From a virus, in the IMG/VR virus record IMGVR_UViG_3300050821_003315: a stretch of 64,000 bases of DNA; one strand, written 5' to 3'. The translations under genes and the position numbers were made by a program. The notes below the pieces were generated by a model. It did no database searches, had not been told where the DNA came from, and worked only from the letters and a program-made list of their open reading frames with translations. Below are positions 1 to 64,000 of this stretch, in pieces (within the stretch, counting starts at the first letter, position 1; each line of letters opens with the position of its first letter).

Positions 1-333
1 GTGAATAGCGATAGACACAGGACCGTTCTGACAGTTACCCATGAAACCGTAGTCCCACTGTCCCGTGCCGTTAGCTGTCGTACTGTTAACGCTAGTCCAT
101 CTGACGTGCGAGACCATACCGTTACCTAGCGGTTGATAACCAAACCGCCCAGTGAACGGGTCTACGTCCTGTAGCTTGAACCACTGAGGGGTATCGTTGA
201 TATTGCGTTCATGCATCACCGCATAGGACGGCGTATGGGGTGGGACGGTAGCGGCTGCTGCCACACCTGCCCCGAACCCTGCGAAAACGAACACTGCTCC
301 TAGCGCGATTGTAATTCTGCGTAGTAGAGTCAT
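1..333 (-). CDS. Secreted hypothetical protein (runs off the window edge), paralog of 30316..30822
   Basis: Not in ORF track. Manual translation MTLLRRITIALGAVFVFAGFGAGVAAAATVPPHTPSYAV...PQWFKLQDVDP...VRWTSV...GTGQWDY; signal-peptide-like N-terminus; TATACT 7 nt upstream of ATG. Confidence 0.8.
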   Translation of the reverse strand, partial: MTLLRRITIALGAVFVFAGFGAGVAAAATVPPHTPSYAVMHERNINDTPQWFKLQDVDPFTGRFGYQPLGNGMVSHVRWTSVNSTTANGTGQWDYGFMGNCQNGPVSIAIH

Positions 334-353
334 GACTCTCAGTATACCTTCCT

Positions 354-560
354 TTAGGACCGACAGCACAAATGCTGCCACTCGCCGGAACCCGGAGGGT
401 AGAACAAATCGTGCGTATCTTCTCCGTCGTCATAGGTCAGGCTTATGCCGCGCCCTTGATGCTGTTGTTGAAGCGCCCATGACGTGGCATAAGCTACGCT
501 AAGAAATTCGTGACAGTCAGGCGTGCCACCATCTTTCCAGAACGTTATCGCGAATTGCAT
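354..560 (-). CDS. Hypothetical protein
   Basis: ORF coupled to the nrdJ stop (TAATG). Confidence 0.6.
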   Translation of the reverse strand: MQFAITFWKDGGTPDCHEFLSVAYATSWALQQQHQGRGISLTYDDGEDTHDLFYPPGSGEWQHLCCRS

Positions 561-2578
561 TAGCGCTTGATTTCACACACATCCGTGGTGCAGTAACGCT
601 CACCCTCAGCGTCCGGCAGAGACTCATCGTTGTACAAACCTTCCCAGTCAATGGGCATGATGTTGTCTCGCAGGCTCTCCCAGTACTCCAGGCTGCACAT
701 CTGATACGGCATCTGCGGGTACGTTGCAGTGTCTGCGGGCAGAAAGCTTAGGCTCTTTAGCTGACCATCGAATGCACGCAATACAGCAGGAATCTGGTTC
801 GACTCGTCAGGCCGGAACGTAGCTGTTACTGACACGGCATTGTCGGACCACCAGCGCTGGCAGCTAGCCGCAAGACTCACCTTTTCCCACACGGAAACAT
901 CGTTCTGACTACGCATAGGCGGCGTCTGCACAGGCAACGTGATAACAACCGTGCTGTCCGGGTCCATGATAGACGGCTCAACAAGGTAACCTGCGGCCTC
1001 AAAGGCACGCGCAACAGCGCTTCCCTTAGCTTCACGTACTGTGCGGATATAGTAGCCGCTAGCCACAGGCCAGTGAACCCCTGGTGTAACACCGTACAGA
1101 AGCGACACAGTGCCAGACGGCTTAATGGTAGTGACGCGAATAGACTCGCGGACACCTAGCCACTCCGAGTACTGGGCATCGCGCATGCGGATATGCTCAT
1201 AGGCATTGTCTTGCCACATCGTGAGTTCCTGCGTGCCCTGGTGCTCAGCAAATTGTGCCAGCCCGGTCATAGACAGGCCGATACGGCGGTTACGCTGCAT
1301 GACAGCGTTAGTCTCCGGCCAGCGAGTAGGCAGCAGCGTCACGGTCTTACCGTACAGGTACGCGAACTTAAGCGTGCGCTGGTAGTCCAGGTAGTCGCTG
1401 TGGTTAGTGGGGTAAGTCTCCACCAAGGTGCAGCATTCCATATTCTCAAGAGGCTGCTCTGCACACGGATTAATACCAGCTACACGCCAGTCCTTGCCGT
1501 CCTTGCCGTCAGATACACGGCCATAGTCGCGGCACATGTCCAGCCAGATTACTCCCGGCTCACCATTCATGCGGATAGCATCAGCAACGTGACTTAGGTC
1601 ATCTCCGCTGTGGGCGATAACGCTGTTGTTGGAAAGGTGGCCCCATCCATCTGCACCCATGCGCTCAGCGTTAAGCTCCCAGTCCTTTAGCTTCAGGAAA
1701 TCTCTGTCATCAATGTCGCCAAGAGCAATCTGTGCACTGCGCCGTACATTACCACTGACCACCAGCTTGCCGATAACGTTGGCAATGTCCACCACGTCTG
1801 TGCTGGTGAGAACTTGGCCCTGACGACCTGACAACAGCTTTACGATGGTCTCATGCCCTTTACGCAAAGGGTCTGGCCCTGCCGCGATACCACCGAAGCC
1901 CTTGATTGGTGCCCCTGCGGGTCGAATTTGTGAGTAGTCAAAGTTAGGCATCCGAGCACCTGTGAAGAAAGCACGCAGCAAAGCTGCTACAGACTTAACC
2001 CAGCCTTCTCGGCTGTCAGCAATCTGGTGAGGGAAAGGCTGCCCCGGCTCGTGTACTTCTACCTTGCCTGCACCCTTGGTGTCGAAGCCAACTCCTACAC
2101 CCATCATAGACATATCCATGATGCGAACGTAAGGCAGTATTGCGTCACCATTGAACGGTTCCGTACTTACCATGGCGCAGTTCTGGAGTGCGGAGGAATC
2201 ACCCTTGCCGTTGACCAGCTCGGTACCCATCATCCACAAGCCACGACCTGGAGGTGACCACTTGCCTGCGAATGCTCGCATGTAAGCTTCTTCTGCTGAC
2301 TCCTGTGCCTTACGTTCATCCCACGGCAGCCGATACTGAGAGCAGTGGTCCTTCTGAATTGAGTACATGCCGTTGATTACGCGCGCGAGTCCTTCCCAGA
2401 ATCGCTCACGTGTTCCGTCATCCTTGCGCCGCGCGTACTTTGAAATCCACGAGTACTCACCTAGTGAGTTACCTGCGCCTGCCTGAAAACCCCAGTTAGG
2501 CTTCTTGTCCTTGTATTCCTGGAGGAAGTCCCAGCCTAGCTGGAAGGATAGATATTCGGCATTGAACAAGTAAGACAC
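560..2578 (-). CDS. nrdJ: Class II (adenosylcobalamin-dependent) monomeric ribonucleotide reductase
   Basis: PPGRGLW, ALQNC, VVSGNVRRSA, NPCAE active-site motif, TTIKPSGTVS, C-terminal CTTDVC redox pair; GGAGG SD. Confidence 0.95.
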   Translation of the reverse strand: MSYLFNAEYLSFQLGWDFLQEYKDKKPNWGFQAGAGNSLGEYSWISKYARRKDDGTRERFWEGLARVINGMYSIQKDHCSQYRLPWDERKAQESAEEAYMRAFAGKWSPPGRGLWMMGTELVNGKGDSSALQNCAMVSTEPFNGDAILPYVRIMDMSMMGVGVGFDTKGAGKVEVHEPGQPFPHQIADSREGWVKSVAALLRAFFTGARMPNFDYSQIRPAGAPIKGFGGIAAGPDPLRKGHETIVKLLSGRQGQVLTSTDVVDIANVIGKLVVSGNVRRSAQIALGDIDDRDFLKLKDWELNAERMGADGWGHLSNNSVIAHSGDDLSHVADAIRMNGEPGVIWLDMCRDYGRVSDGKDGKDWRVAGINPCAEQPLENMECCTLVETYPTNHSDYLDYQRTLKFAYLYGKTVTLLPTRWPETNAVMQRNRRIGLSMTGLAQFAEHQGTQELTMWQDNAYEHIRMRDAQYSEWLGVRESIRVTTIKPSGTVSLLYGVTPGVHWPVASGYYIRTVREAKGSAVARAFEAAGYLVEPSIMDPDSTVVITLPVQTPPMRSQNDVSVWEKVSLAASCQRWWSDNAVSVTATFRPDESNQIPAVLRAFDGQLKSLSFLPADTATYPQMPYQMCSLEYWESLRDNIMPIDWEGLYNDESLPDAEGERYCTTDVCEIKR

Positions 2579-2654
2579 GGGTCCTCCAGAGGTGGCGATA
2601 CAAGGGGTTGCCTTACTAGGGTAAGGCTTGAAAACCTGGTGAGCGACAGCTCAC

Positions 2655-2933
2655 TTAATGATGGTGAGGACCCCAAGAGCCGTGGTGCTGTCGGTCAGAG
2701 ATGTGGTGGTCCGCTGCCGAGTGATGGGCACACAGGATAGCCTCAAAACCAGCATCACGGGCATCCCTATCCGGCTGCTCAGCCTCCCACGCTGCTTCAA
2801 GGTCAGGCCCTTCCACGTTCTCAACTTCAGTTACAGCACCGGTGGGGTCCGGTGCATCAGCCTTGTCATCAACGTTCGGCGCGTCTTCAGCAGGCACGGT
2901 TACAGGCTTGTAGTCCCATTCATTTTCATTCAT
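2655..2933 (-). CDS. Hypothetical acidic protein with His-rich tail
   Basis: ORF in operon orientation. Confidence 0.5.
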   Translation of the reverse strand: MNENEWDYKPVTVPAEDAPNVDDKADAPDPTGAVTEVENVEGPDLEAAWEAEQPDRDARDAGFEAILCAHHSAADHHISDRQHHGSWGPHHH

Positions 2934-2937
2934 CTAC

Positions 2938-3159
2938 TCAGGTTACCCCGATAAGCTTCCGCAGCCTAGACAGTCCTAGCTCATGCCAAGTCTTCGGCGG
3001 GTCGTAACCCGGTGCGTTTCCCCCACGCTCAAGCTCAGACAACGCATAGCCTATCTCCTTTTCGAGATAGCAAATCCTACACAGCCAAGTACTCCACGGC
3101 ATCATCGTCCTACCACAAGGACACATGACCTCAGGAATTATCTTAGGTGTGATGCTCAC
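2938..3159 (-). CDS. Hypothetical Zn-finger-like protein
   Basis: CPCG...CRIC; GTGA overlap with upstream gene. Confidence 0.55.
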   Translation of the reverse strand: MSITPKIIPEVMCPCGRTMMPWSTWLCRICYLEKEIGYALSELERGGNAPGYDPPKTWHELGLSRLRKLIGVT

Positions 3160-3572
3160 GGCAATGCTCCTTCCGGAGTGCTCCCCTGACTGATGTAGAT
3201 ATTAGCGTCCTTAGCCCAGTAGAAACCAAACTGTTCTATCGCCGCTACATCAGGTAGTACCCAGTCGAAGCCCCAGCGCAGCGAGAAGACACGTCCAGAC
3301 CATTGCTTGTCGGGGTACTCCGTCAGCTCCATGACCGCTCCTAGCCGCGCTAGCGCCTCGTACAGACGCCTCTGGCCCCGGTCACTTCCCTCGTGCGGGT
3401 GCTTCATCTCCACAAAGCAGACCTTACCGCGACTGTCCAGTACCCCATCGATGTCAGACAATCGACAGCCCCGGTCGTACCGGACTTCCGGATTGTAGCC
3501 GAGCATCAGGTTGCTCAGGTCATGCGTAGGACGCCCGTCCCCCCGCAGGTACTGCGTCATGAACCCCGACAA
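3156..3572 (-). CDS. PD-(D/E)xK nuclease-like protein
   Basis: SDIDG...FVEMK...GQ.R pattern; AGGAG SD. Confidence 0.55.
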   Translation of the reverse strand: MSGFMTQYLRGDGRPTHDLSNLMLGYNPEVRYDRGCRLSDIDGVLDSRGKVCFVEMKHPHEGSDRGQRRLYEALARLGAVMELTEYPDKQWSGRVFSLRWGFDWVLPDVAAIEQFGFYWAKDANIYISQGSTPEGALP

Positions 3573-3594
3573 ACCGGTCTCCTAAGTCAGATGT

Positions 3595-3682
3595 AGGCGG
3601 GAGAAGAGCTAGTTCAACTCCCCGGATAACCCGCGTGGCGCGGGTGCGACCCTCGTGGCCGCTGGGAACTCTTCTCCCGCCT
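3595..3682. other. Intergenic multi-stem RNA structure
   Basis: 14-bp perfect inverted repeat AGGCGGGAGAAGAG (3595-3608) / CTCTTCTCCCGCCT (3669-3682) enclosing ACCCGCG-TGG-CGCGGGT. Confidence 0.6.
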
Positions 3683-3705
3683 GCCCTCGCTACAACGTTG
3701 TCAGG

Positions 3706-4269
3706 CTACGGCGTATTCCCCGCCTTTGGCTTGTTTTCGCTGTTCTTAACGATATCGGCAGCTTTTTGAAGGTCGCCTGCTAGGTTGTTGAGGTCCGTGT
3801 AGAACGGACGTAGCACAGCTCGTGCTACTGTAGCATTCTCAGTGACGTCAAACGCATCAGGCGTCACCTTAACCGTGGCCACGTGGTACAGCACTACTGC
3901 CCAAGCTGCCTGAACATACACACTTAGTACCTGATTGCCTTCTAGGTCGACTTCACTCACCCAGACAACTAGATTTCGGCACTCAAACTTAAGCGCCTTC
4001 ATACTAGCGGCTACCTTATCCGCAGCCTTAATAGTGGTGTCTCGGGCTTGTATACGCTTAAGCTTTTCAGTAGCAACACGGGCATCCGTTGGGACATCCT
4101 CGAACTTAATGCCCGTAACATGCGCGAAAGTAGCAACCCTCTTTTCAGGGTCCTTATAAATATCTGCTACTAGACCTGCGCCATTAGTGGCTGTGGTCTT
4201 CCAGTAGTCGCCCTCTGTAGTGAAACCGTTCGGCTCGCTAAACGAAGTATGGATAACTATATTCTTCAC
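3706..4269 (-). CDS. Hypothetical protein
   Basis: 187-aa ORF with purine-rich SD. Confidence 0.7.
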   Translation of the reverse strand: MKNIVIHTSFSEPNGFTTEGDYWKTTATNGAGLVADIYKDPEKRVATFAHVTGIKFEDVPTDARVATEKLKRIQARDTTIKAADKVAASMKALKFECRNLVVWVSEVDLEGNQVLSVYVQAAWAVVLYHVATVKVTPDAFDVTENATVARAVLRPFYTDLNNLAGDLQKAADIVKNSENKPKAGNTP

Positions 4270-4270
4270 G

Positions 4271-4335
4271 TTGTTCTCTCTCCCTTGTGCTCCTCATGAG
4301 CTAGGACCGAGTCTAGCACAAGGGAGAGAGAACAA
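4271..4335 (-). promoter_or_regulatory. 21-bp perfect hairpin occluding the RBS of 3706..4269
   Basis: TTGTTCTCTCTCCCTTGTGCT (4271-4291) / AGCACAAGGGAGAGAGAACAA (4315-4335). Confidence 0.7.
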
Positions 4336-4344
4336 GATACCTAA

Positions 4345-4419
4345 TTACTTTTGGCTACCGCCTTGGTCTTCACGAGTGAACTTGTCCGACACCTGCTCCG
4401 ACTCTTGGTTATCAAGCAC
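4345..4419 (-). CDS. Possible 24-aa peptide (MLDNQESEQVSDKFTREDQGGSQK)
   Basis: GGAGG 5 nt upstream of GTG; ends just before the hairpin. Confidence 0.35.
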   Translation of the reverse strand: MLDNQESEQVSDKFTREDQGGSQK

Positions 4420-4445
4420 ACTGTCCTCCGTGTAATTCTTCCACT

Positions 4446-4808
4446 TTATAGGTGAACGTTCGCCCCCGGTAGTCCATCATAGCGCTCTTCTTGACTGTCA
4501 GTAACCATGACTATTATCTGTGCTACAGGAATACCGTTAGCAATAGGATACGTAAAGGTGGGGAACTCCACAGAAACGCCTGCTAGCCAGTTGTCACCTC
4601 TAAAATCGCTGGGCGCACCGGAATAAAATTCTGCGGCTTCAGTCATTCCAAGCCACCCATAACCGGCAACTACCGCTGTCACTCTCCAACCTTCAGGAGC
4701 TACTATCGCTCCTCCGACAGTAACGTAAGTGCCGCCCTCTTCACGAGCATACTGCGTGACACCTTCGTCACCAATACAGTAGGTGTAGGTTACAGACTTA
4801 ACAGCCAT
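4446..4808 (-). CDS. Hypothetical protein (possibly tail-fibre associated)
   Basis: TAATG-coupled to the tailspike gene. Confidence 0.6.
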   Translation of the reverse strand: MAVKSVTYTYCIGDEGVTQYAREEGGTYVTVGGAIVAPEGWRVTAVVAGYGWLGMTEAAEFYSGAPSDFRGDNWLAGVSVEFPTFTYPIANGIPVAQIIVMVTDSQEERYDGLPGANVHL

Positions 4809-7726
4809 TACTGGAAGAACGCAATTATAAGCGCGAAACCGGAACCGCCTACACCACCTGCGCCGGAAGATGTCCCGCCAGAACAGCCGCCACCGCCGCC
4901 GCCACCGCCACCTGTACTCGTAGCCCCGTTAGCGCCGTTCTGAGCTGTAGTAGACGCTCCTGCAACCGCAGCACCACCACCACCACCACCTGTAGTACAG
5001 CCCTGCGCGGATACCGGCCCCGCAGAGGGAAGAGCACCGCTCACTACACCGCCGACACCTACGTTATTAGTGGCGTTAAGTACTACTGAACCTGTACCGC
5101 CGCCACCAAACGGCGTACCAGCCGCGATAACGCCACCGCCCGCGCCGCCACCGCTGGTCACGTTAGATACGCCCGCTCCACCTATCGCAGAACCTGTTAC
5201 AGTAGGGCCACCCGCACTTCCGACAAACATGCCCGCCGTGGGGGCCGCAGCGCCCGCTACAACTGACGTATTCGCTACTGTGCCAGCACCGCCGGCGCTA
5301 CCGCCGTGTGCCCACAAGTAAGAACCGAATGCGCTAGTGCCACCATTACCACCCGCGTTTCCCGGACTTCCTGGCGTAGTTTGTGCGGCTCCGGCAGTCC
5401 CTCCTGCGCCTACAGATACAGTAATGGAACTTGTAAGTTGAGAAGCTTGGAATGTAGCTGTGCTGTACGCACCGCCTGAGCCACCTGAACCACCACCTGC
5501 CGCAGCCGACGCACTTAGCGCACCGCTACCGCCGCCGCCGCCGCCGGCACAAAGTGCTACGTAAACTGTCTGTGCACCTGTAGGTACGGTGTACTGCGTG
5601 TTGCCCGTCGCGGAGATGAAGTTAACCTGAGGTACAGTAACGCCGCCACCGTTAATCCACAGGTTACCTGTGTTAAAGGATGACACATCACCTGAAGCGT
5701 AAGTGTAAAGACCCGTGTTAGGCGCGTAGTTATTATAATTTTGAACCGTTAGGTTAACGTGGCTAAGTGAACCAAAGCAACTAACCCGGTCATTGTTCAT
5801 GGTAAGGCCGTTGAAGTTAACCACACAAGGACGTGTAGCTGTACTGCCCGCTAGGAAAATGGTGCCAGGTTCGTAAGTGGAGCTAACAACAGTGTAGGCT
5901 CCGTTGAAGTTATTGAAATTCCAGGTGCCACCGTTGAGCTGGATAATCTGGTAACTGCCATTCTGCACGTAATTAGAAATGTACTGTACGTCGCTGAACG
6001 TTACCGGAATAGCGGAGAAATTAGACGGAGCGATAAGGAAGTAACCGCTGTTCTGAGACTGAATATTGGAGATGGTGGTTTGAGCACCGGGCTTAATCCA
6101 GAAGTCACAGAAGTTGTTAGCCGGCTGTGCACCGTATAGTGCAATTCCCGACGCGTTAACCTGGTAACCGTAGTAGCAGTTCGCAGCATCGCAACGAGTC
6201 ATTACCTCGTCGTAGATGTTACCGAAGGAACCGTTTCCGACAGCGAATCCGGTTTGCCAGTTACCCGTGTTAGACCATGAACCTGTGGTCTGCTGGCCTG
6301 CGATTACGATATTCTCAAGGTGCGTACCGTCGACCTGACGCGTGCCGATGCCCATCATGCTGAAGCCGTTAGTAAAGTTCAGATTCCGGATTCGGATGTT
6401 CTGGAAACGGTTGCCCGTCGTAGACCGGTGAGAGCCTGTGGTGAATGTGAGGTTAATACCGTTAGTAACCGTCTCTGTGGTGTCACCCTTGACCGTAAAT
6501 CCCTTGTAGAGTCCCGCGTAAGAGCCGTCAATATTCAATACCGCAGTAGTGAAGCCTGTTCCTGACGCTACGATGATTGACTGCTCAGCTCCCGCACCTT
6601 CCATCACGAAGCCCTGCACGGACTGGATAAGAATGTCACTGGAGATTAGGTAGCTTCCGGCAGGCAGGTACATCTTGCCCAGCGCCACCCGAGTGGTCGT
6701 AGACGGAGTGTTATTGCCGCCTAGGATTGCACTAATGCAGTTAGTGAATGCTGTCGTAGAGTCGGTAAGTCCTGTCGGGTCAGCACCATAAGCTACTACG
6801 CTGTAAACCTGCGGGTAACGCTTATCCAGCGCTGATAGCGGCTTGTGAGAAGCCATGGGCCACCACGTGCCACCGAAGCACGTGAACATAACGGACTCGT
6901 TCTGATACAAAAGGCTCAGAGTAGCACTCGAAATACCTCGAATGCTGCCAGACAGAGTAACTGCGTTACCTGTACTGTCGTACTTCTCAGCCGTAATTAT
7001 AGAGCCGCTAGGAGCAGACGTAGGCAGCGTCATGGTAAGGCCACCGCTAGTGGTGTCCACGCTAGTCAACGTGTTCAGCTTAAGTGCGCCCGCTGTGCTT
7101 ACGACAACACCTGTAGTTACAACAGGAAGTGCGGTTGCAGCCGCAACAACAGTCGTCTTATAGTTGGCCTGTAGCGCACTCAGGTTGATGCTGACGATAG
7201 TCGCCGTGCCCGAGCCAGAGCTTGAAGCATTTATTGATGCCGCCCCAGGCGTAGCCGCTAGCTCGAAAGAAGTTCCACTGGACTGCACTACATAATACGT
7301 GGTAGCCGCGCTGAAACCGCCAGGCAAAGAACCGCCCGTAAGCTGAACACCCGTGCCGTTAGGCAGTACAGTTAGCTCAGTGGTAGGTGTCCAAGTGAAC
7401 GCGGCTGGGCTTCCAGAAGCTGTGAAACTTACAGGCCCAGCGGGCACGAAAGCGGCAAAAGGCGACGGTGCGCCTTGTACGCCACTGAAAGACACAGCCC
7501 ATGCCCAGTTAGTAGGCGTTAGTCCTGAGTTATCAGTAGCCAACAAAGAGACGCTGGGCAGAGAACCGCCCGTAAACATAGTAGTAATCGGCGTGCTGCT
7601 CTGAATCTGGTTGCTGGCGTTAGCAACAACAGAAGCAGGCGTGAACGCAATAGTACCGCCGCTTGAGTTAATGCTTCCGTCGCCGTTGTAAAGGTCACAG
7701 ATGACGGTCACGTTATTCGTAGTCAC
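4808..7726 (-). CDS. Tail fibre/tailspike with pectate-lyase-like beta-helix and C-terminal glycine-rich domain
   Basis: SVVAYGADPTG.TDST.AF and YLPAGSY (Pectate_lyase_3-like entry), Asn/Gly-rich repeats, GGGGGG domain; N-terminus like actinophage minor tail proteins. Confidence 0.8.
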   Translation of the reverse strand: MTTNNVTVICDLYNGDGSINSSGGTIAFTPASVVANASNQIQSSTPITTMFTGGSLPSVSLLATDNSGLTPTNWAWAVSFSGVQGAPSPFAAFVPAGPVSFTASGSPAAFTWTPTTELTVLPNGTGVQLTGGSLPGGFSAATTYYVVQSSGTSFELAATPGAASINASSSGSGTATIVSINLSALQANYKTTVVAAATALPVVTTGVVVSTAGALKLNTLTSVDTTSGGLTMTLPTSAPSGSIITAEKYDSTGNAVTLSGSIRGISSATLSLLYQNESVMFTCFGGTWWPMASHKPLSALDKRYPQVYSVVAYGADPTGLTDSTTAFTNCISAILGGNNTPSTTTRVALGKMYLPAGSYLISSDILIQSVQGFVMEGAGAEQSIIVASGTGFTTAVLNIDGSYAGLYKGFTVKGDTTETVTNGINLTFTTGSHRSTTGNRFQNIRIRNLNFTNGFSMMGIGTRQVDGTHLENIVIAGQQTTGSWSNTGNWQTGFAVGNGSFGNIYDEVMTRCDAANCYYGYQVNASGIALYGAQPANNFCDFWIKPGAQTTISNIQSQNSGYFLIAPSNFSAIPVTFSDVQYISNYVQNGSYQIIQLNGGTWNFNNFNGAYTVVSSTYEPGTIFLAGSTATRPCVVNFNGLTMNNDRVSCFGSLSHVNLTVQNYNNYAPNTGLYTYASGDVSSFNTGNLWINGGGVTVPQVNFISATGNTQYTVPTGAQTVYVALCAGGGGGGSGALSASAAAGGGSGGSGGAYSTATFQASQLTSSITVSVGAGGTAGAAQTTPGSPGNAGGNGGTSAFGSYLWAHGGSAGGAGTVANTSVVAGAAAPTAGMFVGSAGGPTVTGSAIGGAGVSNVTSGGGAGGGVIAAGTPFGGGGTGSVVLNATNNVGVGGVVSGALPSAGPVSAQGCTTGGGGGGAAVAGASTTAQNGANGATSTGGGGGGGGGCSGGTSSGAGGVGGSGFALIIAFFQ

Positions 7727-7746
7727 TTAAGGACCTCCACGTCAAT

Positions 7747-7785
7747 ATATACCCCGGAATTCAGCTCCTGAATCCCAGGGTATAT
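7747..7785 (-). terminator. 18-bp hairpin between tailspike genes (terminator or processing site)
   Basis: Minus-strand ATATACCCTGGGATTCAG-GAG-CTGAATTCCGGGGTATAT; both mismatches are G-U pairs on the transcribed strand. Confidence 0.65.
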
Positions 7786-7797
7786 GATAGAGGTTAT

Positions 7798-9999
7798 TTA
7801 TGCTGAGAGCAGCACGAAGTTAGGTGATATAGACGCCGAAATAGCAGGGGCTGTAGAGGGCAACGGCATCTGGCTAGCAGCCGCGAAGCAGTACGAGTCT
7901 CCATCCGGAGCTGTTGTCGCACTAGAAGCAAAGCCCTTGAAGGTCACTGAGTTATTGTCTGCCGCAATAGCAATCCACCAGCCAAGCCCCGGCGTGACCG
8001 TAGTGGTGAAATTGATTGTCTGCAAGCCCGTGCCTGGAGAGGCAACAGAACCCGTAGTAGCCATTTGAGTACCAGGCCCACCCGTAGAACTAGGTGCGTA
8101 CAGGGCAATGCAGATATTGCCTGAAGAGTTGGCGATGTTCACTGTAACATTAGGGGCTGGATTACCCCAGGTAATAAGCCTCGTGTAAACACCATCACCT
8201 GCACCTGGCAGCGCTACATTTGTTAGAGCGGCGTTCAGCACTGCCGGAGAGTAATTAAGGTTGTTAGAGTTACCCGACGTGCTGTCCAAAACAAGCGTGG
8301 TGCCTAGCGTGCCGTCTCCGACTGAGTTGTTAGAGTAAATATCTCCGTACAATCCATTCCAGTGGACAGTATTAGCGTTGGTGGCCGTCCCATTCATGTT
8401 AACGAATACATTACCTACGACAATATTGCGACTCCTATTTGCCGCATTAGTACCCGCATCATAGAACACGCCGGAACCTACATCGGTATTATTTTGCATG
8501 CTATTACCGACAATTATCGACCCTTGGCCTAGCGCCCAGATGCCGCCGCCCGTGTGATTAGTGCTAGTGCAGCCAATCATAATCATCCGGATGAAGTCAC
8601 CGGGAGTTCCAGAAACGAAGTCAGCAAAGTTACCACTAGAATCATGCCAGTTACAGCCGATTACGATAGCGTCTCCCGGCCCCGAACCTAGATTGTCATA
8701 GCCACCAAGCCCTGTGCTGTACTGGCCCATATTGACGAGTTCACAGCCTAGCAACCTGATACCTGTAGTCGCCTGGAAGCCGTAACCTGTAGGTCGGTAA
8801 AACTTACAGCGCATGAACGTATGATAGCGCCCTGAACGAACATTGTTTATAAGACCTGCACCTGTGTAAGCGCTAGTGCCAGGCCAAGGAAGTGAGACAA
8901 GTGCCCCTCCGGCCGCCACGTCAATATTAAGCGCCCCGCCTAGACCACTAGCGCAGTTACCGTCAAACGTTACATCTGAGAAATTAAACTGGCACACATT
9001 TACGTGAGTGGCTCCACGGCTATAGGACAGCATTCCATTAAAGATAAACTGAGAGCCTGCCACCAAGGATGTGCTGGACATGTCAGCGCCTTGGAACGTC
9101 ACCGTAGAACTCGGATAGCCTGTTGCTACTCCGCTCGTGAAGTTATAGTAAGCAGGGAATATACCTGCGGCAGCTATCAAGTAGCGCCCTGGCGGCAAGT
9201 AGACCGTCGCTCCATTACCGGGAGTGCCAGCACTAGCCAGCAGAGCATCATTAACAGCAGCCTGAATAGCGTTAACATCATCAGTACCATAACATACGCC
9301 CGCACCACTGACTGTATTCGTAGCAGCCGCTGTAAGCGTCACAGACGTAGAAGATACAAATGCCGCAATAGTAGTAGTTAGCGTAGTAAAGGTGCCTGAG
9401 GCCCCGGCTCCCGCCACGATAACAGTCTTACCGACATCCGCTGCGGTGAAACTGGCACTAGCACTAGTAAGGGTCTTACTACTTGCGGTGATAGCACCAT
9501 CGTTAACATTCTTAGCGTCACCCTTAGCTCCGTACGCAGTCTTCACGTTAAGGAATCCGGTGTTATTTCCCCAAGTCGTGTTAGACGTGCTGCCGGTGGC
9601 GATAGGCACCTGACCGACTGTAGCCGTGCCTCCAGGCAGAGGCAACGCAGTCAGCAAAGAGGGATTAGTAACTGAAGGGGCCAGTGACAGGAATTGCTGT
9701 GTAGCCCCGTTCGTGTAACCAATCTGGACGTGCTGGCTGTACAGCACAGTGGACCCGTTAGCGTCCTTGACGGTAAGTGTCCACTGAATGCCCGAGCCAT
9801 CTGGTGTAGGGTCGATAATCCCAGCAATAGACCAAAAACCAGACGAATTAGCCGTGGCTGAAAGCGTCTGCGGGTTTACAATCGTGTCATTAGGGATGTC
9901 GTAGTACCACGTAGTAGGCACCAGCGTGACCGTAACAACGTCACCACTGTTATTGGTGTAGATTACGTTACCTTGCAACGTAACGGTGTTATAAGTCAC
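7798..9999 (-). CDS. Second tailspike/depolymerase-like protein with beta-helix
   Basis: NVKTAYGAKGD, TDD..AIQAAVN, VYLPPGRY, right-handed beta-helix-like repeats. Confidence 0.8.
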   Translation of the reverse strand: MTYNTVTLQGNVIYTNNSGDVVTVTLVPTTWYYDIPNDTIVNPQTLSATANSSGFWSIAGIIDPTPDGSGIQWTLTVKDANGSTVLYSQHVQIGYTNGATQQFLSLAPSVTNPSLLTALPLPGGTATVGQVPIATGSTSNTTWGNNTGFLNVKTAYGAKGDAKNVNDGAITASSKTLTSASASFTAADVGKTVIVAGAGASGTFTTLTTTIAAFVSSTSVTLTAAATNTVSGAGVCYGTDDVNAIQAAVNDALLASAGTPGNGATVYLPPGRYLIAAAGIFPAYYNFTSGVATGYPSSTVTFQGADMSSTSLVAGSQFIFNGMLSYSRGATHVNVCQFNFSDVTFDGNCASGLGGALNIDVAAGGALVSLPWPGTSAYTGAGLINNVRSGRYHTFMRCKFYRPTGYGFQATTGIRLLGCELVNMGQYSTGLGGYDNLGSGPGDAIVIGCNWHDSSGNFADFVSGTPGDFIRMIMIGCTSTNHTGGGIWALGQGSIIVGNSMQNNTDVGSGVFYDAGTNAANRSRNIVVGNVFVNMNGTATNANTVHWNGLYGDIYSNNSVGDGTLGTTLVLDSTSGNSNNLNYSPAVLNAALTNVALPGAGDGVYTRLITWGNPAPNVTVNIANSSGNICIALYAPSSTGGPGTQMATTGSVASPGTGLQTINFTTTVTPGLGWWIAIAADNNSVTFKGFASSATTAPDGDSYCFAAASQMPLPSTAPAISASISPNFVLLSA

Positions 10000-10032
10000 G
10001 ACAGCTCCTAAAAGGGTGTACTTTAGTACAGT

Positions 10033-10269
10033 CTAGCAGCCGTCCCTAGTTTCAACTGGAGCTACGCTAAACGGAACAAGGCCGCCCCTGGCAAAATAGG
10101 GAGACTCCTCGATTAGCACGATGAGTTCGATATCTGTAGCGCCCGCTAGTGGTGCCGTAGCTCCTACGACGCTAACAATTCGCTGGCTTTCATGCAATTC
10201 AACGCCGTCAACAGGAGATGCGCCTGGCTTAAGGTGCGGTAGCTTCACTGTCTTAACGAAGTACTTCAT
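10033..10269 (-). CDS. Hypothetical protein
   Basis: ORF in operon. Confidence 0.55.
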   Translation of the reverse strand: MKYFVKTVKLPHLKPGASPVDGVELHESQRIVSVVGATAPLAGATDIELIVLIEESPYFARGGLVPFSVAPVETRDGC

Positions 10270-10271
10270 GA

Positions 10272-11246
10272 TTAAGATGCTCCCGTCGCGATGTTAAGAC
10301 CCTCGAACAGGTCGTGGTACTGGGCGGAAAGGCCGCCGTTTTCAAGGTTCAGGTTAACGAAGCAATTACCCGACACTACGTTGTAGGCCCGGTTAGCTGC
10401 GGCTGTGCCGCCATCATAGCCCACGTGGTCACCCATATAGGTGTTAGTCAGAGAATTACCAGTGATTACTGAGTGCTGTCCGCAGGCATAGATGCCGCCC
10501 GTAAGGTGATTGGAGCTATTGCAGCCTGTCATGACGAGCCGAATGAAATCACCCGGAGTGCCACTTACGAAGTCAGCGTAATTACCCTGTGAGTCCTTCC
10601 AGCTACACCCGATGACAAAAGCCTCACCCGCGCCTGAACCTAGACTGTCATAGGTAATCACTGTCTGACCAGGCTGGCCCATAGCCTCCAAATCACAGCC
10701 CAGCAGACGCACGCCTTGCGTAGGCTGGAAGCCGTAGCCGGTAGGTCGGTAGAAGCGACAGCGTGTGAAGGTGTGATAACGGCCATTACGAGTGTTCCCC
10801 GCCGCCATAGGATTACCCGGCCACGGCAAGGAGATAAGCGCCCCAGCACCTCCTGATGTAAGCATAGGCAGCGTACCGCCAGCGCCTTGGAAGTTACCAT
10901 CGAATGTAATGTCCTCAGCATTGAACTGAGACACAGGAACAGTCGTCGCATAACTGACCATGCCGCTGTACTGGAAATAGGCCCCTGCTACTAGTGAAGT
11001 ATTGCCAATACCCGCGCCCTTGAAGGTGACCGTCCCGCCTGCATTACCTGTCCAGACTCCGGTGGTGAAGTTGTAGATGGCAGGAACAACCGACCTGCTC
11101 TTGATTAGGTACTTACCTGTTGGAAAGTAAATCTCGGCGTCTGCACCCGGTACTGCCGTGAGGGCAGCGTTGATAGCCTTTTGAATAGGCACTGAGTTGT
11201 CTGTAACGCCGTCGCCAACGCCACCGTAAGTCAAGATATTGAGCAT
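10272..11246 (-). CDS. Stand-alone beta-helix (pectate-lyase-like) protein, paralog of the centre of 7798..9999
   Basis: NILTYGGVGDGVTDNS..IQKAIN, YFPTGKY; shares GRYHTF.RC.FYRPTGYGFQ and ADFVSGTPGDFIR with the neighbouring gene. Confidence 0.8.
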   Translation of the reverse strand: MLNILTYGGVGDGVTDNSVPIQKAINAALTAVPGADAEIYFPTGKYLIKSRSVVPAIYNFTTGVWTGNAGGTVTFKGAGIGNTSLVAGAYFQYSGMVSYATTVPVSQFNAEDITFDGNFQGAGGTLPMLTSGGAGALISLPWPGNPMAAGNTRNGRYHTFTRCRFYRPTGYGFQPTQGVRLLGCDLEAMGQPGQTVITYDSLGSGAGEAFVIGCSWKDSQGNYADFVSGTPGDFIRLVMTGCNSSNHLTGGIYACGQHSVITGNSLTNTYMGDHVGYDGGTAAANRAYNVVSGNCFVNLNLENGGLSAQYHDLFEGLNIATGAS

Positions 11247-11265
11247 GGCACAAGCCTACCGTAAC

Positions 11266-11295
11266 GCAAAAGGTCCCCGGAACACCGGGGACCTT
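11266..11295 (-). terminator. Intrinsic terminator
   Basis: AAGGTCCCCGG-TGTT-CCGGGGACCTT followed by a T run on the minus strand. Confidence 0.8.
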
Positions 11296-11299
11296 CGCA

Positions 11300-11377
11300 C
11301 TATAGACGCCGGATGAAAAAGATGATTAGCAGGATGAGAGCGACAGCAACGAGCACTGCCAACCAGCCAGTAACCAT
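11300..11377 (-). CDS. 25-aa single-TM peptide (MVTGWLAVLVAVALILLIIFFIRRL)
   Basis: Not in track; AAGGAGG SD; hydrophobic helix plus basic tail; followed by terminator. Confidence 0.65.
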   Translation of the reverse strand: MVTGWLAVLVAVALILLIIFFIRRL

Positions 11378-11388
11378 GTTCAACCTCC

Positions 11389-12165
11389 TTACGTGTAGGA
11401 CTTGCCTCCAAGAGCCTTGAAGTCAGCCACGAGCTGGGCAACAGAAACACCCGAAGCCTCAAGACCATTGGACTTTGCGAAGTCGGGGGTCACTACGACC
11501 CAAGCCTCTTCGCCATACTTCTCAAACCAACCCCAGGTCATGCGCTGAAGAGCGCCCCAGGTAACTACGCGAGCAAACTGGGGGTCCCACTCCTGCATGA
11601 CCACACAGTGACCGCCGATGATGGAGTTGTTAGCATTCGGGTCCACTGCCCACGGCTGGCCAGCAGAGAACTGGTCCTCAGCAGACTGCGGAACGTTAAT
11701 GCCTAGGTAAACAGAGCCGAACCAGCGAAGCGCCAGGCGCATGTCGGTAAGGCTACTGATGTTCACGGAAGCGAAAGCGGAAATCTTGTGTCCCGCCATG
11801 CCTGTGTCGTGCCAGTACTGGAGAACGTCTTGTTCTACCGCGCCGTTGTCGTTAGCGCCAGTGGACGGGTTGTAACCAGAGACGGCCTCGTAAACCTTGA
11901 GAACGTCATTGTCGGCAACAGTCTTCTCAGTGCTCGCAAATGCCGTGAACGCCTGAATAGCGTGACCAACGCCTGCACAAGTACAGTCGCCAATCTGGTC
12001 ATTGAGGTACATCGGCCAAGTGGGCACCTTGGATGCCCAGTCGATGGTGCCGGGCAGTGTTGCTACTGCCGCCGCACGAGCCTCGGCAGGAACGTAATCA
12101 GCCAGGTGGACTCGCGGGTGAGTTGTTTCGGGATGGGCCGGAAGCCGACCGTACTTTAGGCTCAC
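11389..12165 (-). CDS. Papain-like (C1-type) cysteine peptidase
   Basis: IDW...NDQIGDCTCAG (Cys), GGHCV (His), VVTWG, YGEEAW. Confidence 0.7.
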   Translation of the reverse strand: MSLKYGRLPAHPETTHPRVHLADYVPAEARAAAVATLPGTIDWASKVPTWPMYLNDQIGDCTCAGVGHAIQAFTAFASTEKTVADNDVLKVYEAVSGYNPSTGANDNGAVEQDVLQYWHDTGMAGHKISAFASVNISSLTDMRLALRWFGSVYLGINVPQSAEDQFSAGQPWAVDPNANNSIIGGHCVVMQEWDPQFARVVTWGALQRMTWGWFEKYGEEAWVVVTPDFAKSNGLEASGVSVAQLVADFKALGGKSYT

Positions 12166-12419
12166 TGCTTTTCCTTCCAGGAGTTTGTTGTCTCTTCTAC
12201 AGCATAGACGATATCCATGGATAGGTCATCTAGCCATTCCTCGGCGTCACCGATTGTTTCCGCTACGTAATCAAGTCCGTAACCGCCCCACCGGAATTCA
12301 CGTACTGCTTCACGAATTTTAACGAAAACTGCTTCCTTGAAATCAGTATCAGTACTCACGCCAAGCGAGGTTACCTCAGCCGCCGCAGTCCTGCGCACGC
12401 AGTCGTTGTTAAACCACAC
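12162..12419 (-). CDS. Hypothetical protein
   Basis: Overlapping operon ORF. Confidence 0.55.
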   Translation of the reverse strand: MWFNNDCVRRTAAAEVTSLGVSTDTDFKEAVFVKIREAVREFRWGGYGLDYVAETIGDAEEWLDDLSMDIVYAVEETTNSWKEKQ

Positions 12420-12738
12420 TAGGCGTCCCCATGCTCTTGGGCCTGCGGAACAACTGCCCCTTCTCTATTACGTCTACCTCACGGCAACCGTCTAGCTCGT
12501 CAGGGTAATTACCCGTAAGGAACAGGCGTGTCAACTGGTCAGAAGTAATCCGGGTCTTGAATATACGCTTGCCTTTTACGGTCTTCAGCAGGCTAACAGT
12601 AACGAACTCACTACCCAGTGCACCTAGCACGTGGGTCAGCAACTCGTCGTCCAGCCAGAAATAGTAAGAACTGTCGCTCATTATAGTCTCCCTGTAAATT
12701 TGAGGACTTATGAGCGACAGCTTACCACTTAAACCCAT
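12409..12738 (-). CDS. Hypothetical protein (start may be the downstream MSDSS)
   Basis: Operon ORF. Confidence 0.5.
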   Translation of the reverse strand: MGLSGKLSLISPQIYRETIMSDSSYYFWLDDELLTHVLGALGSEFVTVSLLKTVKGKRIFKTRITSDQLTRLFLTGNYPDELDGCREVDVIEKGQLFRRPKSMGTPSVV

Positions 12739-12968
12739 TCGTCAGGGTCCTCATCATTACACACAGGTACGGATGTGCGTGCAGTAACTGTCGCGCCGTG
12801 ATGGTCAAGCCTAACGTGGTTCATAATACCGTCTGCGGAAGTTATGAGAGTCTTGCCCCCATTAATCGCACAGTTAAGACACCAGCCCTCGCCCGCATCA
12901 GGCCCAACGTCCAATTTGCGCGCCAGCCACAGGCGAAACCTGATGTACAAACCATTAGGGTTATTCAT
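12729..12968 (-). CDS. Hypothetical Zn-binding protein
   Basis: CLNC...H...H. Confidence 0.55.
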   Translation of the reverse strand: MNNPNGLYIRFRLWLARKLDVGPDAGEGWCLNCAINGGKTLITSADGIMNHVRLDHHGATVTARTSVPVCNDEDPDEWV

Positions 12969-13116
12969 CGTCCCATCCCATCGCCTCTACGAACACTGCA
13001 TATACCTTAGCATGACACGCATCGCACGAGCCAGTGTAAGGATTCCACACGTCGTCACCGCAACTCTTACACGGCTCTGGCTTCCGGCTCCGCTCCGGCT
13101 TCTGGATTTTAGCCAT
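12961..13116 (-). CDS. 51-aa Zn-ribbon protein
   Basis: Not in track; MAKIQKPE...CKSC...CDAC...; fills the gap between HNH and the next gene. Confidence 0.6.
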   Translation of the reverse strand: MAKIQKPERSRKPEPCKSCGDDVWNPYTGSCDACHAKVYAVFVEAMGWDDE

Positions 13117-13648
13117 CAGGAATTCCTTTCAGGACCAAAACACCGGGATTCTTATACTGGTCTCTAGTAGCCGTCCTTATTCTGTGACAATTAGCACAAA
13201 CTACCTCGCACTTAGCTATCTCAGTAAACAAAACTTTAAGCGATTGCATGTAAAGTTTACCTATGTCTCGATACTTAACTGTTCCCGGCAAATGGTCGAA
13301 TTCTAGAGCCGCTGGGTGCTTATCGTATCCGCAGTCAACACAACCAGACATAAGTTTTATGATATTTACCATATGTATTCGGCGTTGATATTTAGCGGTA
13401 GCGTATTCCTTCTCTCGATTACGCAAATCCGGATTAGCCATTCGCGCTTCGTACGTACTGCCATTCTTAATACTGTTGTAGGCTCTCTCAGCCTCCATAC
13501 TCTGTGGACTACTGTGAGCTTTTTTCTTGTGACCCGGTTTCCGGGCACACCAAGTGCGGGCTTTAGGCATCCATTCACCGCACTTATCTGCGAAAAAATC
13601 AGGAGCTGTCGGGCCAATAGGCGAAAGGCTTGTCAGGGTCGGCCCCAA
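13109..13648 (-). CDS. HNH endonuclease (true start possibly ATG at 13570)
   Basis: CVDCG...LEFDH...KCEVVCANCHRIRT; visibly more AT-rich than its flanks. Confidence 0.85.
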   Translation of the reverse strand: MGPTLTSLSPIGPTAPDFFADKCGEWMPKARTWCARKPGHKKKAHSSPQSMEAERAYNSIKNGSTYEARMANPDLRNREKEYATAKYQRRIHMVNIIKLMSGCVDCGYDKHPAALEFDHLPGTVKYRDIGKLYMQSLKVLFTEIAKCEVVCANCHRIRTATRDQYKNPGVLVLKGIPDG

Positions 13649-15767
13649 TCTTTACGTAAAAGTCAGGTGTGCTAAGAACATCAGTCTCCATGCACTCTTT
13701 TAGGGTCTGAACTGCCTCGTCTGCCTCCTCCTGTTTTACGAAGCAAATTACCTCATCATGCACAGGTAGGATAGGATACTGCGCCCAGCGCGTCTTGTTC
13801 CACCGCAGGACACCATCTACCAGGAGTTCGCGAGCAGTGCCCTGGATAGCGTAATTACCGAAAGCATGCCCGCTGTTGATGTAGATATTGCGGCCTGAGT
13901 ATGTGCGATAGATACCGCGACGGCTGCCAGGTAGGTCGTTGCAGTAGTTCTGCCCGTTCTCGTAGTCCCGCCACACCATCTTGCCCTCGTAGAAGCACTT
14001 GCGCAACCACTTGTCCCACGCCGTGTACACAGGAGCAATCTTGGAGAACGCATCGTGTACTGCCTGAGACTCTTCAAGCGTAACGCCTGTCTGACGTGCG
14101 CCAGCAGCAGGCGAGCCACCGAACAGCTTGGAGAAGATGATGCGCTTGGCAACGTAACGGTTCTCCTTGGTAGCTCCTTCGCCCCACGCGATGTGAGCCG
14201 CCAGCCAGTGGAGTCCGGTGTGGTGCTTACCGCAAGTGCAAGGATTACCTTCGCACAGGTAGCACTTAGGCGAAATCTCAGCCTCTAGAACTTCCTTGTC
14301 TCCTGACAGGGCTGCCGCAACGCGGATTTCACACCCTTGGAAGTCAGCTGAGATGCCTAGGAACTCCTCGTCAGCACGCACGCACTGCCTGATGCCGCCC
14401 TGGCGAGAGAACTGCTGACCGTTGGGACGCACGCAGGATGTACGACCAGTGTCTGCGTTGATGGTGTACACCGTAGGTCGCATGCGACCATCACCGTAGT
14501 CACACAGGTTCTCCAATGGCCGCAGAAGAAGACCCAAGGTGGTCACAGCGTGCCTGTAGGCAAGGATTGCCTTGCACAGCACGTTACCTTCCTTGGCAGG
14601 GCGCTCTAGAGATGCTTTAGCTGCGGATGGCTTACCAGTCTTCTCACTTAGCTCCAGCTTGCCGTCAAGCTCAGGGAAAAGTTGCAACAACTTCTCGCCT
14701 GTATCCGGTGAAGACGGGTTCTCTATGAGTCCGCTTGACAAGTACTGAACGATAGCGAGAAGTTCTTCGCGCTCCTTTTCGTACTTAGCAATCATTGACT
14801 TAACGTGCTCAGTGTCTAGCTTGAACCCGGTCCAGGCAACGCGTGAGCAGATAGCCTCAAACTCTCGTTCACGGTCGAGCACACTGTTGTCCACCGGCAG
14901 CGATGGCAGCATGCGTAGCACTGCACCTAGGTCCAGTACGTCAGAACCTGCATAGACAATCATGGTCTCGCAGTTCTTGTTCACCATGTACCAGCCATTA
15001 CGCTCAACTGGAGTGGTGATTTCAGTACTGACCAGGCAACCCATTACCTTGAACAACGCGTTCTTGGCTTTCTCGGCCAGAGGCGCGGTGGCGTAGTGCG
15101 ACAGCAGGGCTGCGGCTAGCTCCTTAAGGCCCTCGGCATCGGACCCAGATTGCTTAGGGTCCGTCAGCTTGGCGTAGAGCACGGAATCGTGCATCTTGAC
15201 CCAAGCCTCGTCCCAGCCAATAAGGCCCGCGATAACGCAAGGCACCAGGTCAGCCACAGCACTGTGCGCATGAAGCTTGACAGACATCTTGAGCGCCAGG
15301 GACGCCAGGACCATCTGCTCTTCGTCATCAGCATCCAGTACTACGGCGTAATGCTCGCCGCCTAGCTGGACCGTACGAAGCGCGTAGTGCTCGTGCCCTG
15401 GCGGGTAACCAGAAGTCTCCACGTCCAGGCACAAAGCGCTCAGGTAGTCCTGAAGGACTTTCCAGGCAGTCGCGGTATCGACGGAGACCACTACGCCATC
15501 GCGGCCCACTACAGCAGGTAGCTGGTGCTTAGGCCCCTCGGCCTCTTCCAGCTTGGCCACTGCTAGCGCTAGCTTCTCACGAATCTTTACCTCGGCCTTT
15601 TCGGCCTTAAGCCTGGCGCTCTCGGCAGCACGCTCTTGCTTGCGGAATTCCATCTCTGCCTTGCGGGCAGCCGCAGCGGCCTCCCGCTCGGCTAGCTTCG
15701 CAGCAGCCTTGTCGGCCTTGATGCGAGCACGCTCCAGCTTTTCATCTTCACTCAGTCGGCTTGCCAC
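13599..15767 (-). CDS. polA: Family A DNA polymerase with 3'-5' exonuclease domain
   Basis: ExoI LDVETSG, ExoIII YAGSDV, TGRTS..PN.QQ, motif A ADFQGCEIR, motif B R...K...F...FG, NYAIQGTA, motif C VHDE. Confidence 0.92.
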   Translation of the reverse strand: MASRLSEDEKLERARIKADKAAAKLAEREAAAAARKAEMEFRKQERAAESARLKAEKAEVKIREKLALAVAKLEEAEGPKHQLPAVVGRDGVVVSVDTATAWKVLQDYLSALCLDVETSGYPPGHEHYALRTVQLGGEHYAVVLDADDEEQMVLASLALKMSVKLHAHSAVADLVPCVIAGLIGWDEAWVKMHDSVLYAKLTDPKQSGSDAEGLKELAAALLSHYATAPLAEKAKNALFKVMGCLVSTEITTPVERNGWYMVNKNCETMIVYAGSDVLDLGAVLRMLPSLPVDNSVLDREREFEAICSRVAWTGFKLDTEHVKSMIAKYEKEREELLAIVQYLSSGLIENPSSPDTGEKLLQLFPELDGKLELSEKTGKPSAAKASLERPAKEGNVLCKAILAYRHAVTTLGLLLRPLENLCDYGDGRMRPTVYTINADTGRTSCVRPNGQQFSRQGGIRQCVRADEEFLGISADFQGCEIRVAAALSGDKEVLEAEISPKCYLCEGNPCTCGKHHTGLHWLAAHIAWGEGATKENRYVAKRIIFSKLFGGSPAAGARQTGVTLEESQAVHDAFSKIAPVYTAWDKWLRKCFYEGKMVWRDYENGQNYCNDLPGSRRGIYRTYSGRNIYINSGHAFGNYAIQGTARELLVDGVLRWNKTRWAQYPILPVHDEVICFVKQEEADEAVQTLKECMETDVLSTPDFYVKIGADPDKPFAYWPDSS

Positions 15768-15830
15768 TGGCTCAGCCTACCTCCAGTCTCCACTGCTTCG
15801 ACTCTCACCATCAGGTGTGTCTTTTCTTTT

Positions 15831-15975
15831 GGGTTGGGTCACCGTGTGTCGGGTCACTGGGTTGGGTCAGGGCTTCTATTTCATAGAAGGGCACCCATGA
15901 CCCACCCCACTGACCCAGTGACACTGAGGGTGATTATTGGGTCATGACCCAGTGACCCAACCCAGTGACCCAGTG
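15831..15975. repeat. Iteron-like TGACCC/GGGTCA cluster, putative replication origin
   Basis: 9 copies of the hexamer in both orientations; 19-bp inverted repeat 15851-15869/15953-15971; palindrome TGGGTCATGACCCA; lies between prim-pol/helicase and polA. Confidence 0.7.
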
Positions 15976-15977
15976 CC

Positions 15978-18308
15978 TTAGTCATCTTCATCAGAGTCCT
16001 CCGGGAGGCTCAGGTCGATGTCCTTAGTAGTAGGTGTAGGGATGGGAGACTGACGTACTTCAAACTTGCCACTGCTGTCCGCAATTAGATGACCGGTACG
16101 CTTTAGCCTTTTTATAGGAGAACGCACTGCTTCATCTGACGCAAAGATTTCTGGGTACTGTGCCCACACTTCGCGACTTAGCTCACGCTGGCCGTATTTC
16201 AGAGGTTCTTCGCCCACGATGGCCAGGATGGCTCTGTCACGGCGTGCTACGTCTTCGTCGCTAGTGCGCTCTCTCGGCTGCTTGACAGTCTTAGCGGGCG
16301 TCTCGTCGCCGTTCAGCACCTCTCCAGGTGTCGGTACTTCATCAGCCACAGGCGACCAGTTACGTAGCTCAGGCATCCGGGGGTAGTCCTTGATGGACGG
16401 TCCGCCGCTATCACCAGCCGGCACCCACAGGTAAGCAACCGCAGTGTCCACTGTGTGGTGCCCGTAACGGTCCTTGGTGACCGTCATGGCAGAGTAACCC
16501 TCGGACTTACGGGAGAATGCTTGTAGTTGCTCCACCTTGAACACGTAGTCAGCAGCGGATTCCTTCCGCTCAGAACCGAACGTGCCCCCTATGCCCGTCT
16601 TGGCAAGGTGGTCAAGGATTACGATGGTAGCGCCTACGCCTACAGCAGGATTAAGCACGTCTGCGTACACCTGCTCTACGGCGTCGCCGTCGTTAGCTGA
16701 GGTAGCAGGGGCCACGTCCTGTTGCAGACCGCGCCAGGCGTCGATGACGATAAGGCAGTCAGGATACTGAGCAGCTTCGAACGCAAGGTCCGGAGGAAGT
16801 TCATCAGTGTAGTGAAGCTGATTACGTACAACCTCATCTGAGACTATGCCGCAAATCTTCAGCTTTTCCCGCAGCAGTGCAGGCTGGCGCTCGAAGTCCA
16901 CCCAGATTACGTGTCGGTCTGCCCGCATTTCCTGAGCTGCGAAAGCAGCTGCGACCCAGGTCTTACCTGACGCCCGGTGTCCTGACAGCACGCTTACAGT
17001 CTTGCGCGGAATTACCGCTGAAGACTTCTGGTCCTTGCCTACTACTTGCAGTCGTTCCGGCTCCGGAATTTCCTGCTGTTGAGTGATGTCCTGAAACCCC
17101 TTGAACTCTTTCTTCAAAAGGTCGCGGACATCCTTTTCCGCAATCTTGCGCGCTAGCATCCGGCCTACTTCCTGCTTGTACACAGGAAGACCACGAATCA
17201 TGTCGTGGAAGTTAGCGGTGGTTACCTGCGGCTCAGGCTCGAAGTCGGGGTCATCAGGGTCAAAGCAGATAGGAATACCCGGCTTCTGCTCTACCACGAA
17301 GTTAGTAACAGCCTGAAGACGCTGCTTAGCAGCCTCATCAAACGCCTTCTTGCGCTGGTATTCCTCTTGCGTACGCTCTGCTTCTTTAGTTAGCTGCTCG
17401 TCAGTGGCGTGGGACTGGTCCTTGACGAACTCGTACTCGAAGTCCTGGCGGGCCAGGTTCTCCGCTACCTTGCGCTGAGTATTGGTGTCCAGCAGCGGCC
17501 AAAGGTCGGACTCGCGCCAAGGACGTGCAGGGTCCAGGGCAAGTGAGCACCGGAGCATCTGCTCCATAGCTACTTCCACAGGCTGGCGGCTGTTCATTAT
17601 CTTCATGCCGAAGCCGGCCAGCTCCTGGCGCGTTCCCAAGGAGTCATCAGCCTGCGCTAGCCACCATTCCGGGCCGTCGCAAGGAGCGTTGTAAGCCATG
17701 GCAGTTTGCGGAACAGGAGGGTTACGCAGATAAGCTACCCAAGCTTCCGGCAGCTCGGGCAGGTCATTAACGTTCGGCAGCTTTCCAGGCTCCCCGTCAG
17801 GGTCGAAGCACATTACCACCTGGCCATTCTTGTGGTTGATGTCACCTGGTGCCCAGGAGAAGCGGTGCGCAGTGCGCACGATTTCCACGTTGGTGACACC
17901 ATCAGTGCCGAATGCGGAAAGCGCACTGTCGGTAAAGTCAAGGTCTACGGGCTTGCGGAATAGATACCGCCCTGACGGGTTTTCATCTCCACGAGATGAC
18001 ACCTTCCAGGTGAGAGGCAGCGGTCCAAGACGGGCTTCGGCCGCGTCAATGGTGTCGGCTCCGCGCTTGCCGTCGTAATGGTCTACGTCGAAGACGACGA
18101 CGTTAGTTGGCGGCCGGAACGCCAGTCGATGTGCACCATCAGGCTGCCTGCCGTCCCACCCGTAGGGGGCTGAGCCACCAGTGGAACCGTGCTGCGGGGT
18201 GAAGGAACCGCTCTGCCTGGCTAGGCAGAACACCGGCTGCCAGCCCTTGTCTACCATCTCCCAAGCTAGGTCCTGCACTGTCTCACGAGGCGTGAGGGCA
18301 AACTGCAT
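15978..18308 (-). CDS. Prim-pol (bifunctional primase/polymerase) fused to RepA/AAA_25-type helicase
   Basis: N-terminal VVVFDVD; Walker A GHRASGKT, Walker B IVIDA, ILDHLAK. Confidence 0.8.
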   Translation of the reverse strand: MQFALTPRETVQDLAWEMVDKGWQPVFCLARQSGSFTPQHGSTGGSAPYGWDGRQPDGAHRLAFRPPTNVVVFDVDHYDGKRGADTIDAAEARLGPLPLTWKVSSRGDENPSGRYLFRKPVDLDFTDSALSAFGTDGVTNVEIVRTAHRFSWAPGDINHKNGQVVMCFDPDGEPGKLPNVNDLPELPEAWVAYLRNPPVPQTAMAYNAPCDGPEWWLAQADDSLGTRQELAGFGMKIMNSRQPVEVAMEQMLRCSLALDPARPWRESDLWPLLDTNTQRKVAENLARQDFEYEFVKDQSHATDEQLTKEAERTQEEYQRKKAFDEAAKQRLQAVTNFVVEQKPGIPICFDPDDPDFEPEPQVTTANFHDMIRGLPVYKQEVGRMLARKIAEKDVRDLLKKEFKGFQDITQQQEIPEPERLQVVGKDQKSSAVIPRKTVSVLSGHRASGKTWVAAAFAAQEMRADRHVIWVDFERQPALLREKLKICGIVSDEVVRNQLHYTDELPPDLAFEAAQYPDCLIVIDAWRGLQQDVAPATSANDGDAVEQVYADVLNPAVGVGATIVILDHLAKTGIGGTFGSERKESAADYVFKVEQLQAFSRKSEGYSAMTVTKDRYGHHTVDTAVAYLWVPAGDSGGPSIKDYPRMPELRNWSPVADEVPTPGEVLNGDETPAKTVKQPRERTSDEDVARRDRAILAIVGEEPLKYGQRELSREVWAQYPEIFASDEAVRSPIKRLKRTGHLIADSSGKFEVRQSPIPTPTTKDIDLSLPEDSDEDD

Positions 18309-18438
18309 CGTTGCTCCGTCCTGTCGGGGAAGACTCCAGGGTACTCCTCAAGGTGAGCACTCCGCTGGCTGTAACGACGTTTTGGCCAGGTCTAGTTCCG
18401 GGAATACTTACGTTGCCGACAACGTTGACAAGCGCGTG
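18309..18438. promoter_or_regulatory. Divergent promoter region
   Basis: Switch point between the leftward replication operon and the rightward early operon; contains TGAGCACTCCGCT. Confidence 0.55.
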
Positions 18439-18642
18439 ATGACGACTGAGTGGCGAGACGCCAAGGACGGGACTACGCCTCCAGTGCGCAGGCTGTGCTG
18501 GGTGTGGGACTACACCTACGACCGTGTTGTACTTGCGGTGAACGACGGTGAGCACTGGTTGCACTGGAACACCGAGAGGGTACTGCCAAGCGTCACTCAC
18601 TGGGCACTCTTGCACATCCCGTCTAAGCCAAGGAACGCGTGA
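18439..18642 (+). CDS. DUF551-like small protein
   Basis: MTTEWRD...PP...VTHW..L..P pattern; the track's 18181 start is too long. Confidence 0.6.
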   Translation: MTTEWRDAKDGTTPPVRRLCWVWDYTYDRVVLAVNDGEHWLHWNTERVLPSVTHWALLHIPSKPRNA

Positions 18643-18998
18643 ACATGGAACCTACAGCCGAGCAGCTAGCTAAGCTACCTAAGTGGGCACAACGTTACAT
18701 CCGTACGCAGCAGATGTACATCGAAAATCTTAACGCTCACGTAGATGAGCTATCGCAAGGACCTGACGACTCTGACACCTTCGTTGAACATTACAGCACG
18801 TACCCTACGCGTCCGCTTGGTAAGAGTCCAATTATCAAGTTCAAGCTAGGTGAAGATGAGCACGAAAGAGCAGTTCACCTTCGCGTACATGAGCGTAATG
18901 ACGGCAGTAAGTACTTGAACGTGATGGCTCTTAGCTCCTGGGTCAGCATTCGTCCTAGGTCAGGAAACACCTTTGACATTTACATGGAGGAAAGGTGA
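18639..18998 (+). CDS. Hypothetical protein
   Basis: GTGA-coupled ORF, KLPKWAQ start. Confidence 0.65.
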   Translation: MNMEPTAEQLAKLPKWAQRYIRTQQMYIENLNAHVDELSQGPDDSDTFVEHYSTYPTRPLGKSPIIKFKLGEDEHERAVHLRVHERNDGSKYLNVMALSSWVSIRPRSGNTFDIYMEER

Positions 18999-19369
18999 CT
19001 ATACCGCAGCCGCCTGAGCGCCCTGAGCGCGTAGCAGTAGAGCCGGATAGTAACAGTCGACTGGCGACCTTGCTCACTATCTATCACGCACAAAAAGCTG
19101 AGGCCGCAGCAGCAGAAATTGCCGCTGACGAAACCAAGGCCGCCATCATGGCAGAACTGGCTCGCTGGCCACAGCAGCCAGGCAAGGCGTTCGACATTCC
19201 GGCACACCCGAACGGTGCGTGGGGAGCTTACGCTCTTACCTTCAGCAACCCTAGGCGCTTCCAGCAGAAGTCTTTCGCAGAAGACCATCCTGACTTGTAC
19301 GAAGAGTATAAGCGACCGGGTAACGGTCAGTGGTCATTGTCTCCTGTTAGCAAGCACCCGAAGTCGTAA
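18995..19369 (+). CDS. Hypothetical protein
   Basis: Coupled ORF with SD; F...HPDLYEEY motif. Confidence 0.65.
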   Translation: MTIPQPPERPERVAVEPDSNSRLATLLTIYHAQKAEAAAAEIAADETKAAIMAELARWPQQPGKAFDIPAHPNGAWGAYALTFSNPRRFQQKSFAEDHPDLYEEYKRPGNGQWSLSPVSKHPKS

Positions 19370-19384
19370 GTTACACTTACGTTC

Positions 19385-20230
19385 ATGCCGACCACCAATC
19401 CGTCGTCTTTTTTCTCGGACGCTACGCCTGCCGTTCTTAACGGCAACTCCATGTGGGCGCAATCATACTGGCGTGAGCTGAAAAGCGTTGCGATTAACTA
19501 CGCCAACAGGCTTCCGCGCAACGTGCAGCGTCATCTCGGTCCTAGCGAGCTAGGACACGAGTGTGACAGGCTCCTCATCGCGAAGATGTCAGGCCACAAG
19601 CTGCATTCAGACAATCACGTATCTGACCCATGGGCGTCCATGGTCGGCACCGCTATCCATGCGTTCCTTGAGCAAGCTTTTGACTGGGACAACAAGGAAC
19701 ACCTAGTTGAGCGTGCTTACAAGGAGCGGTGGAAGACGGAGACGAAGGTCTGTCCGGACCCTAATGCACTACAGTCTCATCCGGGCACGGCCGACCTTTA
19801 CGATAGCGATACATTCTCGCTGGTAGACCACAAGTGCCAAGGTGAAGGACCGCGAGATAAACTTCGCAGGCAAGGTCCTCCACAGCACTACTACATTCAG
19901 ATGTTGCTTTATGCAATTGGCTACATGTATCTCGGTTACCGCGTTGACCGTGTAGTACTAGCTAGCTGGCCGCGCACCAAGTCTTCGCTAGACGAGGGTT
20001 ATGTGTGGGAGCATATCATTACCGCTGAGGACTTCGAGCTAGTAAAGAACGTCCTGGCAAAGACTGAAGTTCGTGAAGCTGTAGCCGTGGAGGTCAACGA
20101 GGGCAGGATGTCAATCTGGGACGTGCCTATGACTCCTTCGTATGAGGATTGCTTCTACTGTCCCTTGTTCCGTCCGCAGGCTGCTACTGACCCAACAGTA
20201 ACGGGGTGTCCCGGAACGGCAGGTAAGTAA
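19385..20230 (+). CDS. Cas4-like / PD-(D/E)xK exonuclease
   Basis: LGPSELGHEC, GTAIH, GTADLYD...VDHK, Q..LY, C-terminal CFYCP...C. Confidence 0.85.
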   Translation: MPTTNPSSFFSDATPAVLNGNSMWAQSYWRELKSVAINYANRLPRNVQRHLGPSELGHECDRLLIAKMSGHKLHSDNHVSDPWASMVGTAIHAFLEQAFDWDNKEHLVERAYKERWKTETKVCPDPNALQSHPGTADLYDSDTFSLVDHKCQGEGPRDKLRRQGPPQHYYIQMLLYAIGYMYLGYRVDRVVLASWPRTKSSLDEGYVWEHIITAEDFELVKNVLAKTEVREAVAVEVNEGRMSIWDVPMTPSYEDCFYCPLFRPQAATDPTVTGCPGTAGK

Positions 20231-20937
20231 TGAAGGTAAAGCTAGTAGGCGGTATCGCTGTAGCAGCAGGTGTAGTAGCACTTAGCGCTTGTGGTTACAC
20301 TCCACATCACTATTCTCCTAAGCCCTATCCTTATCCTCCTGCGCCGTCAGTAACTACCCCAGCTCCAACTGCCACGCCATCGCCTACTACGGAGCCTCCA
20401 ACCACTTCAACTCCGGTTCCTTCACGTCTGGTGACGGTTCCTGGTAACGGGGATTCGCTTGTCCTGACACCCATGACGCCTGGCAGTTGCCATTTTGGCA
20501 TGTTCCAAGGTGAGCCGTTGCCGGACAGTCAGTGCACTCCTGGAGCAGTGGCCAGTGATGTAACGCAGGCGAATATCCAGCAGACCATCTGCGTACCTGG
20601 TTACAGTTCGTCGGTGCGTCCGCCAGCATCGCTTACAGACAAGTTCAAGTACGACATTGCTTTTCCGGCGTACGGCTACACAGGCAGCGGCAGCACTACT
20701 GAGCTGGACCACCTGGTTTCCCTTGAGCTAGGCGGCGCGTCTGTAGAGCAGAACCTGTGGCCAGAGCCTAAGGCCGCTACGGACCACCACGGTGGTGTCA
20801 ACAACGACAAGGACGCGGTAGAGAACAGGGCACATACGGCTGTTTGTGACGGTGCGGTCCCGCTTGCCACGGCCCAGCAGATGATTGCTTCGAACTGGGT
20901 GGAGTTCTCGCAGTACCTAGCGTCCAAGGGCTACTAG
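20230..20937 (+). CDS. Lipoprotein with Pro/Thr linker and HNH-like nuclease domain
   Basis: Lipobox LSAC; TPG...IC.PGY...VRP; ELDHLVSLELGG...NLWPEP...KD.VEN..H..VC. Confidence 0.75.
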   Translation: MKVKLVGGIAVAAGVVALSACGYTPHHYSPKPYPYPPAPSVTTPAPTATPSPTTEPPTTSTPVPSRLVTVPGNGDSLVLTPMTPGSCHFGMFQGEPLPDSQCTPGAVASDVTQANIQQTICVPGYSSSVRPPASLTDKFKYDIAFPAYGYTGSGSTTELDHLVSLELGGASVEQNLWPEPKAATDHHGGVNNDKDAVENRAHTAVCDGAVPLATAQQMIASNWVEFSQYLASKGY

Positions 20938-21104
20938 TGGCGACGCACCTAGCGCGTACTCGCAAGAATAATTTCAGCGCCTGCGGGCGTGAAGTCACGA
21001 TGGAAGACGCGGTTCAGGTCACTGACGGCGTGGACTGCCAGGAGTGCATCAACTCGTGGGAGTACGGTTTTCTGCTACGCCAGCGGCGTCCTGACAACGA
21101 CTGA
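20937..21104 (+). CDS. 55-aa Zn-finger protein
   Basis: Not in track; H...ACG...VDCQEC; TAGTG coupling. Confidence 0.6.
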   Translation: MATHLARTRKNNFSACGREVTMEDAVQVTDGVDCQECINSWEYGFLLRQRRPDND

Positions 21105-21228
21105 CATACTTTACCTCGACAACGTGAGACAAGCACTCCGGACCTCGTGGTAGAGTTATGGAGTACCCAAGAGGGAGACCCCTTGAGGACAACTTAAGAG
21201 GCGCGTACGAAAGCCAGTCAGCCAGGTC

Positions 21229-21290
21229 GCAGTAAGGCAGTTAAGCCGACGCAGTAAGGCATGAGGCAGTAAGACCGCCATACGCAGTTC
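21229..21290 (+). repeat. Five GCAGT(A/T) repeats in the leader of the SSB-like gene
   Basis: GCAGTAAG at 21229, 21251, 21266; GCAGTTAAG at 21237; GCAGTTC at 21284. Confidence 0.65.
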
Positions 21291-21318
21291 ACTCTAAAGA
21301 CAAGGATTAGTTCATCTA

Positions 21319-22173
21319 ATGAACCAGCCCCAGTACCAGCCGCAGCAGCCCCAGTACTACGCTCCCCAGGCACCTGCCCCCGCACCCCAGGCTCAATTCC
21401 AGCAGCCGCAGTTCCAGCCTCAGTACGCGCCTCAGCCCCAGTTCGCACAGCCTGCACAGCAGGCAGCTCCCGAGCCTGTTCTCGCTCGCGGTACCCTAGA
21501 GGACTTCTGGGACCAGCCGAGCGTAACAGGTGGTGGAGCGGGCGTTACCAAGTACTTCAACGGTAAGGTCCAGGGTTCATGGCTTGACATGACTGTCACC
21601 CGTGACCTGCTTCACAGCGACACGCGTCAGCAGACGGACATCAACGGTGTCCCGCAGGCGTACAAGGATGGTCGCCCGAAGTTCGTCCTCATCATTCCCG
21701 TTACAGTGACGGGTTCCTCTGATGGTACGCACGGTGCTCTCTTCACTGAAGGTGCTGGCACCATCTGGGTGAAGGGCGCGCTTAAGGACGAGTTCGCTCG
21801 TGCCATGGCGGCTGCCGGAATTCGGGAGCTGACTGGTGGTACGCGCATCATCATGGCCAGCGCTGGTGAAAAGGCCAGCAACCGTCCCGGATTCAGTGCC
21901 ACTAAGCTTTACCAGGTGACGCTGTACCCTTCGCAGGGCGGTGCTCCTGCTCAGGTTCAGGTAGAGGTTCCGGTTGCAGCCCCGCAGGCTGCTCCGCTCC
22001 CTACCCCTGTCGCGGCTGCGCCGCTGCCGAGTCCTGTTCCTGGTGCTCCGGTGGCCCCGCAGACTTTTGCACCTGCCCCGCCTGCACCTGCGATTAGCCC
22101 GGTGGACCTGTCCGGCGTCAATCTGACTGAGGCGCAGCAGGCAATGCTGGCCAAGCTCAACGGCGGTCAGTAA
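21319..22173 (+). CDS. Putative ssDNA-binding protein with Gln/Pro-rich termini
   Basis: Core RQQTD..G.P..Y.DGRPK resembling actinophage SSB-like proteins; recombination context. Confidence 0.6.
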   Translation: MNQPQYQPQQPQYYAPQAPAPAPQAQFQQPQFQPQYAPQPQFAQPAQQAAPEPVLARGTLEDFWDQPSVTGGGAGVTKYFNGKVQGSWLDMTVTRDLLHSDTRQQTDINGVPQAYKDGRPKFVLIIPVTVTGSSDGTHGALFTEGAGTIWVKGALKDEFARAMAAAGIRELTGGTRIIMASAGEKASNRPGFSATKLYQVTLYPSQGGAPAQVQVEVPVAAPQAAPLPTPVAAAPLPSPVPGAPVAPQTFAPAPPAPAISPVDLSGVNLTEAQQAMLAKLNGGQ

Positions 22174-22389
22174 TTGAACCGGAACTACGAACCTGCGTGT
22201 GCCGCAGGTGTAGTAAACGCGCTGCTAGATGTGAACGCCCCGGAGGGTGATGTTCTTCACGGTCTTATCTGTGATGACCTTCCGCGTACTGAGCATCTTG
22301 CAATGCAGAATCCGGATGAATGCGCCATGCTCCTGTCCTTTCCTAACGGGTCGGCGTGGGCCGTGACTGTTCAGCGGAACAGTCTGTAG
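22174..22389 (+). CDS. Hypothetical protein
   Basis: Adjacent ORF. Confidence 0.5.
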   Translation: MNRNYEPACAAGVVNALLDVNAPEGDVLHGLICDDLPRTEHLAMQNPDECAMLLSFPNGSAWAVTVQRNSL

Positions 22390-22400
22390 TAACAAGTAAA

Positions 22401-22467
22401 GGTGAGGGATTCCGGGCGTGCCAGGACCGGATGTAAAAGACAGTGGCTCAATACCGTGTCCCTCACC
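22401..22467 (+). other. Intergenic branched RNA structure
   Basis: GGTGAGGGA/TCCCTCACC outer stem, TCCGG/CCGGA inner stem. Confidence 0.45.
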
Positions 22468-22481
22468 CCCTTAGGGGGAAT

Positions 22482-22655
22482 ATGAAGGTCTCTGACGGCG
22501 TTATAGCTCACATCATAGTCTGGTCCACGGTGGCTCTCCTGATTCTAGGGGCGGGTCTAGCAGGCTGGACGGAGGATTGGTGGTGGCTCGTGCTAGGAAC
22601 TCCTTACGCCATCATCTGCTTCTGGGCGTACACATGGGGGCGTAATATTCAATGA
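22482..22655 (+). CDS. Small two-TM membrane protein
   Basis: Two hydrophobic segments; AGGGGG SD before ATG 22482. Confidence 0.6.
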   Translation: MKVSDGVIAHIIVWSTVALLILGAGLAGWTEDWWWLVLGTPYAIICFWAYTWGRNIQ

Positions 22656-22822
22656 GAACTGACATGCCTGAAGGTTCAACTGGTATCTACGTGCTTACGG
22701 TAGATGTAACTTCATACGGCGCTTCTGCTCTAGAAATAGAGGAGGATATTTCGCACAAGCTAAGGGACTTGTCTGTGAACGCTTGTGTAGAAGATGTATC
22801 TATCACCTTCGCGGACGATTAA
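22652..22822 (+). CDS. 56-aa hypothetical protein
   Basis: Not in track; ATGA-coupled; MRTDMPEGSTGIYVLTVDV... Confidence 0.55.
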   Translation: MRTDMPEGSTGIYVLTVDVTSYGASALEIEEDISHKLRDLSVNACVEDVSITFADD

Positions 22823-22830
22823 GGAACGCA

Positions 22831-24792
22831 GTGGACCCGCGTTATGCTCCCGGAGTTGTTCACGGACGACTTGACGGGGACACTATAAGGCTTAGCGTTG
22901 AGGGCCTTGACTGGCAGATGGGCGAGATAGTAACTGCGTTCAAGCAGCTTACGGCCCTTCCCCAGAAGACTCACGACGACAGCGGAGAGCTGACTCTTCC
23001 CTGCACGTGGGCGATGGTAAGCCAGCTAGCGAATGCACTGCCTGCACGCGGCCATGTATGGCAGCCTGATGAAGCACTTAGCCAGTGGATATTCAACGAA
23101 GTACTACGGCGTGGCACTACTGAGGGCGAACTTAAGGCTTCGTTTGAAGGTGACCGTGTGCCCATGCCGCATCAGGAAGCAGGTGCTTTTGTAGGTGCGA
23201 TGAACCGCAGGTTCTTTTTTGCTGACGATATGGGCACCGGAAAGAGCTGCACTGCACTTTTGGCGCTAGCGGAGATGCGTGAGCGCGGCATGGAACCGTT
23301 TCCTGCTTTCGTAGTGTGCCCAGCTTCTGTTGTGGACCCGTGGCTGGAAGAGATAAAAGAGTGTTTTCCTAGCTGGTCGTATACAGCATACCGTACTCAG
23401 CCTTATATCAAAGGAGTACAGCTCGCTATACCTGACAGGCGTAAGCTGAGTACTCGCTATAATATTTACGTCATGTCTTATGACGTATTCCGGGCTGATA
23501 TGACTATTCCGCACTTGGCGTGGTGCGAGTGCGACCCTCCTAAGTCCGTGCGCTGGACTAGGAATCGCGACCTTAAGTTCGTTGCGGGTTTTCCTGACAG
23601 GTGCAAGCATTGCGGTAGTGCGTACCTGCCTGAAGAAGAAGCAGACAAGAGCAGCAAGCAACTTCCGCCTCTTTTGATGCACCTGACTCCTAAGAGCATC
23701 ATCATTGATGAGGCGCATTCGCTGTGCAACACCACGACCAAGCAGTCTGTAGCGGCTGGGCGCATAGCAAAGGTGGTGGACAACGCCATCCTGATGTCAG
23801 GAACTCCCATTACACGGGATATCCGTGGCTTCTGGCGGGGACTGACAATCATCGATACTCGCTCGTTCCCCAACCAGGACAGATACAAGGAACGCTATGC
23901 GGACTTCGTGGCAACTGATTACCAGGACATCGTAAACGGCATCAGTCCTCACACCAAAGAAGAGTTCTATACGTTGATGCAGGGCACGATGCGGCGCGTG
24001 TCCAAGGCTGACGTTCTCACAGACCTTCCGCCTAAGGCATACTCAACGCGAGTAGTAGATATTCCGCCTGCATGGCGTGCTGCCTACGATGAGATGGCCA
24101 AGGACATGATTGCGCACTTGCCGGATTCTGACGAGCCACTGCCTGTCATGTCCACGCTCGCGCAAATGCAGCGGTTGTCTCAGCTAGCCAGTGCTGCGTG
24201 TGATGTCACTATTACCGAAGAGCTGGATGACCGTCCTAAGAGCGAAACTTTCGGCCAGATGATTCCTAAAGTCCACGTGGAGATGAAGGAACCGTCCTGG
24301 AAAGTGGACGTGCTCATGGAAATTCTTGATGATAGCCAAGGGTCTCCTATAGTTACGTTCAGTCCTCACCGCCAGCTCATGGAACTGGCAGGGAAGCGTG
24401 CTGAGCGCGAGGGTTATCGCGTTGCCTACATCGTAGGCGGACAGACCCAGAAGCAGCGCACGGCTTCTCGCCAGGGCTTCCAAGACGGTCAGTTTGACCT
24501 GATGTGCGTCACTACGCAGGCCGGGGGCGTGGGTATTACCCTGACCAAGAGCCACACTGCGGTGTTCCTTGAGCGGCCATGGGCTTACTGGCAAGCGGCG
24601 CAGTCAGAAGACCGGCTGCACCGTAGAGGTCAGTCCGAACCCGTCAATATAATTGATGTCGTAGCCCGTAATACCATCGAATCCAAGGTCCGTATGGCCT
24701 TGAAGGACAAGGCTCAGAATCTGTCTGAGCTTATCCAAGACCCGCGCATTGTGAGAGAACTTTTGGGAGGGGAACCACTACATGTCAACTAA
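22831..24792 (+). CDS. SNF2-family (SF2) helicase
   Basis: ADDMGTGKS, VVCPASV, IIDEAH, MSGTP, AGGVGITL, QSEDRLHRRGQ; likely GTG start at 22831. Confidence 0.92.
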   Translation: MDPRYAPGVVHGRLDGDTIRLSVEGLDWQMGEIVTAFKQLTALPQKTHDDSGELTLPCTWAMVSQLANALPARGHVWQPDEALSQWIFNEVLRRGTTEGELKASFEGDRVPMPHQEAGAFVGAMNRRFFFADDMGTGKSCTALLALAEMRERGMEPFPAFVVCPASVVDPWLEEIKECFPSWSYTAYRTQPYIKGVQLAIPDRRKLSTRYNIYVMSYDVFRADMTIPHLAWCECDPPKSVRWTRNRDLKFVAGFPDRCKHCGSAYLPEEEADKSSKQLPPLLMHLTPKSIIIDEAHSLCNTTTKQSVAAGRIAKVVDNAILMSGTPITRDIRGFWRGLTIIDTRSFPNQDRYKERYADFVATDYQDIVNGISPHTKEEFYTLMQGTMRRVSKADVLTDLPPKAYSTRVVDIPPAWRAAYDEMAKDMIAHLPDSDEPLPVMSTLAQMQRLSQLASAACDVTITEELDDRPKSETFGQMIPKVHVEMKEPSWKVDVLMEILDDSQGSPIVTFSPHRQLMELAGKRAEREGYRVAYIVGGQTQKQRTASRQGFQDGQFDLMCVTTQAGGVGITLTKSHTAVFLERPWAYWQAAQSEDRLHRRGQSEPVNIIDVVARNTIESKVRMALKDKAQNLSELIQDPRIVRELLGGEPLHVN

Positions 24793-25576
24793 TGGGTGTG
24801 GGGTTGAAGGTTGTGAACGCACCCCGGATGGTGGGCACAAATTGTGCTCTATGCATAGGTCCCGGTTGAAGCGTTCTGGCTCAGTAGGTGAAGTTGAAGC
24901 TCGTGTAGAGCCTAAAGAGCCTGTGCCTTCTTGTGCTTCTAAAGAAGAGCTTAAAGGTACACCTAAACCTGAGGCTCGCCCATGCAAAACTGACGGGTGC
25001 ACTAACAAAGAGTACATAGATATAACTAAAATACAGGCTACAAATAGGTGGGTGTGGGGACGCCGTGGATTCTGTATTAAGTGTCGTAACGCTAAAAATC
25101 CGGTGAGTGGTAGGCATAAGAAGGAGGGACGCGTGTATCGTAACTACGGGATATGGGTACCTGAACTTTTTATACTCAAAAGCGGATGTGCCCAAACTCC
25201 TGACGGTGACCCTATCGGGTATGTTAAGGACACAGTTCGTACTAAGGTAGGGATAGGCTGTAAGCCTGAATACCTCTGGCAGGCCAAAGGCGGTTTCAGT
25301 GACGAAAGGTTCATGCAAGCCGTGCTCAGTAAGTGGGCCAAAACACCACGGCCGTTTATAAGTTCTCGTCCTACTGTCCTTTCGGAGTGGTTTGATTTTA
25401 GTTGGCTTAAGAATGTCACTGAAGACCCTAAAGGACAGGTCACACAACTGCTTATTACAATTGCCGATTTTTCCCGCGCAATAGAACGTGAACCGTGGGT
25501 TTATTTCCCCACTCTCTTTACAGAAAACGGCTTTAAACACCAGCTTCCTTACTATAGAGGGTCTGATGGCAGCTAG
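24782..25576 (+). CDS. Putative mobile endonuclease-like protein
   Basis: N-terminal C.VEGC...LC.MH repeat common in phage endonucleases; KVGIG weakly GIY-YIG/T5orf172-like; more AT-rich; overlaps both neighbours. Confidence 0.4.
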   Translation: MSTNGCGVEGCERTPDGGHKLCSMHRSRLKRSGSVGEVEARVEPKEPVPSCASKEELKGTPKPEARPCKTDGCTNKEYIDITKIQATNRWVWGRRGFCIKCRNAKNPVSGRHKKEGRVYRNYGIWVPELFILKSGCAQTPDGDPIGYVKDTVRTKVGIGCKPEYLWQAKGGFSDERFMQAVLSKWAKTPRPFISSRPTVLSEWFDFSWLKNVTEDPKGQVTQLLITIADFSRAIEREPWVYFPTLFTENGFKHQLPYYRGSDGS

Positions 25577-26021
25577 ATATCTCGGCATCGATGTAGGACC
25601 GTCTACCGGTCTGGTCTGGGGCCACAAGGGTGACAACGATAAGCCTGCGATAGACGGCATCGTACAATGTCACGCTCACACTGTCGAGTTCCAGGTACGC
25701 AGCCTGATGCGCCTGTTTCCCAAGGATGAATGGTTCATTCAGGGTGAGAAGTTCGTAGCAGGTCGTGGTGCGGGCGGTAAAGGCAAGGACGCAGAAGTAG
25801 CCAGGTTCGTGCTGAACATGGTTGAGGCTTACTTCGCGCACACGCCAGGGTGTACGTGGCACGCGCGGCCAGCCGCTATGATGAAGCCCTGGCTCACTAC
25901 CAACCGCCTTAAGGCTGTGCAATTCCCACTCGGCCCCAAGTTCAAGGACGCCAGGGACGCCCTCGGGCACATGCTGTTCACTGCCGTTCGCGACGGCGGT
26001 TGCAAGGACCCACTCTACTAG
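25566..26021 (+). CDS. RuvC-like Holliday junction resolvase
   Basis: YLGIDVGPSTG, EKF, DARDA..H. Confidence 0.8.
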   Translation: MAARYLGIDVGPSTGLVWGHKGDNDKPAIDGIVQCHAHTVEFQVRSLMRLFPKDEWFIQGEKFVAGRGAGGKGKDAEVARFVLNMVEAYFAHTPGCTWHARPAAMMKPWLTTNRLKAVQFPLGPKFKDARDALGHMLFTAVRDGGCKDPLY

Positions 26022-26029
26022 GAGTAAGA

Positions 26030-26818
26030 ATGCCGCGTTTCGTAGAACCTGAAGTTTTCCTCATTGCTCAGCCTGAGGTGGACTACGATGAGGTTGCTCG
26101 CTACCTGGAGCTTGTGGGTGGTGGAGACTGGATGGACACTCTTGATGAGTTTGGGCCCCACGCTGAAGACCTAGTAGAGTTCGGTGGTCGTCTTTGCTAC
26201 CGGTCCTTCGAGCCGGGGCTTAACCCTAACGTCACCAAGGTACGCACTGACAAGGTTGATTACTTCAAGAACATCCTCAAGAGCGGCCATGGCAGTGTGG
26301 TCGAGCACGCTAACTTCTCATTCGCCTTGCATAACGTAAGCCGCGTTTTCACTCACGAGCTTGTCCGGCATCGCGCGGGCTGTGCTATCAGCCAGGAGTC
26401 AATGCGGTTCGTACGGCTTACGGACATACCTTTCTGGCTGCCACAATGGGCTAAGGATGACCCTGCGCTGTATGAGGAATCTCTTCAGGTTCTGCACATG
26501 CTGGAAAAGCACCAGAAATGGATGGCTGAGCACTTCAAGCTGGACGACGATGGTGTGCCCTTCCACGAGAAAAAGGCTAAGACCTCGTTCATGCGGCGTT
26601 TCGCGCCAGATGGGGTAGCCACTTCTCTTCTCTGGACGGCGAATATCCGCACGCTACGCCACGTTATTGAAGTTCGCACAGCGGCAGGAGCTGAAGAGGA
26701 AATTCGCCTGGTATTCGACACTATTGCGGAGGCCATGAAGACAGAAGTTCCTAAGCTAATGCAAGACTTTACCCGTGAGGAAAACGGAGAATGGATTCCG
26801 GCTCACAGGAAGGTGTAG
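26030..26818 (+). CDS. thyX: Flavin-dependent thymidylate synthase
   Basis: EFGGRLCYRSF, GHGSVVEHA, VSRVFTHELVRHR...SQESMRF, N.R..RH, AEEEIR. Confidence 0.96.
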   Translation: MPRFVEPEVFLIAQPEVDYDEVARYLELVGGGDWMDTLDEFGPHAEDLVEFGGRLCYRSFEPGLNPNVTKVRTDKVDYFKNILKSGHGSVVEHANFSFALHNVSRVFTHELVRHRAGCAISQESMRFVRLTDIPFWLPQWAKDDPALYEESLQVLHMLEKHQKWMAEHFKLDDDGVPFHEKKAKTSFMRRFAPDGVATSLLWTANIRTLRHVIEVRTAAGAEEEIRLVFDTIAEAMKTEVPKLMQDFTREENGEWIPAHRKV

Positions 26819-26830
26819 AATAATGACACT

Positions 26831-27181
26831 ATGGCAAGAGCAACCCCCAGCGCATTTACCTTCAGGCTATCCTGCGGGTGCCTCGCAATCCTTCCCGGAG
26901 TGCAGGCAAATAAGGAAGGTTTCGTAACTTCCAAGAAAAAGGCCCAGATACTGTGCTTGAAGTGCAGGACCGGCGTCACTATAATCAAGCGGTATCCACC
27001 ACCTTATGCCTCATGTGCAGTTGAATCGTGGAAGGATGACCTTAAAGGCGTGATGCGCCGAGTAAGGTGCTGCCTTGCGGACGGCCACGATGATGACCAT
27101 GAAGATTCGATAATCGGCCTTACGTTTCCGTCTCCCGGCAAGCTCATTGCCCGTGGCGACGGGAATACAAATCGAGCATAA
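26831..27181 (+). CDS. Hypothetical Cys/His-rich protein
   Basis: LSCGC, CLKC, C....GH...H. Confidence 0.6.
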   Translation: MARATPSAFTFRLSCGCLAILPGVQANKEGFVTSKKKAQILCLKCRTGVTIIKRYPPPYASCAVESWKDDLKGVMRRVRCCLADGHDDDHEDSIIGLTFPSPGKLIARGDGNTNRA

Positions 27182-27196
27182 GGAGTTGAACAAGAC

Positions 27197-27874
27197 GTGT
27201 GGATAGCAGCGTGCACCTGCGGCACGGGAATAACGGCAGAGTCGGAAGCTGAGGCCGCTAGCCTCGCTGAGACTCACTTGCTGCGTGCTGCCGTGCCAGG
27301 GCCGGGTGAAACGTGGCAGCATGCCGTGAGCCTAGGTGAAGCCACTAATGCTTGTAAGCTAACACCTAACTGGGGCACTCACGCTCCCGCTATTGCCGCA
27401 CCAGGCGAGGCAGTAAGTCGTCCTACGAGTAACGGCAAGCGCACCTTGTCTCCTGCCGACATCATGCGCCAGCTCAAGCGCCAGGAATTGCAGTACGCCG
27501 CAGAGGATGAGGAATTCGAGGAGCCTCAGGTTCCGGCTCGAAGCAATCCTTACACTGTAGACCCTGAGCCTGGTGTCGATGCTGGCTTCCACCACGAGGG
27601 TGCGTACAGGGAGAAGCCAGAGGACTTCAGTGGCTGGGGAGGGCCAGGAGGGCCGCCTGAAGACGATGACGACGAGGACTACTCCTATCTCAATATCGAC
27701 CCTGTAGACGCCCCTACACGTCTCGATGAGCTTCCTGAGGGTATCATCGTTAATGGTCAGGTGGGTACAGGACCTAAGCTACCCTTGGTGGAAGACGGTC
27801 CTGACTATCAGATAGACGAGGATGCACCGTTGAAGCCGCATTGGCCGGGAGACAAGCGACCTGAGGAGGACTAG
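27197..27874 (+). CDS. Hypothetical protein with acidic disordered C-terminus
   Basis: AAGGAG SD; CTCG...H...H. Confidence 0.6.
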   Translation: MWIAACTCGTGITAESEAEAASLAETHLLRAAVPGPGETWQHAVSLGEATNACKLTPNWGTHAPAIAAPGEAVSRPTSNGKRTLSPADIMRQLKRQELQYAAEDEEFEEPQVPARSNPYTVDPEPGVDAGFHHEGAYREKPEDFSGWGGPGGPPEDDDDEDYSYLNIDPVDAPTRLDELPEGIIVNGQVGTGPKLPLVEDGPDYQIDEDAPLKPHWPGDKRPEED

Positions 27875-28209
27875 TGGAGGCGTATGAAGGTTACCTGTCG
27901 TGCGCGAATTGCGCGAAGTCTCTGGAGGAGGGCTACCATCCGATAAAGATGGCAGGAGAGCGCATACAGTTTGTATGCACGCCTGAGTGCGGCAGTAAAT
28001 GGATGCGGGCTGTAGGCGAAGTATTCAAGTGCCAGCAGTGTGACGCTGAATGCCCTATCACTGAGCATCCTTGCATTGAGTGGGAAGAGCAAGGCACACA
28101 TCACTTCTGCAAAGACGATTGTGTCTATGACTACATGATAGAGAATAACGTTACCTTCGCTCACCCTGAGGCGCAGCCAGACGTGGATGACTTATGGCTA
28201 CCACCATAG
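27874..28209 (+). CDS. Tandem TRASH-like Zn-binding protein
   Basis: Two CxxC...CxxxC units. Confidence 0.6.
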   Translation: MEAYEGYLSCANCAKSLEEGYHPIKMAGERIQFVCTPECGSKWMRAVGEVFKCQQCDAECPITEHPCIEWEEQGTHHFCKDDCVYDYMIENNVTFAHPEAQPDVDDLWLPP

Positions 28210-28442
28210 AGATTGAGGAGCTTACAGGCTTTGACCTTGATAACGCTCCTCCTTGTGAGTTTTACGATGTAGCCCACGGTAAGCCGTGCGGTGAGCCGTC
28301 TGTAGTGAGGATGAGAGTTAAGTGCTCTTGTGGCGAAGCAGGCGTCATATTCTTGTGCCAGAAATGCCGTGAGATGCTGGAGCAAGGAGGCGCACAGTGC
28401 CTCATGTGCTTTGGAAGCGACCTTACGTGGGGGGAATCTTGA
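28194..28442 (+). CDS. Zn-finger protein
   Basis: Multiple CxxC. Confidence 0.6.
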   Translation: MATTIEIEELTGFDLDNAPPCEFYDVAHGKPCGEPSVVRMRVKCSCGEAGVIFLCQKCREMLEQGGAQCLMCFGSDLTWGES

Positions 28443-28846
28443 GTCCTTGGCCGTATTTCATGAAGGGCCGTACGCCTTTTCGGGCACTAAAGCCATTGCT
28501 TGGAGACTCGCAGAAGCTTGACCCGGACAATGCTCTGGGCGACCGTCAGGTGTGCCCTGAAGATGAAGCTACCTTGGTATCTAGTAAGATGTTCGGCGTA
28601 GACGATAACTACCACATGCCTGTACTGGACATTGACTACAAAGCTACCCTAGTCGAGTCTTCAACACCGGGGCACTACCACTTGTACCTCAACCACTGGG
28701 TTAAGTGGGAAGACTATAAGAAGCTGCTTAAGGCAATGGAACGTTGCGGGTTGCTGCAACCCGGATTTGTCAATAACAGCATTAAGCGGGGAGCTTCTTT
28801 CGCCAGGCTGCCAGGAGTCAAGAAAGGCGAGGAACATGCCTGCTAA
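28439..28846 (+). CDS. Small AEP/primase-fold-like protein
   Basis: PVLDID and SSTPGHYHLY resemble AEP motifs I and II. Confidence 0.45.
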   Translation: MSPWPYFMKGRTPFRALKPLLGDSQKLDPDNALGDRQVCPEDEATLVSSKMFGVDDNYHMPVLDIDYKATLVESSTPGHYHLYLNHWVKWEDYKKLLKAMERCGLLQPGFVNNSIKRGASFARLPGVKKGEEHAC

Positions 28847-29147
28847 GCCGTTCACGGGTGGCGTCAGGATTGACCCGGAGAAGCTTAAGGTATGCCGCGA
28901 GATAGCTGGAATGACCCAGACTGAGCTTGCTAGCCGAACGGGCATCTCTGTTGAGAGTATCAGCTCATACGAAAGAGGCATCCGAAAGCCATCCGGTGCA
29001 TACTTCAGGCGGCTTTTCATAGCACTAGGAGTAGGTCCGGAGGACTTGCTGACGAACAAGGCAGCTAAGTTGGCTATTAAGATGCTGGCGGAACGCCGTA
29101 AGCTTAATGCGCCAGACCTTGAGGAGCTGTGGGAAGACGATGAATAG
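28836..29147 (+). CDS. XRE-family HTH transcriptional regulator
   Basis: LK..RE..GMTQTELA...GIS..SISSYERG.R.P. Confidence 0.9.
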   Translation: MPAKPFTGGVRIDPEKLKVCREIAGMTQTELASRTGISVESISSYERGIRKPSGAYFRRLFIALGVGPEDLLTNKAAKLAIKMLAERRKLNAPDLEELWEDDE

Positions 29148-29298
29148 GCCGGAAGCCCTGGAAAGTCTTTACCGATTCGTGTGGGAAGAGATGGATACAC
29201 TAGAATCATCTGTTCCTGGCTACGCTTATATCGCAGACAAGGACATGGATACGCTGGAGCGCCTGTGCTTGGCGATAGATGAGGCGCACTATGAGTAA
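29140..29298 (+). CDS. Hypothetical protein
   Basis: Overlapping operon ORF. Confidence 0.5.
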   Translation: MNRPEALESLYRFVWEEMDTLESSVPGYAYIADKDMDTLERLCLAIDEAHYE

Positions 29299-30274
29299 CG
29301 AGCTTGATGAGCTTACTTTTCTGCTAAATGCCAGCGTCGATGAAGTGCGCAACACCTCCTTTAGCCGATGGCAAGGACTAACGGATAATAGCTCGGCCAT
29401 GAAGGGCTTCACAGGCGAGGCAGAGCTGGCCGTAGGGAGTGTTCAAGGGTACCGGTGGTGGAAGATGTACCCGATGAAACAAGACGCGCTCATAGGCGCT
29501 TACGGAGGCCGCTGGGACCCTGGTGACGCCTTTTACGAGGGTGAATGCCGCAGGGCACGGTTGTACGGTAAGGTACCCGAGCATGCGGCTCCTGAGCCTA
29601 GCTGCGGGTGTGGTTTCTGGGCGTTCTGGAAGCCGGCTGATGCCAGCGTAATACTGGACAAGACGGCTATCACAATCCAGGGCGTAGTAGAGGGCTTCGG
29701 TACTGTACTTATTGGCGATAAGGGTTTTCGCTGCGGTAAGGTGCGCCTTAAGGGCCTAGCAATAGATAAAGACCACCTGCGCCGGACTATGGAAGAAGAG
29801 CGTAAGCGAAACTTCGATGGCTATTTTACGCAGACGTATAAGAATCAGCTAACCGCAGGCCCTTGGCGCTCTCCCACCTTTAAGACTGAAGGGGCAGTTA
29901 ACACACACGCTCAGATTACGGGGCGAAAGATAGAAAGTGCTGTTGACGCCAGTATCCCTGAAGAAATACTTGACTGTGCGGTCGCTGAAATTGAGGGAAC
30001 TCTAGAAGAGCTTTACCCTTCGGTTAAAGTGTTTTGCTCTATGAGTACGATGCGCACTTATTTTGGTCACGACAAGAATTATGGCTATGCGTCAAGTAGG
30101 TGCCCAGACGTACTAGCTATGGGCCAGGACTGGCTCCAGCGAGTTCTGTTGAAGCTCACCACGCTTAGCTGGGACCTAGGTGAAGCTCTCTGGGAGACTA
30201 ACCAAGGCTGGGCAGCAGCGCGAGAGGTCAGGCGCATGGGGGACCTCGTACGCGAGATTATAGATGAGCTGTAA
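29291..30274 (+). CDS. Hypothetical protein (GYR.W ... H.AP...C.CGFWA type)
   Basis: Motif pattern with G.V..G.KGFR. Confidence 0.65.
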   Translation: MSNELDELTFLLNASVDEVRNTSFSRWQGLTDNSSAMKGFTGEAELAVGSVQGYRWWKMYPMKQDALIGAYGGRWDPGDAFYEGECRRARLYGKVPEHAAPEPSCGCGFWAFWKPADASVILDKTAITIQGVVEGFGTVLIGDKGFRCGKVRLKGLAIDKDHLRRTMEEERKRNFDGYFTQTYKNQLTAGPWRSPTFKTEGAVNTHAQITGRKIESAVDASIPEEILDCAVAEIEGTLEELYPSVKVFCSMSTMRTYFGHDKNYGYASSRCPDVLAMGQDWLQRVLLKLTTLSWDLGEALWETNQGWAAAREVRRMGDLVREIIDEL

Positions 30275-30315
30275 CCCGCAGGAATATTGAGACTTGTAGA
30301 AAGGTTGACTTAGAC

Positions 30316-30822
30316 ATGAAGACACTCAAGCGTCTAGCCGCGCTACTCACAGGAACTGCTGCTCTTACAGCCACCACGATGGGTGTAGCCTCGGCTGCTA
30401 CCATTCCTCCGCACACACCGTCCACTGCTGTTGTTGAAGAAATTAATAATTCTTTTAAGCCTCAGTGGTACAAGCTACAGAATGCCGACCCTATGGGCGG
30501 GGACCTACTAAACGCCCCTTCTAGTGCAGCAGTAGGAATACTGTATCAAATTCGTTGGACGGGTGTCAGCTCTACTGAAGTTCACGGAACCGGAAAGTAC
30601 GAATTTTATTTCGCTGGGCGCTACGCTAGCGGCCCTGTCGTAATTGCGCTGTACGGGAAGGGTTATCGTTACACATGTATCAGCGCTACTGCCACTCAAG
30701 AATGGTACGGTAATAATGGACTAGGTGGAGTTGACCCGCCATATGGACACGGGACATATCACACAACTAAGCCTACCTACCTCGCAAGTAATATCCCTAC
30801 TACAGATTTCGACCGACTCTAA
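30316..30822 (+). CDS. Secreted hypothetical protein, paralog of 1..333
   Basis: Signal peptide ending ASA; AT.PPHTPS, PQW.KLQ..DP, RWT.V, GTG shared. Confidence 0.75.
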   Translation: MKTLKRLAALLTGTAALTATTMGVASAATIPPHTPSTAVVEEINNSFKPQWYKLQNADPMGGDLLNAPSSAAVGILYQIRWTGVSSTEVHGTGKYEFYFAGRYASGPVVIALYGKGYRYTCISATATQEWYGNNGLGGVDPPYGHGTYHTTKPTYLASNIPTTDFDRL

Positions 30823-31287
30823 TTATTCGCCACTTGCCTTGACGTTGTAAGCCTGAGCACAATTCTTAGGAGCATCAATCTTAGCGGCTTTAGCAAGTAG
30901 AGCCTTACCAAATGCTACAGCTTTAGGTGTAGGGGCATCTTTACCTTTACCGTTAAGGGCGGTCTTAACAAAGTATATCCATACGTCTTGCTGTCCTGCC
31001 TTGAATTCATTTCCGGCCCGACAGTTAGCAACAGCGTCGTGTCGTAGTTCCTGGGTTGTGCTGTACTGCTCGGATATTAGGTAGCCTAGCACTCCTGATA
31101 TAACTAGCAGTGCAGCACACACTACGGTGAGTATGCGAATCTGAAGCTTCGGAACTCTAGTGGCAGCCTTGATAAGGATGTCAACTTGCTTTTCGGCAGC
31201 CTTAACAAAGTCGCTGGTCAGATGCTCGGCAAAGCTATCCTCAGCCGCAGTTGACGGAACCTCGGAGGGAGTCGGGTCTTCAGGCAT
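30823..31287 (-). CDS. Single-TM membrane protein (possible lysis accessory)
   Basis: TM helix followed by a Cys pair; end of late operon. Confidence 0.6.
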   Translation of the reverse strand: MPEDPTPSEVPSTAAEDSFAEHLTSDFVKAAEKQVDILIKAATRVPKLQIRILTVVCAALLVISGVLGYLISEQYSTTQELRHDAVANCRAGNEFKAGQQDVWIYFVKTALNGKGKDAPTPKAVAFGKALLAKAAKIDAPKNCAQAYNVKASGE

Positions 31288-31332
31288 GGTTAGCTCAATT
31301 CAGCAAGGAAGTCTACATAACTAACTTTACTG

Positions 31333-31914
31333 TTATTCCATTACTTCCGGAATAGTTCGGGCTTTACGAGTCGCAGCTATTACATAATCCATAGTCCGGA
31401 GCAGTATAGCAGCCGCTACTTGTTCACCGGGATGCACAGGAAAGCCAACTTCCTGTCCAGGCTCCCAGTTACGAATAATGTACAGGAACTTCTTAAGTTC
31501 CTGACGCTCAGCATCAGAGATGGTGCCGTCCATGTAGGCTTCTAGCAAAACGTCGATGTGGTGCCTCGCAGGGTCTGGTTGGTGAAGAATCTTTGCAGCG
31601 TCCATAGAAAAGTTAGTCCAGTACACATCGATTTTAACTTCGAGCTTGGCGAGCTTTTCTCCTATAGGAGCTAGCTTATCTGAGATTATATTCTTTATCG
31701 CTTCCCGCTCGTTGTCACGGGACTCGGGGGAAGTTCGTGCTTCTAGCGTAGTTATGCGGTCTATGATAGGCTGCGTGTGCTCTGTGAACACATGCTCAAT
31801 GTGTGCCGTAGTGTTCTTGTCTGACCGTTCACTTCTGCCGTGCAACCACAGCAACCCTGTAAACATCATGCTTAGGGCGCTTATGAGCACGGGAAGTATT
31901 TCTGACAACGCCAT
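31333..31914 (-). CDS. N-terminal TM plus coiled-coil protein (holin-like)
   Basis: Hydrophobic N-terminus; likely start MALSE. Confidence 0.55.
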   Translation of the reverse strand: MALSEILPVLISALSMMFTGLLWLHGRSERSDKNTTAHIEHVFTEHTQPIIDRITTLEARTSPESRDNEREAIKNIISDKLAPIGEKLAKLEVKIDVYWTNFSMDAAKILHQPDPARHHIDVLLEAYMDGTISDAERQELKKFLYIIRNWEPGQEVGFPVHPGEQVAAAILLRTMDYVIAATRKARTIPEVME

Positions 31915-32009
31915 CTCGAATACCGCCCTTTGCCTTATGTCTCCCCTAATGATATCGGATAGCCTTGAAATAGCGGAGTGCTCAATAACCTTAAGCAAGG
32001 AGAGACACC

Positions 32010-32312
32010 ATGGCTGAACTTTACTGGGCTGCGCACGAATATGAGCTGTCGCCTGCGGCCGAAGATATCGGTGATGTGTACGGCGCTATCGCGCAGTCAA
32101 TGCAACAACACGGCTGGGCAGGCGTTCAGCACGGTTCTGATGTTCACGGCTACAAGCCGGGAATTGACCTGTTCGCTTCTGTTCTTTACCTGTACATTAG
32201 CGGCAGCACGTTCTGGCAGATAATTATGGTCGGCGGCGACGCCACGGCTGCTCAGGCCCAGCAAGAAATCCAGGCTTTGCAGACAATTATCAATAATCTA
32301 GCGTTTCTCTAG
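32010..32312 (+). CDS. Moron-like hypothetical protein on the opposite strand
   Basis: AAGGAG SD; antisense to the flanking late genes. Confidence 0.75.
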   Translation: MAELYWAAHEYELSPAAEDIGDVYGAIAQSMQQHGWAGVQHGSDVHGYKPGIDLFASVLYLYISGSTFWQIIMVGGDATAAQAQQEIQALQTIINNLAFL

Positions 32313-34054
32313 GCGTAAGTGCCGGGATAGAGCATAGCCACTACCGTTGCGATATCAGTTCCTGCATTCTGATAAGGCGTTATAGTAGCGGTCTGACTAT
32401 TGTCGTCATACTGGTAACCACCAGCAAAGAACGTCAAAGGCCCGAACTGGCTTTCTCCACCAAAAGGAATACCGTACGCGACTACGGATATGGTCCTGCC
32501 TGACCAGTCACACGCGAGGTCTACAGGCTGCCCGCCGCTGTTCAGGAGCTGTCCTGGCTGTACGGAGAACGGCGTGGTGAAGTTCACTCTGATGTACTTG
32601 TTAAGGACGTTACGGCCGATGCTGACCGCCTGAGCGTGGCTTAGCGCCCCACCATTGGTGAGGTCCAGGAAGTACTCGACGCGACCATAACGAGCTACGG
32701 ACTCAGGAATGTCAACAACCGCCGTATTGAAAGCCGCAGCCGTACCTGTCGCATTTTGCGAGTTAGATAGCTGGTCAGCTTGTGTCATGTAATTTAGTAT
32801 CAGCGTGTTGTAGGTGGCATTCATGTTCCGAGCTACAGGAGACGTGCTCACTAGATACAAATCAGGGGGTCGACGCGTAGCACTCAAATCAGAACCCAAA
32901 GGCTGGTCAACCCTGCGCCATTCACGGCTGAGATAGTTAGCGTGGTCCGATGCGACTTTAGCTAGTGGGTTACCACTTTGGTCAGTCGGGAATTCCAGGA
33001 ACTCAAGTCGCCACGGGCATGCGGGAATGCCTGCACTGACAGGTGGAATAAGCGTCCAGTAAAGTCGCCCTGTTGTGCACACCAGGTTGAGGAAGTCCGT
33101 TATTGTCATAGACCCGGAAGTTTGTGCGGGACCAAGATAAGCCTGCTCTGGATTGTTCTTAGTAGTGGCAGGGATAATTGGCGGGAACAGCCAGCGAAGT
33201 CCTCGGTCAAGCGCTAGCTGAAGAGGTCGGCCAATATCCCATACGTCGTAGAAACACGTGAAATTCGTGCCATACGCACCTGCGCCGTTAGCAGCTATCT
33301 GCCAACCAGTAGAGCTAGGCGTGGGTTCTGTAGTAATACCTTCCCAGATACATTGCCCTCCACGGAATACTTGAAGGATTCGGCCTGGGTCCATAGCGGT
33401 AGTTCTGAAGTCAGGAGGCACTACGAATAGGCACTGGAAGGCACTAGGACCACCAGGAATTGTAAAGGTGTAGTTAACCTGGTCTACGTGACCGTAAGCG
33501 TTAAGCCAACGCGGGTCTCGCGGAACCGGAAGTGTTATGATTCCGTCAGTACTAGTGTTTATGGATTCCGTAATATCAGGTGAAAAATAAATTTCCCAGC
33601 TGCCGTGCGCTACCTGCTTTATTCCCTGCACAACGCAAACTGTAGGGTCTTTCATTACCAGAGGGGCTTGTGCACCAGATACATTCGGCAAAGCGTTTTG
33701 CAGGTTAAAGATTTCGTATAGGTCTGCTGCACCTGATGAGTCGTAAAGAGTAGCGCTCGACGGGTAATTCAGGCCAACGATATTAGTTGTCCATAGTTGG
33801 AACTGCTCGCCATTTTCCAAAGGAGAGTGTGTGTTAGCAGAAGTGCCGTTGAAGTAGTCGGCTTGCGTGTCGTTCTCAGTCTCCCACTGAGACGAGTTAA
33901 TCCTAATCCAGCCGTAACGCCTGCCATCGGTGTCACTGCCGCCAAACGCTTCCGAAGTTGCGGAGGACCCACTTAGGGTAATACTGAAGGACTTAGCCGG
34001 ACGCGGAGGCAGGAACGTCACTATCTGTGAGCCGTCCCTCTTCTCAAGTGCCAT
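32309..34054 (-). CDS. Minor tail protein (Tal/baseplate hub-like)
   Basis: PGRILQVFRGG..IWEG, ESVARYGRVE; position in tail module. Confidence 0.65.
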   Translation of the reverse strand: MALEKRDGSQIVTFLPPRPAKSFSITLSGSSATSEAFGGSDTDGRRYGWIRINSSQWETENDTQADYFNGTSANTHSPLENGEQFQLWTTNIVGLNYPSSATLYDSSGAADLYEIFNLQNALPNVSGAQAPLVMKDPTVCVVQGIKQVAHGSWEIYFSPDITESINTSTDGIITLPVPRDPRWLNAYGHVDQVNYTFTIPGGPSAFQCLFVVPPDFRTTAMDPGRILQVFRGGQCIWEGITTEPTPSSTGWQIAANGAGAYGTNFTCFYDVWDIGRPLQLALDRGLRWLFPPIIPATTKNNPEQAYLGPAQTSGSMTITDFLNLVCTTGRLYWTLIPPVSAGIPACPWRLEFLEFPTDQSGNPLAKVASDHANYLSREWRRVDQPLGSDLSATRRPPDLYLVSTSPVARNMNATYNTLILNYMTQADQLSNSQNATGTAAAFNTAVVDIPESVARYGRVEYFLDLTNGGALSHAQAVSIGRNVLNKYIRVNFTTPFSVQPGQLLNSGGQPVDLACDWSGRTISVVAYGIPFGGESQFGPLTFFAGGYQYDDNSQTATITPYQNAGTDIATVVAMLYPGTYA

Positions 34055-34125
34055 CCGTTAAGCTCCTTCTTTTACCTAAAATCCGCCTGATAGCGCTACT
34101 ACGTGGTCGTATAGGCTTTTGACTT

Positions 34126-34428
34126 TTATTGGCCGCCCGTCAAGGGCACTATCTGATTGTAGAAGTTGAAAGGGAGTTCTGGACCTGCATACGCCTGTCC
34201 GTAGAAGACCGCTGACAAAGCAGATAGGTTCGTGTAAGCCGCCATCAGCAAGTCCGCATCATCCGTTGTCATGCCAAGACCTTCAAGACCAGCAGTACCT
34301 ACAGTACTAAGGTAGTCAAAAAATGCTTGAGCCTGCTGTATGGAGTTCCTCAAGTTAACCATCAAGGCTCCAGCTTGCTGGTTAAGGGTGCTCAGGTTAG
34401 GCTGAATCCCTGCGGCCACGTTAATCAC
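34126..34428 (-). CDS. Hypothetical tail-region protein
   Basis: AAAGGA SD. Confidence 0.6.
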   Translation of the reverse strand: MINVAAGIQPNLSTLNQQAGALMVNLRNSIQQAQAFFDYLSTVGTAGLEGLGMTTDDADLLMAAYTNLSALSAVFYGQAYAGPELPFNFYNQIVPLTGGQ

Positions 34429-34450
34429 GTCCTTTCATTTCGGTATAATT

Positions 34451-37279
34451 CTACGTCAGGTCTAGCGGAATAATAGCGTTAAAGAATACTAGTCCTGTGG
34501 TCGTAGTGAAGTTAACTACAGTGACCGCACCGCCTGTTGTGACGCGCCCGAATACGTTACTAGCCACACCTGTAGCGCCAAACGATAGCGGAAAGTTAAC
34601 CTGGTTAGCGGGAATGTAGCCTGCGGGTAGCGTGAACATTACTGCGTTTGTTGCAGCAGCCGGATTAACCACACCGCTTAGGAACACCTTATTGCCCGGC
34701 AAGTACTGATACTGGAATGCAGGGCTACTTTGTGCCCATCCATTGGACAACACATTGGGCTTTTGCCAAGTTTCAGTAAGACGAGGAGACACAGGCGTAG
34801 CGCCTGTAGGGTGGAAGGCCACTATGTCCCCTGTAAATCCTTGTGCGAACTGGTCCGTAGCCGCATCTGTAGTAGCCAAAGGCTGAATAGAGGCTATAGG
34901 TACACCATTGGGATTTATATAAGCAATTCTTACTGCACCAGGGCAACCATAAGCCGCCGTAGCGTAGCTGTTTGTGCTGTACTGGACAGTAAGGGTGAGG
35001 TCTTGCAAGTAACCTGATGCGACCCCGCCAGCTCCGATAAATGCGACACTAAATTGTGAAGCAGTATCTGTATTAACGTACGAAGCATCGCCGGGTGTTG
35101 CGCCAGGACCGAATATCAGGGTAGAGGCAGTGCCATTTTCCAACGCCGTAAGAAGCGTGGGATTGTTAGTTAGGTCCCAGCTAACTACAGTATTCTGCGC
35201 GCCTGCGGGAACCGGCAATTCAGTTACTGTAGTGACACTACTAGCCGTGAAAGCAGAGGGCAACGTTGTGTCGTTAGTGTAGCCCAGTATCAACGACGCG
35301 GCGTTAGGGCTAAGAATTTCAGCACTCATAGTGAGCTTACTGATAGTGGCCCCCGTAAGAGCCGTGACAGTTGACGTTGCGTTGGGGAGCAATACTGCCG
35401 AAGACATGGTGCCCTGATAGTTACTGTCTACTTGGGCTTGACCGCCCTGGTAGCAATCAGGAGACAAGTTAGCCGCACTGGTGTTAACCTTCTCTGATGA
35501 ATTAGTCACCAACGGAGCGAGGCTAAAGGTGTACTGACTGGACGGATTGCTCACAGCGTCAGGACCTGCGTAAGAAGCGCTCTGTGCTGCAACGAGCGTC
35601 ATTGTCTTCAACGTAGGCAGCGGGCTGAAGTTGCCAGCTCCTCCTCCACCGCCTCCATATGAATTAGACGCAGGATTTACACCGTTGCCTGTAGCTACGC
35701 CTCCGGTTGTGCCTGTGTATCCTACGGTGAGATTAGATGTGGCAGGAACCGCGGGTACGTTGCCGCCTGCGCCACCTGCTCCTCCTACACTGCCGGGACT
35801 TCCTGTACCACCTACGCCACCGCCACCGCCTGACGCCCCGCCGCCGGCTCCTGTAGTGGGAGGTGTAGGTGTGGGGTTATACACACTGTTAGGCCAGGTT
35901 GTGGAGGTAATAGCGCTCGTTGACATCCACAGGTTAGACATTAGTCCGCTGAAGCCATTACTAGGCCCGTTAATGGACGGATTAATGCCGAAGTATGTAC
36001 TGTTACTATTAACCTGGACAATACTGCCGGTACCCGGAAGTGACGTAGAAGTTGTAGTTGATATTCCTGACGTATGACTACCGTTATATACGTATATACG
36101 CAAAGATGTTGCATCATAACTACAAACAATATAATTCCAGGCATTAGTGTCTAGAGCTGTAGTAAGAGTCAGAAGTTGAGTGCTGTAGGTACCGCCATTA
36201 GGCCGTGAAACTTTCAAGTTAACTTGGTTGCTAGTGTTAATCCATACAGAGTAGCCAGGAGATTTCGTAGTTATAGAGTAGTCAAAGGTGGACACGATAG
36301 TTCCAGCAGAGACGTTAGTGCCACTGAAGTTACCGCCAGCATCAGCATAAACCCAGCACGAGAATGTCATGCCAGCCACAGATAGACTAGAGTTATTTAC
36401 TCGGTAGTATGGCATTTCAGTACTACTGGGAGACAGCCAGTTCCAGGCTACGTTAGCTTGGTATAGCTGACCGATGACAGAACTGGTAGGGACTTGTGCA
36501 GGAGTAACAGGACTACTGATATTTCCTAGAGTAGTAGAGTTACTTGTACCTATCGTATTAACTTGCTGGGCGGCGGTGATACCCGTGTTATCTTGAATAG
36601 TGGTGTAGTAAGCAGGGTCGTCATCCATTATGTACCAGTATTTAGTACCCGCAGCCACAGGTGAGAAGTACGGATTATCGTCACCTACACCATTAGTGTT
36701 GGTACCTCCAGCACCGCCTGCGTATACGGTGGTATTGGTGCTGCCAGTACCGCCAGCACCGCCCTTGCCTACGCTAGTAATGTCACCGCCTTGACCACCG
36801 TGAGCGGTTATACCACCCGACTTCCCTACACCTTGCAGGTCAAATACTGTGTTCTGACCAGTAGTTCCGGGGACGCCTGAAATGCCATTAGTACCACCAT
36901 CGCCACACGTGTATGAATATTGCTGGCCGGGTACAACGGGGTAATTCTGCTCCGCAGCATATTCGCCACCGCCGCCGCCACCGCCGCCGCTAGTAGCGTT
37001 ACCGCCACCGCCGCCGCCGCCGCCTCCCCAGCATTCAACTTGCACGCTAGAAAGCCCAGTAGGGCATGTCCACGTTCCGCTAGAAGGGTAGTACGCAGGA
37101 CTGTAAATGTTAGTAGGAGGCGCAGCCAGGGCTATCATCTCGTAAATAACATTCGTAGTCCATACGGTAATAGGACTCGAAGTAGACGCTATATCCGGGA
37201 GCAACGCGCTAATGCGATTATTCGCGGATTGCGCTACTGACGCGATATTAGTGGGAGTTATCTTTGGTGTGGGGGGCAT
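34451..37279 (-). CDS. Minor tail protein with Gly-rich and LamG/ConA-like domains
   Basis: VECWGGGGGG domain; TFSCWV...WNYIVCSYD...IYV (LamG-like); C-terminal FTLPAGY.P. Confidence 0.75.
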   Translation of the reverse strand: MPPTPKITPTNIASVAQSANNRISALLPDIASTSSPITVWTTNVIYEMIALAAPPTNIYSPAYYPSSGTWTCPTGLSSVQVECWGGGGGGGGGNATSGGGGGGGGEYAAEQNYPVVPGQQYSYTCGDGGTNGISGVPGTTGQNTVFDLQGVGKSGGITAHGGQGGDITSVGKGGAGGTGSTNTTVYAGGAGGTNTNGVGDDNPYFSPVAAGTKYWYIMDDDPAYYTTIQDNTGITAAQQVNTIGTSNSTTLGNISSPVTPAQVPTSSVIGQLYQANVAWNWLSPSSTEMPYYRVNNSSLSVAGMTFSCWVYADAGGNFSGTNVSAGTIVSTFDYSITTKSPGYSVWINTSNQVNLKVSRPNGGTYSTQLLTLTTALDTNAWNYIVCSYDATSLRIYVYNGSHTSGISTTTSTSLPGTGSIVQVNSNSTYFGINPSINGPSNGFSGLMSNLWMSTSAITSTTWPNSVYNPTPTPPTTGAGGGASGGGGGVGGTGSPGSVGGAGGAGGNVPAVPATSNLTVGYTGTTGGVATGNGVNPASNSYGGGGGGAGNFSPLPTLKTMTLVAAQSASYAGPDAVSNPSSQYTFSLAPLVTNSSEKVNTSAANLSPDCYQGGQAQVDSNYQGTMSSAVLLPNATSTVTALTGATISKLTMSAEILSPNAASLILGYTNDTTLPSAFTASSVTTVTELPVPAGAQNTVVSWDLTNNPTLLTALENGTASTLIFGPGATPGDASYVNTDTASQFSVAFIGAGGVASGYLQDLTLTVQYSTNSYATAAYGCPGAVRIAYINPNGVPIASIQPLATTDAATDQFAQGFTGDIVAFHPTGATPVSPRLTETWQKPNVLSNGWAQSSPAFQYQYLPGNKVFLSGVVNPAAATNAVMFTLPAGYIPANQVNFPLSFGATGVASNVFGRVTTGGAVTVVNFTTTTGLVFFNAIIPLDLT

Positions 37280-37332
37280 TAGAACTTCACCCTATCCGGA
37301 ATAACTACAGCCCGAGATACGTTTTCAAGAGT

Positions 37333-37878
37333 GTGAGCGAAAATTGGCAGCCTGTGCCAGGCTATGAGGGACTGTACGAGGTCAGTGACCTGGGGCATGT
37401 CCGTTCCTTTCCGCGAGTCACGCGAAGCGGTGTAAGGGGCGGTAAAATACTAAAGCCTTACCCACGTCGCGACGGCTATCTAGAAGTCTACCTGTATAAA
37501 GAGCCTAGGCGTAAAGTTTCAAAAATTGTGCACCGCCTAGTTCTAGAAGCTTTTATAGGTCCGTGCCCTGAAGGACACGAAGCACTTCATGGAGGTAATA
37601 GCAAGACCGATAATCGCCTCGAAAATCTGAAATGGGGAACGAGGTCCCAGAACATGGGAGAAGACCGTGTGAGAGACAAGCAATCAAATAGAGGCGAGAG
37701 AAGTGGCCACGCGAAACTAACGTGGTCAGACGTTTGCGAGATTCGTAAACTAGTTTCCGAAGGGGAATCTCAGCATACGCTAGCTAAGCGTTACGGTATA
37801 GCCGTACAAACCTTGAACGCTGCCGTCCTCTATAAGACCTGGAGGTATCCTCCAGCACAGTGGCGATGCCCGTGCTAA
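37333..37878 (+). CDS. NUMOD4-HNH homing endonuclease, antisense insertion
   Basis: E.W.PVPGYEGLYEVSDLG.VRS (NUMOD4), VHRLVLEAF.GP.P, H...K.DNRLENL.WGT..QN, C-terminal HTH. Confidence 0.92.
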   Translation: MSENWQPVPGYEGLYEVSDLGHVRSFPRVTRSGVRGGKILKPYPRRDGYLEVYLYKEPRRKVSKIVHRLVLEAFIGPCPEGHEALHGGNSKTDNRLENLKWGTRSQNMGEDRVRDKQSNRGERSGHAKLTWSDVCEIRKLVSEGESQHTLAKRYGIAVQTLNAAVLYKTWRYPPAQWRCPC

Positions 37879-40800
37879 TACTTAACACGGTCGGTATACC
37901 ATCTTGGATTATAGCGTACGCCGATATTAGGTGCGCCATAAGTGGAGTAGGCAAGGATGAAATTGTCTCCCGGTGTAAGGAAGAACGGTCCTCCTGAAAG
38001 CACAGCTGAATCCAAGACACTGACGGAACGCTCCGGACCTTGCGGGGAACCAAGCACCGGGCTGATGTCCGTATCAAAGTCAGGCTCGTCAATGTAGTAG
38101 TTTGCGTACTTACCATAGCCGGGGTTAGCGTTGTTAACATTGACTAGAACGGTCTGGCCGGTAGTATCAAGGAAAAGTATATCCATGAATCGGTCGCCGC
38201 TTTCGCTGCTAATTACGCCGTAGGTGTAGAACGGCTCCTGGTTACTGGGGTCGTACTGCTTGATAGGCAGCGGAAGGTTACCCAGTGAGATTATGCCGTT
38301 CACAATATCAGTTGCAGGTGTCACTAGCCGAGTAACTTGCATACTGTAGCCAGGGCCGCCAGCGAATTCATACTGGGTAACTGTTACAGTAATTCGCCGC
38401 GTGATATTAGTTCCGACCGAAGTCGACCAGTTGTAATTAGCCAGGAATACTGCGTAAGTACCGTTGAATTCAGCACTGCGCCACGGTATCACAGAGGACA
38501 TCGTGTATTCCCGGCCGTCTGGTGGGTCTGTGACAGGAATTGGGCTAACAGGATTGAAGGTGTCCGGCGATTCGTAACCAGGCATGTGTAGAATTAGGTT
38601 ATCAAATGCTTGCAGCGGCGGCGCGTAAGTTAGCCTTACGCGGCCATTGCCTCCGGAACCACCTAGGTTGATACCACCCACACTACTCATTGCACCAGAG
38701 CCGCCACCACCAGGGGCACCACCTTGGACGCCCGCAGACGTTGCCTGAGGACCTGTAGCGCCCTGGCCACCGCCGCCATAGCCTGCGCCTCCGGTGTCAA
38801 AACCGGGGAAGCCGTGACCCGATGAGTTCGCTGAAGCGCCACCGCCACCGCCCCACCAAGGCATTGACAAAGATACTGCTACTGCACCGATTGCAGCGCT
38901 AGCCGTAGTGCTTGCTGTTAGCGTAGAAGCGGCTGCTGTGCCAATATTGTACTGAGCGTTAATCTGCATGTTCATTGTGCCTGCGCCACCAGAGTTGTTG
39001 ATGGCTACGTTAAGGGCACCGGTAGCAGACAGCGTAACAGCGTTACTGCCTGTGGTAAAGCCCGCGTACATGGTGAAGTCTCCGGCCTTAGTAGGCGCAC
39101 CGGACGTTAGTGTCACACTAGTAGTGCCGTTAGTGGAGGCCGTACCTCCAGTATCGCAGGCTGTACAGTTAGGAATATAGAAAGACCTTACAACATGTGC
39201 CTGGTTAACTGTATCAGAGATAGTTATAGTGCCGGGGTTGTGTGTTACAGGGGCTGTAAGTACGGTCAGGAATGCAGTTGTAGCACCGTTGCTGCCAGTT
39301 ACCTGCGCAGTGTAGGTGTTACCTCCTACATCCGCAGCGGTTACAGTGCTAGTTCCGGGGCGCTCTACGAATAGAACTATTACACCCGTATTCAGCGTCG
39401 TAAAGGTAAACCGAGGCGTTATAGTTCCTGAAGTTCCAGTAAACGTGTCGCCCGCTGTAGTAGTAGGCAGGGATACCGTAGCTGCACCTTGATTGGCAAG
39501 CACGAACGGCAGGGAAATACCGCCCCAAGTAGTGCTGGAGGCCCACGTCATACCGTGACTTCCACGACCACTGGTGTTCGGAGGAGTAATAGTGGATGTT
39601 ACTGCGCCGAATAGCGCGCCACCAGAAATAGACCAGCCTAGGTTAGTGTAAAGCTCAGCGTCGTCAGAGCCTGTGCCTGCGTTACCTGTACTGGAGACGG
39701 TCGAACTGTTGCCCCAGAAGCCCCAGTTAAATTCAGTAGTAGTAGCATCAGTATTACCGAGTGTCAAGCTAGCGGCTGTTCCAGTTCCGGTATTAGTGAC
39801 GATATTTGCCGTGTTAAGTTCAATAGCGTTATTCATATACCACCAGCTAGCCGCATACTGCTGAGCTGTAGCTGACGATATTGTCAGAACTGTCGTACCG
39901 TTTGTCACCAAGGCAGCCAGGGGCGTCGTAAAGGCGTACATGTGTCCCGTGCCTATTGCTACGTCAGCCGCTGGCTGATAGACGTTGCCCGCACTATCCG
40001 ATACTGTAAGGTCGCTTACAGCAGCCGCTGCGAGGACAACTACCGCACCAATACCGTTAACCGAAGTACCCGTGGCTGTTACTGTTCCGGTACCAGTACT
40101 GTAGCTAAAGGTCGCAGCGAGCTGTCCTGAACTGGAGCTGCCCTGAGTGGCTAGACCATTATTGCCTGTAGCGTTGGAGTACGGATAACCCTGACCACCG
40201 TTGAAGTGTGTGGAGTTAGAAGAACCGGTGCCTCCTGCCGCTCCCGCTGCTGTATTGTTAGCTACGGTACTACCGCCGTGGGCGGTTACTATAGTGCTCG
40301 TTAGGCCAGATGCCCCAAAAGTGGTGTTGCTGCCGTTAACAGGAGAGCCTAGGTTCACCTGGTAAGTAAGCTTTACTTCCCCGGTACTTCCGATGCCACC
40401 CTTGTAGTTCTTGCCGTTTGAGCTGTAGCCACCGCCACCGCCACCGCCAGGTGTAACACCAGTTCCGGGGAAGCCGGGAACACTAGCGCCTACGCCGCCA
40501 TTACCACCACCATTGGTGCCTGTAGCACCAGCGCCACCCGTAAGGTGAGCACCTTGTCCTGTGTTAGTTCCTCTAACGCCCGCAGCGCCGTTAACGCCGA
40601 CACTAGTAGTCCCTGCACCAGCGGCACCACCACCGCCCGCAGACCCCGGAGAAGCGCCTCCTACGCCGCCGTTGTGGTGCGTAGTGTTAGTCGAACCGTG
40701 ACCGCCCTTACCGCCACTTGCGCCACCTGTAGCCGGGGATGCGCCTCCGCTAGCACGCACGGTAACAGCATCACCTATGAACCAGGAGGCAATACCGTCT

Positions 40801-43748
40801 CGCGCTACTGTAGCCGCCGTGTTTGTGCCTGTGTTAGGTACGCCCGCACGTCCTACCTGAAACTGGTAGGTGTTTCCGGGAGTTACTGCTAGTGTTGCTT
40901 CTTTAGCGTATTCACCACCGCCGCCTCCACCGCCGCCTGCTGCTCCAGCAGCGCCGCCGCCCCAGCATTCAACCTGAATAGAGCTAACGTTTGGCGGGCA
41001 CAGCCAGTGTCCAATTCCTGAAGCAGTCCACGTTTGAACGGTATTGCTTAGCTGACCACCTGAACCGCCCGCTCCGATGGAGTACGGAATCTTTGTCCCA
41101 GGTGTTACGGTAAGAGCAGGTTCCATGGCGTACTCGCCACCGCCACCGCCACCGCCAGCGTAATTAGTACCTGTATTGTACGACGAGCCGCCGCCGCCGC
41201 CACCCCAGGCTTCAGCTTGAATACTGTAAACGCCCTGCGGTACAGTCCAGGAACCAGATTGCGTGAATTCCTGTACTACGTTACCTGGCTGGGACGGTAG
41301 CTGAGCTTGTACGGAAATAGGTGAACGCGCCGAACCAGGAGCGCCAAATACATTGAACAGATTAGCGCGAGGTGTTCCGGGATTATTGTTGATGGTAGTG
41401 GGCAGGCCCTGCAACATGCTTAGCCACGCGTGCATCTTAATATAACCGGACGTGCCGCCACTACTGTGGTTAGTGAAGGTTACGGAGTAGCTGGATACGT
41501 TAGCATAATTGAATACATTATTACCCTGCGGAATAGGTACAGTAAGCCTGCTCCAGGTAGGAGCAGATGCGTTCTTACTCCACTTAACTCCATTAAAGGT
41601 CTTACTGAATTTAAGCTTGTTATTAGCGTTGTCTGTCAGAGTCCAGCGGAATACGATAGTGGACTTGAATGTGGGGTCATAAGCGTAGTCGTAATCATAA
41701 GCCTGACCGAACCACCACTGCAAAGAAGTAAGTCCTACAAGATTGAAACCAAGGCTAGACCGGGTGAAGGTAGCAGCAGGGTAAGGTTGTGTGACAGGAC
41801 GCGGAGGCATGTAGTGAACAGCGTTACCTACGCCGCCAGGCAAGCTCACATTAGTAGCTGAAGGTGTACGGTAAGGACCAATGGGAGTAGGTCCAGCGGC
41901 TATATCATCAACGTAAACCTGGTAGTTATTGTTACCGGTTGCCGCTATTGCACCAAAATAGAAGTTTGCAGGTGCTGAACCAGGGCCATTGCCCATTAGC
42001 ACATTGTTGAAAGTCTTTGATTCTTGCGGTGTGGTACTGTCACCTATATACCATGAAACTGTAGCGCTGCCACTTACCGCCGCGTTAACTATATTGGGGC
42101 TAAGGCTCATTTCAACGCGTATCCACGTTGCCGTAGAAAGCGCTACACTCATTGCGTATTGAGCACCTGTACCTGTTACGAAGTTAAGCGTACCGCTAGG
42201 GTTAAGGAATACTCTTCCGTCGTCCTGAGTATTGGCGGCGTTATTACACTGCATCAGGCAGACCTGCGTTGCGGCTGCTGGGAGCGCCGGAAGGTAGTAG
42301 TAAGCTCGCATATATGCTGTTTGCGCTGAAAGCGTTGTTGCAATTTCCAGGTAAGCAGCGCCCGCAGATGCGCCTGAATTGCAAAGAGCAGACAGTGAAC
42401 CGTGCGCAGCGTGCGCATTTGAGTAGACTGCCGTTCCGGTGCCTGAAGTGTGAGGGCTTGCGTTTGCGGTAACGTACGGGTCCGCAGTTGTAGGTGCCAG
42501 GTTACCCGTAGAAATCGTAGTGCCACTTGTACTGGTCTCAAAGTCGTGGAACTGATAGTTAAGAGTGGACCAACGCGTGTCCCATTGCCAGTTAGTGTTT
42601 GTTCCAGCTCCGACAAAACCGTCCATAGTAACGGCTCCGGCTGATGCCTGACCATTAATGATATTGCTAGAGAATGCTAGGTCTTTAGTGCCATCAATTC
42701 CGCTATGCCCGTAAGGCATTGCCTGGAAAGTTAGCGTCATTGTGGTGTAAGCGGTGCCTCCGCTGCCAGCCGTAGGGTCACGGTTGTAATCGAAGCCGTA
42801 AGACACGACTGTAGGCTGCGCCCTGAAGCAGTCAAATACAAGAGGCAAACCATTACTTGCGGGAGTCCATGTTAGCTTCCAAAGCTGCTGGTCGATGAGG
42901 TACATTATGTACTCTCGGGCGGCCTGCACGATTGCTTGGGAAGTTCCTTCAATAAGGATAGGTAGCGTGATAGTCCTGTTAGAGGCCCTGTAGCCAAAGG
43001 GACGTTCACCGTCTAGCAACAGTGACTCAACTACGTCAGACGTAGGCTGCGGTGCCCCTAGGTCATAGGAATTCTGGAATCCAAAGGCGACGGAGTTAGT
43101 AGAAGGAGGAGCAAGAAGTCGGAAGGTAGCGCCTACACCATTACCGTCTATTAGTTCGGGGATATCCGAAGGGACACCTGCGGGTCCTCCGATAAGCTCA
43201 ACAATGCCACTGATAAGCAGACTGTCGTAGTTACCATCACCAACAGCTAGCGGGGTCCAGTCCCAGCCTAGAATCGCATTAGCGTTAGACTGGCTCCAAG
43301 GCTGGTAACCGTTCGCAAACGCGGCATTCTGATTAATCTCGTAATCGAGGTTGGTGTTATTAGTGTTGTAAAGTCCTGCCTGGACGACAGACAGTGTGTT
43401 AGTGGACGCAGGAGAGCCATTGAATTGGATAGTGAGTGTGGCGTAAGAAGTAGCAGCCGGTGCAGTTCCCGCTGTTGTGCTAATGGTGTACAGCGTATTA
43501 GCTGTCATTGAAGTTTGCGTAGCAGTGACAGTTCCGACCGACACGTTGGAGGAGTTGAAGTAGTTGACTGTGATAGTAACGCCGGACGCCCAGGTAGCGC
43601 TAACGCGACAAATTACCGTGAACTGATAGGTCGTAAAGCTGTCAACATAGATGGGCTGGACGTTCTCAGATACGACAGTAGCGTTGGACCCTGACGCGTT
43701 AACAGTCAACGCATAGGGGTACTTGGTGCTACCGGTGTATACAGGCAT
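37875..43748 (-). CDS. Giant minor tail protein (evolved Dit-like with carbohydrate-binding and Gly-rich inserts)
   Basis: Immediately after TMP; LLDGERPFG....NRTITLPI Dit-like core; repeated Gly-rich domains. Confidence 0.7.
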   Translation of the reverse strand: MPVYTGSTKYPYALTVNASGSNATVVSENVQPIYVDSFTTYQFTVICRVSATWASGVTITVNYFNSSNVSVGTVTATQTSMTANTLYTISTTAGTAPAATSYATLTIQFNGSPASTNTLSVVQAGLYNTNNTNLDYEINQNAAFANGYQPWSQSNANAILGWDWTPLAVGDGNYDSLLISGIVELIGGPAGVPSDIPELIDGNGVGATFRLLAPPSTNSVAFGFQNSYDLGAPQPTSDVVESLLLDGERPFGYRASNRTITLPILIEGTSQAIVQAAREYIMYLIDQQLWKLTWTPASNGLPLVFDCFRAQPTVVSYGFDYNRDPTAGSGGTAYTTMTLTFQAMPYGHSGIDGTKDLAFSSNIINGQASAGAVTMDGFVGAGTNTNWQWDTRWSTLNYQFHDFETSTSGTTISTGNLAPTTADPYVTANASPHTSGTGTAVYSNAHAAHGSLSALCNSGASAGAAYLEIATTLSAQTAYMRAYYYLPALPAAATQVCLMQCNNAANTQDDGRVFLNPSGTLNFVTGTGAQYAMSVALSTATWIRVEMSLSPNIVNAAVSGSATVSWYIGDSTTPQESKTFNNVLMGNGPGSAPANFYFGAIAATGNNNYQVYVDDIAAGPTPIGPYRTPSATNVSLPGGVGNAVHYMPPRPVTQPYPAATFTRSSLGFNLVGLTSLQWWFGQAYDYDYAYDPTFKSTIVFRWTLTDNANNKLKFSKTFNGVKWSKNASAPTWSRLTVPIPQGNNVFNYANVSSYSVTFTNHSSGGTSGYIKMHAWLSMLQGLPTTINNNPGTPRANLFNVFGAPGSARSPISVQAQLPSQPGNVVQEFTQSGSWTVPQGVYSIQAEAWGGGGGGSSYNTGTNYAGGGGGGGEYAMEPALTVTPGTKIPYSIGAGGSGGQLSNTVQTWTASGIGHWLCPPNVSSIQVECWGGGAAGAAGGGGGGGGEYAKEATLAVTPGNTYQFQVGRAGVPNTGTNTAATVARDGIASWFIGDAVTVRASGGASPATGGASGGKGGHGSTNTTHHNGGVGGASPGSAGGGGAAGAGTTSVGVNGAAGVRGTNTGQGAHLTGGAGATGTNGGGNGGVGASVPGFPGTGVTPGGGGGGGYSSNGKNYKGGIGSTGEVKLTYQVNLGSPVNGSNTTFGASGLTSTIVTAHGGSTVANNTAAGAAGGTGSSNSTHFNGGQGYPYSNATGNNGLATQGSSSSGQLAATFSYSTGTGTVTATGTSVNGIGAVVVLAAAAVSDLTVSDSAGNVYQPAADVAIGTGHMYAFTTPLAALVTNGTTVLTISSATAQQYAASWWYMNNAIELNTANIVTNTGTGTAASLTLGNTDATTTEFNWGFWGNSSTVSSTGNAGTGSDDAELYTNLGWSISGGALFGAVTSTITPPNTSGRGSHGMTWASSTTWGGISLPFVLANQGAATVSLPTTTAGDTFTGTSGTITPRFTFTTLNTGVIVLFVERPGTSTVTAADVGGNTYTAQVTGSNGATTAFLTVLTAPVTHNPGTITISDTVNQAHVVRSFYIPNCTACDTGGTASTNGTTSVTLTSGAPTKAGDFTMYAGFTTGSNAVTLSATGALNVAINNSGGAGTMNMQINAQYNIGTAAASTLTASTTASAAIGAVAVSLSMPWWGGGGGASANSSGHGFPGFDTGGAGYGGGGQGATGPQATSAGVQGGAPGGGGSGAMSSVGGINLGGSGGNGRVRLTYAPPLQAFDNLILHMPGYESPDTFNPVSPIPVTDPPDGREYTMSSVIPWRSAEFNGTYAVFLANYNWSTSVGTNITRRITVTVTQYEFAGGPGYSMQVTRLVTPATDIVNGIISLGNLPLPIKQYDPSNQEPFYTYGVISSESGDRFMDILFLDTTGQTVLVNVNNANPGYGKYANYYIDEPDFDTDISPVLGSPQGPERSVSVLDSAVLSGGPFFLTPGDNFILAYSTYGAPNIGVRYNPRWYTDRVKY

Positions 43749-43784
43749 GAAAGTCCCTTCTCAATTCCTATGGCACAGTCTAGT

Positions 43785-46700
43785 CTAACGACCGAGCTGC
43801 GTAAACCCTGACATCGCAGAATGTCCGGCACCACGTGATTGTGCTTGCGCCATTTGCTGCGGCTGCTGCCGATTAATGGTAACTAGCTGCCCTAGCAGTT
43901 GAAGCATTGTGTTCGCCTGATACGTTGTCATACCAGGACCGCCTGCTCCTCCACCGTTAGGTGTAGTACCCGGTAGGATACGCTCAGGCCCACGCTCTCC
44001 GAAGGAATAGCGCTTACCCGAAGCACCAATACCAAACACAGGCTCAGGAATAATACCGCCCAGCGCATAACCACGACCAGAGCCAAGGCCCATGCCGTTA
44101 GTCATCAGACGGTCACCGTACTTGTGCTTGGCGTAATTAATCGCCGCCGCGATATTAGCCATCGGGTCGTCAATATTGCTGCTGGTCCCTGGCCAGTGGA
44201 AGGACTTGAATGTGGAAGGAATTACCTGAAGTAGTCCCTGAGAAGGGTGTCCTGCCTTGGCGTTGCTGTCCCATAGGTTTATAGCACTGGGGTTACCGGA
44301 ACTTTCTGTGCTTATCTGGAATAGAACTTGGTTAAGCAGGCTCTGCGGCTCACCTTCCATAGCCAGGACCTTACTTACGTCAGGTGCCCAGCGAGTAACA
44401 TTCTTGCCAAGCGCTGTGTTAACGCCCTTAATAGGCCCTGCCGCTGCGTTAGCGGCTGCTACTTGGGCCAGGATGTCAGAGTGCGTAGAACCACTTGCAG
44501 TCTTCAAAGCAGTCTTGAGCTTAGGGTTGCTAACCACGCCGGTGTAAGCGCGCATGGTCTTCAGCAGCGGGTCGTCGCCTAGAATGCCAAGGTCTGAAAG
44601 TTCCTGTGCGTCTGCCATAAGCGTCTTCAGCTTAGACGGAGCAATTAGCTTGCTCAGTCGACCGTTATCCTTGTGGTCAAGAATAGCCATCTTCTTGTCG
44701 GCAGCTTCAGCCAAGGCAAGGTAATGCTGCGCCTTAGCGATACTTCCAGTCTTAGTGTGAGTAGCGGCACGCTCATGTGCAGCTTCTGCTAGCAGGTGCT
44801 TCCTTTGTGCCCCTGTGTGTGAGTAAGATACTTGGCTGCGGTCAACGGCAGCCTGGTGTAGCAACTTTTCCTGCTGATTCTTGCTGTACTTAGGCCGATT
44901 AGCCTCAGCCGTGAGCAAGGCCGCCTCGTGCATGAGAGCCTTCTTAGCCGCAGGCTTAATATTTGCGTGAGTAGAAGCAAACGCATCGTTATTAGCGACA
45001 GCAAGTAGCTTCTTACGCTCTGCTGCGGTGTGAGAGAATGCGTGAGCTTGTGCTGTCAGCTTATTAGCCTTATTAAGGATGCTACGGTCCTTTGCTGTTT
45101 TTGTACTGCGAGCATCAGCTTCAGACGTGAACTTATTAGCAGCCGCAATATCAGCAGCTTTCTGCGCGGCTGTGGGAGCCTTAGTAGTGGCTTGCTTCGT
45201 AGAAGCGTCTGCCAACACTAGAGCTTCGTCGTAGTAGTGCACTACCTGCTTTAGCAGATTGTTGTAGGCATTAATATCCTGCGCTTCAGTAGGCTTCTTC
45301 TTGAAATGAGGTGCAGGCTTATGAGCAGGTGCGTGCTTAGCCTTTGCTGCTGCCGCTGCCGCAGTCTTGCTGCCACCAGCTCCGGCGTCGCCAACAAGGC
45401 CACCCTCTCCGAACTTGAAGGTGAAAGCTCCTACGTTGGACTGAGGTCCAGGCATTACAGCGCCGCCACCGAACTGAGCACCTGCGCCGTAACGCATAAT
45501 GGTCAGGTTACCGGCCGCCTGTGCGTTGGAGAAGATAGTGCCAGAGTTAGTGCCGTAAGCGGAGAACATCTTGTTCGGGCCAACACCGAAGCCAACGTGT
45601 CCAGGCCACACTAGAACGTCGCCGGGCATAATCTGACTTGGGTTGCTTCCGACAGGGTGAGCACCGGGCAGGCTTGTGAAGGAGGATGCTGTAGGTCCGT
45701 GAGACTTACCACCACCAGTTACAGAAGACCAGGAACCGCCAGGCAATGCCAGACCCAGGTCGTGGCCCAGGACCCAGGAAGCGAACGAGGAACAGTCCCA
45801 ACCCGTGGTCGGGTTGGATGCGCCACCCCAGCGGTAAGGGTGGCCTACGTAGCGCTCTGCGTCCGATAGGATGCGTGAGGAACCGGCCGCTGGGGCGCTA
45901 CTTACTCCCGCAGCTCCGGGCGCAATCGGACCCATTCCCTTGAAGCCCCGCAGAGAAGCGTAAAGCTGGGTGGCCAAACCAGGGCGCGTGTCAGAAAGGT
46001 GAACGGCGGGACGCTCGAATGCACTGGACCACAAGTCACCAGCGGCAACCGGGTCGGTCATCTTCATCAACTGACCCCACGGGCCATTTGCCTTACCGTA
46101 ACCGACGATTCCGGCCATCTGCACTGCAAGGTCTCGTGAAGCATTACCAGTCGGGCCGTGGTAGCCAGCGGGCAAGCCAATGTTGTTGCCAGTCCATCCA
46201 ATAAGGCCGTAACCACCAGAACCTACAGACTCCGGGTTACCCGCAGATTCACCGTAAACAACAGATGCGATACCCGCAGCCGCAGCAGCCGAAGCTCCTT
46301 GAGACATCAAGTACCGACCGATTTGGTTCAGGTTAGCCATGGCATTACCCGAAACTACTCCTCCAGGAATAGCTCCGCTGCTGCCTGCCATCATGATGGC
46401 CGACTGCACAGCCTGAATACTGGAGACTAGTTCACTGGTGACCATCGGTCCTAGCTTTGCTAGCTCGCCGCTTAGCTTAGCCGGAATAGTTAGCAGCTGA
46501 CTGCCTTCAACAGGCATTTCGGCTACGTTACCGCCAGTCTGCGTGGTCAGCAGACCACCGGAACCAGCGACAGGACTGGTCGTGGCACCTACGATACCGC
46601 CGCTAGCGAATCCGGGGATACCCTTACGCTTAGCCTGTGTTGCAAACTCGGCTGCGTGATTCTTCGGGATAACCAGTTCACCAGGCATGAGCATTGCAGG

Positions 46701-49700
46701 CACGGAGTCGTGATTTCCCCAACCAGGGACGCTACCGCCGCCAGCAAAGTGTGAAGGTACTAGACCACCTTGTGCGAGTCCAAGAGACTTCAGCACACTG
46801 CTGCCTAGGTTACCCGCAGCCTTCATGGTGTTAGCGATAGCCGCGCTAACAGTAACCTCAGCGCCAACCTTACCGCCACCATCCACGTTGGTGTGGACGT
46901 GCACGCCGTAGTTACCGGACATCCTCTTAAGGGAGTTCCACATAGCGTCGGCTTCAGTCTTGCTGTAGCCCAACTTCTGCGCCAAGGTGTTGAATGCCTG
47001 GTGAGACATCGTAGCCTTGTGCGTAATCTGGTCAAGGTACTGCTGCTGTAGCGTGCGCCACAGAGCGTCAGCCTTTACCGTGCTAACGTGCCACGCATTG
47101 CTTAGGGCATCGAACTGGCTCTTGTTACGCGAAGCCTTAGCCGTCAGCGTGTCGAAGTACTGCTGGTGCAGCATGTTCCACAAAGTGTTAGCTTCACCGG
47201 TGCTGATGTGCGCAGAACGTGCCCAGGCATCGAATGCGCTCTTGCTTACGCCAGTCTTGCCTGTAAGCGCGTCTAGGTACTGCTGGCGCATCATTGACCA
47301 CAGTTGGCTAGCTGCACCTGTGTTGACACCGAACTGGTGAGCTAGCTTTTGCAGCTGACTATTGGTCACTCGCGACTTGTTAGACAGCATGTCGAACTGC
47401 TGCTGACGGGACTGCGCCCACATTTGTGCGGCGGCGGTATTAGTAATACCGAAACCCTTGGCCAAGCGTATGAATGCACTGTAGCTTACGTTAGCCTTGT
47501 TGGTCAGCGTGTCCAGATACTGACGGCGCAGCATGCTCCACAGTGCGTTAGCCTGAGTCCGGTTCAAGCCAAGTGTGTCAGCTAGTCGTCCGAGCTGGCT
47601 GTGAGTAATGCCCGCCTTACCCGACAACGCGTCCAGGTACTGCCGGTGCATTACGGCCCACAGTGTCTGTGCCTGAGTTCCGCTAACTCCGAACTGGTGG
47701 GCCAGGGACTGTAGCTGACCTACAGTAATGCGAGACTTGCCAGACAGCATGTCGAACTGCTGCTGGTGTGCTCGTTCCCACAAAACTACAGCACTAGAAG
47801 CTGTAACACCGAACTGGTGGGCTAGCTTCATGAACGCGCCGAGCGTGCCGGCGGCCTTGTTCTTCAGCATGTCTAGGGAACCGTCGTGGAACTTGTTCCA
47901 CAGAGCGTCAGCCTGGGTCTTGCTAATGCCGAACTGCCTTGCCAGCTTCTCAAACTCAGTTCGCGTGCCAGCGGTTTGATGGAGCAGTCCCTGAAGACCG
48001 TTTTCCTTAAGCCGACCCCACAGCTTGGTAGCTTCCTGGGCACTCATTCCCATAGATTCACCGAAGTGAACCCAGGCAGCTCGCGAAGCTGTGACGCTGG
48101 TGATGTTAATCTGCGTGGCCTTAGCCACCTGAGCCATGGATAGGGCAGCGGTGCGGTTAGCAGCAGCATTAGCATTTGTGGCAGCGTTGTTCTTGATAAG
48201 CGCGTCAGCCATCTTAGTGGCTGTAGCCTGGCTAACGCCCATCTGCTCTAGATAGGCTTCCAAGGATTGCCGTGCCATGCCAACGTTATGCGTTTGCATC
48301 AAGAATGCCTGAGCTACAGGTTGTGCAGCCTTCAACATCTGGCCCCAGCCCTGACCACCGACTTGAGAACCAGCCTTTACCCACGCGAGAGTAGCTTTAG
48401 CCAGGTTCTCAAGCTTCGGCCCCATGTTTTCCGCTGCCATGATGGCGTTGGACTCCGCTGTCAGAAGCTGTGAGTTCATGGTCTGAGAAAGCCGTGCTAC
48501 GTCCTGGTTAAGGTTAGAGCTAGCAACCGTCAACAAGTTCATCTGCTTGTTAAGGTCACCAGTAGCGTTGGAGGCATTACCTGCCCACTTGGTGATTGCC
48601 TGGAAGTCAGTAGTACTGCCTGTAAAGCCCCCAGTCTGTGCCAGAGCGCCTAGCATCGACGTAGCGCCCGGATTCCCCCGGACGCCCGGTACGTTGCCCA
48701 GCATGGCTACTGTGTCCTTAGCGGCCCTAGCAGACGCTAGATTAGCGCCCGGAGTGTTACCTGCCAGCGCAGCCTGAGTCATCAAGGAGTTCATCAGGGT
48801 CTCAGCCTGCTGAATCTGCTGTACGTAAGCAGCAAGGGAAGCAGCGCCTGCCTGAGTAACGCCACCGATTACACCGCCGCTGCCAGTGATAGGCTGGCTA
48901 GCGCTTACCTTGCCGTTAGCGAATGTGAAGGTACCGGTGTTGCCCCCAGCACCCCCTGCCGCTCCACCAGACGCGGCGGACGCGCCGGGAGGCGCTAGCG
49001 AAGTAGCTAGCGTGCCCATGCCCTGCTGGAACTGCGCGAACTGCTGTGCGCTGCCCGTAACCATCTGGATGAACTGTGAGTAAGCCTGCGTAACCTTTTG
49101 TACTTCGCCAAGCGTGTTAGAAGTACTTAGGGTCAGAGCGTTCATGGCCGAAGCAGCGCCACCGATGGCAGGGGACATCGCCTGGAAGCCCACCAAGGTA
49201 CCCTGAATCATTACCATGTCCTGCTGCCACGCACCCTTGTTACCGTGCAAAGCAGCAGTCTGGTCAGTAATCAATTGCTTGGTGGTGATGCCAGCAGCGT
49301 TAAGCAAACCTATAGCAGCCGTCTGGCTGCCCGTCATCTTAGTGACAGCGGCAATACCGGAGTTGTACGCCTGCATCTGGCCATTCATGGCGTCGAGGCC
49401 GGCCTTCAGGTCCTGGTAGTGCTGAAGGAGAAGTCCTGCGGACTCTCCTGCGGCACGTCCATACCTAGCCTGGAACTGCAAGATGTTTGTAGCCTGCTGG
49501 AACGTTACATTCGTGCCCCTTAGTGCACGTCCCGCCGCAGTCTGAGTCATCGCGTAATTCATGATGGCTGCCTTAGCCACATTTACGCGGTCTGAAATCT
49601 GGTTATAGCTGTTCTTGGCCGCTGCTAGGTAATCGGCTAGCGGAGCATTTTGTGCCAAGTCTTCTTGTGTCTTGACCCAGGACTGCGTTTCGTTGTCAAC

Positions 49701-52235
49701 GTGGTGAATGGCCAGGTACAGCAGTCCTGCACCTACCGCAAGACCAGCCATTACGCCTAGGCCAATAGGTCCAAGTCCTGTGAAGGACGAGACCATGCCT
49801 AGTAGGCCCTTTCCTGCGCCCTTTGCCATACTGCCCAGGCGAGAAGTAACAGACGAACCTTCGTCTAGGGCCTTCCAAGCACCCTTAGTCTTGGTACCCA
49901 TGTTACTGAAGTTACCGATAAGGGAACCCAGGCCACCGCCCAGCTTCTGGAACTTACCCCGAGTATCTTCAGATGCCGCAGCCGCATCCTTAAGGCCCGC
50001 TTCGCCTTCCTTGGTGCGGTCGCTTAGGTTAGTCATGCTGGCGGAAAGGTTAGTCGCCTCCTCTGCGCCATTCTTCAGCTTTGCGCCCGCAGCGTTAGTA
50101 GCTGAAGCTAGGTTGTTGGTGGCCTCCGCAGCCTCACGCTCAGAATCAGCGAAGTCAGCTACCTTAGAACGAGCACTAGCAAATCCCTGAAGGAATCCTC
50201 CAAGTAGGCTCCGACCTACAGTTGCCAGCAACGTGACCAAGATACCCAGGTAAACTACCGCGCCGTGAAGCTTAAGGCCAAATCCAACAATTGCCTGGAA
50301 TAGCGGTGAACCTGTGATGTCTTCAACAATCTTAAGGAATGCTGTTCCAAGACCCAGCAGGATTTCAGCGTAGTGAGGCACTACCTTACCCAGGTTACCC
50401 AAGATTCCCAGGAAGTTACCGATAGCCGTGCCCAGCTCGTAGAACATCTTCGCGCCACCGGACAAGAAGTTGCCGAAGCCGTTCTTAAGCGCCACAGTGG
50501 CACGAGCACCGAGCTTGTCTACAAGCGGATTCATCTGCTTCAGGAAGCCAACGAATGCCCCGGAGCGAGCGTTGACCACGTTGATTGCGTCACCAAGAAG
50601 CTGCCATACCGCAGGACGAACAGCAGCCTGCATGTTGTCACTAAATAGCTTTGTCTCGCCCTTGAAGTTATTGAGAGACTTGCCTGTAGCAGCAACAGCC
50701 GTTCCCATGTTCTGGAATTGAGTTACAACCGACTTAATGTCAGGAGCTGCGGCTGCACCCCATGCTGCGAATGCGATAGTTGCAGGTACCCACACAGCGA
50801 TTACTTCAAAAATAGCGTCAGCAAGCAAGTGCCAACCGCTAACGAAGCTAAGCAGGTAAGTGTCAAGCTTATTGAACATGCCGCCGAACAAGGTGACGTG
50901 GCCCATGCCCTTCAGGAAGCCACCTACCGCGCCAGTCATCAAGTTAATACTGTTAGTACCATCCCGGCCAGCACCTGCTACGGTGTCTCCGAATCGCCCT
51001 ACTACACCTGTCAGGCCACTCATGTCAGCGAAGACGCTCTTAGTGCCCTGGTCCAGGGTGCCAAATTCGTGGGACGCCTTATTAACGACATTCTCAAGAG
51101 TCGCGAAATTATTTAGCAGGTTGCTAAGGCTAGCGTGCGGAGACAGGTTGGACATGCGCTCCTGAATAGCTAGAACACGCGCCATCAAATCGTCCAGGGC
51201 TACCTTAGCCTCAGAGTCACTAACGTTAGCTCGCAGGTTTAGCAGTAGCTGACGCATTCCTTCAGTCTGCGAGACTGTCTTAACTAGGAAGTTTTCCACG
51301 TCCTGGTCATTAATATCTGCCCGTAGCTTTAGCTTTTCCTGAAGAGCATTAATTAGCGTCTCTTCGCGAGTTAGTCCTTGCAGCAGCGGATTCATATCCA
51401 GCTTGATAACTACAGGCCGCGTCATGTCCTCCATCAGGAGGTCAGCTTCCTTGCGGGCTGCGGCTAGCTTAAGCAAGAACGGAGTTACGTCTCCGTCCAT
51501 AGGCATGTTCTTAAGCTGCTTTTGCAGGGTAGCTACTTGGGCAATAGATGTTGCGAACTTGCGCATCATTGATGCGTCGTCCACGTCCATCGCCATATCC
51601 TTAAGGTCGTCCTTAAGGGTGTTCGCCTCACCAATAGCCTTAGCAATCTGAGCCTGAAGCTTAGTGGCGTCTGCGCCTATGTGCAGGTTACGCAGGTCCT
51701 TGGAAAGGTCCTCGAACATACCACGAGCTTGAGCAAGCTTTGCCATCAGCGGAGCAACATCAGCATCTGCCTTGAGATTCTTAATTTGCTTTTCAAGGCC
51801 AGCGACGAATGAGCCAACCGCTCCCAGCTTCTTGAGAGCATTAGCGTCATCAATGTTAAGCTCAGCGCCGCGCATGATAGCTGCCTTGAGCTTGTCCAGA
51901 TAACCCTGCATCACAGCGACCTGACGGTCAGCCTGAGACATGTCCATATTAAACTTAACGGAGGGACGACCTAGCGCCTTTACGGCAGTTTCAAAGCGTG
52001 CTAGTTCGGCTACGGCTTCGGTCGTAACGAACTGGAGGCGCATTGCAGGATTAGCGGCCTTTACGGTAGCCATAATCTTGGCTACGGCGCTGTCTACTTG
52101 CTTAGTATTAGCGCCAATGTTAAGTTCGGGACGCAATCCTGCCATCTGCGCGCGAATCTTCGCGTCAAGCTGAGACCGGAAAGCGTCTGTAATCGGGACA
52201 ACAGCAACACCGGCTTCACCGAGTATCCGGGTCAC
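43785..52235 (-). CDS. Tape measure protein with tail-lysozyme, NlpC/P60 and SLT domains
   Basis: Ala/Gly-rich helical body; GESAGNP..GYGLIGWT..FERP; YRWGG...DCSSF..GHVG; ESSGNP.AINLWDSNA..G.PS.GLLQ. Confidence 0.93.
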   Translation of the reverse strand: MTRILGEAGVAVVPITDAFRSQLDAKIRAQMAGLRPELNIGANTKQVDSAVAKIMATVKAANPAMRLQFVTTEAVAELARFETAVKALGRPSVKFNMDMSQADRQVAVMQGYLDKLKAAIMRGAELNIDDANALKKLGAVGSFVAGLEKQIKNLKADADVAPLMAKLAQARGMFEDLSKDLRNLHIGADATKLQAQIAKAIGEANTLKDDLKDMAMDVDDASMMRKFATSIAQVATLQKQLKNMPMDGDVTPFLLKLAAARKEADLLMEDMTRPVVIKLDMNPLLQGLTREETLINALQEKLKLRADINDQDVENFLVKTVSQTEGMRQLLLNLRANVSDSEAKVALDDLMARVLAIQERMSNLSPHASLSNLLNNFATLENVVNKASHEFGTLDQGTKSVFADMSGLTGVVGRFGDTVAGAGRDGTNSINLMTGAVGGFLKGMGHVTLFGGMFNKLDTYLLSFVSGWHLLADAIFEVIAVWVPATIAFAAWGAAAAPDIKSVVTQFQNMGTAVAATGKSLNNFKGETKLFSDNMQAAVRPAVWQLLGDAINVVNARSGAFVGFLKQMNPLVDKLGARATVALKNGFGNFLSGGAKMFYELGTAIGNFLGILGNLGKVVPHYAEILLGLGTAFLKIVEDITGSPLFQAIVGFGLKLHGAVVYLGILVTLLATVGRSLLGGFLQGFASARSKVADFADSEREAAEATNNLASATNAAGAKLKNGAEEATNLSASMTNLSDRTKEGEAGLKDAAAASEDTRGKFQKLGGGLGSLIGNFSNMGTKTKGAWKALDEGSSVTSRLGSMAKGAGKGLLGMVSSFTGLGPIGLGVMAGLAVGAGLLYLAIHHVDNETQSWVKTQEDLAQNAPLADYLAAAKNSYNQISDRVNVAKAAIMNYAMTQTAAGRALRGTNVTFQQATNILQFQARYGRAAGESAGLLLQHYQDLKAGLDAMNGQMQAYNSGIAAVTKMTGSQTAAIGLLNAAGITTKQLITDQTAALHGNKGAWQQDMVMIQGTLVGFQAMSPAIGGAASAMNALTLSTSNTLGEVQKVTQAYSQFIQMVTGSAQQFAQFQQGMGTLATSLAPPGASAASGGAAGGAGGNTGTFTFANGKVSASQPITGSGGVIGGVTQAGAASLAAYVQQIQQAETLMNSLMTQAALAGNTPGANLASARAAKDTVAMLGNVPGVRGNPGATSMLGALAQTGGFTGSTTDFQAITKWAGNASNATGDLNKQMNLLTVASSNLNQDVARLSQTMNSQLLTAESNAIMAAENMGPKLENLAKATLAWVKAGSQVGGQGWGQMLKAAQPVAQAFLMQTHNVGMARQSLEAYLEQMGVSQATATKMADALIKNNAATNANAAANRTAALSMAQVAKATQINITSVTASRAAWVHFGESMGMSAQEATKLWGRLKENGLQGLLHQTAGTRTEFEKLARQFGISKTQADALWNKFHDGSLDMLKNKAAGTLGAFMKLAHQFGVTASSAVVLWERAHQQQFDMLSGKSRITVGQLQSLAHQFGVSGTQAQTLWAVMHRQYLDALSGKAGITHSQLGRLADTLGLNRTQANALWSMLRRQYLDTLTNKANVSYSAFIRLAKGFGITNTAAAQMWAQSRQQQFDMLSNKSRVTNSQLQKLAHQFGVNTGAASQLWSMMRQQYLDALTGKTGVSKSAFDAWARSAHISTGEANTLWNMLHQQYFDTLTAKASRNKSQFDALSNAWHVSTVKADALWRTLQQQYLDQITHKATMSHQAFNTLAQKLGYSKTEADAMWNSLKRMSGNYGVHVHTNVDGGGKVGAEVTVSAAIANTMKAAGNLGSSVLKSLGLAQGGLVPSHFAGGGSVPGWGNHDSVPAMLMPGELVIPKNHAAEFATQAKRKGIPGFASGGIVGATTSPVAGSGGLLTTQTGGNVAEMPVEGSQLLTIPAKLSGELAKLGPMVTSELVSSIQAVQSAIMMAGSSGAIPGGVVSGNAMANLNQIGRYLMSQGASAAAAAGIASVVYGESAGNPESVGSGGYGLIGWTGNNIGLPAGYHGPTGNASRDLAVQMAGIVGYGKANGPWGQLMKMTDPVAAGDLWSSAFERPAVHLSDTRPGLATQLYASLRGFKGMGPIAPGAAGVSSAPAAGSSRILSDAERYVGHPYRWGGASNPTTGWDCSSFASWVLGHDLGLALPGGSWSSVTGGGKSHGPTASSFTSLPGAHPVGSNPSQIMPGDVLVWPGHVGFGVGPNKMFSAYGTNSGTIFSNAQAAGNLTIMRYGAGAQFGGGAVMPGPQSNVGAFTFKFGEGGLVGDAGAGGSKTAAAAAAKAKHAPAHKPAPHFKKKPTEAQDINAYNNLLKQVVHYYDEALVLADASTKQATTKAPTAAQKAADIAAANKFTSEADARSTKTAKDRSILNKANKLTAQAHAFSHTAAERKKLLAVANNDAFASTHANIKPAAKKALMHEAALLTAEANRPKYSKNQQEKLLHQAAVDRSQVSYSHTGAQRKHLLAEAAHERAATHTKTGSIAKAQHYLALAEAADKKMAILDHKDNGRLSKLIAPSKLKTLMADAQELSDLGILGDDPLLKTMRAYTGVVSNPKLKTALKTASGSTHSDILAQVAAANAAAGPIKGVNTALGKNVTRWAPDVSKVLAMEGEPQSLLNQVLFQISTESSGNPSAINLWDSNAKAGHPSQGLLQVIPSTFKSFHWPGTSSNIDDPMANIAAAINYAKHKYGDRLMTNGMGLGSGRGYALGGIIPEPVFGIGASGKRYSFGERGPERILPGTTPNGGGAGGPGMTTYQANTMLQLLGQLVTINRQQPQQMAQAQSRGAGHSAMSGFTQLGR
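46930..48080 (-). repeat. About 40-aa (120-bp) tandem repeat inside TMP
   Basis: (F/L)G.....A..LW....QQ(Y/F)(L/F)D.L..K repeated about 10 times; GTCGAACTGCTGCTG recurs 360 bp apart (47391, 47751). Confidence 0.85.
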
Positions 52236-52267
52236 TATACACCTCCGGGCGGGAATTTAACGTCTAT

Positions 52268-52627
52268 TTACAGTATCACAGGGTCCAATGCCAGAGTTAG
52301 GAAAGGATATCTCCTGTGCATTTGAATAGCTGGGCGCTCCAAGAATATGGAAGGGTTTGCCAAAGCATTAACCCCAGCGAAAGGTTTGCCCGCATCATCG
52401 TAACCCCACACGGAGTGCACTGATGCGCGTGTAGTACCCGGAGGCCGCACAGCATTAGACCTAGCTGTCCAGTAATTCCGGCCCTTCATGACGGGTGCGG
52501 CAGCCTTTGCGATAATTGTCATACGCTGGCTCATGTCATACATGTAGCGGCCCACAGGACCATCAGCCTCAGAAAGGAGAAATTCAATAGCCGCATCGTC
52601 AAGCTTTAGCGATACAAAATCCGCCAT
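52268..52627 (-). CDS. Tail completion / HK97 gp10-like protein
   Basis: GPVGR...AK..APV...G..RAS...PFL..AL pattern; AGGAGG SD. Confidence 0.55.
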   Translation of the reverse strand: MADFVSLKLDDAAIEFLLSEADGPVGRYMYDMSQRMTIIAKAAAPVMKGRNYWTARSNAVRPPGTTRASVHSVWGYDDAGKPFAGVNALANPSIFLERPAIQMHRRYPFLTLALDPVIL

Positions 52628-52643
52628 TGAATTCCTCCTTTTC

Positions 52644-53401
52644 TTATGAGCGTCCGGACCCCATGAAGTTTCCGGGAATTTCTTCATCCTTGTCAGCGTA
52701 CATCCACGCGTTATTCATCATAGCCTGCATTTGCGGGCTGACTTCAACGTTTTCCGTATCAATACCCTGAACCTTTTGCCAGTGCTGTAGAGCCTGACGG
52801 GCTTCCTCTTCCTTGTCCGTCTCCATGCCTATCTTCTCAAGCATGACCATGTACTCGTCACCTTCAACAAGATGGCCACACTCATTACGGAAGTTATCTT
52901 GGATAATGCTGAATACTATGTTGCAGACTTCGCGCGGCGTGAACGAGGCGACGCCTTTACCGTGCTTACGGAGGAGTTCTCCGTCGATTCTGCGGAAGTT
53001 GACGGCGGTGTATCCGAGGAAGAACCGGGCCGCTCGGTAGGGTTTCCCGTAATAGCCTCCATGCAGACATTCACGAAGTCCAGGACTTCTTCTGCATCCG
53101 ACTTAATGCGAGTAGCGTGCTTAACCCAGGCAGGGAATTCAGGGGCGTCAACCATGTCCTGGAGGATTGCCCACATCGCGCCCATAGCGCCCGAGTCGTC
53201 TGTGCTAAGGTCAGCAGCGGCTGCCCAGCGCATGAGGGGAATGATGCCGATTTCGTCGGCAAGCCTATACTCCACGCCGTCAAATTCAACGAACTTGGAA
53301 CCATCGCGTGCAAACGCGGCAGGCTTGCCCTTAGCTCGCGCTTCCTTTTCAGCGGACGCAAGCTGAAGTTGAGTAAGCTCGTTCTCTTCCGTAGAAGCCA
53401 C
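52644..53401 (-). CDS. Tail assembly chaperone GT (-1 frameshift product)
   Basis: -1 shift at G GGA AAC gives ...GKPYRAARFFLGYT... open into the 52644..52850 ORF. Confidence 0.85.
52916..53401 (-). CDS. Tail assembly chaperone G
   Basis: Downstream of the major tail gene; ends ..EAITGNPT + Ser-rich tail. Confidence 0.85.
   Translation of the reverse strand: MASTEENELTQLQLASAEKEARAKGKPAAFARDGSKFVEFDGVEYRLADEIGIIPLMRWAAAADLSTDDSGAMGAMWAILQDMVDAPEFPAWVKHATRIKSDAEEVLDFVNVCMEAITGNPTERPGSSSDTPPSTSAESTENSSVSTVKASPRSRRAKSAT
53042..53048 (-). promoter_or_regulatory. Programmed -1 ribosomal frameshift site GGGAAAC
   Basis: X XXY YYZ heptamer in the correct phase. Confidence 0.85.
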
Positions 53402-53510
53402 TTTAATTTCTCCGAATCATGAAGTACTGGACGTGTCACAGCTTAGTCGGTAGTAGGCTGTTCGTGTCACAATCGGAGAAGAATTCTGCAAAGCTATTTC
53501 GTGGGTGACT

Positions 53511-53551
53511 AAATACAGCCCCAGAGTCGTGTGGCGCGACTCTGGGGCTGT
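53511..53551 (-). terminator. Terminator after the major tail gene
   Basis: 15-bp stem ACAGCCCCAGAGTCG/CGACTCTGGGGCTGT followed by ATTT. Confidence 0.75.
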
Positions 53552-53562
53552 TTGTCTCAGGA

Positions 53563-53997
53563 TTAGGTACCGGAAACGCCAGATACCGGGTAACGCTGTA
53601 CGATGGACGCGGCATTCCAGGTGGACTTCATGGTCACAGCCGCTGCCACGCCGCCAGTTACGGCGAAGTCAGGCAGGATGGTACCGAAGAAGTACTGACC
53701 AGGGTTAGCGCCCTGAACACCGATGGTGCTCGGGTACAGGTAGAAGTTACGCGGCTGACCGTCCTTCGCAGCAATGTAGGTCTGCGCGGTTGCGGTGTCG
53801 TAGAAGCCGCTGAAGTCACCAGAAGCGTCCGGAAGACCGGATACCCAGATGAGGTTGGAGTCGCCAAGTGCCGTCACATCGACCTTGGCAACAGTGAAGT
53901 TAATTGTCCAGTCGGACACAAATGCCATGGGAGATGCAGCATCGGCGGGGTTTACACCGAGGTACACAATCCCATTTCGGCCGTGAATACGCGACAC
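53563..53997 (-). CDS. Major tail (tube) protein
   Basis: HGRNG.VY, W.I....VDVTALGD.....V.GLPD.SG.FSGFYD; upstream of TAC. Confidence 0.85.
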   Translation of the reverse strand: MSRIHGRNGIVYLGVNPADAASPMAFVSDWTINFTVAKVDVTALGDSNLIWVSGLPDASGDFSGFYDTATAQTYIAAKDGQPRNFYLYPSTIGVQGANPGQYFFGTILPDFAVTGGVAAAVTMKSTWNAASIVQRYPVSGVSGT

Positions 53998-54110
53998 GGG
54001 GTCACCCTCTCGTAACTAGGTACGTTCAGATGGGCCTCGTGAGCATCCGGCGGACACGGCTCCCTCAGATTTAAGGGTAAGGGAAAAACTCTCCTCGCGC
54101 TACCCCAATT

Positions 54111-54272
54111 CTACAAGCGACCCGGCTTAGCTTGACTTTCTTTATCTTGAGTAACCTTAGAAATACCCTCTAGGTAGCTTTCAGCACATTCTTGAGAGCA
54201 AAGGTCCACCTCTTCGTGGACCCCTCGCCAATAAGTGCCGCACTGAGCGCACTCAAGCCAGTCCTTGTGCAT
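54111..54272 (-). CDS. 53-aa Zn-binding protein
   Basis: Not in track; CAQC...CSQEC; TAATG-coupled to the GT gene. Confidence 0.55.
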   Translation of the reverse strand: MHKDWLECAQCGTYWRGVHEEVDLCSQECAESYLEGISKVTQDKESQAKPGRL

Positions 54273-55354
54273 TAGAAGAAGCCTAGATTATCCATTTCGT
54301 TCATCAGCCACTGCCCGTGAGCATCAAAATTCCGGTCAGCAATAGCTTCTCGCGCCTGGTTGCCCAACCCTACTCGCCTGTCTTCGTCAGCCAGTAGCCA
54401 GCGGAGCTTTTCTGTGGCGTCATCAGGGGTTGTGAAGGTAGGCAGGAACGGGAAAGTCTCGTCGCTTTCAGCCCTAGGGTCACGCAGGAACGGTAGTCCG
54501 CAAGCGGCCATTTCTACTTCCCTAGGACCCATGGCCCAGCCATCGTAGTTGTTGTGGCTTTCCCCTTCACGACGATAAAGGTTAATTCCTGCACGAGAAC
54601 CCCGGTATACCCGAGCTGTCTCCGCGTTCTCCACACAGTGGTCAGGGTCGTGGCTCAAGAATTTCCTCAAGGGTGACTCAGAATCCATGGTGTCCCAGGC
54701 ACTACCGCCTAGAGCTACATCCATGCCTGTGAAGTCCATGCGCTCCAGAAACTTAATCCTTGAGGGGAATGCGGTTCCCACAAAAGCGAAGTCAGACGGG
54801 TCCTCGTGCGCCTCGCCAGCGGGCTGCGGATAGTGAACAAGAGGGTGGTAGGCGTGAGGAACATAGTAAGCGGGGGCTTCCAGAGTCCGCCACTCGGCCA
54901 AGTTCATGGGGTCATTGACGAGGTTAAGGTCAGCGAATTGTCCTCGGAGATATTGTTCTCCGTCTTGGTAGGGCGACTCCGTGTGAATCAATACTACCTT
55001 GCGGCCTCGTAGGCGCATTAGCTCGAACATGCCAGCCGTCGTGTAAAAAGCTGACACGAATATCATGACATCAGGCATGAAGGTCCACACCGCGTGAGAA
55101 AGACCCTGCATGGTTAGCAGCATTGCCTGCTCGTTGTCCAGCGCTGTCTTCACTCTAAACTGGTCACAAGTAGGACACGGCCTCTGGTAGTCCCAATCAC
55201 GAAGCTGAGCCTGCGCATAGAACGACAAGCGGTCATTAGTGTTGTAAGTCGCTACGACCGCCCCTTGACGTTCTAGGCCATACTTCCAGCCATTGAAAAC
55301 GTCAGCTACGGAAAAGTCTGGCCCAGGATGAACCAGTAGAATACGCGGTGCCAC
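54272..55354 (-). CDS. GT-B glycosyltransferase (CgeB/YkvP-like)
   Basis: TESPY, DFAFVGT.F.SR, Y.GSR.GIN, R..E.AACG, W.L.....R...G..AR. Confidence 0.85.
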   Translation of the reverse strand: MAPRILLVHPGPDFSVADVFNGWKYGLERQGAVVATYNTNDRLSFYAQAQLRDWDYQRPCPTCDQFRVKTALDNEQAMLLTMQGLSHAVWTFMPDVMIFVSAFYTTAGMFELMRLRGRKVVLIHTESPYQDGEQYLRGQFADLNLVNDPMNLAEWRTLEAPAYYVPHAYHPLVHYPQPAGEAHEDPSDFAFVGTAFPSRIKFLERMDFTGMDVALGGSAWDTMDSESPLRKFLSHDPDHCVENAETARVYRGSRAGINLYRREGESHNNYDGWAMGPREVEMAACGLPFLRDPRAESDETFPFLPTFTTPDDATEKLRWLLADEDRRVGLGNQAREAIADRNFDAHGQWLMNEMDNLGFF

Positions 55355-55370
55355 TATCCGCTACCTCTCT

Positions 55371-55829
55371 TTACGCCATTATCTGAACTTCAAGGCGAGC
55401 ACCGAAGTACTCCACACCACCGTAGGGAAGCCTACCATAATGCCCGACTTGAATAGGCACAGTGCTCATAACTATGCCGCCTAGCGTGGGGTCCATCTGA
55501 ATGGCCATAGGTACGGAAATCTGGTCAGCCGCAGTACCTAGGTCAAGAAAAGCGTCCAGTTGCTGCTGCTCGCGGTCAGCCGTTGAGCTGTCTGACACCA
55601 GAATTAGTACGCAAAGATTAACACAAACGCCAAATTGCATTTGCCCAAGGTCGTTGAAGGTGTCAGCAAAGGTATCGCCGTACTTGATGTAGGGACTGCC
55701 AGGCAGAATTAGTGCTACAGGCCCTACTCCCTGGTCCAGTGGTTCAGCTTGCGCTCGTAGCTGCGGGTTTACGCAGTACGTCTGAATCTGGTTAGCTAGC
55801 GCTTGGCGGATTTGAGTCAGTGTTGCCAC
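55371..55829 (-). CDS. Tail terminator-like protein
   Basis: L.QIR.ALA, SV..AI..DPTLGG.V, YFGA.L.V. Confidence 0.7.
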   Translation of the reverse strand: MATLTQIRQALANQIQTYCVNPQLRAQAEPLDQGVGPVALILPGSPYIKYGDTFADTFNDLGQMQFGVCVNLCVLILVSDSSTADREQQQLDAFLDLGTAADQISVPMAIQMDPTLGGIVMSTVPIQVGHYGRLPYGGVEYFGARLEVQIMA

Positions 55830-56355
55830 GTTGTATCTCCTCTCCAAGTACTGCTGTCATAGGTGCGGGTGGCGCAGTGGCTATAGCTGATTTAACGTTA
55901 ATGGCGCGCAAGATAGCGTGAACATCACTTTGCAGGTCTTCAAGCAAAGCCGTGGCTTCTTTAATCTGCGCTGTCATATCGTTGTTCTCAGTAAGAAGCT
56001 CGTCCATCTTAGAAGTTTCCGTGTAATGCGCGATAGATTGTTCTGCGGCTACACGGTCAGCTCTCTTAGCTGCGATAAGGATTAGTGCTCCTTGCAGGCC
56101 AGCCATCATGGATAGTGACAAGTTCAGTAGGATGTAAGGGTAGTGGTCAAATCCGCCATGAAGCACGACGGTGTTCAACAGCATCCATATTGCCATGAAC
56201 CCTAGGAAACTGCCAACGAAAGCCCAGGAGCCAAAGGCGTTACGCATAATGTCAGCAGCGCGTTCACCGAAGGTTAGCTGGTTGTCAGTGCGCACATGAG
56301 GGTGCATTCTCCACAGCCCCCGTCCGGTGTAAATACCTTTACCATCGCTACTCAT
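55792..56355 (-). CDS. DUF1003-like membrane protein
   Basis: LTFGERAAD...FGSW.F, FD.YPYILLNL.LS..A.LQ..LIL. Confidence 0.85.
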   Translation of the reverse strand: MSSDGKGIYTGRGLWRMHPHVRTDNQLTFGERAADIMRNAFGSWAFVGSFLGFMAIWMLLNTVVLHGGFDHYPYILLNLSLSMMAGLQGALILIAAKRADRVAAEQSIAHYTETSKMDELLTENNDMTAQIKEATALLEDLQSDVHAILRAINVKSAIATAPPAPMTAVLGEEIQRGNTDSNPPSAS

Positions 56356-56581
56356 ACTCTGCCTCGTCAGTACCATTCACCATGATGGCCAGGAACCACG
56401 ACTTAACCATGTCGTAAGCTCGGTGCTCCGGAAAACCAGCATCCTGCAACTTGTGATAAAACGTGGCCAGGGCAACGCACGTGGAGTCCTGAGGGTCCAT
56501 CTCACCCATAATGCCCGCCATCAGGTTCTCGGCAATCTGGTTGACTTCCTCAGGGCTTAGCTCGTTGTCGTCATCTGCCAT
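56348..56581 (-). CDS. Hypothetical protein
   Basis: L..AGF....A motif; coupled ORF. Confidence 0.6.
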   Translation of the reverse strand: MADDDNELSPEEVNQIAENLMAGIMGEMDPQDSTCVALATFYHKLQDAGFPEHRAYDMVKSWFLAIMVNGTDEAEYE

Positions 56582-57456
56582 TTCAATGCCCAAGCTTCCT
56601 CTACGTGGTCAGGTACAGGGTAAGATTCACCCCAGGAAGCCATCTTACCATCAGGTAGCAATAGCGCTACATGGTCGCCGTTGTCGGTAGGAAACGAGAT
56701 AAGCAGTGCTCCTTCAAGGGGTTCGCCTATTTCCAGCTGTGTATGAGTCTCAAGCTTAACGTTATCCCAAAGCTCGCCGGACGTAGCGGCTTCCAGAGTT
56801 TGCTCAACGTCTTCCCCGCCACCCGCAGCGTGAAGCATCCACACTTGTTCATCCGTTAGGCGCAATCCTGTACTAATCCACAGGTGGTTAGCTATGGCGA
56901 CCGCTATACAGCAGTCATACTTTTCGTCATTGCCTGCGGTAATCCACGGGCCTTCGGACTTCTTGACGCCCACGGCAGTCTTAGGGCTTGACGGCACTGC
57001 GGCTGCTGCGTTAGCTCCTGCCGCTATCTGAGCCGCAGACCTAGCTTTTGTGCGTGCATAGAACGCAGCACTCCCTGTCTGCCGCTGCATGCTCTTAGAC
57101 AACCCCCCACGCTTTCCCTGAGCAGCACTGGCATTAATAGCCATAGAACGTACTGCGGCTTTATTAGCCGCTGCTCTTTCAGCGCTAGCAAATTGGGCAG
57201 CGCTTAGACGACCGCCTACTACTTGAGTTCCGGCATTACCTTGAACAGATGCAGGCTGAGGTGCTGTGCCTGGCGGAAAAGGAGCTACCTTACCGACTTG
57301 TTGCCCTAGCTGTTGCAAGAACTTACGATTGGCAGCCTGGTTGTAAGCTTTCATTTGGGACGTGCTGTAGGCAGGTAGCGCATTAGGCGCTTTTTGCGCA
57401 GCAGTCTTCTTAGGCGCAACGAAAGGAGTCTTGGATACTCCTGCTTTAGCTGCCAC
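56557..57456 (-). CDS. Lys/Ala-rich N-terminus plus papain-like C-terminal domain
   Basis: GND..YDCC.A.AIANH, DHVAL, ASWG, VEEAW parallel the motifs of 11389..12165. Confidence 0.55.
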   Translation of the reverse strand: MAAKAGVSKTPFVAPKKTAAQKAPNALPAYSTSQMKAYNQAANRKFLQQLGQQVGKVAPFPPGTAPQPASVQGNAGTQVVGGRLSAAQFASAERAAANKAAVRSMAINASAAQGKRGGLSKSMQRQTGSAAFYARTKARSAAQIAAGANAAAAVPSSPKTAVGVKKSEGPWITAGNDEKYDCCIAVAIANHLWISTGLRLTDEQVWMLHAAGGGEDVEQTLEAATSGELWDNVKLETHTQLEIGEPLEGALLISFPTDNGDHVALLLPDGKMASWGESYPVPDHVEEAWALKWQMTTTS

Positions 57457-57710
57457 TAGTCCTCCAAGTGCACGGTTTCGGGTCCCGAACTGGCAAAGCC
57501 GAACGGCATACGAGCTGGTAGCTCATTAACTCCTGCGTGCTCAAAGGGAGGGTAGGCCCGTTCTGCACTAGCGTGAGGCACTGAATGCGGGTCATGAGCC
57601 AAATGCTCTACCTCTTCGCCTTCCTCAAGCTCAACCTCCTCGTCTTCTACCTTTCGGTACGCGGAAGCCATCTCAAAACGCCGACCAAACATCTCAAGGA
57701 CGATATGCAT
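57456..57710 (-). CDS. Hypothetical protein
   Basis: Leaderless TAGGAT-N6-ATG. Confidence 0.6.
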   Translation of the reverse strand: MHIVLEMFGRRFEMASAYRKVEDEEVELEEGEEVEHLAHDPHSVPHASAERAYPPFEHAGVNELPARMPFGFASSGPETVHLED

Positions 57711-57719
57711 GGCCTAATC

Positions 57720-58724
57720 CTACATCCCAACCTTGCGATTACTTCGGATATACGGTCGCAAAAGTTCCACAATCCAAGAGTTAGAACCAGCCTTGGCTAT
57801 GCCCAGGTCAGAGACGCCTAGGACACCAAAGGTGGCATCCTTTAGCTTGAAGTATTCAGCCGATAGCATAAGGCACGCCTGAGAAATAGCTGGCGGAATG
57901 ACCGGCCATCCCCACACGCCTGTTACTTTAACTCGGTCCAGATGCGTGAAAGGCCAAATGAACGGGAAGAACTGACCGCCGGCGGGAGCACCCTGACTTC
58001 CAATCAACACCTGCACCTGGCGATAAGGACGTGGTACACCGAGATAGTTTGAGTTGTACAACTCAAAGCCACGACGTAGCTGGTAGTTAACGTTCTGTGT
58101 CCAAGAAGTCTCAAACACTCCATCGCCATCGTAGTCTAGCGCAAGAGCACTGACACTTACTATGGGGTCAATGTCTAGCAACCAGATATCACTAGGTGCG
58201 AATGTGCGACTTTCCGTAATCTGGTAGAAGTGCTGAGCGCAGTACTCGTTAATCCAGTTTGTCGCTGCTTGGATAGCTGTGGTCATCTCATAGTCGCTAG
58301 CAGTATCAGTTATGCTGAGGCGCGACTTTAGCTCGTCTAGGCCACAATACCACTGGACCTGAGAAGTACCTGATTCACTGCTGTAAGGCAGGATTCGGAA
58401 GGTATCTGCTTGTACTGTCGTGCCGCCTGGGCCTCCTGTACTTCCCACACCAATCCACATGGCGGACCAAAGGCCCGTAGGCACAGGATTAGGTGAGTAC
58501 AGCACTGAGGCTTGCAAGTTGAACTGGTACTGGCCTGTGGCCACTTTACTAATGATGTTGCGGCCTGAGCCACCTGTGTACGTGTAGCTGGTTTGCAGTC
58601 CTTGAGGGTCTGTCGTAACGAGCTGAATAGTTCCAGGGTCTACAGGACTACCACTAGGGTCAGTAAAAGTTATGGTGATAGGCACCACTGACCCGGACAG
58701 GTCATAGTAAACCGCACTTGTCAC
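57720..58724 (-). CDS. Head-to-tail adaptor with extra N-terminal Ig-like domain
   Basis: YC.LDELK.RL, AI.AA..WI..YC...F, V.VTG.WGW..IP.AI.QA; GGAGG SD. Confidence 0.8.
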   Translation of the reverse strand: MTSAVYYDLSGSVVPITITFTDPSGSPVDPGTIQLVTTDPQGLQTSYTYTGGSGRNIISKVATGQYQFNLQASVLYSPNPVPTGLWSAMWIGVGSTGGPGGTTVQADTFRILPYSSESGTSQVQWYCGLDELKSRLSITDTASDYEMTTAIQAATNWINEYCAQHFYQITESRTFAPSDIWLLDIDPIVSVSALALDYDGDGVFETSWTQNVNYQLRRGFELYNSNYLGVPRPYRQVQVLIGSQGAPAGGQFFPFIWPFTHLDRVKVTGVWGWPVIPPAISQACLMLSAEYFKLKDATFGVLGVSDLGIAKAGSNSWIVELLRPYIRSNRKVGM

Positions 58725-58763
58725 GATGCCTCCTCGTAGCTTTTCTCCTACTCAGAATACACC

Positions 58764-58800
58764 AAAAGCCCTCGGCCCAGGAGAATCCTGAGCGGAGGGC
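58764..58800 (-). terminator. Intrinsic terminator
   Basis: GCCCTC..CTCAGGA-TTC-TCCTGGG..GAGGGC-TTTT. Confidence 0.7.
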
Positions 58801-58898
58801 CTATGGCGAGATTTAAAGACCACCTCCTAGGGCGCAGTGATTACTTTTCACAGCTACCACCTCCTCGCCTAGGAGCTTTCCTTGATGACTTCAGCTTA

Positions 58899-59090
58899 TC
58901 AGTGCACTCGCCACATCATTACACATCGGCGCAAAATTGCATCTGTTACGTATAGTCCTAGCGGATGCTGCGTTCTGCCAAGAGCTTCAGAGACTTGACG
59001 CCTGAAATCCGGGAAGCTTTCGTGCTCAATGATATCCAGCCAGCAACGTAGCTCTTCCTGAGACAGCGGCACCCGCTCTGAAGGACTCAT
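58899..59090 (-). CDS. Hypothetical protein
   Basis: Short operon ORF. Confidence 0.45.
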   Translation of the reverse strand: MSPSERVPLSQEELRCWLDIIEHESFPDFRRQVSEALGRTQHPLGLYVTDAILRRCVMMWRVH

Positions 59091-59092
59091 GC

Positions 59093-59629
59093 TTAGCCTA
59101 CTTTCGCCAGCTCAAGGTCACGCTTCCACAACGACCCTGGAGTCACAAAGCCCGTCCAGCGCTTGTCTGTGAACACCTCCACGCCCAGCTTAAGGTAGAA
59201 GTCATCAGCAATTTGAGAGCAAATCATATGCCCTGTGTCTGCGATGAAGTGCTCCAAGCCCGGAATCGGCAGGTGCAACCTGTGAGCAACAAGCGCGTCA
59301 TAGTCCAGAAAGGAGTACTTAATGCCCTTGTACGTAGCTCCCAGTTTTACGACTGTATCAGTCCAGCCAGGAGTTGCTGGCTTGCTTCCCAGTAGGTCAT
59401 AAATGTGCTCACACCAGTAGACGCTGGCGGGCCTGTAGTGCAGTGGCACAATCCTGGCACCGCCTGGTTCAGCTTCTAGTATCTGACCATTACCTAGGGA
59501 CACAAAGGCATGCTCAAATAGGCTGAAGCCGTCTCCGTTAAGAAACTGGCCTAGGCGTATGCCTGCACCAACACTTCCAGAGATTTGCGTCAACCCGATG
59601 AGTCCGGGAGCCGGGAAAATGTCGTTCAT
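59093..59629 (-). CDS. Permuted NlpC/P60 (YiiX/YaeF-like) hydrolase
   Basis: PG.IGL, EHAFV, EAEPGG, YSFLDY, ICSQ (His before Cys), VTPG.L. Confidence 0.75.
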   Translation of the reverse strand: MNDIFPAPGLIGLTQISGSVGAGIRLGQFLNGDGFSLFEHAFVSLGNGQILEAEPGGARIVPLHYRPASVYWCEHIYDLLGSKPATPGWTDTVVKLGATYKGIKYSFLDYDALVAHRLHLPIPGLEHFIADTGHMICSQIADDFYLKLGVEVFTDKRWTGFVTPGSLWKRDLELAKVG

Positions 59630-59654
59630 GCACTCATTGTAAGCGCTTAATCAG

Positions 59655-60185
59655 CTAGTGGATAATCACGCCTGTGATAATGCTAGCCATAGCTACCAGG
59701 AAGGAGATAATTGTCGCTATGAGTAGAAGATTCTCCCGCCTAGTACGGCCTGTTACAGCGTTTGCGACATTACCGCCTTGAGTTACGTCCAGGCGGCTGC
59801 TAAGCCGGAGTTCGAGGTCAGCTATGTGCTTAGAAGTCTCTTCTACTTTCTGCACAAGATATTTTTGCGCTTCATCGTACTCACCACGAGGCAAGAAAGT
59901 TCGTGCTTGGTCACTAAGCTGACCACGGAACTCATTAACAGACTCAAATCGCTTTTCCGCTGCTGTTTCTGCCTTGGTAGTGGCTTGTTTTGATGCCTCA
60001 AGAGCAGCACTAACTGCTTTTTCGGCAGCCTCAAAGGCAGTACTCATAGCCTCTTGATTAGATGCCTGACGTTCATCCAGCAAACGCATCATGTCAGCAC
60101 GGGCTTGAGCATTAAACCTGTCAGCAGCGTCTATCTTTTCGGCAAGTCGGGCAAGCTCTATTGCGCAGTTATAGTTATCGCACAC
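59655..60185 (-). CDS. Coiled-coil protein with C-terminal TM anchor
   Basis: KAE.A.EKRFESVNEFRGQL.DQ...F.PR.E; terminal hydrophobic helix. Confidence 0.7.
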   Translation of the reverse strand: MCDNYNCAIELARLAEKIDAADRFNAQARADMMRLLDERQASNQEAMSTAFEAAEKAVSAALEASKQATTKAETAAEKRFESVNEFRGQLSDQARTFLPRGEYDEAQKYLVQKVEETSKHIADLELRLSSRLDVTQGGNVANAVTGRTRRENLLLIATIISFLVAMASIITGVIIH

Positions 60186-60209
60186 ACGTCTAGAGTACGC
60201 GAAATAGCT

Positions 60210-60734
60210 TTACTTAACAGTGTACAAAACAGATGACCCTACAGTACGTAGTCCTTCAGGGAACAGCGCATCTAGAGCCGGCTTAACATCAGGACAGCAG
60301 CAGTATTCGTGGTAATCGTGGAACATGATAGTTCCACCCGGCTTCAGCAACGGTAGTGAATTGCGAGCGTCTGCGGTAACTCCGTCAAAAGCATGCTCAC
60401 CGTCAATGAATATGAAATCGAACTTGTCAGTAAGCTGCGGTAGCATAACGGTAGAGTCACCCTCCACCACGGTAACCTTATCCCTTATACCTTGCTCAAT
60501 CACATTATTATCCCACTGAGGGTAGCTGCATATGGGCGGGAATAGGTCTACTGATGTTACGTGAGCGGCTGTGCTAGCAAGAACTGAAGTAGAGAAACCG
60601 TAAGCTACTCCTACTTCCATAACGTTCTTGCCCGTAGCTTGCGTACGGAGTTCTTCCGCTTCTTCGTCCAGCAGGGACGTAAAAATTCCACGATTACCAG
60701 GAATCGGGCTGATGTCACGCCATGGCAGGTGCAT
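60210..60734 (-). CDS. Class I SAM-dependent methyltransferase (Methyltransf_24-like)
   Basis: VMEVGVAYGFST, FDFIFIDGEH, LKPGG.I.FHDY. Confidence 0.9.
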   Translation of the reverse strand: MHLPWRDISPIPGNRGIFTSLLDEEAEELRTQATGKNVMEVGVAYGFSTSVLASTAAHVTSVDLFPPICSYPQWDNNVIEQGIRDKVTVVEGDSTVMLPQLTDKFDFIFIDGEHAFDGVTADARNSLPLLKPGGTIMFHDYHEYCCCPDVKPALDALFPEGLRTVGSSVLYTVK

Positions 60735-60735
60735 T

Positions 60736-61458
60736 TTAGATATCTCCAGCTAGTTTGGCCCAGTAACGTTCGCCTGACAAGTGTTCTGCCCAGAACCTTC
60801 GCCAGTCGGTAGTGCGTAGACAGTTCCCTCCAGAGTTAGCGACCGCATAACCGGTAGCTGCTTCTATTGGTGAATTGCCGCTATTTAGGAGAGGAAAACT
60901 TACGCGCTGAAACAGGTCAGTAGTGCAGAAGAATGCTCCTCCGTACTTAAGAGTAGCATTGTAGTACTCACCAGGCATATCTTCTTGATAGTTGTCCCAC
61001 CAAGGTGCGCCGCTGCCTATCGCGTAAGCTATGCCGTTAACTATAACATTAGGTCCACTAGTGCTGCCCCCACCACTTGCCGATATCTTGTCTAGTCGAT
61101 GCGGCACTAGATAATTACTGCCCCGTACAACGCTTAGAACACCTGAGTCGTAGTTAAGTAGCTGGTCAGCTTCGGTGACGTAAACGTGCGTGTATTCCGT
61201 GTCCAACCCCAGTTTTTGTGCTTCGGTATTTACTAGGGCCGGGATGTGCCAAGGGTTTTCGTAGTGCACGCGGATTATACTGACACTCAGAGCTTCTACG
61301 TCCGCTGCGTCTTCTTCACGACCTACTCCCACGTACAGTTCGTCAACAAAGTCCAGAGCATTTTCTACTGTACGACGCAAGTACTCAATGCGTTCAGGGG
61401 AATTTGTACACTCGGGGCTAGAACCTGCGTAGTAAGGGATTATCCCTACAACTTTCAC
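60736..61458 (-). CDS. GT-A-fold glycosyltransferase-like protein
   Basis: VVGIIPYY, R..YL..TV, YVTEADQ (DxD-like), GGAF, EHL; cluster context. Confidence 0.6.
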   Translation of the reverse strand: MKVVGIIPYYAGSSPECTNSPERIEYLRRTVENALDFVDELYVGVGREEDAADVEALSVSIIRVHYENPWHIPALVNTEAQKLGLDTEYTHVYVTEADQLLNYDSGVLSVVRGSNYLVPHRLDKISASGGGSTSGPNVIVNGIAYAIGSGAPWWDNYQEDMPGEYYNATLKYGGAFFCTTDLFQRVSFPLLNSGNSPIEAATGYAVANSGGNCLRTTDWRRFWAEHLSGERYWAKLAGDI

Positions 61459-62105
61459 TCAAGAATCCTCTGACGCGGACTGTCTGGGTTCGGAGCATCC
61501 CTGTACGCCTGGCAAGTAACGTGAGGGTAATGCTTCCAGGTAATACCGTGCGCCATCCAGCGCTGTGCAATATCCCAATCAATAGTGTCCTGTCCTTCAT
61601 CTCGCCAATTTACTCGCTCCAGAATTGCTTTGCGGTGAGCTATAGCTGAAGTTGAGATGCCGGAGTATGTAGGTGGGTCTGTGCCTGAGATGTTAGGGTT
61701 GCCTGGGTCGTAAATCATAATTCGCGAATAGGAGAAGCCTGCTTGTGGGTCTTGCTTGAGCATAGCCATGAGAGCTGACAGGTGATTAGGCAAGTACTCA
61801 TCGTCGTCGTCCAAGTACGCTACGAAATCTCCTTTAGCTCGCCGTATTCCTTCTAGTCTTGCAAAGTGACCCCAACGTGAATTGTCATGATGAGCCGGAA
61901 GTTCTGCGTACTCCAACTCGTAGTCTGAATACAGGAAAGCTTTACTGCTTGCCTTGAATAGGCTTCGCAATTCGGGGTTAGGACCGTCCGCTACGACAAC
62001 ATGCTGAATAGGGCGGTACTCCTGCAAAGCTACGGACAATACTGCCCGTAGCACAGATGCGTCTCTATGCCAGGTAGGCGTAACTACCGTGATGAGGTCA
62101 GCCAT
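61455..62105 (-). CDS. Family 2 glycosyltransferase
   Basis: ITVVTPT, RA..SV..Q, VVVADG, GI..AKGDFVAYLDDDD...P.HL, DWD. Confidence 0.92.
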   Translation of the reverse strand: MADLITVVTPTWHRDASVLRAVLSVALQEYRPIQHVVVADGPNPELRSLFKASSKAFLYSDYELEYAELPAHHDNSRWGHFARLEGIRRAKGDFVAYLDDDDEYLPNHLSALMAMLKQDPQAGFSYSRIMIYDPGNPNISGTDPPTYSGISTSAIAHRKAILERVNWRDEGQDTIDWDIAQRWMAHGITWKHYPHVTCQAYRDAPNPDSPRQRILE

Positions 62106-62929
62106 TCCTGGTACCACTCAATAGTTTCCGTCGCCTTATACGGCCATAGGTTGTTGCACACAGGCTTAGTGGCTACTACTACAGCATCCCTCGGCTCCCC
62201 ACTGCGTCCCGCCACCGTGGTGATAGTTGATGAGGATGTAGGAATCTTCGACAGAATGTCTTGCGCGACCTGGTCTACGGAAATAGGCACTCCGTTACCT
62301 GCTTCTACCACAGTGCCGTAAGGTCCCGCCAGAGCATCTACAAGCGCTACGGCCACGTCATCCACGTAAACGGTATCAATTAGCTGCTCACCGGTCCCGC
62401 ACAGCTCCAGCGGCATGTTAGTTAGTGCCCGCGTCGCGAAGGTGGGGAAGAACTTGTGAACGCTGGCAGTGCCGTGTGGCGGCCCTACCGGCTGACCTGG
62501 CCCATACACGTGATACGCACGCAGGATAGTTACTTCGTGACCAAGCCACTGTGCTCGGGCAAGACCTAGGTCTTCCGCGCAAGCCTTGGTTAGCGCGTAT
62601 GGATTAGGCTGGCCTTTATGCCCGGTCCCTACCTGAACTACCGGAATGCCGACTTCAGAAGCGACATCATAAACGTTGATGGCACCGATGATGTTAACTT
62701 CCGCCGCCTTGGCTTCATGGCCGAATAGTTCAGGGGTGCCTAGCATACCAGCCAGGTTGATGATGCCTTGAACGTCGGTCAATCGCACGATTTCCCGTAG
62801 AGCACTGACATCACGGATGTCAGATGAAGGAAGGTCATACGGGATTGCGGTCATGCCGCGCGCAGCTAGCTCATTGCAAGTAGGCTTCCCGATAAAGCCA
62901 CTGCTGCCAGTAACGAGAATGTTAGTCAC
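62084..62929 (-). CDS. NAD-dependent NDP-sugar epimerase/dehydratase (extended SDR)
   Basis: ILVTGSSGFIG, INLAG, N..GA.NV, YALTK, VYGPGQ, D.VYVDDVA. Confidence 0.92.
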   Translation of the reverse strand: MTNILVTGSSGFIGKPTCNELAARGMTAIPYDLPSSDIRDVSALREIVRLTDVQGIINLAGMLGTPELFGHEAKAAEVNIIGAINVYDVASEVGIPVVQVGTGHKGQPNPYALTKACAEDLGLARAQWLGHEVTILRAYHVYGPGQPVGPPHGTASVHKFFPTFATRALTNMPLELCGTGEQLIDTVYVDDVAVALVDALAGPYGTVVEAGNGVPISVDQVAQDILSKIPTSSSTITTVAGRSGEPRDAVVVATKPVCNNLWPYKATETIEWYQEWLTSSR

Positions 62930-62953
62930 GACTGAAATTCTACCTTATCCACG

Positions 62954-63520
62954 TTAGGGCTTAATCCATGCGCCGCGCCTGATTTCCCAGTCATCAATGA
63001 CTATGGGCCAGTTACCCGGTGGGTGAAGTTCCCAGGCACCGCCTGCTAGGATTGCTCCTGACTTCATGTTCTTGTGAATCATCTCTTCGAGCGCACGCTC
63101 TGACGGGATGTCACGGAACGGTCGGTACAGCCAGATGATGTCGTAGTCCTGATACAGGCCAGGAACTTCTAGCGCGTCTTGAACTAGGATGTCACCTGTC
63201 TTCCACTTGCGCGCTTCAGCCGCCATGTCCGCGTCAACTTCAACGCCGTCTGCATCAAGGCCGAACACCTCACTAGCCAGTGCTACTTTAGTGCCGATGC
63301 CACAACCTACGTCAAGAAATGTGAAGCCCTCGGTATAGGTGATGCATTCTGCCAGCATTGCAATGAAGTTAGATGGCTGGAAGGGCATCCACGGCAGGTA
63401 CTTGTCGTCGTGACGGTTACCGTGAGTTAGCCACTCAGGCTCCATCTCTTCTACCTGCTGCATGAGACGCCTAATACGCCATGGTCGTGACTCTTCTAGG
63501 TCACCGTTTACCAGCCGCAT
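62954..63520 (-). CDS. Class I SAM-dependent methyltransferase
   Basis: FLDVGCGIG, GVE.D, DAL, YDIIWLYRPF. Confidence 0.85.
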   Translation of the reverse strand: MRLVNGDLEESRPWRIRRLMQQVEEMEPEWLTHGNRHDDKYLPWMPFQPSNFIAMLAECITYTEGFTFLDVGCGIGTKVALASEVFGLDADGVEVDADMAAEARKWKTGDILVQDALEVPGLYQDYDIIWLYRPFRDIPSERALEEMIHKNMKSGAILAGGAWELHPPGNWPIVIDDWEIRRGAWIKP

Positions 63521-63663
63521 TAGGCACCCAGCTCATCGTCAGGAATATCGCTGTAGGGCAGCGTTGACTGAAGGGCCTCTTCTACGCCAGTGAAGTCTTC
63601 TTCCGACTCTCCACCTCGGATTTCAGGCTTGGGCTTTACCTTGTTATCAGGATTCTCACACAT
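63520..63663 (-). CDS. 47-aa acidic peptide
   Basis: Not in track; leaderless TAGGCT-N7-ATG; TAATG-coupled to the methyltransferase. Confidence 0.55.
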   Translation of the reverse strand: MCENPDNKVKPKPEIRGGESEEDFTGVEEALQSTLPYSDIPDDELGA

Positions 63664-63687
63664 GTTTGCGAGCCTACCGGGACACCG

Positions 63688-64000
63688 CTAATCAAGCAAT
63701 AGCCATTCAGGATTATTTACCGTCCAGCTAATGGTGCGCTTCAGGCTCTCTTCGAAAGGCACAGGCGGTTCCCAGCCTAGTTTTTGTAGCTTTGAAGCGT
63801 CTAGGCCGTAATGCGCATCATGTCCCGGTCTAATTGTGTGGGCGTCCACTAGCCTGTACTTCAGTTCGTACCCCGCATAATCAGCTATCAGTGAAGCCAT
63901 CTTAAGGTTGGAAAGCCGAGTTTCTGTCGCTACGTTATAGCGGTCTGGCCGACCGGAACGAACGTGCCCTAGGCTACCTTGCGCCCAGTGCGGATACATG
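63688..64000 (-). CDS. dTDP-glucose 4,6-dehydratase-like SDR (C-terminal part; 5' end outside the window)
   Basis: YNV, RPGHD.HY.LD.SKL..LGW.P...FEE.L..T..W...NPEW, an RmlB-type C-terminus. Confidence 0.8.
   Translation of the reverse strand, partial: MYPHWAQGSLGHVRSGRPDRYNVATETRLSNLKMASLIADYAGYELKYRLVDAHTIRPGHDAHYGLDASKLQKLGWEPPVPFEESLKRTISWTVNNPEWLLLD

Follow-up and report, generated by a model that had tools for sequence, protein, structure and literature searches.

An uncultured soil phage with a genome of 163.5 kb (about 163 kb) carries enzymes for the synthesis, transfer and methylation of sugars among the genes for its head and tail, and the question raised by this locus is which molecule these sugars are destined for. 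The window analysed, a stretch of 64,000 nucleotides, contains part of the island, and the first-pass annotation of its sequence had proposed a pathway for glycosylation of the virion. That reading draws on the genes present, on their catalytic motifs, folds and synteny, and on the exchange of cassettes, all described below. It is moderately likely that the island serves to O-glycosylate virion proteins in the cytoplasm, with a 4-acetamido-4,6-dideoxyhexose that the phage makes for itself and with methylated sugars.

Organisation of the island

The elements listed in the first-pass annotation were all found in place, each of them encoded on the minus strand there (Table 1), and profiles, motifs and AF2 models uphold its assignment of a dehydratase, a second SDR, two methyltransferases, a GT2 and a GT-A-like gene upstream of the adaptor. 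Its seven enzymes are all present but were an under-count, since the 18-kb interval from the capsid gene to the tail tube gene holds 13 sugar enzymes among about 30 ORFs; with such a density the clustering is not due to chance. The main island runs on one strand from the major capsid gene to the head-tail adaptor gene, which forms its downstream end, with glycosyltransferases, sugar-synthesis enzymes and methyltransferases co-oriented. Its glycosyltransferases are a GT4-like GT-B, three GT2s with DXD motifs and u240, a protein with a GT-A fold, and beside them are encoded three SAM methyltransferases and the sugar-synthesis enzymes, namely an RmlB-type 4,6-dehydratase, a DegT aminotransferase that is probably C4-type, a short SDR and a GNAT. 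The first-pass annotation saw only part of the island, which begins past the end of the window, where the same strand carries the third methyltransferase, the aminotransferase, the GNAT, another GT2 and the GT4-like GT-B. The prohead protease and capsid genes flank one more GT2, and a second GT-B stands outside the main island, between the tail terminator and tail tube genes. The block from capsid to tail tube holds six glycosyltransferase or glycosyltransferase-like genes. No early-type promoter (GGAATA-N17-GTT) was found in the window between 43785 and 64000, and seven lie elsewhere in the window.

Two other genes precede the adaptor. The protein u176, which is kept only in the relative G001, may lie outside the sugar pathway, and u178, with homologs in G001 and G005, is judged from its structural match not to be a sugar enzyme. 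Three membrane proteins are encoded in the same operon, namely a VIT1-like protein, u176 and a DUF1003 protein, and a processive GT2 and a GH5/ricin protein are encoded elsewhere in the genome, apart from the island.

Table 1. Features of the island and the adjoining tail genes within the window
Feature	Position	Strand	Evidence and remarks
RmlB-like NDP-glucose 4,6-dehydratase, 3' part	63688..64000	-	last 103 codons inside window
Class I SAM methyltransferase, 188 aa	62954..63520	-	PF13649, PF08241
Cassette SDR281, GT2_220, u240 GT-A, MT174	60199..62952	-	2754 bp, missing from closest relative G001
Short extended-SDR (SDR281), 281 aa	62084..62929	-	PF01370 2e-28
GT2 (GT-A) glycosyltransferase (GT2_220), 220 aa	61455..62117	-	PF00535 4e-17, DXD motif YLDDDDEY, no TM segment
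u240, GT-A-fold protein	60736..61458	-	AF2 model pLDDT 92.4
MT174, Methyltransf_24-type SAM (O-)methyltransferase, 174 aa	60210..60734	-	PF13578 3e-21, PF01596 7e-6
u176, coiled-coil, C-terminal membrane anchor	59655..60185	-	no family match; one TM-like segment, residues 151-169
u178, papain-like (C92/NlpC-P60-like) amidase fold	59093..59629	-	Atlas structure match, TM 0.78, YaeF/YiiX C92 family
Head-tail adaptor, 334 aa	57720..58724	-	phrog_442 2e-18, PF05135
Tail terminator	55371..55847	-	phrog_17840 6e-14
GT-B glycosyltransferase (CgeB/YkvP-like, GT4-like fold), 360 aa	54272..55354	-	PF13524 5e-14
Major tail (tube) protein, 144 aa	53563..53997	-	phrog_10528 9e-5; C-terminus RYPVSGVSGT

Conservation in relatives and the tail-tube-linked GT-B

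The linkage of the sugar genes to structural genes, the loss of which in relatives the first-pass annotation had named as a refutation, is kept in related phages. Of the capsid relatives, 23 have 5 kb or more of flanking sequence, and in every one of them sugar genes, of differing content, lie downstream of the capsid gene; the GT4-like GT-B (351 aa) is present in 5/5 long relatives. The arrangement is thereby retained and the sugar genes are swapped, as bacteria do with surface antigens. The genes of the relatives include TylC3-like C-methyltransferases and B12-radical SAM enzymes, and the island of one relative includes a dCMP/cytidine deaminase.

The most constant association is that of the second GT-B, which adjoins a tail tube homolog in 5/5 long relatives and in 72 of the 75 IMG/VR loci with enough flank, these 75 belonging to the top 80 of 281 loci; the tail terminator is found upstream of it in 63/77 related loci. 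No homolog was found among the cultured phages searched. Its annotation as a CgeB-like GT-B between the tail terminator and the major tail gene is confirmed by a PF13524 (Glyco_trans_1_2) score of 52.8 bits, above the 25-bit cut-off, and by an AF2 model (pLDDT 93) in which both Rossmann domains of a GT-B fold are complete and which aligns over its full length with GT4 enzymes. The motif GPREVEMAACG is invariant, as are residues P277, R278, E279, E281, A283 and A284. The closest structural matches are sucrose-phosphate synthase, PimA and BshA (Z 24-25), and the nearest viral models are CgeB/YkvP-like proteins of giant viruses.

The DNA glycosyltransferases of T4 and HY126 are also among the structural matches, with Z scores of 18-22 (21.8 for the T4 alpha-glucosyltransferase), although such fold searches are blind to whether the acceptor is a protein or something else. 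Sugars on phage DNA have a precedent in the glucosyl-hmC of T4, and Pyle and colleagues are said to have described diverse DNA glycans in phages in 2024. That the island sugars serve DNA hypermodification against restriction, a reading to which the deaminase of the one relative also lends something, is nevertheless very improbable. The DNA enzymes are outscored by generic GT4 enzymes, no thymidylate-synthase-family hydroxymethylase (PF00303) was found in the genome with a search whose controls were positive, and the island genes lie away from those for replication and nucleotide metabolism. Moreover, no DNA modification is known to use acetamido-dideoxy sugars.

Candidate acceptors

The gene next to the GT-B points to the tail tube subunit as an acceptor. 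The first-pass annotation had likened its Ser/Thr-containing end to the modified C-termini of mycobacteriophage Che8, and the parallel not only holds but extends to Corndog. The tail tubes end in Ser/Thr in 52 of 61 distinct sequences, mostly as G-[ST], with Gly at position -2 in 46, and the same number (52/61) follow the pattern R-Y-P-x-x-G-[IV]-x-G-[TS]. The terminal G-[ST] is conserved amid variable positions at -3, -6 and -7. The capsid protein of the source phage ends GGAS. In Che8, gp6 and gp11 end GS, whilst in Corndog gp41 ends GS and gp49 ends DS.

The idea of a C-terminal tag is not universal, because nine distant tail tubes end KVG or SYI yet keep the GT-B, and one capsid clade ends FKGG and is still accompanied by DegT, GT2 and GT1 genes. 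The target may instead be another virion or assembly component, such as tail fibres, internal Ser/Thr sites or u179, a Gly/Pro/Ser/Thr-rich protein of 179 aa encoded just after the capsid gene, a homolog of which (36-54% identity) adjoins the capsid gene in most relatives. This appears unlikely, given that the partner of the GT-B is the tail tube gene and not u179, that the terminal G-[ST] stays constant amid variable neighbours, and that the known precedent is C-terminal (PMC12619734).

Sugar-synthesis enzymes and methyltransferases

The genes for the GNAT, the DegT aminotransferase, a methyltransferase and the dehydratase are adjacent and in that order. The whole dehydratase gene (L001:18758-19822, equal to C1:34757-35821) encodes 354 aa, matches PF16363 (8e-40) and TIGR01181 (1e-60), and its top PDB matches are all dTDP-glucose 4,6-dehydratases (1e-44). 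Its motifs are intact, with GAGGFAG (14) as the Rossmann GxxGxxG, STDEVYG (131-137) holding the Thr-Asp-Glu set and YSASK (159) as the YxxxK. The protein is 36-46% identical to dehydratases of other phages, and its 205 bits lie below the TIGR01181 equivalog cut-off of 365 bits, a score that does not assure specificity for dTDP or UDP. The aminotransferase is closest to C4 enzymes (PseC, ArnB, TlmJ, WecE), with every score below the cut-offs; the tallysomycin enzyme TlmJ matches best. For the GNAT, the match to PseH-like enzymes is weak. All NCBIfam scores fall far under the equivalog cut-offs and hence do not fix the exact substrates.

Homologs of the 188-aa methyltransferase, at 33-46% identity, sit in the islands of relatives, and MT196 also hits PF13578 (4e-5), although its 24.8 bits fall below the gathering cut-off of 26.3 bits. 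The island methyltransferases resemble natural-product O-methyltransferases.

To judge from these sequence matches, the route looks like an amino/acetamido-deoxy sugar pathway. This refines the earlier suggestion of deoxy or epimerised, methylated sugars, in which epimerisation stays hypothetical. An antibiotic-type deoxysugar pathway whose glycosylation target is a small molecule or natural product, with the particle uninvolved, would account for the TlmJ match, for the likeness of the methyltransferases and for the TylC3-like and B12-radical SAM enzymes of the relatives. It is extremely improbable, as aglycone-forming genes are absent from the island, and both the placement in the structural operon and the coupling of a glycosyltransferase to the tail tube are conserved.

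The variable four-gene cassette

Part of the island is exchangeable. A blastn comparison of G000 with G001 gave collinear blocks of 83-85% identity that break exactly around the cassette of Table 1, at whose site G001 has instead a 1.2-kb stretch containing an HNH-like ORF. SDR281 possesses the motifs GSSGFIG and YALTK and lacks the TDE motif of the dehydratases, and its PDB matches, all weak, include both epimerases and reductases; on these sequence features it is probably an NDP-4-keto-sugar reductase or epimerase. The protein u240 gave no match in sequence searches against Pfam and the PDB, and none of its 77 homologs matches a Pfam family. Its model resembles B4GALNT1, ppGalNAc-T2, SpsA, K4CP and RmlT (Z 12-13.5), with D98 (in TEADQ) and H226 invariant; the fold is related to that of the nucleotidyltransferase RmlA and the motifs are of the glycosyltransferase type. 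From the model, u240 probably represents an undescribed family of metal-dependent glycosyltransferases.

Soluble transfer or the host envelope

TM segments are absent from all the island enzymes, and the genome holds neither lipid-carrier initiators of the PglC/WecA type (PF02397, PF00953) nor a Wzx flippase (PF01943), which together fit direct transfer of sugars to soluble proteins. Phage glycosyltransferases often alter host surface polysaccharides (reviewed in PMC12619734), and the enzymes might thus remodel the host envelope, or make a free or secreted glycan, for superinfection exclusion, as decoys or in lysis, with the virion not the target. The three membrane proteins of the operon fit such a role, as does the separate processive GT2 with its GH5/ricin protein, by which the phage also deals with polysaccharide. 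This alternative is nonetheless quite improbable. No integrase (PF00589, PF07508) was found in the genome, which argues against lysogenic conversion, no GtrA/B-like function accompanies the soluble glycosyltransferases, and the genes lie within the late structural block, where one of them is fixed next to the gene for the tail tube. The surface of the host and the phage DNA, both of which the first-pass annotation had named as targets to be set against the virion, are weakened by these results.

Comparison with known systems

Virion O-glycosylation is attributed to the mycobacteriophages Che8, Corndog and Myrna in the citing accounts of Freeman et al. 2023 (PMC12619734, PMC12363180), which place the glycans of Che8 and Corndog on the C-termini of capsid and tail tube subunits. 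As in the island, the glycosyltransferases of those three are phage-encoded, the Corndog cassette lies within the structural operon (there between the portal and protease genes), and capsid and tail tube end in a small residue followed by Ser/Thr (GS/DS in Che8 and Corndog, AS/GT here). Che8 gp108 and Corndog gp35 belong to the same Methyltransf_24/TylF family (PF13578) as MT174, with negligible pairwise similarity. When all the island proteins were compared by blastp with Che8 gp108-110 and Corndog gp32-38, the sole match was a local one of 27 residues at the DXD motif. The proteins compared include the essential, GT25-like glycosyltransferases Che8 gp110 and Corndog gp38 and the GT2-like gp109 and gp37; no GT25 domain was found among the island proteins. 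Che8 and Corndog use only GT25 and GT2-like enzymes, in contrast to the two GT-Bs, three GT2s and new GT-A family of the island. Their cassettes make no sugars, whereas the island has a dehydratase, an aminotransferase, a GNAT and an SDR, varies in its cassettes among close relatives, and keeps one glycosyltransferase fixed beside the tail tube gene. Since the glycosyltransferases have no homology to Che8 gp108-110 or Corndog gp36-38, the island would relate to known actinophage virion glycosylation by analogy.

The first-pass annotation fittingly described the pathway as more complete and giant-virus-like. The Mimivirus fibril cluster (R132, L136-L143, R141), which makes 2-O-methyl-Vio4NAc, follows the same enzyme logic of a 4,6-dehydratase, a PLP aminotransferase, an N-acetyltransferase, a methyltransferase and several GT2s; its genes are likewise clustered beside a structural protein gene, the product of which is glycosylated there, and its sugars differ by clade (PMC10117803). 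Unlike Mimivirus, this is a tailed phage of a bacterial host with genes of separate, bacterial-type (RmlB-like) origin, and the acceptors, fibrils in Mimivirus, are presumably tube and capsid subunits here.

The bacterial route to dTDP-4-acetamido-4,6-dideoxyhexose proceeds through RmlA and RmlB, then a VioA/WecE-type aminotransferase and then an N-acetyltransferase. The island shares with such Vio-type pathways the RmlB catalytic motifs, a DegT enzyme that most resembles C4 aminotransferases, an N-acetyltransferase and methyltransferases, and differs in that its acetyltransferase is a GNAT and that RmlA, the sugar-1-phosphate nucleotidyltransferase (PF00483), is absent from the 163.5-kb genome. 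An example is the flagellin 'Vio island' of Pseudomonas syringae (PMC10117803), and the target there is a self-assembling protein filament, as proposed for the island.

The nearest homologs in cultured phages are those of the Streptomyces phages Zuko and KimJongPhill (genes 4-5) and the Arthrobacter phages Atuin, Racecar and Mimi (41-46% identity for the dehydratase, 26-31% for the GT4-like GT-B). Zuko has these two genes side by side, immediately ahead of its terminase and structural genes. Phages of this type differ from the source phage in having just the two genes, or scattered ones, with no aminotransferase, GNAT or methyltransferases; the Zuko capsid lacks a terminal Ser/Thr, and its gp19 ends in Thr with no preceding Gly.

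Proposed pathway

Under virion glycosylation, we infer that the island would be expressed together with the head and tail genes. The phage has no nucleotidyltransferase; the host would supply NDP-glucose, most likely dTDP-glucose, and the RmlB-type enzyme would convert it to NDP-4-keto-6-deoxyglucose. DegT would then aminate C4 and the GNAT acetylate the amine, giving an NDP-4-acetamido-4,6-dideoxyhexose of the Vio4NAc/Fuc4NAc type, and the short SDR of the variable cassette would probably act on NDP-4-keto-6-deoxyglucose too, reducing it to a donor of 6-deoxyhexose. A short glycan may be built by five or six soluble glycosyltransferases (the three DXD GT2s, u240 and the two GT-Bs), most likely started by the tail-tube-linked GT-B on the tube subunit, at its exposed C-terminal G-Thr/Ser tail, with the capsid protein as the second likely acceptor, and the three SAM methyltransferases would cap it with methyl groups. 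Such a glycan could shield the virion and, if this reading is true, the swapping of sugar genes among relatives would give the virion a variable surface coat.

Organisation of the island

The window covers C1:35509-99508 on the reverse strand, within a single virus record of 163,509 bp that is estimated to be complete (CheckV). No integrase of either type was found in the genome by profile search. The closest cultured-phage homologues of the capsid, the dehydratase and the GT4-like enzyme belong to Pontimonas, Streptomyces and Arthrobacter phages, so that, as far as sequence relationships can indicate, an actinomycete host would fit.

The sugar-enzyme genes named by the first-pass annotation are all present, every one on the minus strand of the window, and Pfam, PHROG and NCBIfam searches have both confirmed and extended the set (see table). 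The island of such genes between the major capsid and tail tube genes is bigger than originally reported, since it continues on one strand past the window end into L001, a stretch of the same genome. In all, 13 sugar enzymes are encoded within 18 kb from capsid to tail tube genes. The PF13578 score of the 196-aa Methyltransf_24-like enzyme falls slightly under the gathering cut-off. The island is interpreted as a virion-protein glycosylation system, an as yet unproven proposal with good support at the genomic level.

Features of the island, its surroundings and related loci (L001 genes without coordinates are listed by gene order)
Feature	Location	Strand	Basis
Terminase, portal, S78 prohead protease	L001, order 1		
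GT2, 217 aa	L001, order 2		
Major capsid protein, C-terminus KGGAS	L001, order 3		
G+C-rich hairpin and T run	L001:11982-12003	+	
Connector-like protein, Gly/Pro/Ser/Thr-rich 179-aa protein (u179), small ORFs	L001, order 4 (u179: L001:12577-13116; C1:28576-29115)	+ (u179)	
VIT1-like four-TM protein	L001, order 5 (L001:14086-14574; C1:30085-30573)	+	
GT4-like GT-B (351 aa), GT2 (291 aa), GNAT (155 aa)	L001, order 6		
DegT aminotransferase (386 aa), Methyltransf_24-like enzyme (196 aa), dehydratase (354 aa)	L001, order 7, then in-window genes		
RmlB-like 4,6-dehydratase, C-terminal end	window 63688-64000	-	Pfam/PHROG/NCBIfam
Class I methyltransferase	window 62954-63520	-	Pfam/PHROG/NCBIfam
Short SDR	window 62084-62929	-	Pfam/PHROG/NCBIfam
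GT2	window 61455-62117	-	Pfam/PHROG/NCBIfam
GT-A-fold gene (u240)	window 60736-61458	-	AlphaFold model
Methyltransf_24 enzyme	window 60210-60734	-	Pfam/PHROG/NCBIfam
Non-sugar genes inside the block	window 59093-60185 and 55792-56376	-	
Head-tail adaptor	window 57720-58724	-	Pfam/PHROG/NCBIfam
Tail terminator	window 55371-55847	-	Pfam/PHROG/NCBIfam
GT-B, PF13524 (tail-linked)	window 54272-55354	-	Pfam/PHROG/NCBIfam
Major tail protein, 144 aa, C-terminus RYPVSGVSGT	window 53563-53997	-	Pfam/PHROG/NCBIfam and translation
Tape measure	window 43785-52235	-	
NamH-like MBL and Rieske oxygenase	C1:105833-107278 (L079:6334-7779)	+	domains confirmed
Second glycan-related locus	C1:117806-121567 (L080:5806-9567)	-	
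HNH-like ORF of G001	L066:10742-11434		
Islands of G003 and G002 with C-methyltransferases	L069:5705-9642 and L074:1903-7911		

The non-sugar genes embedded in the block include u176, which encodes a coiled-coil protein with a C-terminal TM anchor, and a DUF1003 protein with two TM segments directly before the tail terminator. For another ORF, u178, the PHROG label 'enoyl-CoA hydratase-like' was rejected, its structure match being a C92/NlpC-P60-like amidase fold. The VIT1-like gene immediately precedes that of the 351-aa GT-B, and the pair recurs in G001, L035 and L043 (51-91% identity); one speculation is that the protein is a metal (Mn/Fe) transporter serving metal-dependent glycosyltransferases. 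After the tape measure ORF (2816 aa) come two more, of 1957 and 942 aa. Tail length scales at the usual 0.15 nm per tape-measure residue, which implies a tail of about 400 nm.

An early-type promoter motif occurs seven times in the window and never in 43785-64000; since it is missing from this section, the island is consistent with being part of the late structural transcription unit. Scans for sigma-70 promoters and terminators gave no excess over chance save for the hairpin directly after the capsid stop codon. A partial terminator after the capsid gene is usual, raising capsid mRNA over that of downstream genes, and the hairpin would fit this role. Capsid homology begins only near residue 30-37 of the listed ORF, so the listed TTG start is probably too far upstream.

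Island enzymes and a proposed pathway

The dehydratase contains the motifs GAGGFAG, STDEVYG and YSASK, and its best matches among solved structures in a PDB sequence search are all dTDP-glucose 4,6-dehydratases. The DegT enzyme is nearest to the C4 aminotransferases TlmJ, ArnB, PseC and WecE, and DDD motifs are found in all three GT2s. The pathway would begin with NDP-glucose, presumably supplied by the host since a PF00483 nucleotidyltransferase is absent from the phage genome. Dehydration to a 4-keto-6-deoxy sugar, amination at C4 and N-acetylation would then yield a Vio4NAc/Fuc4NAc-type donor, the motifs being observed and the activities predicted from them, and the SDR may provide a 6-deoxyhexose donor. 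Soluble glycosyltransferases would work in the cytoplasm, adding the glycan straight onto subunits that are folded or being assembled, with methylation as its putative cap. Elsewhere in the genome lies the gene for the NamH-like oxygenase, which, as a lead only, could hydroxylate the acetyl group of the island amino sugar, converting N-acetyl to N-glycolyl.

At the sequence level the product of u240, 240 aa in length, matches nothing in Pfam or the PDB, and an exhaustive search returned 77 homologues, none of which has a Pfam domain. Its AlphaFold model (pLDDT 92.4) has a GT-A fold, bearing out the earlier description of the gene as GT-A-like, and matches B4GALNT1, ppGalNAc-T2, SpsA, K4CP and RmlT with Z values of 12-13.5. 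Residue D98 (in TEADQ, at the DXD position) is invariant, as is H226. With no Pfam domain among the homologues, a GT-A-fold model and these invariant residues, u240 is placed in a new GT-A family and is probably a metal-dependent transferase. It was also considered as the missing RmlA-like nucleotidyltransferase, since such enzymes are among the Foldseek hits. This assignment was set aside because glycosyltransferases top the structural ranking (by a margin of less than 1 Z unit), GxGTRL is lacking and an invariant ExD...H set is present.

The model of the tail-linked GT-B (pLDDT 93) has a complete GT-B fold, matching sucrose-phosphate synthase, PimA and BshA (Z 24-25), and its closest viral models are giant-virus CgeB/YkvP-like proteins. 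That generic GT4 enzymes rank above DNA glucosyltransferases argues against the addition of sugars to phage DNA, an unlikely target given also that the genome has no thymidylate-synthase-family hydroxymethylase and that the island genes are not among the replication genes. Conversion of the host surface is likewise unlikely, as the genome lacks an integrase, a PglC- or WecA-type initiator and a Wzx flippase, and there is no membrane glycosyltransferase in the island; no membrane segments were found in any island enzyme. A second glycan-related locus, outside the structural block, encodes a processive-type GT2 (474 aa, PF00535/PF13632), a 537-aa GH5 cellulase with a ricin lectin domain and unknown ORFs, and may make or cut polysaccharide at the host envelope.

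The GT-B/tail tube pair

A profile scan of IMG/VR with six GT-B sequences gave 281 loci, of which the best 80 were analysed. Among these, a tail tube homologue lies just downstream of the GT-B on the same strand in 72 of the 75 loci with enough flank, and the tail terminator lies upstream in 63/77. The distinct tail tubes (n=61, 39-97% identical to that of the present phage) end in Thr/Ser in 52 cases, with a preceding Gly in 46, the tail having the consensus R-Y-P-x-x-G-[IV]-x-G-[TS], with variable positions at -3, -6 and -7. Most of the nine tubes without a Thr/Ser end come from the remotest members; in eight the extension is missing and the terminus is KVG, and the last, a closer sequence, ends in SYI. 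The capsids of relatives mostly end in G-[AG]-[AST]-[ST], with FKGG in one clade.

A real alternative to these C-terminal tags is that the glycans go to another part of the virion, for instance the S/T-rich u179 or internal sites, which would be especially apt for members without a terminal Ser/Thr. The low-complexity Gly/Pro/Ser/Thr/Asp-rich u179 adjoins the capsid gene in most relatives (36-54% identity) and is a possible decoration protein as well as a candidate alternative acceptor.

Relatives and cassette exchange

A capsid-based scan of IMG/VR identified 49 loci (50-98% identity), and all 23 with at least 5 kb of downstream flank have same-strand homologues of island genes downstream of the capsid. 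Together with the 72/75 recurrence of the GT-B/tube pair, this means that the linkage to structural genes, on which the original proposal leaned, is kept in relatives. Such a conserved context makes a small-molecule target improbable. Capsid and tail tube genes lie about 18-24 kb apart in five long relatives, whose records span 104-181 kb, and every one of these has the 351-aa GT-B, a GT2, methyltransferases and the tail-linked GT-B.

The sugar-making genes vary. A dehydratase-DegT-GNAT set occurs in some relatives; others encode TylC3-like NDP-hexose C-methyltransferases, B12-binding radical SAM enzymes, other SDRs, and proteins of GT17-like and RGP/GT75-like type. The G003 and G002 islands contain NDP-hexose C-methyltransferases (PF08421/PF08484) and B12-binding radical SAM enzymes alongside GT17-like proteins and 450-aa Methyltransf_24 fusions, and that of G004 an RGP/GT75-like protein and a dCMP/cytidine deaminase. 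These enzymes suggest that phage particles carry sugars that are branched-chain or unusual in other ways.

Cassette differences are seen even against the nearest relative, G001, whose capsid is 98% and whose DNA is about 84% identical. A 2754-bp block (window 60199-62952), containing the SDR, GT2, u240 and methyltransferase genes, is replaced in G001 by 1.2 kb with an HNH-like ORF, and an additional methyltransferase is inserted before the dehydratase. Lying at the exact position of the four-gene cassette, the HNH-like ORF may have been left behind by a cassette exchange that an endonuclease drove. The island does not stand out as foreign in base composition (G+C 51-52% versus 53.9% for the genome), and no simple link was found among relatives between capsid C-terminus type and island content. 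By analogy, the cassette differences resemble those of O-antigen or capsule loci, and a comparable 'clade-specific' pattern of glycan genes is described for giant viruses (PMC10117803).

Comparison with known systems

Searches of cultured phages gave no match to the region (megablast) or to the tail-linked GT-B (tblastn), and hence no cultured model for the GT-B/tube pair was found. Phage virion glycosylation was reportedly first demonstrated in 2023, in a few mycobacteriophages using two or three transferases and host sugars. Capsid and tail tube subunits carry the glycans at their C-termini, and Che8 gp110 and Corndog gp38 are essential for their addition (Freeman 2023, as cited in PMC12619734 and PMC12363180). 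GenBank records give C-termini of KTGS and SDGS for Che8 gp6 and gp11, and of LVGS and KGDS for Corndog gp41 and gp49. The Corndog cassette, between the portal and protease genes, comprises a TylF/Methyltransf_24 methyltransferase, an unknown protein, a GT2-like protein and a GT25, and Che8 gp108 is a GT2-methyltransferase fusion.

The island has in common with these systems its layout, methyltransferase family and C-terminal hydroxy residue, but its transferases are not homologous to theirs (blastp) and it contains the sugar-synthesis enzymes that their cassettes lack. Pairwise comparison of the island methyltransferases with Corndog gp35 reveals likeness at the family level only. Among cultured phages, Streptomyces phage Zuko has just a dehydratase-GT pair before the terminase, and in Arthrobacter phage Atuin the genes are scattered. 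The island thus appears, from its gene content, to be a new form of actinophage virion glycosylation, autonomous and variable by cassette, in which the GT-B/tail-tube pair is conserved, and to converge in function with the glycan clusters of giant viruses.

Significance

A broader reading, judged jointly and falling somewhat short of probable, is that a large uncultured soil actinophage family (at least 281 IMG/VR loci) may carry O-antigen-like, cassette-swapping glycan loci in the structural operon that give lineage-specific virion 'serotypes'. Tentatively, these would be built from rare sugars (acetamido-dideoxy, possibly N-glycolyl, O- and C-methylated), with a dedicated GT-B recognising a short portable tag, G-x-G-Thr/Ser-COOH, on the tail tube. 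The GT-B and a 144-aa tail tube with a short C-terminal tag form a compact, testable enzyme-substrate pair, with potential uses in the glyco-engineering of phage particles and the production of rare NDP-sugars.

If the broader reading is true, bacterial viruses would for the first time be seen to have an autonomous counterpart of the giant-virus glycan machineries, and the surfaces of soil phages would have to be under strong diversifying selection. Should the island work as its anatomy suggests, tailed phages could match giant viruses in glycan-building autonomy, and virion glycosylation would be common in soil phages rather than an oddity. The cassette variability would in that case point to an unrecognised selective pressure on phage surfaces, for which host defence lectins or proteases, grazing, and sticking to soil or cell-wall polymers are candidates.
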